From the NCBI GenBank assembly GCA_044892505.1, contig CM097883.1:80228001-80277302 (forward strand): a stretch of 49,302 nt of DNA, written 5' to 3'. Shown here piece after piece: positions 1 to 49,302 of the stretch. Under the pieces are notes generated by a model. The model saw only the letters and a program-made list of their open reading frames with translations. It did no database searches and was not told the origin of the DNA. Both the position numbers and the translations under genes were made by a program. Within the stretch, counting starts at the first letter, position 1. Each line of letters opens with the position of its first letter. The stretch comes from Schmidtea nova. Its lineage: Eukaryota.

Positions 1-249
1 TGCACATACAGTGATTAACAAAACTAAAACTAAAAAATAATAATATCAATAATAACAAAATAAAAAGGGGGGTAACAATTCATAACACTAACAAATAATT
101 TACAAGGGACATGTTACTTCTGGGAAAACGGTATTTACTTGTGAATGTGATAAAAATATAATACAATGATGTCATTTTAATTATTGTACGGTTTGCATAA
201 TATATTGATTTAAAAGCTAGGTTAGTACATATGCTAAATTAACAAGTTT

Positions 250-950
250 CTCCTTTAGGATAAAAATGATTTTCAACATAATAATTATTTTTTCAATTTA
301 TGTAAATAAACTATCATTAATTTTAAAGAATAATAAAATTTATCACAAAAATATTACTTATGAACAGTATTGTATATATACAGTACTAACTCTTTAGCAA
401 GTTGTTCTAAAAATTTTAATGTATTGACTATATTCACTTAAAATCTCTCAGTTGTCTTCAATTATTATTTCTAGTATGGGTGTTATTAATACTAAAAATA
501 CTGGGTTTATTAGTAAAGATATGAAATTAACAATTATTGATTATCACATTTGGCTTAACAAATTTAAAAAATCACCAATTGTTCAATTTTACCACAAGTT
601 GTTACGCAGTGCTTTTTACGACACTTCATGAAGAATAGCACTTAGTGTATAACGATTTGAATCTTTGACCACTCATTACTGCCTCTGATTTAATAATTGG
701 TAAATCGATCTGGTTGCATTCGTGCTTTGTTTTGGATAACTTTTATATTCCTTATTACAAACTGGATTCACTAAGTTCGTATAACTTTGATCGATAGACT
801 TCATTTTTTTCTTTTTGATTGTTTCTGGATACGTCTGATTACAATATGTGCTCAATTCTAAATTCGGTTTCACTTACTTTTATTACACCAATTTTCTGCT
901 ACAAATTTTTTTCTCTTTTTTTGTTGTTTTTCAATTCGGTTTTTCGCTTT
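250..950 (-). mobile_element. Degenerate piggyBac (PGBD-like) transposase relic
   Basis: Manual minus-strand translation, with stops and frameshifts, gives IDLPIIKSEAVMSGQRFKSL (cf. PIF..VMSRNRF) and KELVLYIYNTVHK*YFCDKFYYSLKL (cf. H.LY.DNFYTS second-D motif), in the expected order. Boundaries are approximate. Confidence 0.55.
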
Positions 951-1886
951 TATATGCTGTCGTTTGCCATCAATCACTGATAATTATTTTTCAGTTCCAT
1001 TTGCAACTATCTTCCTTTGCAGTCTCCATTTTGTCTTTCCAATTTATCTGATTTTTCATGTGACCCGTTCGTTATCTCGAACAAGCTGTCGAGAGACGTG
1101 AGCTTTAACTTAATTTTGTTGTGCTTTTTGAAATTATTTTTACTGGCTTATACTTGCATAATTACTAATGACCTTGTTTTGTTTCGTTGTTTGATTTTTC
1201 CTATTTCCTCCACATTTTTAAATTTCGTCTTTTCACTCCTGCCTCTCAGAATCCGAGAACAACGAAACATTTATTTTATCCATTTTCCTCCAATCATTTA
1301 CTAATATTACTTAATTTTATTATTTAGGTATCCTTAACATATTTTTGATGAGTGAGAATGAATTGCAAACAACAAAATTATTTCACTGATTTAATAAATT
1401 ATGCAAATATTAATAACCGTATATTAAGTCATTGTAGCATTTCATATTATTTATGCTTCTTATTGTTGTCTTGAAATCGCATGTACTTTTTAGAATAGAT
1501 TTGTAAAGTAGTCTGACACAGATGAGGATTCACATTTCCATATGCAACATCAAACTGGTGTAAGAAAGGAATTCCATGTTGAACAGCAATTTACAGACAG
1601 AACTGTTTATCGCTATTGACATTGCTGTGACCGAGTAAATCAAATTCTCGGTTTATTGCCGAAAAATCATTGAAATAAAATTAATTACATGAAAACTTTT
1701 CAAATCCAATCAGATGCAGTTTTAAAAATTTTAATGTTGGTAATGATATCGAATGATTTTCACTGCTTGATTCTATGAGAGCTGACAAATTGTTCTATAT
1801 CAATTTTGATGATGCTTTTGCTGGAATTTGCATGTTGAGAATTGTACTTATTGTTGTTTAGGTGAGAAAACAATAAAATATAGTAT

Positions 1887-2090
1887 ATTTCAATAGCGCC
1901 AAAAAATACAAAATTTGAAATTTTGATTAAGAAAATAACGAAACACTTTATCAAATGTTAGAATAAAACAGAAATTTTGACTTATTACTTAATAAGTCAA
2001 AATTTCTGTTTTATTCTAGCATTTGATAGAGTGTTTCTTTATTTTCTTAATCAAAATTTCAAATTTTTAACTTTTTGGCGCTATTGAAAT
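1887..2090. repeat. Imperfect long palindrome (about 101-bp arms, 2-nt spacer)
   Basis: ATTTCAATAGCGCC...GACTTATTA-CT-TAATAAGTC...GGCGCTATTGAAAT, with a few arm mismatches. Confidence 0.9.
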
Positions 2091-3578
2091 CATATTATTT
2101 TGCTGTTGTGACCCAGGCCGCCAATATGACACGGTACGGAGGTTGCCTGCATCACATTCACTCCGTTAATATAACTTATTTTCATAATCATTGGAATAAA
2201 ATTGTTCAACATTTTAGAATATTATAAACAATAATTTTATTCATTAAAGTTTTTTTGCACATTTTTCATCTGCTTTTTTCATTCGAATTTCATTGATCTA
2301 TAGTGAAAAACAATATGAAAATTAATGAAAATCGAATAACTAAAATACAAATCTTGTAAGATAAAATCAGTATAAAGAAAAATTTAGAAAGAAAAAATTT
2401 TCATTTACAACTTTGTTTTACCAATAAATAGATGGATTCAAAACCCTTACATAGTCCTCACAAAGAATTAATTTTCTTTCTTAATCCTTGACTTTAAAGT
2501 GAATTTTTTATACTTGTTATTTTATTTTTAGTATTAAAATAATTATAAAACTTAATAAAAATCAGTCTGTCTGAATTATGATTTTCATTGACATATTTTT
2601 GGTGGATATCCGGAAGCCTCATTTTACGATAATTTAATTTGATAGTTTGGAGAATTATCTAGAAATGAAATCAAATTGTGTTGTTAAATAGCTATTTTCG
2701 ATGTGATTATTCAATTTTTTTAAAACCGTAAAAATTAATGAATGGCAATTTTCTAGATTTAGATTCATGTACATTCATTTTTAAAACAAACGATCAAAAC
2801 GAACATATATGAAATCGTAAAAAAGGTCCCAGTGACGGAAAAAAAAGATTTTAAGAAATAAGTTTTCGATTCATCTCTTAGGCTTTATTTATTCAGTAAA
2901 ACAGTTATTTCTTTTTTTTTTAATTTTTAACACTTTCGCGGATGACTACTGCATAACCAATGATTGTTGTAAAATTTAATAGTGCTTCTTCTACGACACT
3001 TCTACACTACCCATTAATTTAGTCACGCCTGACAATACGGTTTTTTTTACATCGGATACCACAATTCCTATTATGATATGTATAATAATGATGAGAGAAT
3101 GTATGTCAGTGGCTTCACAGAATAGGGTCCTCCACGAAAGTATTAAGCGTTAGTAATTGCTAATCAATACTGCCTATCCCGAGTGTCGCTTTCGTATGTC
3201 ATTTCAACCAGTCGATTCTTGTTTGTATGAGATTCACTCGCTCGTCTGTTTATTTGCATTCTTTTTCATTTAGTGAAAAAACTGCAATTTTTTGTCATCC
3301 TGTATTTAAATAAATGAACTGATAAGTGATAAACATGGGTCACAATTAAATAAATGTTTAAATTTGAAGGTAACAAAATAATAATCATTGACAATCAAAA
3401 TTTAAATTACTCTATTGTATGGACATCGCAAGTAGACTTTTTTCATTAATTTTCACCGTTGATCTTTTTTTCAATTTATTTTTTTATCTATAAATATTTC
3501 TTTTAATATAAATCGTTTGTCAAAAAAGGAATGAAGGAAATATTATTTTTCAAACAGCTTTTGGCGGATAGTTTATGG

Positions 3579-3968
3579 CAACGGTTCCCAGCCTGTGGGT
3601 CGCGACCCCAATGGGTTCGCGTGACAGTTTGCCAGGGGTCGCTTGAGACTTTCTGAAAAAATATTTTTTTCATGCGTGTCAGTGGTCCCTTACTATCATT
3701 TTAAATTTTAGCGATACTTCTACTAACCTACTCTGACTACACTGGCGCTACAGTCACAACACTGAATCGACGTACAATACTATGATTCATTGATATAATT
3801 TAATAATTTTAGCCATTTATATTTTTGAAACTTCAACTCTTTACGAAATTACCTACGTACTTAGTGAAGTAAACTGAAGTGCAACCCTATTGATTTTATT
3901 GTTTGGGTCGCCACAAATTGGCAAATGTTATCATGGGGTCACAGCACCAGAAAGGTTGAGAACCGCTG
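3579..3968. mobile_element. hAT (Charlie-like) MITE, 390 bp
   Basis: TIRs CAACGGTTCCCAGCCT (3579-3594) and AGGTTGAGAACCGCTG (3953-3968); 8-bp TSD GTTTATGG / GTATATGG (7/8); subterminal GGGTCGCGACCC motif. Confidence 0.85.
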
Positions 3969-4056
3969 GTATATGGAATATAATAGATTTGAATTGGGCA
4001 TTTTTGGATGTTTTTAACTTTCATATTTTAATATAATTTAGTCCTTTTCTTTCTAG

Positions 4057-5203
4057 AAAAACGAAATGGTCGACAAATATGAGTCAAAATTACAACCGAT
4101 GGAACTACATAACTTTTCCAGTCAATTTTAAAGTCTCAAATATAGATTTAAAAGGTGAACTAGAGTATTCCTCACTCGAAATAAGTGGCCATTCGATTTG
4201 CGTCGACAATTTCACAGTGTCCAAGTTTCCTTGTCGATTTACGAAAAATCTTTTCAACAACAACTTTTCGTCCGATCAAAATATGTGGCTCACCCAACCA
4301 ATAAGTCTTTTATTAGCGATTATTGCTTTAATGTTCGCATTGGTGTTGATCGGTGTTTCTTTGAGTTTTATTTGCGCAAAAAGAACCCAAAGGAATTTAC
4401 AGCGATCTAAACAAACGTCTCGTCGCAACAAAACGATCCGAAACGATCGCTTGTCTTTTCAGAATTCAGTAAACAACGACGCAACAGTCAACAGTAATTA
4501 CGACATTGACACATTCGGTTCGAGTGTTCGGTTTCCCAATCAAACCCGCTGCTTGCCGGCTGTCGTTCATGTTCGCAGCAACCCTCAACTGTTTTGCTAT
4601 TCTCGGCATCATTCGTTTCTTGCTTCGAAATCTGTCGAAAGCAACGAAACGAATCCGAATTGTCGGTTTTCTCTCGCTTTGACTGAAGATGCTCAAGTTC
4701 AATTGTTGACAAATAGCAATCTGACAAATGCAAGTCCGCCCGTGTCGAGTGATTTGTCGTCGAGAAATCTGCCGATTATTCGACAGCAATCTTTCACCAC
4801 GACAATTAGCCACGAAAGAACTCCGTCTCCCACTGAACAGAATTCTCGAGCGGAAACCTCTTCTATTCAACAGCGACCTCAGTCGATTGTTGTTGTGCCC
4901 AGTTTCTGTGCTCCAATTATCGATCAGTCCGAGTCTGATTTGTCTTTGGAATCAGTACACATTCAGCAAATACCTCTCAGCAGCACCAGACTCGATCGAT
5001 CTCGTCCGATCCGGGAATCCATGAATATTGGCTACATCAGTGACAATAGTCCCTATGATTTGCCTCATTATGACGCAGCTTTGGAATTATTAGCGGCACA
5101 CAAAATGAAATTAGCTCAATCTATAATTTCAAATGACCAATCATCAGACGTTGCTAATAACAACAATTCCGATGATTTCGATCAGTTCGGTTCGATTGAT
5201 TGA
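4057..5203 (+). CDS. Terminal exon of a MAM-domain, single-pass type I membrane protein
   Basis: Polypyrimidine acceptor TTTTCTTTCTAG ends at 4056 and is followed by a frame that stays open to TGA 5203. KWSTNMSQNYNRW...HSICVDNFTVSKFPC resembles a MAM C-terminus (W..sg.qg..W...IAIDDI....C). It is followed by a hydrophobic helix PISLLLAIIALMFALVLIGVSLSFIC, a basic stop-transfer KRTQRNLQRSK and an S/T-rich tail with LPHY. Upstream exons were not resolved. Confidence 0.75.
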
Positions 5204-6180
5204 GAGATTATTAAATAGAATAAACTATTTTTAATAGTACTTCTTCTAAATTTTATTAACGATTTTTAAATATTGATTAACTGATTTATTCATTGAATTA
5301 TGTGATTGATTATTTGTTGAAATTTGTAAATATAAGAAATCGATTCTCTGGGAATTGACAACAACTGATGATCCATTTATATTATATATTACATTAGATT
5401 TATCTTAAAAATTTTTAACTAAATGTAAAATTGTTGAAAGATTTATTTCTGATTTAGCCTTATCAGATCTTGTTATTCTCAATATATAGATTGATACGAG
5501 TGTAATTAATGTTCAATTGATTGTTTTAATTAAATCATTTTCGACTAATCAATCAAAACTAATTAATCGATCTCATTAGTTATGTTAAATCAGCTGTGAT
5601 TCAATATGACGACGAATTAGTTGATGGAAGTTAGTGTTATGTATTTTATAGTTTATAATCCGTGGATTATTATGATTGGTCTTCCGATGATTATCCTGTT
5701 AATGTTTGGAATTAAATATTTTTTCATGAATCGAATTAATAATTGAACAATCATATAACAAATTAAAGAGGACATATAAAATAAATTTCACATTTATTGT
5801 GAGCATTTTACAAAATGTTTGAAAAATTTTGTAAAATTACTCTGGCATTACAAGAATATATGTGCAATAATTAAAATATTATGGTACAATTTTAATTGTA
5901 AACAATATTTTAGTATAAATTGTAAATTTTTCTCAGTCCAATGTGGAGGCCTAATAAACAGTCCTAGCACTAGTCGCCAGTCCAATTCTGAGCCGATGTC
6001 GACACCGTAAACCACTGAGATATTGTGTATTTTCAGTAAAATTGCTGATACATAATGTCACTTAGCCCTCAAGAAATCTTTTTCATCCATCTTCCCTGCA
6101 ATAAGTAACGTATTTTATGATGAAAATGACTTATCACGTCAGAGTCACTTTAATGTAAGTCGAAAAAAACTTTGTTAAAT

Positions 6181-6330
6181 ACCTTTCCTGGTACACTGGA
6201 TATCACATCACTTGAATATGCAGGGTCTTACAGATAATCTGTAACTTGCAAACATGGCGTAAGTATTTCATATTCGTCTCTGTGCACTAAAAGTGTTCAA
6301 AAGAAACTGTTTGCAAGGGCCCCGATTGCC
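6181..6330. repeat. Dispersed repeat, homologous to the interior of the MITE at 44248-44601
   Basis: TCTTACAGATAATCTGTAACTTGCAAACATGGCGTA and its flanks match the reverse complement of about 44330-44470. Confidence 0.75.
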
Positions 6331-6377
6331 TTAGCTTTATTATTTCAATCACCTGAAATATCTTTTCCATATAAAAT

Positions 6378-6461
6378 AATAATTTCGTTTTCGGATGTAG
6401 TTGTTAAACTGTAATCTCGTTCTGTAAGACTTTTCATCAAATAATCAATAATATATCTCCA
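6378..6461 (-). pseudogene. Actin gene fragment
   Basis: Translates to WRYIIDYLMKSLTERDYSLTTTSENEII, versus the actin motif [28 protein letters not shown]. No convincing flanking actin sequence. Confidence 0.7.
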
Positions 6462-6921
6462 CATTTTTACCTACTCATGAGATATTTAAAGGATACTGAA
6501 AGAATTGGCGAACAGCTGTACGCAACAATGTATAATGTGAAAAAAGATATTGTTTGAAAAAATGAAATTATTTAAAGTTTCCAAACAAGTTTCCAAGATA
6601 TGCAAAGCTTATTTTCTTGTTCTTGGACATTAACACTAGTTCTCAAATTAGGGAAAGTGACGACAAGACTGTCATACCGTATGTTTTGAGACACATAACA
6701 GCGCCCGATATGAGTTACTATGTGACTAAAAAAGAGTTTTCCCACGAAATATGAATGTGTTATGTATTTTAGTGAATATCTTTACAGGAAAAAATTTACA
6801 GATCGCATTGATCATAATTTGCACTAGTGTTTATGAATACTACAGATGTTCAACTGGAATGGGTTGAAGATAAGACAAGTAATTTCGTGAAAGAGTTAAA
6901 TTATTTAGTAGTTGAAGAATA

Positions 6922-7942
6922 TGTACTCGCCAGATACAGGAACCCCAAATAATGTAATAATTGACATTTCCCTCACATTATGTATTGAATTACGTAACAT
7001 TATATGCTAATTGTCTTTAATTGCATAACCATTAACCACGATTATATCATATTTGACGTTTGCCATGTATTGCATCATTTTTGTCCTTTGACCCCCGTTG
7101 ACCTTTAAAACTTGACCTTTATTTGATATGCGTTAACACGCGTACTCACTTACGCACACGCGTACTCACTTACGCAAACGCGTACTCACTTACGCACGTG
7201 CTTACTTGTTTACGCACACATGATCACCATAATCACTACACGCTTACAGCCCATGATCACTCCCACTGAACCACTGCACCACTGAACCACTGCACCACTG
7301 AACCACTAAACATCTGTAACAGTGGTACAGTGGTGCCAGGTGTTCAGTGGTATAGTAGTAAATATGTTCAGCGGTACAGATTTTTAGTGATTCATATGTT
7401 CAGTGGTACAGATGCTCAGTGGTTCAGTGATTCAGTAGTACAGTGGAACAGTAGTACAGTGGTACAGTGGTATAGATGTTTAATGGTACATATGTTCAGT
7501 GGTTCAGATCTTCAGTGGTTCAGTGGTACAGATGTACAGATGTTCAGTGGTTCAGTCGTACAGTGGTATCGATATTCAGTGGTACAGTGGTACAGTGGTA
7601 CTGATGTTCAATGGTTCAGTCGTACAGATGTTCAGTGGTTCAGTGATTTAGTGGTACAGTGATTTAGTGGTACAGTGGTTCAGTGTTACCGCGTAGCAAA
7701 TAAAGGTCAATGTGTAAAGGGCAAATAGGGTCAAAGGTCAAATATGATGCAATATGGTGCAAATATCAGTTATAATATAATTTTGTTAAATGTAACGTAA
7801 TTGGAGTAAAATGTGATGTAATAAAGACCAATTGATACTTGATTGGTGTCAATTATTATGTAGCATTACGTATTGTTTTGCGTAATATATGCCTGAAGGC
7901 CAATTGTTACGTATCTAGGGGGTTCTGTATCTGGCGGGGACA
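6922..7942. mobile_element. Foldback/MITE-like element (about 1 kb) with internal satellites
   Basis: TIR core CGCCAGATACAGGAACCCC (6928-6946) / GGGGTTCTGTATCTGGCG (7919-7936); TGT...ACA ends; mirrored TGACCT/AGGTCA tracts; 20-bp tandem CGCGTACTCACTTACGCACA x3 (about 7138-7199); ACCACTG/CAGTGGT satellite (about 7260-7690). Confidence 0.7.
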
Positions 7943-8014
7943 CACCTTACTACTTTTTATAATTGATTTATTTATTGATCTGACTCCAAATTATTATTAT
8001 TATATATAAATATA

Positions 8015-9362
8015 CCCCGGCCTACGAAAGGTCTCCAGTCAGGCAGTAATTTACATATTTCAGTTCATAATGAACAGTTTATAATGAACAGCAATGGGAA
8101 AAAATGTCACAAACATACACGAATACAGAATGTCTGTAATTCTCAGAGAATTCGTACTTCGTTATATTACCTTTCATTTGGATAACAAGGTGCACTCGTT
8201 TATGCATTGTATCGACCACTTTTGCTAGGAAATCAGGAGAGATGTGTTACCATTCCTCATGCAGATACGTTTCCAGTTCGGAGGCGTTACGAGCAATGGG
8301 AATCATTTTTGCGAACTCGTCTACCAAGAACGTCCCACAGAAACTCACTAGGATTCAGATCAGCGCTTTGTGGAACCCAATCGAAAACGTTCATGATGTG
8401 CGAAGTATGGATTGGTGCATTATCCTGTTGGAAAATGAGCCCCTCAATTTCTGGGAGAAAGGGAACAAGCTCATTTTCCAGAATCGCACGATATTCCATT
8501 GACTTTATGATATTGCTGCACTTCATTAGAGTGCCAGTTACACGATCTGAGAAAAGACTCCAAAACATGATGGAGCCTCCTCCATATCCCACAGTTGGCT
8601 GAATGCAGTCAGGGTGAAATTGATCTCCTACAAGACGCCAACAGAATTGCTGTCCATCAGATTTGAAAAGAATGAAACGTGATTCATCACTCCAAATGAC
8701 TGAGTGCCATTGTTCTGCTGTCCAACTCCTTCTCTCCCGGCACCACTTCAAGCGACGACGCCGAACTGTTTCTGTTATCAAAGGCTTCCTTGAGCAGTAT
8801 CTGCCATGGAAAACATGAAAATGTAATGCGCGACGAATAGTGGACATGCTGGCATGTATAGGGCCAGTGTTATATGTGGACACTAACTTTGGCATGGGGA
8901 ACCGACGATGAGCCACCACAAGTCGTTTCAGCTGCCATTGTGTACGGATGCTCAGAAGTTTAGGGCGGCCTGAATGATGCTTGTTGACATGTATCTGCTC
9001 CTGGCAGTACTTTGTCAGGAAGTAGTTAATAGTTCCTTTGGGATAGCTAGTCAATGCAGCAGTCTCACTCTGACTTTTTCCACAAAGGTAACATCCGTAA
9101 ATAATGTCTTTCTGAAAGTCTGTAAGCTCTCTCCGAGTAGCCATATTATAAGAAAATAACAATCCCTTATTAACATGACTCACTTTTATCACTGTTGTGT
9201 GCCTGGTGTGAGTAGTCATATTCTGTGTGTGAGTGTGTGCGTGTGCACATGTGCGCATGTTGCATGTTGAAGGTGTTGATGACCTTTGTTCCCATTGCTG
9301 GTCATATTTGCACTGCAGACGTTCATTATAAACTGCAATATGTAAATAACTGCCTGACTGGA
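8015..9362 (-). mobile_element. Tc1 DNA transposon, copy 1 (right TIR runs into an N gap)
   Basis: TA|CCCCGGCCTACGAAAGGTCTCCAGTCAGGCAGT terminus; the inverted copy ends at 9362; transposase ORF inside. Confidence 0.92.
8287..9144 (-). CDS. Tc1 transposase (open ORF with a shortened DDE spacing)
   Basis: MATRRELTDFQK...HSGRPKLLS (HTH), WSDESRF, FQQDNAPIH, PQSADLNPSEFLW. The second D to E spacing is 25 aa instead of 34. Confidence 0.9.
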   Translation of the reverse strand: MATRRELTDFQKDIIYGCYLCGKSQSETAALTSYPKGTINYFLTKYCQEQIHVNKHHSGRPKLLSIRTQWQLKRLVVAHRRFPMPKLVSTYNTGPIHASMSTIRRALHFHVFHGRYCSRKPLITETVRRRRLKWCRERRSWTAEQWHSVIWSDESRFILFKSDGQQFCWRLVGDQFHPDCIQPTVGYGGGSIMFWSLFSDRVTGTLMKCSNIIKSMEYRAILENELVPFLPEIEGLIFQQDNAPIHTSHIMNVFDWVPQSADLNPSEFLWDVLGRRVRKNDSHCS

Positions 9363-9949
9363 NNNNNNNNNNNNNNNNNNNNNNNNNNNNNNNNNNNNNN
9401 NNNNNNNNNNNNNNNNNNNNNNNNNNNNNNNNNNNNNNNNNNNNNNNNNNNNNNNNNNNNNNNNNNNNNNNNNNNNNNNNNNNNNNNNNNNNNNNNNAAG
9501 GGGTGGTGTGAAACGTAAGGATCGCCGATTGATTTTCTACCATACATTTTTATTTAGACCATTTTGAAATGAAGCAATATGAAATGAAGCGACGGACAAC
9601 AGGGTAAGAACCACTGATTTAATATATTTTATTCCGAATTTTAACTGGTTATATTAACTAAATCAAATATGTTAAGGTGATTTAATAAATAATATTTCCC
9701 GCAAATATCTTTACAAGTTAACTTGGAAGAATTTAATCTCAATAATCAGCAACAATTAAAAGTATTAATAGAGATGAAACTGGAAATTCCACGACTATAT
9801 GATATTGTAAGATGTTGATAACAGAATTATTATTATTATTTATCTTCATTTTTCATAAATATCATGAAACACTTAATTTTTGCTCATTAACCTCATCCGT
9901 ACAGCATATTGAGTATACGTACGTGGATGTACAACATGGAACAAAACGT

Positions 9950-10700
9950 ACCACGGTGAAAAAAGTTAATTAGTAAACTAAAGAAGCTTTTATTTCACTC
10001 CTTATTGAAGAAATGCTGTTTTATATTGAACGATGCACAAATATCAAAGTCAAGTATCTTCACAGTCAACCTTATCAAAGAAATCTTTCAGCTACATATA
10101 ACTACAAGAGTGACTATGCATATTTATACGAGCCGGAGTTGACAGGGAAAATTTCACTGACAAAAATTTTCGGATGTAAAAGACAGGCGTCCATATTACC
10201 ATTGCAGAAATTCAAATTATTTTTTTGACGATATAGGAACAAGATAATAGTAGACAAACGGAAGCTCTTTCTGCTTTCCGAGAATTAGGAAACATGTTTG
10301 TAACTAGCTTGGCTTCAATTTATATATCCAGTGCTAATTTAACAGTAGATACCAATCATAAAATATAGCATATCAATATTTTGGATACGTGAATCAGACA
10401 ATGGGTTTCCTATCCACGACATGATCGATTTCGGTCACCAACCGAATGAGCCAGTTTTGAATATTTTGTTTTTAACTATGAATGTTAAAGATGTCAAATT
10501 CAAATCTATTATATACCAAAAATTATCCCTTGAAAAAGCCGTTTGAAAAATAATATTTCCTTCGTTTCTTTTTGACTATCGAAAGGATAGTAACAATTAC
10601 TCGCCCTAGACGACAAACTCACTAGTTCCCACTGTATACGATAATTCAGCAATATTCACATTACCCCTTTCCTTGTAAAGTACAAGTAGCACATTTGCAC
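9950..10700 (+). mobile_element. Degenerate piggyBac transposase relic
   Basis: ALSAFRELGNMFVTSLASIYISSANLTVD (10264-10350; cf. ...Y.PG.NLTVDE) and ISIFWIRESDNGFP...FGHQPN (cf. GIKIFW.CDS..GY...Y.G.QP). Boundaries are approximate. Confidence 0.7.
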
Positions 10701-10827
10701 CCGGCACAAAAAGTTAAAATCAATAAAAATCAAGCTATTTCACAATATTTACTATTTAAATAATGTTGTACAGAGTTGAAACAATATATTTAATAATAGG
10801 AACACAAAACAATAAGATAAAAGCACA

Positions 10828-11095
10828 TCATTTAAACCAGGTTTTGGAGCCTCGGAGTGACGCTCTCCGTGGCATGTCGCCGGCACCCCGGCTACTTTTA
10901 CTGACCCCGCGAGATGAAGATTCATTCCATTTTTTATTTCTTTCTGGACTTCGGTCTCGTTCCCTTTCCAAGGGTTTTAATAGCATCGATTCATTTCCAT
11001 CTTAAATATGAAAATCAACAAATTCTAATTTAAACCCAGAATTTCTCTACTTCTCGATAATCCTTTCGAGCTGCTGTACATATCTCGAAACCCTC
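10828..11095 (-). CDS. Two candidate 3' exons (11095-11036, 11000-10828) of an unidentified gene; R/S/E-rich C-terminus
   Basis: A 35-nt GT-AG intron (11035-11001) joins in frame: GFRDMYSSSKGLSRSREILDGNESMLLKPLERERDRSPERNKKWNESSSRG...WFK*. An upstream acceptor TTGTATTCAG is present; the 5' exons were not found. Confidence 0.4.
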
Positions 11096-11318
11096 CTGAA
11101 TACAAGTTTTATCAACAATGATTATCGGTGAAATTTTACTCTACAGAAATTGATTTAAATGTATGTTATTGTCAAATATTATCGTGAAATAATTTGCATT
11201 CAATGGCGTTGATTTTTAATTTTTATATTTATCAGCATAAAAAAGATTTTGAAAATTGTAAAAAAATTTAAATAATATGCCAAAAACTGTTGATTCGAAA
11301 CTTTTATACTTTTGTATA

Positions 11319-11759
11319 CACTCAATTCTGTTTTTATGCGATTTTAAATTATGCAAACAAATATTTTATACGATTTAGAAATTATACGACTTGTTCCTTC
11401 TTTTTTTTGTGCTCGTCATGATTCTTTTCTCGTCTACTTCTTCTTCACTCATTGCGTAGTAAAAAAAACAATTTATCACACTGTGCTCATTATTATTGTG
11501 TCTGGTGTGGTTTTAAGTCGATATCAGTGAAATTTGTTGTAAACTGTTTCATGGTGTAATTTTAATTTGAGTTGTTTTGTTTTTATTAGATAAATGTAAA
11601 AAATTAAAAAAATTATTTTTTTATAAATTTAAATTAAATTTTTTTTAATTAAAATTAATGAACTTATGCCTATTTATTCAATGTCGATGGTGTCTTTTAT
11701 GCGATTTTTTATGCTTTTTTCTAAGGAACGTATCAATCGCATAAAAACAGAATTGAGTG
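11319..11759. mobile_element. Tc1/mariner-pogo type MITE, 441 bp
   Basis: Perfect 25-bp TIRs CACTCAATTCTGTTTTTATGCGATT, flanked by TA on both sides (11317-11318, 11760-11761). Confidence 0.88.
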
Positions 11760-11849
11760 TAATATAATAAAATTGGGACTTTTTGCCGATTTTTCATAAA
11801 AATATCCCAAACAGGGATTCGATGTATTGTTGTATGTGGCACTACTTTG

Positions 11850-12480
11850 CCGTATTGTAGATATTTTTGTTTATATTCGCTGTTCACATAGCCTAAAACG
11901 CTGCAGCTAGATAGTTGAAAATTTAGAGAGACGTACCTTTGATGCCAAAGCTGCAAAGTAAAGAGAGATTTTTTTCGATAGCTCGATATAAAATACAGAA
12001 TTTATTTTAACGTTACTATTAAAATTATAAAAGTGATGAAGTAATAACGGAATGTATTAAAGCAGATATTAAGGTAAGCAAGTTTTCTGAATTATTTAGT
12101 TTTAAGAATGGAGATGGGTAAGTTGAAGAGGAGGACGGAAAAATTAATTTTACGAACAAGCTGTGTTAGGAAGTTAGATATTTCAATATTTTAACTGAGA
12201 GAATTGACCCGGAATTAAGAATTTGAGCATTAAAGAATCGTCATTGTTGAAAGATAAGGAGATTCTACTCCCTAAAATGACATGCCAGTAATTATGAACA
12301 ATTCATTATTAATGAAGTTAGCATCTGAAGAATTGTAACATATGATCATTGAAGTCTATGCGGGAGAATACGATTTGCTACCCAGTTGGGTTTTTCTATA
12401 CCCTTAACTTAAATTACTCGAGACTGTTTCAAATTGGGAGCTTCAATAGTATTGCTACACAATATTAAACCTCAAAAACG
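11850..12480 (+). mobile_element. Helitron PIF1-like helicase relic
   Basis: SDEVITECIKA, GDG*VEEEDGKI, ILLPK, YPVGFFYTL and KLGASIVLLHNIKPQK appear in PIF1/Helitron order, with multiple frameshifts. Confidence 0.75.
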
Positions 12481-12616
12481 GCAAACTCTTTTTATATATT
12501 ATATTGTAACTATTAATATTATGCTAATTATAAATAAGGTTAAAAATGAAACTTAGTAATTTATTAAAACATTAATAAATTATATAAATATATAAATAAT
12601 TATATACTTATATAAT

Positions 12617-12648
<32 letters not shown>

Positions 12649-13799
12649 AATAATTAAACGTTCGACATTTGAGAATATAAGATGTGATAAGACTTACGAT
12701 TTTATACTCATTGACATTGACTGATAGTATTTAATAGTAGATTAACGGTTTACATAGAAATGTAGCCTATATGAGGATAATGCTGAGTTTTGATAAATTT
12801 ATTTGGTACGGCTGAATTTCCTGGTATTCAGTAGTTTAGCCGAAAGCGGATGAGAACCAATATTCCAATAATACTATTAAATCCTTATTAATTACGATGT
12901 TTCAATAATAAACTCAATGTAACAATAATTAAAATTTTCGTATTTATCCAAATATAAGACACTCCCCAATTTTTATCGTAAAAATTCAGAAAAATATTTT
13001 TTATAAGATACCGATATAAAACGATACCAAAAAAACACTAGCCAAATCCTTAAATATTTATATGAAAGACTACAAAAGCGTGAATATATGTTTTGATAAA
13101 TTTTCTTCATTTGAGTCAGTATCATTAGTATTTTGTTCTTTATATGATGCAATAAAACAATAAAGCCTAGCAATATACAGGCAGATGGGGACATTTTGAG
13201 TGCCTTGTGTTCACGTGTAATTTATTCAATAAAAAATGGTTCGATAATAAAACAATCTTAACCCTTTCCTATCTTCTTTATTTTATGTGTCCCGCCCGTT
13301 CCAATCCTAATAATGACTAGATATGAAAGTATAGTGCAATGACATAATCGCTCTATAAACAGTTGGTCATAATATAATCGACAGTGCATTGGAAATAAAC
13401 TTTTCAAAAATAATGTCATTTTTTTACAGACAGAGGATAGAATGGTTAATTTTTTTGTCATATTTTTATAGACACAGGATAGGAAAGGTTTAATTTTTAA
13501 TTAATTTCAGTGGTAAAACCCTCGTCTAACATTCGGGTCAGTGCGATAATAAAATTTGACAAATCACAATGAAGCTTTCTAATATGTCATATTAAGTAGA
13601 TATTATCTTAAAAAAGATAAAAATGGACAATTTTTTGGGATATTAATTAATGATATTCTCGTCATTTTAAAATATTTTCATAACCTATTTCAATATAATA
13701 TATTTTAAAATATAAATAAATCGAGATTTTACTGGACATTTGAATTTTAATTTTAAAATTGAAATTAAGGAGAACTTATAAATAATAAAACAATAATCT

Positions 13800-14560
13800 T
13801 TACCATCATTCGGATAAGACGGGCCATAATTAATAGTACGCCATGAATCATCTGCTGATGTCGGTTTTTCAATATCATAGAGTTCTTTATTTATTTCAGG
13901 TGCAATTACCTTGCGAGAATCTGGAAATATTTATCGTAACAATTCAATTAGCAATGCCCAATTTCACACTATTTCTCACAAATTCTCAAAACGTTTTACA
14001 CGATTACCTAATTCCTTCTTGTCACTGTATTTGTCCCCCGACCAAACGCGTACATAAATAAATCAGAAATGACAACTTATAAGGAGTTTACAAATACACC
14101 CAATCAAAATACATTTGTCCGTAATTATTTCCAAAAAGCTTCCTAGTCTGCCCTACACATTATCCGTACAGTTGACAACATACAACTATTCCAAACTTTA
14201 TTCTTTTGAACAAATTCCGATAACCGCAACAATGTTAAAGATCCAAAACTGAAAATTCCATTTTTAACATTTTCTTCATACTTGTCTCAATAAATTTTGG
14301 AGCAAACACACCAAACTCCGAAGATCATTTGAATAAATCTAATTAATCCATATTGTGCAATACAATAGATTTTGCCTTTATATTTTACACTTTATATTTC
14401 AAATTCATTTGGAAATTAAAATGTGTCCTCCAAACCACTGCGAATGGCAAGATATGATAAAAATAATGCATCTAATGCATCTTAAAACACGAAAGGCAAG
14501 GTTTATGTCACATATACGTAATGTATGTACTATTTCCCGGCATATTACAAAACCTTTTAC
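13800..14560 (-). mobile_element. Highly degenerate Ty3/gypsy reverse transcriptase relic
   Basis: LRICD, YGLIRFIQMIFG (cf. GL.RF.R.PFG), VISDLFMY (degenerate DD box) and PDSRKV...EKPTS...R.INY (RT/RNase H tether), in the expected order. Confidence 0.45.
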
Positions 14561-15451
14561 AATAGTTCTATAACAAAAATCATAAGTGCCTCTTCATATT
14601 CCTTGACTAATTTGATCAATGATCTTTACTTAACTTGGCACAATGATTTATTGAGGACTATTGAGAATGCTCAACTGCCTTCCAGTTAATAAATCAATAA
14701 ATAAGATTTCCAAATTCCAGTAATACTTGAAGGAGATACACAGTAGGTAACATGATATGCCTTTCAATAAGGAACTTTCATTCCCAGTCAATCGTTTCTC
14801 CTCAGTTCATTATAACATTACATGCGTTAACTTAACTAAAATAAGTATCCTATCCATTTCCCCTATTTTCAACAAAATACATAACAATTTCCATTGTTAG
14901 TCAACTGTCACAGTGCACTTTTCATCTTCCTCAATTAATATCAAAATTGTTGTAGTCAATGTATTTTTTGGATTACAAAAATATAGTTTCGAAACAAAAA
15001 AAAACCAATTCGAACTGAAATTATTTAAAGCCATTTATGAAAATGGAAAATCAAAAAAATAATCTCATTTTTCTTCATTTATTTTCAGCCTCGAGATCAA
15101 TATTTTAATTTATATTTAACATAAATTTCCGGCGAAAGCTTTCTCAGTACTCGTAAGAAAGGTTGTGTCGAAAAATACATTTTGAAAAAGAGATGCCAAA
15201 AATTTGTATTAAATAGAAAACACATTTATTCGAAAGAACGGAAATAAACTAAATCGTAAATAATAAGTAAAAATATATAATCTGAAAGGAAATGAGGAGA
15301 AAAGAAATTGAAAATGAAAATAGGTAAATGGTGATGGAATAGAAATGGAATTGTACACATCGATTGAATCAGTGGAATTCAATTATTCACTAGTGAGACG
15401 GTTAACATGTTTCTGCTCTACCAATTTATCTATATTATGATTCTTCTTTCA

Positions 15452-15732
15452 ATTCATCACTTAGAAAAGGCCGTGAGTCTCAATCCAAATTTTTTAGAAG
15501 CTCATGTTAATCTTGGTCATATCTTTAAACAAGCAAAGATATTCGATCGTACCGTTGCTGCCTATACCGAAGCATTAACTTTGGATTCTGATAATCGTAT
15601 TTTACACGGGAATGTTGTTTGTGTCTATTACGAACAGGGTTTGTATGAACTTGCTATTGACAGCTCTCGCAAAGCTATTGAATTGCACCTTATTTTCCCG
15701 ACGCGTACTGCAATCTAGCAAATGTATTGAAA
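15452..15732 (+). pseudogene. OGT: O-GlcNAc transferase TPR-region fragment
   Basis: [38 protein letters not shown]...[27 protein letters not shown]; after a 1-nt frameshift near 15687 it continues [13 protein letters not shown]. This closely matches recalled OGT TPRs. Truncated at both ends. Confidence 0.88.
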
Positions 15733-15989
15733 AGGAAAACTGAAACGAGAGCCCCTAGTGTGAATGGCCAACAATTCAATCGAGTCAACGTGAAGACAAT
15801 GTCACATATAGTGAATGTAATTTGCACTTAAGAATGTTCCAGCCAAACACCTTTGCCTACAGATATATGTCGCATGTTTTCTGAACACATTTTAATTGAA
15901 ATTTCGATAGGAAATACCAGCACAAAGCAGGATAGTATCAGACTACTTATTAATAACATTGAATTAGTATTGGAAACAATAACTGGAGT

Positions 15990-17970
15990 TTTTTCTCAAA
16001 GTTCCTGATGAAGCCGTAATGATTGTAAAAAGTGATTATAATGAAACTTGTCTTAATGAACCGTCTGCTTCGACCGCATCGCCAATTAGAAAAAGCAATA
16101 CATTTACCGAGTCGATAACGAGCGACATTCAGACTTCTAATCTTTCGCCGTCTAATGAAAATGCTTTCACTAGTGTCAACTCACACCAAAATCAGTCGCA
16201 AGTGTCAAGTGGCTATTTTAGAATTAATTCTCCACCACATATTGTATTTAACCAATTTAAAATGTAATCAATTAAACCGTTTAGTGCGAATACCGGCAAC
16301 CACCCTAACTTATTGGATCTTTTAATTTATTGAGAAAAGTCTATAGTTCAAACCTCTCCCAATTTCAATCACCAAGTTCAATATAGCATTTACTAAGTCA
16401 AGTATTAGATGTCATTCAAAGATCCAAAGAACCAGATGCTGTTATTGTTTTTCAAAGTTAAGCTGAGACATTTCTACGTCATTCTGACTGTAGTGGAATC
16501 CATGAAGATCTAAATAAATCAGATGACTCCGATCATTTTTCTTGTCTCAATACCAGTCTTGCTATTGACGACACGTCCATGAATTTGCGCGCATTTACAC
16601 TCCTCAACTAATCGGTCAACAAGCTCATTCGGCAGTTACAAACAATATACTACCAATCATAAATGCCAATAACAATATTGATAGTCTACTTGTGAACAAT
16701 TCAGATCCAAATCTTAACAATATCGGTTCAACAATCAACTGAACAACAATGATAACAATCTCAAAGATATTTTGTTTCAGCCTAGATATTCAGATTCTAA
16801 TTACCCAAGGCTAACAAATCATGCACACGCAGTAATGGAAACATCTGATTCTCAAACTATGTTGCCAAATGATCACTTTGCAGAAGGCATAGTTCCAGAG
16901 CAATTCGACATGGAAGCTAGTAATGCATCTCTTGACAACATATCAGACGTCGAAGAGCCCCATACAATTGTTAATAGGCCCCAATATATCAGTTTTCATG
17001 CGAATTCCAATAAGAAACATAAAACTATTTCTGATACACTCGATTCTTTTAATTTATTCCACATTATTTCTGGACATTCAAACGCTAAATCAACAGGTAA
17101 TAAAAAGCTTTGTAGAAAACAAGCCAATTTAGCAAAATCTATCACTGGCACATTGAGCTCCTGTTTGACATAATAATACCCTTTCAAAATTTCAAGAAAG
17201 CGTTCTTAACGCCTTAGCTAACCGAAGAAACACTAGACAATTACAACACGATTCAGAATCTCACGCTGTAACACAACCAACTTCTTCCGGTTGTTCTTCT
17301 TCTCTAGCCACTAGTACAACAAGTCATACACTACATCAAAGTCTATAGATTCACAAAGTAGTAACTTTATGTCTGAAACAGTGCTACAACATATTAGTAA
17401 AATACAATTTTCAATCGGCGTTACAATTTTACCAACTAAAATGACACTGTAACAAGCTATTTGTTATACAATTCCTTTCTCACCACAACATTCATTATCG
17501 ACCTATATGCGCAACAAATCCGTCTGTATATACTTCCAAACGAAATCTCAAGTCAGCTAGCTGGTGATAATGCTACATTTGGTGCTGATATCAATGAAAT
17601 AGTGTCAATACTGCAACAATTTCAAACAGATAAGAGAACTACCTCGTCTCATATAAACAACCGAAATCAGAGAACTTCGAATGTTTCGACTAACACAATT
17701 TGTCAATCGACTCGTGGCCAGCCACCTTCTTCAAATTATTCGTCCATATCGCCACCCACTAAATTGCTATCAGAACAGCCCGTGTCCAATGAGTTTATCC
17801 AGGAGCCGAAGAATTTCAATTTAACCGGAGATAAAAGCCAGACTATGGCAAGTTTTATTGTCAATTTTCATGTGTATTTCGGTATGACCTTTTCGATCCA
17901 CCCTACCAGATTGGACACCACGGTGAGTATCGGCGTTTCGGAACCCGCAAATATAATTCATCCGCTTTTG
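15990..17970 (+). other. Broken S/T/N-rich coding-like tract, probably retroelement-associated
   Basis: Successive plus-strand ORFs (16019, 16772, 17461) of similar composition; EPKNFNLTGDKSQ...F..NF..YF weakly resembles a gypsy gag N-terminus. Confidence 0.3.
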
Positions 17971-18170
17971 TCTCTTTTTTGTTTTGTGGGGCAAAACATA
18001 TTATTTACCCCAAGCCTCTACCTCCACTGTTAGGACTTTAAGGGCCGCTTTACACAATCTGACACCAATCAGTGTGTATGTCAGCTATATTTTAATGGAT
18101 ATCGCCTCGAAGATCAAGAACTTTTGTCAACTTACGGTATAACGCATAATAGAGTAATCCAAGGTTTTTT
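17968..18170 (+). pseudogene. Ubiquitin-like domain relic (one in-frame stop)
   Basis: GQNILF...*DFKGRF...QLYFNGYRLEDQELLSTYGITHNRVIQ aligns near-register with ubiquitin GKTITL...NVKAKI...[28 protein letters not shown]. The stop is TAG at 18031-18033. Confidence 0.5.
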
Positions 18171-18344
18171 TCTCTCCTCGGTGGCAACTCAGACTCAGAG
18201 AGTGACCATCAGGATGATGACATTAAGTCCAATGAGAAAAAATGAACTCTAACTCCAAATCACATAAACAGCGGTCCACCTATTTATGTCAGTATTTTCT
18301 AGACGAAAATAACTCCCCTTTAACATAGTTGATATCCACCGAGC

Positions 18345-19020
18345 TCACACTTGAAGATATAGGAGTTAACTTGTCTCGCGACAAGAATTGCCGTATCCTT
18401 CCGCTCATTCTGCCTACTATCTTCAGCAAACTTTCTGCTGTGATTCTATGAACTTCCACGCCTACTTTTAAAAAACCCTACGAGAAGTTAAAAACTGCGT
18501 TCCTTGATATTTTTAAGGAGCCAACTGCAGCGGTTTTTACAAAATAATTTAAAACCCAAACATTGGGTAAAAAAACCATCACGATTTCTTCAGCATGATA
18601 TAGCTGAATTAAAACAGATGCATTCAGGTGCAGCAGCTGATAAGAATTTGTTGATGCAACTCTTTCTTTCAGCTTTACCACCACATGCCCACCAAATTCT
18701 GACTCTCTTCTGCTGAAGACTTTGTCGAACTAGCAAAAATGGCCGACAAGATAAACGAAGTAGTTCTTCTTGGTGCACAGTTTGCGTATGCGATCCAAGT
18801 AGGTCACCAACCTATCATGACATCTTCTTCATCCTCTGCTTCAATTAAGCCCTCAACTGAAGAAGCTCTAATTGCAGCCATCACTGGGCTTAGAAAACGC
18901 ATCACAGAACTCGAGAGCTCGATGTCTTCTAGACAACCTTGTGACGTAGCACGAAATCACAACCGTAGACGCTCTCCTTCACGCTCATCCTCTAACTATG
19001 TTGTGTATGTTTTTTCATAA
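18345..19020 (+). mobile_element. Ty3/gypsy gag relic
   Basis: NPYEKLKTAF, LG.KPSRFL, LLMQLFLSALPPHAHQIL, ELAKMADKINEV, coiled coil LIAAITGLRKRITEL and RRRSPSRSSS; frameshifted; no pol follows. Confidence 0.75.
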
Positions 19021-21063
19021 TTTTTAGTTTGACATTTTTGAATTTAAAAAATTTGACCTCGTGGTGACCTTAAGTTTACCTTGTCCCATGATGACCTTGA
19101 CCTCATTATTTGTCCTTAAAAATAAAAATTTTTGATGACTCGTCGTGTGTGTCTGCGCAAAAAAAGGTACTCCCATCAGGGAGTCGCTTCATTTTGATTG
19201 GATGCACACATGCGATGGCGTGATATGTCTTTATTCCTCTGTCCACACTTCTAGTCTACTTGATACCTATAGATCTTCTGAGTATAAAATCAAAGAAACC
19301 GAGTAAAAATATCGACCCATGTTAACACAGTCTAGAACTCACACCTTGAGTATCTCTAGTCTAGATTATCTGATACGGTAATGTAAAGCATAAAAAGAAA
19401 TTTAACTTAATACTTCATATATAATTTGTCAGCGAAATATCCTGTATTAAATTAAAATATTATTTAATTATTAATTTTCCACTTATAAAATATTATGTTA
19501 AATTTCTTTTTATATTATTATTTAAAATTTTATTTTACAAAATTCACCTTTATAAATTATTATCCTAGCCTGCATCAGGGCCTTTTGCCTCCTGTGTGAT
19601 ATGTAAAAGTCAGAATTCATGAGAAGGAAAATATTCAGAAAGAAATGATAAGGCAATTGAAAAGAATTTCGTATTGGAGTGATCAGGATCTTTTAATATC
19701 GAAATAACTGCGGAGAAAGGCTTAACACTTTTACCTTATTAGAATATCAATATGTTGACAAACGGAAAAAGTTTAGTATTTTTAACACAAGTAATTCAAA
19801 GCTATTGTTATATCTTTAAGGCTTTCAATTCCATAATTATTAGTATAAAAAAAGTTATTTAAAGGATAATCTACTTTTGAAAATAATGTGAAATAATGCT
19901 TTTAATGTATAACAATCAAAACAACTTCCATATAAGTACGCTTGATAGAAATGCCTCTGTTTGATATTATATAAAAGCCAGAACATTTTTGTAAACTCTT
20001 ATAAACGGAAACTGTTAATGTGCTCTCAACGGTTCACACTGCTAGGTTAACATATGCGTCCTGTGCTTTTTAAGTTTATTTAACATTTCGCTACATGCAA
20101 TGACGTAAGATCGCCTGGAGTGTTTTACAAAGTTAATCTTTATTTTATAAATCAAAATATGCAAAATAAAAGCAATAATGAAATATTGGTATACATTTTT
20201 GTAAATTGAGTAAAAATGTATTTAAATAACATGAACCCGCAAATGCTCTTTCAGCACAGTACAAAAGTCCCATCAAAATTTATGAATACAATGAACATTA
20301 TTCCAAATAAAAGTTTAACAAATGTGTTTTTATGTTATACTCTTACTTTTGAAATCTATGCATTCAACAAAATAAACTTCCAAAACGCAGAAATATATTT
20401 ATGTGCACCCACGTGTAAATTTTAACATTAAAATTCTTCCATCACGATATTATTCTTTTTTACCTTGTCAAAACATTTGATAATTTATAATAATCAATGT
20501 GTTGCCAGATATACTGTCTTTTACGGTTTTATTACAAAGGTGTTATATAATTATATTTATCATTAAAATATCTATACACATAGAACTTTGATAACACGCT
20601 TCAATAAGATTAAGATCCTTGGGTATAATGTCAAGATGAGAAAAGATTAGAAGCATATCATACATTATGAAGTTCATCGTTTCTAGATAAGTCATTGTAA
20701 ATTCCATATTTAACGATTGAACCTATACGATATGGACCATATTTCAATGTCCATATTGCAAATGATATTCTGACTTTCCATTTATATTCTTCGAAGAACT
20801 AATTTTTTCATTTCAAAAATCATTATCAAATTTTTTAATACAATTTACCATAACTCATCACCATTAAAAACGAACCACCCGTTTGCAATGAACAGTCATT
20901 TTTAATGTCTCTTAATAAATTATAATGACATCTTCGATTTTTTAAGTCCATCTATACGTATTCCGATTCCGTTGGTTAATAAATCATATAGTTAATACAT
21001 GACGACTATTTACACATCTTTTTATAAATGTTAGCAAATTGTTCATTTAAATAATTTTTCTAT

Positions 21064-21353
21064 TTAGAAAAATAGATTTTTTAACACATTGACTGTCATG
21101 AATAATTCGGAATTCAAAAGTCCACCTCTTTTAGGGGTTAAAAGTGAAAATGATGCCAGCGAGGGCCAGGACTCTCTAATATTCCAGCTTATATATAGAG
21201 CGTCTTGATTTGCATCCAGCTTCACGGTTCTCCTACAATGGTTGTCACTCAATGTGTAACATCATTGACTCACAGAAGGTGATTAATTAGAATAAATACT
21301 TACACAACACGTAAGCATTGAATAAAATTACAAATTCACTTTTTATACATAAT
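21064..21353 (-). pseudogene. Decayed SPOC-like sequence continuing the TASOR-like gene
   Basis: One reading frame with 4 stops: YV*KVNL*FYSMLTCCVSIYS...TVKLDANQ...GGLLNSELFMTV. It aligns ungapped with recalled TASOR SPOC TLWKGQLLNKGKLLCYISLRS and loosely with EKLD... and NGMYCSLYEV. Confidence 0.4.
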
Positions 21354-21357
21354 TTAA

Positions 21358-21556
21358 TCCTTTCGGCGCCATCTGTATATCTATGTACATCAGGTCGGTC
21401 ATACAAAATGAGCGAATAAACGCGCTTCACTTTGTACTCATTTTACTAGTTAAGGTCGAGCGTTTTGTGTGACAAAATGTTTAACACAGTGACATCTCTT
21501 GAAAATTCGCGGCCTATAGTAAACGGTCTTACTAACAATTTGCAGCGTTTAAAGGG
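21358..21556. mobile_element. piggyBac-like MITE, 199 bp
   Basis: TTAA|TCCTTT...AAAGGG|TTAA: TTAA on both sides with piggyBac-type CCCTTT termini and a GC-richer interior. The TIR match is short. Confidence 0.5.
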
Positions 21557-21699
21557 TTAATATGTTACCTAATGGTAACACGATAGTAACTCAACGATTA
21601 TTAGAATTGAATATTATTAGGATTAAAGTTTCAATTAATTTCAATAATATAAATGTATCAAATTCATATAAAATGTGAATTAATTATTTATAACCTTAC

Positions 21700-22168
21700 C
21701 TTCGGTGTCTATGTTTTGAGTTGAAGATTTTTTGTAATCTGAATATTGACGATCCCAAAATGAAATCGGTGTGTGCTGAGACACCGGTTTTAATAATGCT
21801 AATGGACTTTGGTAAGTCACAGAAAACTTGTTATCTTCTGCGCCAGTTACATCTAATTTGTCATAAATCGGTTTATATTTAAAGATCATTGCAGCCGAAG
21901 GGCAACAATGTCTCGGACGAATTACAGGATCCAAATTGCCATTGGCAAATTCATAGAGATAAACCTATTATAATAGTTGATTTGCTCATAACAGTTTCCA
22001 TGAAAACAATAAAGCTTAATTTCCTACCAGAGATTTAATATATTGAATGGAATCATTTTCTTTTGGATCTGGTCTCTCTTCACATATGTGAGAGTCAAAT
22101 TTTGGAGTAGGCGCAAGAAGAACTTTGGGATCATGCATGGGAACAATCTTTCTTTTACCAAGCATGTA
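21700..22168 (-). CDS. TASOR: TASOR/TEX15-like DUF3715 protein, exons 4 (22168-22028) and 5 (21964-21700)
   Basis: Phase-0 63-nt GT-AG intron; open translation YMLGKRKIV...LAPTPKFDSHI...YIKSL|VYLYEFANG...RPRHCCPSAAMIFKYK, matching recalled TASOR IMKGKIK...LDPTPKHECHV...QYYFYEY...RPRHVCPYAVVSFTYK. Ends at a GTAAG donor. Confidence 0.88.
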
Positions 22169-22399
22169 CTAATGAAATGAAAATAAAATAAAATAATGTA
22201 GCTGCTGATTCAACATAGTTTCCGTTGTTTTTGTATATGTAAATATCCAAATAGAAAACAATATATTTTACAACAGTTCCACGAAGAGAAATTTCAATTT
22301 AACCATTTTGATAAATCACATTTCATATAAAGATTTTAAACTGGAAAAATAAATTATTTTATACACTCCTTAAGGTGTCCATATAAAGGTATTTTGGTT

Positions 22400-22850
22400 C
22401 ATTAAATTGAAATTTTCATTGTTTTTTTGTTTTGTTCTGAAATCCTTAAGCCACATAAATCGTCTTGTGGTTTCAAGATAAAATGAGAGTAACCTTTTCG
22501 CTCTTCCCTTAAAACCCCATAATTTTCATGTTTATTACCAAATCACAACTTAACATTAACATTACATTCAGTCACAAATAAAATCCATCAACATAGATTG
22601 TTCTTAAGGCACTAAGTTTATATTTTAAGACATAACATAACAACTAAACTTCCTTTAGACAGTTATCCTTTTTATTTCATGATACCATCAATCTATTGCA
22701 ACAACATATTCCAACAATAAAGATGAAATAAAATTCTTTTAATATATATAGGCTAGTGCTTAAGTTTTTAGAAAATAATAAAGTCAAAAATAACAACCTT
22801 GTCTTATTCCCGTAAACCAGTCGATTTTTAGGTGTTTCAAAATGCAAACT
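22400..22850 (-). mobile_element. LINE (CR1/L2-like) RT relic
   Basis: KHENYGFKGRAKRLLSFYL (cf. KL..YG.RG..L.LL.SYL) plus upstream FSK-like and DGI-like remnants; heavily frameshifted. Confidence 0.5.
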
Positions 22851-23899
22851 TCAACAAAAAGTTCTTCAAAGAAAATTATTTCCTTTTTGAAAAAGTTGGC
22901 CATGTAAGAACCGTAGAACAGAAAATGTTTTTAAGAATATTGTTAAACGAACTGATTGCTAAAATCAACAAAATTAATCTGAAGTCATAACAATGTAAGC
23001 TTGCACGCAGCACATGGAATAATAAATTATTGGAAGCGTGAAAACTTTAATTGATCCTTCATTGTCCTTAATTGCCTGATTTATCACCAAATGATTTCTT
23101 GTTCCCAACAATCGACAATAATTATCGCATTGTTAATAATTTAACAAAGTAGTCAAAGCTTATAAATTTCATATTTATAATACGTTTGTTCATAATAAAG
23201 GTGAATATTTTGAAAATCATTAAATTATTTTAATATAAAGATTTCTGTATAATTTTCTAAAAACTCAAGTAGTGACCCAAGTATACAAATTTAGTCACTA
23301 ATTTTATTTTGATCATCACATGGTTTTTCTATTTATTATAAGCCAATAAAATACCAAAAGTAACGAATAAAGAACTATACGAGTAATTACTGACACTTGT
23401 AATTATTTTGTACAGAATTTTGTTATTTATACCACAACTTCACACATTTCATGAACCAATCTTATAAACCTAAAATAATTTCGTTTAAATAATAGTCAGT
23501 GTCCATATCTTTCATAAATTGCATTTTTTCACTATTTACCTGAATTTTGTTATAGCATATCTTAATTCCCAACTTTTATTTAAGTTCCAGTTCAGTGCTT
23601 TATAATACTTCAAAAAAGACATTGATTTCAGACTTGTAGGTTTTACATAAGCACTGTATTCTAAAAATTTGTATTCTTATAATTAAATTTTGTCAATATC
23701 AGAGAAACCTCGGTTTTTCTTCGCCATTGGTAAAGGCAATTTTTATAGCTGAAAATGAAGTTAGCGGATAGTCGGAGTGAACATGATCATATTATTTTAA
23801 TGTCAACAAATATTAACTGAACATTTTTTCGATTGAAAACAAGTGATTTTTTTATAAAAACCAATAGATAAAAAAATTTTAAAGTACGTCAATTTCAGC

Positions 23900-24600
23900 A
23901 CAACTTTTTTCAAGTGCGCACTTTGGAAAAGGGCTGTGACGAAAATTCATGTACTTTAAAAATTAATTTAGTCTTTATAAAAAATACAATGAAGATTTCT
24001 AAAATAGAAAAGAAATGATCAAAGCTGAAAATAAGAGATGTTATTNNNNNNNNNNNNNNNNNNNNNNNNNNNNNNNNNNNNNNNNNNNNNNNNNNNNNNN
24101 NNNNNNNNNNNNNNNNNNNNNNNNNNNNNNNNNNNNNNNNNNNNNNNNNNNNNNNNNNNNNNNNNNNNNNNNNNNNNNNNNNNNNNNNNNNNNNNNNNNN
24201 NNNNNNNNNNNNNNNNNNNNNNNNNNNNNNNNNNNNNNNNNNNNNNNNNNNNNNNNNNNNNNNNNNNNNNNNNNNNNNNNNNNNNNNNNNNNNNNNNNNN
24301 NNNNNNNNNNNNNNNNNNNNNNNNNNNNNNNNNNNNNNNNNNNNNNNNNNNNNNNNNNNNNNNNNNNNNNNNNNNNNNNNNNNNNNNNNNNNNNNNNNNN
24401 NNNNNNNNNNNNNNNNNNNNNNNNNNNNNNNNNNNNNNNNNNNNNNNNNNNNNNNNNNNNNNNNNNNNNNNNNNNNNNNNNTCACAATTATTCGTAGTCG
24501 TCAATGAAATGTACTCATCGATATTCACATTGGTGTCAACATCAATAAATTCATCAAAAGTCATACAAGGTTGACCTGGATTATATGTGGTGATGTCCAA
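23900..24600 (-). mobile_element. pogo/Tigger transposase C-terminal relic spanning an N gap
   Basis: MTFDEFIDVDTNV before the gap and ITSLIF after it resemble the Tigger tail (F.DY..ID; KQ..IT.FF). Confidence 0.3.
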
Positions 24601-24689
24601 AAGTCAGTAGACAATCCAATTTAGAAACAAGATATCGGCTTGAGATTTTTTATTTGAAATAACCTTGCTAGGCAAGTTTTCAGATATTA

Positions 24690-25150
24690 TTTTACAACGT
24701 AACTACCATTATTTTTGACAAACTTTTACCACCAAAAAATAGGTCTAGGAAGCTATTTCGAAACCAATGAGCTTTTTTCCTTTAAAAAAGATTGTGACAC
24801 AAGTCTTCATTTCATCAGTGTCAGTCATAAACTTACCTTTTAGATATTTTTTGAGATGATTGGACTCAAATCCAGACCGTATGGCGGATGCTGGAGCTCC
24901 AAAGTTATTTCCCTGAATTGTGGACAGTGTCACAATACTTTAGGAGATGGGGCATTATCATGCAAAAGACATGATGCCTGCCGATGGGGTTTTAGTTTTT
25001 TCTTTCATGTAGCTTTAATGTTTTTATTGTAATACTTTCCCTTCATTTTCACATTTTTTTTCAGTAAAATCTTAATGGACAATACCACGTGAATCCCAGA
25101 AAATTTTTATCATGAGAACTCGTCGGCGAGATTTTCTACTCTTTAATATC
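24690..25150 (-). mobile_element. mariner transposase relic
   Basis: LHDNAPS...LQHPPYGLDLSP, followed by a frameshifted C-terminus ending KFVKNNGSY. Confidence 0.75.
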
Positions 25151-27370
25151 CTTGAACTCCCTTTCTTGAACTTTCCCATTCTTTAGATGATCGTTTATTC
25201 TCAGGAATATATAAAGATAATGGTGTTTCATCTTAAATCACAATATTGTTTAGCATTATGTCACCAATTTCAGTAAACAGTTTAAGGTTCTCGGTGCAGC
25301 AATGAAAACGTATTTTACTAATTTCAGAGGCTCGATCTTAGAAACCAAATCGCCTTTGCAATCCTTGCAATCTTATTTCCTTATTTGCTACAAAGGTGAT
25401 TTACTTTATCTTGTTTACTAAATGTCTCCAACCATTTTATGAGCATTTTTGAAATAGTCAGAGACGTTTTGTATAGTTACGGTAGGTTGTAGTTTGTCAT
25501 AGTGGCTTATTTCCTGCTTTTAGTTATTATTCACTCTTCTCCTTTTCACAATGGATGTATAAATTGCAATCAATTTGAGTATATTTGTAAATTTAAATTA
25601 ATTGTAGGTGGTAAAATGAGGGTGACGGTGATAGTCCTATACATTTCAATAAATAAAGAGTTTTGTTGCCGGGAAAAAAGGGAGGAAAATCGAGGTTTAA
25701 TTGTATTTTGTTTAATTATTCAATTATTAGTTCGTTTTTCTAAATATTATATCATTTTTAGAAATTTTATCAATTCTCTAAATATTTGTGTCAGGAAAAA
25801 ATCTTTAAATCTTTTTAAAATAATTTTTTAAATATTTTTTTCATACTACCTCATCCAACAATACTATAAAAAAACAATTTCAATTTTACGCATTTTGAAT
25901 TTGCAAAGGGAATGACAATTATTCTGACTTACGCATTTCCCCTTTGACAGCTTCTTCTTTAAAATGTGCTGAAAAGTTAAAATTTTGTTTATGTTAAATG
26001 TTACTAAAAGTTATTATGAAACTCAGAAACATTTTCTGTTAAGTTGTATAAAAACAAATTGGGTCCCGATTCTTCAAATGTATAAAACGCCACAATATAT
26101 TTGTAAAACCCAGTTGCATTAAATGGCTTTTTGAATTTCAAGCAATAGTCCATTTTCAGCAAACTATCAAATAGCAAAAAAAGCTTCCTGGTTTGTTGAA
26201 TCGTTATTCAGAACGAGTCCATCTTGTCTTCCTTTTCATAAATCTTTTATATGACTTATGAAAATTCCAACAATCATTATTTTTACTTTGAATATTTTCT
26301 TGAAAATTTATCGTTCACTAAGTCGTATTAAAATTTATCCGGCTACAATTCGTAAAAAATAAAATAGATTTTTCAAATTCAAAAATGTTACTATTTTGTT
26401 GAATTGAACACCATTATTTAACAAAAAATAAATCCGTATTAAATTGAAATTATTATAACAGAATCAGAATAAGTATGTGGGAAAGATGAAGTCCATGACA
26501 CATATTTGGTTTATTAGTTTAATTTTTCTATAATGTATATTCCTTTATATTTTTATTCTAGAGTCCAAATGATTTCACTTTTGAGAATCAAGTAAATTAT
26601 AAATATTAATAAACATGCAAAAACTAGATATACGTCACTTATAGATATATATATAGAAAATTTAAATAAAAGAATCCGTTCACAAGTCTTTGGCTTAAAA
26701 CGCTTTTGTTAAATAGCTTCATTTGAGATAAATACATGCTAATTTGCTAAAAGTCAATTAGAAAGAATTAAAAAAATTATAATTAATGTTGTTTCAAATA
26801 AGAGTATTTTGAATAATGATAGCATAGTAAATAAATGTCAAAGACAACATTTTGCGATTAATAATTTTTTCTTGTTATTGAATAGTGATTACTTGTTCTA
26901 ACAGATTAAAAGAATTAATATAGAACTTCAAATAAGTATAAAGAACGGAAAACATTCAATTTTTAGTCAAAGGTTTACACATAACAAGTAGAACTTTTTA
27001 AGTGGACTATATAATTTAAAATAATTTTGATTTTTTGACATTCAATCAAAAAAGTTAATCAACATTTATTTAGATGGTCTTTTTTGTGTTTAATAACCTT
27101 AACAAAATACTAAATACATATATGAAATATTTTGAGAATTACGTTTCGATATTTTTCTTAAATTTTTGATCTGCTTATTCGATCACAATAAGCAAATAGA
27201 AGTCATTATATTGCTATTACAAACATTATATAAAATCCGTTCTTTTTGTGATAAACATTATCTATAGCTATTCCATTATTGATTAATACAAGATTGAACA
27301 GATATCCTCACTTTTCATGACCTCCTTTTTCATATTTTCAGAAAGAAATATCCAATTAACAATTTTTTTA

Positions 27371-27690
27371 TCAATATATCTCATACTCCTCGGAAATGTG
27401 CGATAGAATATGTTGAAATTTCAATTTAGGATGCATTTTGTGCCACAATAACTCTTCCAAATAAATAGGGAATAATGATGCAGATGAGTCATTCATGCGC
27501 CTCATTTTTTCTTTTGCACAACTCCACATTCGTTCTATTTCCCTTTCTCATTGACAAACTAACTTAGTGACTTTTACACATGCATTTCAAAAAATGGTTG
27601 TCAATTTTGGAGGCTTACATTGATTTATCTTTCTATAAACAATCGTGACAAGCGTCACAAATCATCATATCCGCTAATAAATTATTTGAT
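27371..27690 (-). mobile_element. Merlin/ISXO2 transposase relic with the catalytic core deleted
   Basis: N-terminal zinc-ribbon remnant (CDAC...KCMC...SMRKG) joined near 27540 to IERMWSCAKEKMRR...YLEELLW...FQHILSHI (Merlin C-terminal motifs). Confidence 0.7.
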
Positions 27691-27769
27691 TTCGTCCAGA
27701 GAATGGACAATTCCTCATTTGGCATAATGTCGTAAAATAATTTGTTGTATGTTAATTATTGATTGTCTA

Positions 27770-29038
27770 CGTGCCTACCAAAAGTCTCCAGTCAGGCAGT
27801 TATTTACATTTTGCAGTTTATAATGAACAGCAATGGGAACAAATGTCACAAACACACACGAATACTGAATGTCTGTAATTCTGAGAGAATTAGTACTTCG
27901 TTATATTACGTTTCATCTAGATAACAAGGCGCATTCGTTTAGACATTGTATCGAACACTTTTGCCAGGAAATCAGGGAAGATGTGTGACCATTCCTCATG
28001 CAGATGCGTTTCCAGTTCGGAGGCGTTACGGGCAATGGAAATCATTTTGCGAACTCGTCTACCAAGGACATCCCATAGCATTCAGATCAGGGCTTTGTGG
28101 AACCCAAGCGAAAACGTTCATGATTCCTTCATAATGTGCGAAGTATGGATTGGTGCATTATCCTGTTGGAAAATGAGCCCCTCAATTTCTGGGAGAAATG
28201 GAACAAGCTCATTTTCCAGAATCGCACGATATTCCACTGACGTCATGTGATTGCTGCACTTCATTGAGGGTCAGTTCCACGAGCTGAGAAAATACTCCAA
28301 AACATGATGGAGCCTCCTCCATATCCCACAGTTGGCTGAATGCAGTCAGGGTGAAATTGATCTTCTACAAGGCGCCAACAGAATTGCTGTCTATCAGATT
28401 TGAAAAGAGTGAAACGTGATTCATCACTCCAACTGATTGAGGGCCATTGTTGTGCTGTCCAACTCCTTCTCTCCCGGCACCACTTCAAGCGAAGAGACGA
28501 CGAACTGTGTTTGTAATCAAAGGCTTCCTTGCACAGTATCTGCCATGGAAATCATGAAAATGTAATGCGCGACGAATGGTGGACATGCTGGCATGCACAG
28601 GGCCAGTGTTATATGTGGACACTAACTTGGACAGGGGAACCGACGATGAGCCACCACAAGTCGTTTCAACTGCCGTTGTGTACGGATGCTCAGAAGTTTA
28701 TGGCGGCCTGAACGTTGCTTGTTGACATGTGTCTGATCCTGGAAGTTCTTCTTCAGGAAGTAGTTAATAGTTCCTTTGGGATGGCCAGTCAATGCAGTAG
28801 TTTCACTCAGACTTTTTCCAAAGGTAACATCCGTAAATAATGCCTTTCTGAAAGTCTGTAAGCTCTCTCCCAGTATTCTGTGTGTGAGAGTGTGTGCATG
28901 TGCACATGTGCGCATGCTGCATGTTGAAGGTGTTGGTGACCTTTGTTCCCATTGCTGGTCATATTTGCACTGCAGACGTTCATTATAAACTGCAATATGT
29001 AAATAACTGCCTGACTAGAGACTTTTGGTAGGCCGGGG
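27770..29038 (-). mobile_element. Tc1 DNA transposon, copy 2 (frameshifted)
   Basis: Collinear with 8015-9362; right end GGTAGGCCGGGG|TA at 29038; about 80 nt including the start codon deleted; ISWSDESRF and QDNAPIH are retained. Confidence 0.92.
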
Positions 29039-29259
29039 TATGTATATATATATATATATATATAATTTTTTCTGAAAATATGAAAAAACGGGTGGTGTGA
29101 AACGTAAGGATCGCCGATTGATTTTCTACCATACATTTTTATTTAGACCATTTTGAAATGAAGCAATATAATGACCATACTGATTGGTTTATCCGAAAAA
29201 CTTACCCACTTAAATCAATCATATAAAAACAATGTATCACATTATAATATAATTTTTAT

Positions 29260-29965
29260 GTGATATTCGATTCTATTTCAAATTGCATAAGCGTTTGCAT
29301 TTTATTTGACTTTTATCAGTAGCATTAGAGAAACTCGATTACACCCGGAATCATGTCCAGTGACTTTGCGACCAGGTTCAAGAATTTCACTACCAAGCTT
29401 CGTCAAATATTCCAATTTTTGTAACGCTCTCATTTCAAATTGATTAATATGATTGATTTCTTTGATCATATATTTTGAAATATTTGGTTATGGATTGAAT
29501 TATCCGAAAAACTCGCCTGATTATTATCCATTGATATAATAAAATATAATCAATCAAATTAACAAAAAATCCACAATAATTTCTGCTAAATTGTTAATAA
29601 ATTTTGTAATTATTGGTAAAAATTATATGATTAATATCATAAATGTAATATTAAAATATAATTAATTAAAATTCAAACAGTAGATTAACTGTCAATAAAT
29701 TAACTTGAACAATATAAGCATTTTTGTGTTTCGGATCATCTACTAATTAAAATGATTAATGTGATATTCGATGCAATTTCTAATGTCATAAATTTTTCGA
29801 GCTTATCTGGCTCTCGCCAGTAACATGTAAGCAACTCGACTCTATCCGGAATCGAACTTAATGAATTAATGACAAGATCCAAGCATAATCTGACAAATCT
29901 TCCACCAAACTACATCAAATATGTCAATTTTTGCACAGCTCTCATCGAAATACTTTTGATGTCCT
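29260..29965 (-). pseudogene. Two diverged tandem copies (offset about 501 bp) of an unknown coding exon
   Basis: MRAVQKLTYL...LDLVINSLSSIPDRVELLTCYW...EIASNIT versus MRALQKLEYL...LNLVAKSLDMIPGVIEFL*CY*...EIESNIT. Both copies carry stops. Confidence 0.55.
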
Positions 29966-29993
29966 AAAAACTAGGCGTATGAGCAACTCATAA

Positions 29994-30068
29994 AATTCCC
30001 GTATCACGCCAAATAAGTTAAGTGTAATACAATTAAAGTTTGTAATAATTAAAGAGAATCAAATATAT

Positions 30069-30122
<54 letters not shown>

Positions 30123-30197
30123 ATATATTTGATTCTCTTTAATTATTACAAACTTTAATTGTATTACACTTAACTTATTTGGCGTGATACGGGAATT
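29994..30197. repeat. Perfect 204-bp palindrome centred on a (TA)n tract
   Basis: Arms AATTCCCGTATCACGCC...ATATGAC and GTCATAT...GGCGTGATACGGGAATT are exact reverse complements. Confidence 0.95.
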
Positions 30198-30364
30198 CTA
30201 ACTTGACAATAAATTCAAATAACTATACAAAATTATTTTATAATTATTTTTATTAAAATGAATATTTTAATTTAATTAAATAAAAAATGTTTAGCAATAT
30301 TATAATAATAACTCTCATAAAATTTAATTAATAAAAACATTTAATTTAACAATTAATTGGTTAC

Positions 30365-30911
30365 CTTGAACAAAATGAGTACTAATTCATCTCCTGCGAC
30401 GATTTTCCCTCTTGCCTCAGTCAAACAAACATCGGCATTCTGACTAATATGCACGCCAGCGACATTGTAGCCCAGATAATTATAGGGACACATTTTCACT
30501 TCCAATCCGTCGTGGGCAACTTTATCAATCATTTTCTCTTTAATTGTTGCAAGGAAACCATATCTAACGTCTGAATACTCTGAATATGAAAATTTTTCCT
30601 CGATTTCTTTGCTTTTCTCTATTTGTATTTATTATAAAAGGATAGCAATTTGTTTGGGTGTGAAATACCTTTAAACTCACGTTCAAATAATTGATTTGTG
30701 ATTAATAAAGCTTTCTGTAAATCCCAACATTGTGATAAATCATAAGATACATCCACAAATGTTTTGGAAAGTTTTTGAAACATGTCATAAGTTTCTCGAC
30801 TACTTACAGGAACTTCACTGATGTAATCTAGTTATAAATTCAATAAATTTTATTTTATTTAAAAAACCATTTACATGAATTTGAATCTATAATTGAGTTT
30901 GAAGAATGCAT
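30365..30911 (-). CDS. TASOR: TASOR/TEX15-like DUF3715 (pseudo-PARP) protein, exons 1-3 (30911-30875, 30827-30669, 30618-30365)
   Basis: GT-AG introns of 47 and 50 nt splice in frame with no stops: ...SSRETYDMFQKL...KALLITNQLFEREFKEKSKEI...YGFL...DGLEV...YLG...GVHISQNADV...LVLILFK. This matches recalled TASOR GSREFED...ACLVHNELLEKEFTEKRREL...YAFL...GL.V...LG...GVYLSRYAD...VVIFK. The start codon is tentative. Confidence 0.88.
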
Positions 30912-32198
30912 TTTTAGTTTTATTTATAAAAATTGTATTATTCTCAATGACGATTTAAATTTTTTATTAAATTTAAAACAAAAGTGTGTACTTTAACTGA
31001 ATGAAAGTTATTAAATTTTATATCGAAATTATAATAAAAATATTATTTTATTTGAAATTATTAAAATATTTCTAATACTTTTTCTTTATTAAAATAAATT
31101 TATTTTCTATTTAAAATTTAGCATTTTTATTTTAAAATATTAGACTACAGTTTAATTCTGAAAGCAGTCAACACAATTTTATTCAGAGAGCAATTATTTT
31201 ATCAAAATTAGTTTATGATTTATCAACAAGTTTTAGATCTTAAGTATCGAAAAAGATTTGAAAATAATATGCACAGTTAAGAAAAATGCAAGTAAATAAT
31301 AAGATTTAATAAAGACACATTAAAAACTATTAAAAGAGCTAAAATGCAAAATGGATAACAAATCCAAAATTATGCCACTGTCCCAAAATAAATTAATGAG
31401 ACAAAGCCTAATTAGATGGTGGTGGGTAATTGGTAAACTTAATTTTAACTGTTATTTTGATTGAAGTGGTAGGTTGTTGACCGTCAATATGACCTTGACG
31501 TTGTTATGGCTCACATCAACAACTTAACATACAAGACATTAACTTGACCATTTTGTTGCCCGTCACAATCTAACATTGGTAGTACAACAAATGGGTGGGT
31601 ATTCACAATCAGTGAGCGTCGAAAATTCGATACTATGATTGACAGAATATCTCCTGGGTCCAATAGCTACCGATAGAAGACTTAATGCCCGTTTTTCTCT
31701 CTTCTTCAACAGTTTATCTATAAGCATTCAATAAAATTTTAATCGATATTCAAAATAAATATTTTATATCAATATAAATTTATTATCGCATCAAAATGAA
31801 TCATTCTGAGCATCAAAAACACTAACAAATTTACATAATAATCCATTTAAAATATATATAACACAGTGACAAGCACATCAAAACTATAAAAATCATATGT
31901 CAAAACAGTATTCGAGTCCTGTAAAATTTGTTTGCGGTTGTTTTTACCGAGCCTTTCCGCCAGATTGAGTATTAAATCAATCGATTTGCAACGTTTACAA
32001 CGGATATTACTTTATTTGTAGTTACTAAAACGTTCTTTTCGAGCAAGCAAAAGTTATTGATCTCAGGAATGCAAAGATGTTTTATGTATTTATTAATCCA
32101 ATATTATTCTCAAGTGGAATCTGGTCGCTACTCAATTCAGAGACCAATTATTCCTTTAGAAATACATATATTCGGGGATATTCAATAGCCATTAAGTT

Positions 32199-32363
32199 TA
32201 TCTAAATGATTATTATTTTCTTATATTTTCCAAATTATTATGTTTTTCATATTTAAAATTTAAATAAACTTTATTTATATGATATAAATAAAGTTTATTT
32301 AAATTTTAAATATGAAAAACATAATAATTTGGAAAATATAAGAAAATAATAATCATTTAGATA
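32199..32363. repeat. Perfect 165-bp palindrome with a 1-nt spacer
   Basis: 82-bp arms are exact reverse complements around G32281. Confidence 0.95.
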
Positions 32364-32601
32364 TAAATTATATCTGTAGTAAAAATAATTAATTACGAAC
32401 GAGTTTTTGAAAATTTAATTTTATATCATCAACTGCCTACATAAATAATTGAAATTAAATTAAATACAATTATTAAATTAAGCACATAAATTAAATTAAG
32501 CACATCTCCCAGTCATGTCGTCATCAACATCGCTCGTCATTTCATAGTCATCTAAGTAATGTGGTGGATTTCGTGCTCTTATACTTCTACGTACTGAATC
32601 G

Positions 32602-33830
32602 TCAAATTCTAACTTTGCAACTTCGGTAGTGTTTTGCATTTGTAATTCGTCCTCTGTGAAATTCTCTTTTTTTTCTTATGTTGGAAACATGACGAGGCAT
32701 ACCGTCAATCTCAAAATTTGTAGATGAATTTACTTTTGTCACTCTTCCTTCATTCCTTTGAGAAGTACATCTTGCATCAGGAGGTTTTACAAAAACCCCC
32801 TCTCGCACAGTAAACCCGCCTTCTGGATCGGTCAAGACATCTTCCACTTCATCTGGGTGTCTCCATACGTAATCGAACGTTAGGTCGGAAGGAGACAAGT
32901 CCTCATCAACATCGTCTATTAACGCCACATTGTACCAATAAATTATATCCAATGATTCTCCGCCAGACCATGCTGCCATACGCTTGATCGTTCTATGATT
33001 CCGCTCGATTATCCCATTTCCAGTACGTCGATATGCACATCTGAACATGCGCCTAACCCCCACTTTTTTGCACAGCGAATCCATCGCTCCAGATCGAAAG
33101 GATGTAGCGTTATCTACGAGTATTTCTACTGGTGAACCTTTTACCCTAAATATCTGCTCTAAATTTTGAATTGTGACTCCAACTTCCTCGCTATCTATCT
33201 CCCTCAAAATTGCAAACTGACTCGGTCCACAATAGATAATTGTTAAATACCTTTTATCGTTATAGTGAGTCACATCGATGGCGATCCTCTTTCAATTTAC
33301 CTCGACATCAAGGTTCTCGTGCTTCCATGTAACCGGTGCTGGATCAATAGATCTGCATTCTACACATTTGCTAATGACATCTTGCACGTCCATCTAAGTA
33401 ATATTTGGGAATTTTCTCTTAGCAAGATACATCGTTCTTTCGACGCCTAAATGACGAGCATGGTGAGACTTTAATAAGTCATCCATTCTTGTAATAACTA
33501 CAGATGATACAGCCTTGACCCAGTACAACCACGTCTTAGGTACTCTCGTTAGTATATCCGCCTTTTTCCTCTCTGTAGAAACTATCTTGCAACTCCTTGA
33601 TTATCTGTACTCCGCTGAATTAAAATCTTTGATATTCCGTGTGTACGTACTCTTTCTTGATTGGACAATAGGTTTACCAATATAGCACAATAACACGACA
33701 CAGAGGTTCCATTTGAGATCATCACCTCGTCCGTTTTTCTCAACTGTTTGCTTACCAACGAAGCAAAAACAACAGATCTTGAGCATCCGGAATCAATCAA
33801 AGCAATTGACTCTCTCCCATCTACTTTATT
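32602..33830 (-). mobile_element. Ty3/gypsy pol relic: protease, RNase H end, H2C2 zinc finger and integrase; RT deleted
   Basis: IDSGCSRSVV (protease), ENKADILTR (RNase H end), HHARHLG...CVECRS (zinc finger), IAIDVTH, LVDNATSF, GNGIIERNHRTIK (rve). Confidence 0.9.
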
Positions 33831-35682
33831 GTGATTTATAAAATAATATATATATATATATATATAATATATATATACACATATATATATATTATTTTAT
33901 AAATATCCCCACGATATCTTGAAATAATTATACTTGTAAATCAATACATCCATCATTAATAATTTTAGAATTAAATAATTATAGTATTTCAAATTTTTCC
34001 TACAAAATTTTAAATTTAGAATTTTATAATATTTATAACAATAAAATTTCTCATTTCAAATTTTTATATTCTAATATAATAATACAATTTCCGATTTGTA
34101 ATTTTATATTTTAATAATTCAATCTAAAATTTTACATAATATATTATCATAAAATAATTTTTTATTTTTACAAAAATTAGCTTCGATCATATGAGAATTT
34201 TTTGAAAAAAGTATTATATATGTAAAATTTCAAAACGGTTCTTTTGGCGATCTCGAATATTCAAATTTCTAAATGTAATTTTAAGAAGTTTTTATCAATA
34301 ATGTTTACAATCTAGAGCAAAATTTCAATGGAATGTTATCGAGCGTTATCTGTAAGAATAATTCAATATAACCTTTTTATTACTCTTTGAGTGGTTCTTT
34401 ATGAGTTTTCATACATTCGACTTTCTAAAAAACTTTGGATTTTTTCCTACTGAGGTAAAGACGACGTTCGTTGAGCGAAGGCGATTTACGAGATGAGTGC
34501 ATATTTTCGATTTATTTTTATTATGTCAAAATTTCCATGTAGTTATGAGAGTCATAAAATTTATAGAAATAAATTTAGAAACAGTACATCCATTTGCGTC
34601 TTTGAATACCATATCGCATTTCAATAAAAATGTAATAGGATTCTATACATAAATTATTTTGAACATACCTTGCGCTTGGCCAAACCACTACTCCTCATAT
34701 AGCCAGGTATGAGATGAAGCGTTTTTGGATGTTTGCGCTCACTTCGATGAAAATATGGATCAGAACACTGGAAGGACTCCAGCGAACTGATGATTCACCA
34801 AAGTGACTAATGACGGTACAACGATTAGGTGGATCATCATCAGATGTATGGAAATAGTTTTAATGAGAAAAAAAATATAAATATGCATAAAAATAAATAA
34901 ATGAATATTGATATAATGATGTTAATTTGTGAGAAAATGTGATCAAAGTAAAAATAAAAATAGAAATATTATAATTCTTCAAAAAATAAAATACATATTT
35001 AATCATATAATAACTTGACACAAATTCAAACCTTCTGTGAATTTTACACTTCGGACTTTTCCTCTTTTCCAAAATCTTTATCACAAAATTTTAGTTACAA
35101 TTTCATGCTTCGACCAATTGGCAAAATTTTGTCTGGGTTTATTTAGTGACTTCTGTCACTCAAGTTAATTGGCCTCTAAATAGATTTTTGACGACGATAT
35201 CGAATTGCTTTGATTTTCATTAAAATAATTGGATCACTTTGGTGATCAATCGGATACTCCCTTATCGATAGGATTTTACTTATTTTAACACTAGTTTTCC
35301 CGATAATTAATTAGGTCATCCAAAATTCCTTGGTAATTATATAATTTTGTTATCAAATTAATTAGTTTTTTTCTTCATATTTCATTCCAGGATTGCTTTT
35401 TAATTTTATATTACCATATATGAATTCTTCTCATCATTTGGAATCTCCCATACCAGTTTCCCGCACTAAATCTTTTTTAGATTTACTTTTTCTTTGATTT
35501 GCACATAGATTTTGTACTTATTTAACACGACCTCATATATTCACACCCTGCATTTAAGAGTTAAGTTTTATAAATAACTTAAATTTCAATCAATAACAAA
35601 AAAATTTATTTCATTTCATTTCTTTGGTTATTTGACAAATTACCAATATCGATTGATTTCCCATTGTGAAAATTAGCAAATA

Positions 35683-36356
35683 CAGTAATCCCTTGGTCTG
35701 TGCGGTAGTTACGTTCTGAAAAAAACAGAGCACTGTGAATCCAATTTTGTATTAAATTTGGAATACGTTCCAAAATTTAAATTTCTCATAAGTACATAGA
35801 TCAAATAAAGTCTTTATTCGGGGATTAGTTATTTTATATATAAATAAAATTAAACATAAACAAATTCATTTAATAAAATACATATGTAAATGAAAAACTC
35901 TACATAATTTCTTTTTCACTGCTGTCTTAACTACTATCTTCTGATGAATTTGATTTTTCCGCCAAGGGTTTTGTAAAAAACTTGTTAATAGTAATTGCTT
36001 TTTATTTCTTGAATTATATAGTTCCTTATACGGCACTAAAGCTTCAATCAAACATTTGCGGAATATTAAAAGACGCTCCAAATCAGGGTCTAAGTTAATG
36101 GCTTCTTCATCAAGTTTATTGCCAATTTTCCAAAATTCCATCAGTGCTTTGCTACTTATCTTTTTTTCTTCGACTATTTCTGCATCATCATCATCACTTT
36201 CGTCTTTTTTGACTTTATTATCTGCGAAATACGTTACCATCACACAATATAGGGGATTCACTAAATTTTATGTGTATATTGTATATCGCGGCTGCGAAAT
36301 TTTAGTGGTAAAAACAAAATCGCGCAACTCCGAAACCGCGCAGTTCGAGATTACTG
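35683..36356 (-). mobile_element. Tigger/pogo non-autonomous element, 674 bp
   Basis: TA|CAGTAATC...GATTACTG|TA termini; the internal ORF DPDLERLLIF...PYKELY...KQLLLTSFL is a Tigger C-terminal tail. Confidence 0.8.

Positions 36357-49302: not shown

What the first reader, a model, noticed from the sequence alone, without database searches (positions are those of the whole stretch)
21549..30911. Hidden TASOR/TEX15-like DUF3715 pseudo-PARP gene: a HUSH/piRNA-type transposon-silencing module in a compact AT-rich invertebrate genome
Seen: five minus-strand exons (30911-30875, 30827-30669, 30618-30365, 22168-22028, 21964-21700) have canonical GT-AG sites and compatible phases (1,1,0,0). They join into a stop-free 285-codon frame that the ORF track largely misses. 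Established: DUF3715 is the PARP-like domain of TASOR (HUSH complex) and TEX15 (piRNA-directed silencing). The spliced product reproduces its motifs in order, as recalled from human TASOR: SRE..D, A.L..N.L.E.EF.EK, Y.FL, GL.V...LG...GV..S..AD, FK.M.GK, L.PTPK...H, Y.YE, RPRH.CP.A...F.YK. Inference: this lineage retained a TASOR-like silencing factor, so a HUSH-like or nuclear piRNA pathway may exist in a reduced animal genome. HUSH is characterised mainly in vertebrates.
Basis: partly seen in the sequence, partly recalled or inferred. Interest (0 to 1): 0.88.

Follow-up and report, generated by a model that had tools for sequence, protein, structure and literature searches.

The report
Stand-alone TASOR-type pseudo-PARP gene
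The hidden gene is real and encodes the catalytically dead PARP-like domain known from the transposon silencers TASOR and TEX15, but it belongs to an already known invertebrate group that has this domain alone, so it does not show that a HUSH complex exists here.

Summary
The five minus-strand exons have AG/GT borders and join into 285 stop-free codons (chance about 5e-11). The product hits Pfam DUF3715 (E 5e-14) and the solved human TASOR pseudo-PARP domain (6TL1, E 1e-15) over the whole domain. The N gap lies inside the 8.2-kb intron 3. Homologues align without a break across that junction, and two other taxa have a phase-0 intron at the same codon boundary.

The gene is longer than claimed. 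A contig from a related species joins the exon-5 donor (21700) to a sixth exon at 13920-13804. The supposed truncating MITE is therefore intronic, single-copy DNA. Differences from that species are mostly synonymous (12 of 19), which points to purifying selection.

The closest relatives are Macrostomum lignano "TASOR pseudo-PARP domain-containing protein" and a Lingula protein. Both are short proteins with DUF3715 and no other Pfam domain. I found no SPOC, DomI, PIN or TEX15 domain. HUSH partners could not be searched.

Stand-alone and TASOR-like DUF3715 proteins in invertebrates are already published (PMC10578480). The sequence piece runs at least 327 Mb beyond the window, so the genome is not compact.

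Verdict: a real gene, a new member of a known kind, of modest interest. The HUSH inference is unsupported.

The parts
30875..30911 (-). Exon 1 (37 nt, ATG start, donor CAT|GTAAAT). Inferred only.
   Evidence: An ATG and a GT donor are present, and the phase fits exon 2. An in-frame TAA lies just upstream of exon 2, so an upstream coding exon is needed. The N-terminal length matches Macrostomum P0002 and Lingula P0005. There is no homology or read support.
30669..30827 (-). Exon 2. It encodes the N-terminal helices of the pseudo-PARP domain (SRE...EREFK); the domain starts near 30804.
   Evidence: AG/GT borders. It aligns to TASOR 6TL1 from query residue 21.
30365..30618 (-). Exon 3, the core of the domain. 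It includes L88 at the position of the catalytic histidine and H122 at the position of TASOR Y217.
   Evidence: phmmer with this exon alone finds Macrostomum, Lingula and Logan DUF3715 proteins. tblastn hits end exactly at 30365.
22169..30364 (-). Intron 3 (8196 nt as assembled), at a conserved phase-0 intron position. It holds the N gap at 24046-24481 and a Tc1-like DNA transposon at 27773-29174.
   Evidence: The Tc1-like copy and its inverted ends come from self-BLAST. The other copy has Tc3-type HTH and DDE_3 hits. The same intron position is seen in L001 and L002.
22028..22168 (-). Exon 4 (YMLGK...PTPKFDSH...QYIKSL). It includes Y193, which matches TASOR Y295, the residue that plugs the nicotinamide pocket.
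   Evidence: DNA contigs of the same species are identical here. Contigs of the related species differ only at third codon positions among the differences listed.
21700..21964 (-). Exon 5. It encodes the end of the domain (YLYEF...RPRHCCP...FKYK, up to about 21872) and then a 57-residue tail.
   Evidence: The related-species contig is about 91% identical and leaves the window exactly at the donor, 21700.
13921..21699 (-). Intron 5 (7779 nt). It holds high-copy repeats, plus-strand ORFs and the stretch 20560-21699 that another note called a truncating MITE.
   Evidence: The donor and acceptor are defined by the related-species contig. K-mer depth is 140-8000x at 18101-18500, 19101-19300 and 19501-19900, but 6-12x (single copy) at 20501-21300.
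13804..13920 (-). Exon 6 (117 nt, phase 1 in and out; DSRKVIAPEI...SYPND).
   Evidence: The 30 loose letters of the organism-A contig next to 21700 match 13920-13891 at 28 of 30 positions. A T-rich tract and AG precede 13920, and the donor is G|GTAAAG at 13804. The frame stays open.
10828..11000 (-). Candidate last exon (57 codons plus TGA; rich in Arg, Ser and Lys). Unproven.
   Evidence: It is the best phase-compatible acceptor downstream of exon 6: T-rich tract plus AG, GC 0.47 against about 0.3 around it. There is no homology, Pfam or read support.

Best explanation
This is an intact, single-copy, multi-exon gene on the minus strand. It has at least six exons between 30911 and 13804, and its 3' end is unresolved. 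It encodes a stand-alone DUF3715 (RDTS, pseudo-PARP) protein. Residues about 21-228 form a PARP-like domain of the TASOR type that cannot be a catalytic PARP. A non-conserved tail follows, with no recognisable SPOC, DomI, PIN or TEX15 domain. It is the orthologue or close paralogue of the short DUF3715 proteins of Macrostomum lignano and Lingula anatina, so the source is probably a flatworm or another spiralian. Two of its introns have grown to about 8 kb through transposon insertions, while the other three are 47-63 nt. Shown here: the exon structure, the domain identity, the conserved intron position, purifying selection against a sister species, and a spliced exon 5-exon 6 product in that species. 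Inferred only: by analogy with TASOR and TEX15, whose DUF3715 domains are interchangeable and needed for RNA-directed transposon silencing downstream of target recognition, the protein probably acts as an adaptor in nuclear, transcript-dependent repression, with its tail binding lineage-specific partners. It is not evidence for a HUSH complex.
For: Structure and identity: (family profile against PDB: TASOR E 2e-26, and no catalytic PARP at E up to 10). Junction across the gap. Sixth exon and splicing in a related species. Constraint: 12 synonymous against 7 non-synonymous among the listed differences, 14 of 19 at codon position 3 (p = 4e-4). All non-synonymous changes lie in the tail after the domain. 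Single copy and identical in independent DNA contigs of the same species. Relatives: P0002 (Macrostomum, 488 aa, named 'TASOR pseudo-PARP domain-containing protein') and P0005 (Lingula, 622 aa). Both have DUF3715 as their only Pfam domain. Pseudo-enzyme features, from the 6TL1 alignment read with PMC7532188: L88 = TASOR L184 at the catalytic His position, Y193 = Y295 (pocket plug), Y201-E202-F203 = Y303-E304-Y305, and a 16-residue beta8-beta9 loop ending in RPRH (TASOR 14 residues, PARPs 5). Functional analogy: PMC10578480, PMC7532188, PMC7619638.
Against: No RNA run of the window's own species was found, and no read joins exon 3 to exon 4. The run that gives the exon 5-6 junction is only guessed to be RNA. 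It also holds intron 4 and part of intron 3, so a retrocopy in DNA is not excluded. Exon 1 and the 3' end are not established, so a further domain in undetected exons cannot be ruled out. Pfam's SPOC model may miss a divergent TASOR-type SPOC. TASOR Y217 is His here and the essential Y305 is Phe, so function may differ. No structure could be modelled. No functional data exist for any stand-alone DUF3715 protein in the papers read.
Confidence: 0.8

Rival explanations
1. It is a true TASOR orthologue (DUF3715-SPOC-DomI, the core of a HUSH-like complex) whose 3' part was cut off by a piggyBac-like MITE at 20560-21699, leaving a decayed SPOC domain downstream. This combines the first reader's reading with note s1-399604.
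For: The domain is closest to TASOR among solved structures. TASOR-like proteins do occur in invertebrates (PMC10578480). Two GGGTTAA motifs lie at 21135 and 21554.
Against: The exon-5 donor is spliced to exon 6 at 13920 in a related species, so 20560-21699 is intron. That stretch has single-copy k-mer depth, and no inverted TTAACCC/GGGTTAA pair exists between 15000 and 32000. Minus-strand ORF pieces downstream give no Pfam or PDB hit. The nearest complete relatives have no second domain. The exon sequence is under purifying selection, which does not fit a wrecked gene.
Confidence: 0.05
2. It is a TEX15-type germline factor, a 'truncated Tex15' as the stand-alone DUF3715 genes of cnidarians have been labelled. 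On this reading it works with nuclear PIWI and not in a HUSH-like somatic pathway.
For: Stand-alone DUF3715 proteins in cnidarians were classed this way (bioRxiv 10.64898/2026.09.07.749791). An unchecked scan note reports a PIWI gene elsewhere in this genome. TEX15 and TASOR domains are functionally interchangeable (PMC10578480).
Against: No TEX15 domain was found. PMC10578480 states that TEX15 is vertebrate-specific. The only solved relative that is hit is TASOR. No TEX15 sequence was available here for a direct comparison or a tree.
Confidence: 0.1
3. It is a decaying or non-functional gene copy: a pseudogene, or a chimera made by scaffolding across the gap.
For: The gene has two giant TE-filled introns and an assembly gap between exons 3 and 4. 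No protein of this species or of its close relative is in the protein collections. No RNA holder is on record.
Against: Six exons are without a stop or frameshift and have canonical splice sites. There is an excess of synonymous change against the sister species. A spliced product exists in that species. Exons 3 and 4 abut with no residue lost or duplicated, at a conserved intron position.
Confidence: 0.05

Closest known systems
Macrostomum lignano 'TASOR pseudo-PARP domain-containing protein' (PAA83647.1 / A0A267GDX0, 488 aa) and Lingula anatina LOC106162540 (XP_013395306.1, 622 aa)
   Same: All have an N-terminal DUF3715 domain of the same length starting within about 25 residues of the N-terminus. 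They share 38-45% identity over exon 3. They share the YGFL, LGY..GV, ADVCL, PTP.FDSH, YLYEF and RPRHCCP motifs. No second Pfam domain is present.
   Different: The tails are unrelated and, in those two species, of low complexity by eye. The window's tail (exon 5 end plus exon 6) matches neither. The window gene has 8-kb introns. Its 3' end is not yet known.
Human TASOR (HUSH subunit), pseudo-PARP domain, PDB 6TL1
   Same: The whole domain aligns (E 1e-15; family profile E 2e-26). Leu sits at the catalytic His position, the Tyr pocket plug is conserved, and the long beta8-beta9 loop ends in RPRH with an aromatic residue at the essential Y305 position.
   Different: No SPOC, DomI, DomII/PIN or periphilin-binding region was found. 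TASOR Y217 is His and Y305 is Phe. The protein is probably a few hundred residues long, against 1670 for TASOR.
TEX15 (vertebrate piRNA-pathway factor) and cnidarian 'truncated Tex15' stand-alone DUF3715 genes
   Same: They share the DUF3715 domain. The cnidarian genes also have this domain alone.
   Different: No TEX15 domains were found. TEX15 proper is reported as vertebrate-specific (PMC10578480).
Catalytic PARPs and other pseudo-PARPs (ZAP/PARP13, plant RCD1)
   Same: They share the fold class. The Atlas model of the Lingula relative superposes on PARP catalytic domains at TM about 0.65.
   Different: There is no PF00644 hit and no PDB PARP hit at E up to 10. The catalytic His is absent.

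Membership tests
DUF3715 / RDTS pseudo-PARP domain (Pfam PF12509) | Matches the family HMM above the curated threshold over most of its length | tested here: met
   53 bits against a cut-off of 28.5, E 5e-14, profile positions 15-150 of 150.
DUF3715 / RDTS pseudo-PARP domain (Pfam PF12509) | Sequence homology to the solved TASOR pseudo-PARP domain across the whole fold | tested here: met
   6TL1: E 1.2e-15, query 21-228 against chain 10-210 of 214. Family profile: E 2.2e-26.
DUF3715 / RDTS pseudo-PARP domain (Pfam PF12509) | Degenerate NAD+ site: the catalytic His is replaced and the nicotinamide pocket is plugged by Tyr | tested here: met
   L88 aligns with TASOR L184 and Y193 with Y295 (residue roles from PMC7532188). 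The Glu position of the H-Y-E triad was not mapped.
DUF3715 / RDTS pseudo-PARP domain (Pfam PF12509) | Extended beta8-beta9 loop with the functionally essential aromatic residue (TASOR Y305) | tested here: met
   The loop Y201-H216 has 16 residues (TASOR 14, PARPs 5). F203 sits at the Y305 position and the RPRH motif is conserved. Whether Phe can replace Tyr is unknown.
DUF3715 / RDTS pseudo-PARP domain (Pfam PF12509) | PARP-like three-dimensional fold | tested here: inconclusive
The AF2 model of the Macrostomum relative, built from a 9-row alignment, failed (pLDDT 37). The Atlas model of the Lingula relative matches PARP domains at TM 0.64-0.67.
TASOR-like proteins (DUF3715-SPOC-DomI; PMC10578480) | SPOC and DomI domains directly after DUF3715 | tested here: not met
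   The 96 residues after the domain (exon 5 tail plus exon 6) and all minus-strand ORF pieces of at least 40 aa tested downstream give no Pfam or PDB hit. Complete relatives have none. Two caveats apply: the 3' end is unresolved, and Pfam SPOC may miss a divergent TASOR SPOC.
HUSH complex | Partner subunits MPP8 and periphilin (and effectors SETDB1, MORC2) encoded in the genome, and the TASOR regions that bind them | not testable with these tools
   Only this window can be read. The scan's notes hold no MPP8, periphilin, SETDB1 or MORC entry, which proves nothing. The binding regions (SPOC-DomI, residues 1014-1095 of TASOR) were not found.
TEX15 | TEX15 domain(s) C-terminal to DUF3715 | tested here: not met
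   No TEX15 Pfam hit in the product or in downstream pieces.
Catalytic PARP (PF00644) | H-Y-E or H-Y-x triad and a match to the PARP catalytic HMM | tested here: not met
   No PF00644 hit at E up to 1. Leu sits at the His position. No PARP chain was hit in PDB at E up to 10.

The most novel reading that the evidence does not exclude
In flatworms, and perhaps in spiralians generally, a stand-alone RDTS/pseudo-PARP protein is the minimal ancestral effector of transcript-guided transposon silencing. It would work with nuclear PIWI through its lineage-specific tail, without SPOC-DomI, MPP8 or periphilin. TASOR and TEX15 would then be later elaborations of this module. The window's gene would be a directly testable (RNAi) entry point in a regenerating flatworm.
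Probability: 0.15. Interest if true: 0.65.

Novelty: new member of a known kind. Interest (0 to 1): 0.3.

Why it matters
It adds a correctly modelled, apparently unannotated DUF3715 gene to a spiralian genome. It also shows that gene models here can hide behind 8-kb, transposon-filled introns and assembly gaps. The function of the DUF3715 domain is still unclear even in mammals (PMC7619638). A short protein that carries this domain alone, in an animal where RNAi is easy, could help to isolate what the domain does. The finding does not extend HUSH outside vertebrates, and DUF3715 proteins in invertebrates were already described (PMC10578480).

Tried and rejected
1. The search for homologous proteins with the spliced 285-aa product found nothing in the 157-499 aa range. 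With exon 5 it found no candidates. With the Lingula domain it found only itself.

I then used exon 3 by reference and sent the spliced product to no further remote tool. One search went out in the same batch.

3. Structure prediction of the window's own protein was therefore not possible. The AF2 model of Macrostomum P0002:1-240 with alignment A1 was unusable (pLDDT 37), so I ran no fold search.

4. No run on record as RNA was found for the window's species. The single read-laying run (6000 letters, 16301-22300) could not include exon 3, so the 30365->22168 junction has no read evidence.

5. I first read the organism-A contig break at 21700 as an 11-nt indel at the donor. I rejected this when its loose end matched 13920-13891.

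6. The piggyBac MITE reading is rejected: there are no inverted ends and the depth is single-copy.

7. The search for SPOC or other domains in downstream and intronic ORF pieces was negative.

8. Rfam and tRNA scans of the window found nothing.

9. A TASOR / TASOR2 / TEX15 tree was not made, because no such sequences could be obtained.


Full report
**Observation**

The five minus-strand exons are at the stated coordinates: 30911-30875, 30827-30669, 30618-30365, 22168-22028 and 21964-21700. Each internal border is AG|exon|GT. Together they give 856 nt, which is 285 codons with no stop. With the window's base composition, about 8% of random codons on this strand are stops. An open run of 285 codons therefore has a chance of about 5e-11.

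The product scores 53 bits on Pfam DUF3715 (PF12509, cut-off 28.5, E 5e-14), covering profile positions 15-150 of 150. It scores 60.7 bits (E 1.2e-15) on the solved pseudo-PARP domain of human TASOR, PDB 6TL1. That alignment runs from query residue 21 to 228 and from chain residue 10 to 210 of 214.

**The assembly gap**

The N run at 24046-24481 lies inside intron 3 (30364-22169). It is 1.9 kb from exon 4 and 5.9 kb from exon 3, so no reading frame crosses it. The real question is whether exons 3 and 4 belong together. Three independent lines say they do.

- The TASOR alignment passes the junction with no gap (LILFK|YMLGK against VIFKIMKGK).
- In tblastn, Macrostomum P0002 residues 81-147 end exactly at 30365, and the next residues start at 22168. 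In the alignment, exons 3, 4 and 5 tile the domain with no residue lost or duplicated.
- Two unrelated loci that carry family members have a phase-0 GT..AG intron at the same codon boundary, K|F or K|Y. These are L001 (a Logan contig) and L002 (a JGI metagenome contig).

Intron 3 therefore sits at an old intron position and has simply grown. It holds a 1.4-kb Tc1-like element (27773-29174, with inverted ends). This is 89-96% identical to a second copy at 8020-9587, whose ORF hits the Tc3-type HTH and DDE_3 families.

The true intron length and the scaffold join itself remain untested.

**The gene is longer than claimed**

Read laying on 16301-22300 showed two kinds of run.

- Runs X19 and X20 (organism C) are DNA contigs identical to the window. 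Their depth over exons 4-5 and their flanks is 7-20x, so the gene is single-copy.
- Run X14 (organism A) comes from a related species, about 91% identical in exon 5.

One X14 contig follows exon 5 and leaves the window exactly at the predicted donor, 21700. Its next 30 letters match the window at 13920-13891 on the minus strand at 28 of 30 positions. No shuffle produced a match for the first pattern. At 13922-13921 there is an AG after a T-rich tract. The frame carried over from exon 5 stays open for 39 codons, and a G|GTAAAG donor follows at 13804.

Exon 6 is therefore 13920-13804, and intron 5 is 21699-13921 (7779 nt). The contig proves that a spliced exon 5-exon 6 molecule exists in the sister species. 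The run is only guessed to be RNA, and it also holds intron 4 and the end of intron 3. I read it as RNA-seq that includes some pre-mRNA, but a young retrocopy in DNA is a formal alternative.

Eighteen runs of organisms A and B, from eight studies, hold the conserved exon words. Some of these runs hold only 4-5 million letters. This fits transcriptomes better than genomic DNA.

Beyond exon 6 I can only offer a candidate last exon at 11000-10828. It is phase-compatible, has GC 0.47, and encodes an Arg/Ser/Lys-rich stretch.

**Constraint**

The tool listed 19 differences between organism A and the window in exons 4-5. Of these, 14 are at third codon positions (binomial p = 4e-4) and 12 are synonymous. 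All seven non-synonymous changes lie in the tail after the domain. The domain is under purifying selection. Together with six intact exons and canonical splice sites, this argues against a pseudogene.

**The 'truncating MITE' (note s1-399604)**

The stretch 20560-21699 is intronic. It has single-copy k-mer depth (6-12x), whereas real repeats nearby reach 140-8000x. It has no inverted TTAACCC/GGGTTAA ends: the two GGGTTAA motifs point the same way. Minus-strand ORF pieces downstream, at 18292-18729 and 9500-13930, give no Pfam or PDB hit. I find no truncation and no SPOC remnant.

**What the gene is**

An exhaustive phmmer search with exon 3 against 1.84 billion representatives gave only five hits.

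- Macrostomum lignano proteins named 'DUF3715 domain-containing' or 'TASOR pseudo-PARP domain-containing protein' (488 aa).
- An uncharacterised Lingula anatina protein (622 aa).
- ORF fragments on Logan and JGI contigs.

In Pfam, the complete relatives carry DUF3715 and nothing else. By eye, their tails are of low complexity. A profile of this group hits TASOR in the PDB at E 2e-26, and hits no catalytic PARP even at E up to 10.

I read the 6TL1 alignment together with Douse et al. (PMC7532188).

| Residue here | TASOR residue | Role in TASOR |
|---|---|---|
| L88 | L184 | Position of the catalytic His of PARPs |
| H122 | Y217 | The one surviving NAD-site residue; dispensable in TASOR |
| Y193 | Y295 | Plugs the nicotinamide cleft |
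| Y201-E202-F203 | Y303-E304-Y305 | Start of the beta8-beta9 loop; Y305 is essential |
| H216 | H316 | End of the loop (RPRH motif) |

The beta8-beta9 loop has 16 residues here, against 14 in TASOR and 5 in PARPs. This is a pseudo-PARP of the TASOR type.

**What the gene is not**

Schopp et al. (PMC10578480) define TASOR-like proteins by the DUF3715-SPOC-DomI combination. They also state that TEX15 is vertebrate-specific. Neither SPOC-DomI nor a TEX15 domain was found here or in the nearest relatives.

In TASOR the pseudo-PARP domain is needed for silencing but not for HUSH assembly (PMC7532188, PMC10578480). The deletion mutants lacking SPOC or DomI were non-functional in that study. The domain alone is therefore no evidence for a HUSH complex. 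The partners (MPP8, periphilin, SETDB1, MORC) could not be searched: the tools read only this window, and the scan's notes hold none of them.

The genome is also not compact. Notes on the same sequence piece lie 327 Mb beyond the window.

**How it probably works (inference)**

The protein would be a dead PARP-fold module followed by a rapidly evolving tail. In mammals the domain acts downstream of target recognition and binds single-stranded RNA weakly. It can also be swapped between TASOR and TEX15 (PMC7532188, PMC10578480, PMC7619638).

The most likely role here is an adaptor in nuclear, transcript-dependent repression of transposons, with the tail recruiting lineage-specific partners. I give this function about 35-40%. 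I am about 95% sure of the identity as a stand-alone DUF3715 gene.

**Novelty**

DUF3715 proteins throughout Metazoa (PMC10578480) and stand-alone DUF3715 genes in cnidarians (bioRxiv 10.64898/2026.09.07.749791) are published. The Macrostomum relative already carries the name in UniProt. A full-text search returned 4,071 papers with at least two of the six terms; none of the 15 listed contains TASOR.

This is a new member of a known kind and of modest interest. The useful additions are the corrected gene model (six or more exons, two giant introns) and the removal of the 'truncated by a MITE' reading.

**Limits**

- No structure model of the window's own product could be made.
- There is no RNA evidence from the window's own species.
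- Exon 1 and the 3' end are unproven.
- No tree with TASOR, TASOR2 or TEX15 was made.

Noticed in passing
window 8020-9587 and 27773-29174: Two copies of a Tc1-like DNA transposon, 89-96% identical. The first has a nearly full-length transposase ORF (Tc3-type HTH plus DDE_3) interrupted only by an N gap. The second has inverted ends and sits inside intron 3 of the pseudo-PARP gene. The family may be recently active.
   Followed up: partly
window 18101-18500, 19101-19300, 19501-19900: Very high-copy repeats inside intron 5. K-mer depth in same-species DNA contigs is 140-8000x against about 10-20x for the flanks, and many contigs break at 19644-19741. The repeat family was not identified.
   Followed up: no
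window 17478-17536 and 17575-17633: Two 59-nt pieces inside intron 5 are about 94% conserved in contigs of two other species (organisms A and B). Unrelated sequence sits on both sides, as for small exons of a nested gene. They lie within a plus-strand ORF (17461-18033) that has no Pfam hit.
   Followed up: no
window 15407-15718 (+): An ORF with clear tetratricopeptide repeats (TPR_1, E 1e-12) inside intron 5, on the strand opposite to the pseudo-PARP gene. It is either a nested gene exon or a gene fragment.
   Followed up: partly
window 20560-21699: The stretch that another note (s1-399604) calls a piggyBac-like MITE has single-copy depth and no inverted ends, and it lies in an intron. A 43-nt piece at 21432-21474 is shared with contigs of organisms A and B.
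   Followed up: yes
window 32602-33273 (-): A 223-aa ORF with a weak integrase-core (rve) match. It is a retrotransposon remnant 1.7 kb upstream of the gene's presumed start.
   Followed up: partly
window 38426-39953: Another DNA-transposon-like unit. Inverted repeats at 38426-38587 and 39790-39953 flank plus-strand ORFs with paired-box/HTH matches and a DDE-like continuation.
   Followed up: partly
window 4079-5203 (+): A 374-aa single-exon ORF, the longest in the window without N. It has a hydrophobic stretch and no significant Pfam hit. It is an unidentified gene on the opposite strand, downstream of the pseudo-PARP gene.
   Followed up: no
L002 4082-5425 (JGI metagenome contig): In this distant family member, the exon that ends the DUF3715 domain continues as a 447-aa ORF with no Pfam hit. 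This is a different, long tail on the same domain.
   Followed up: partly
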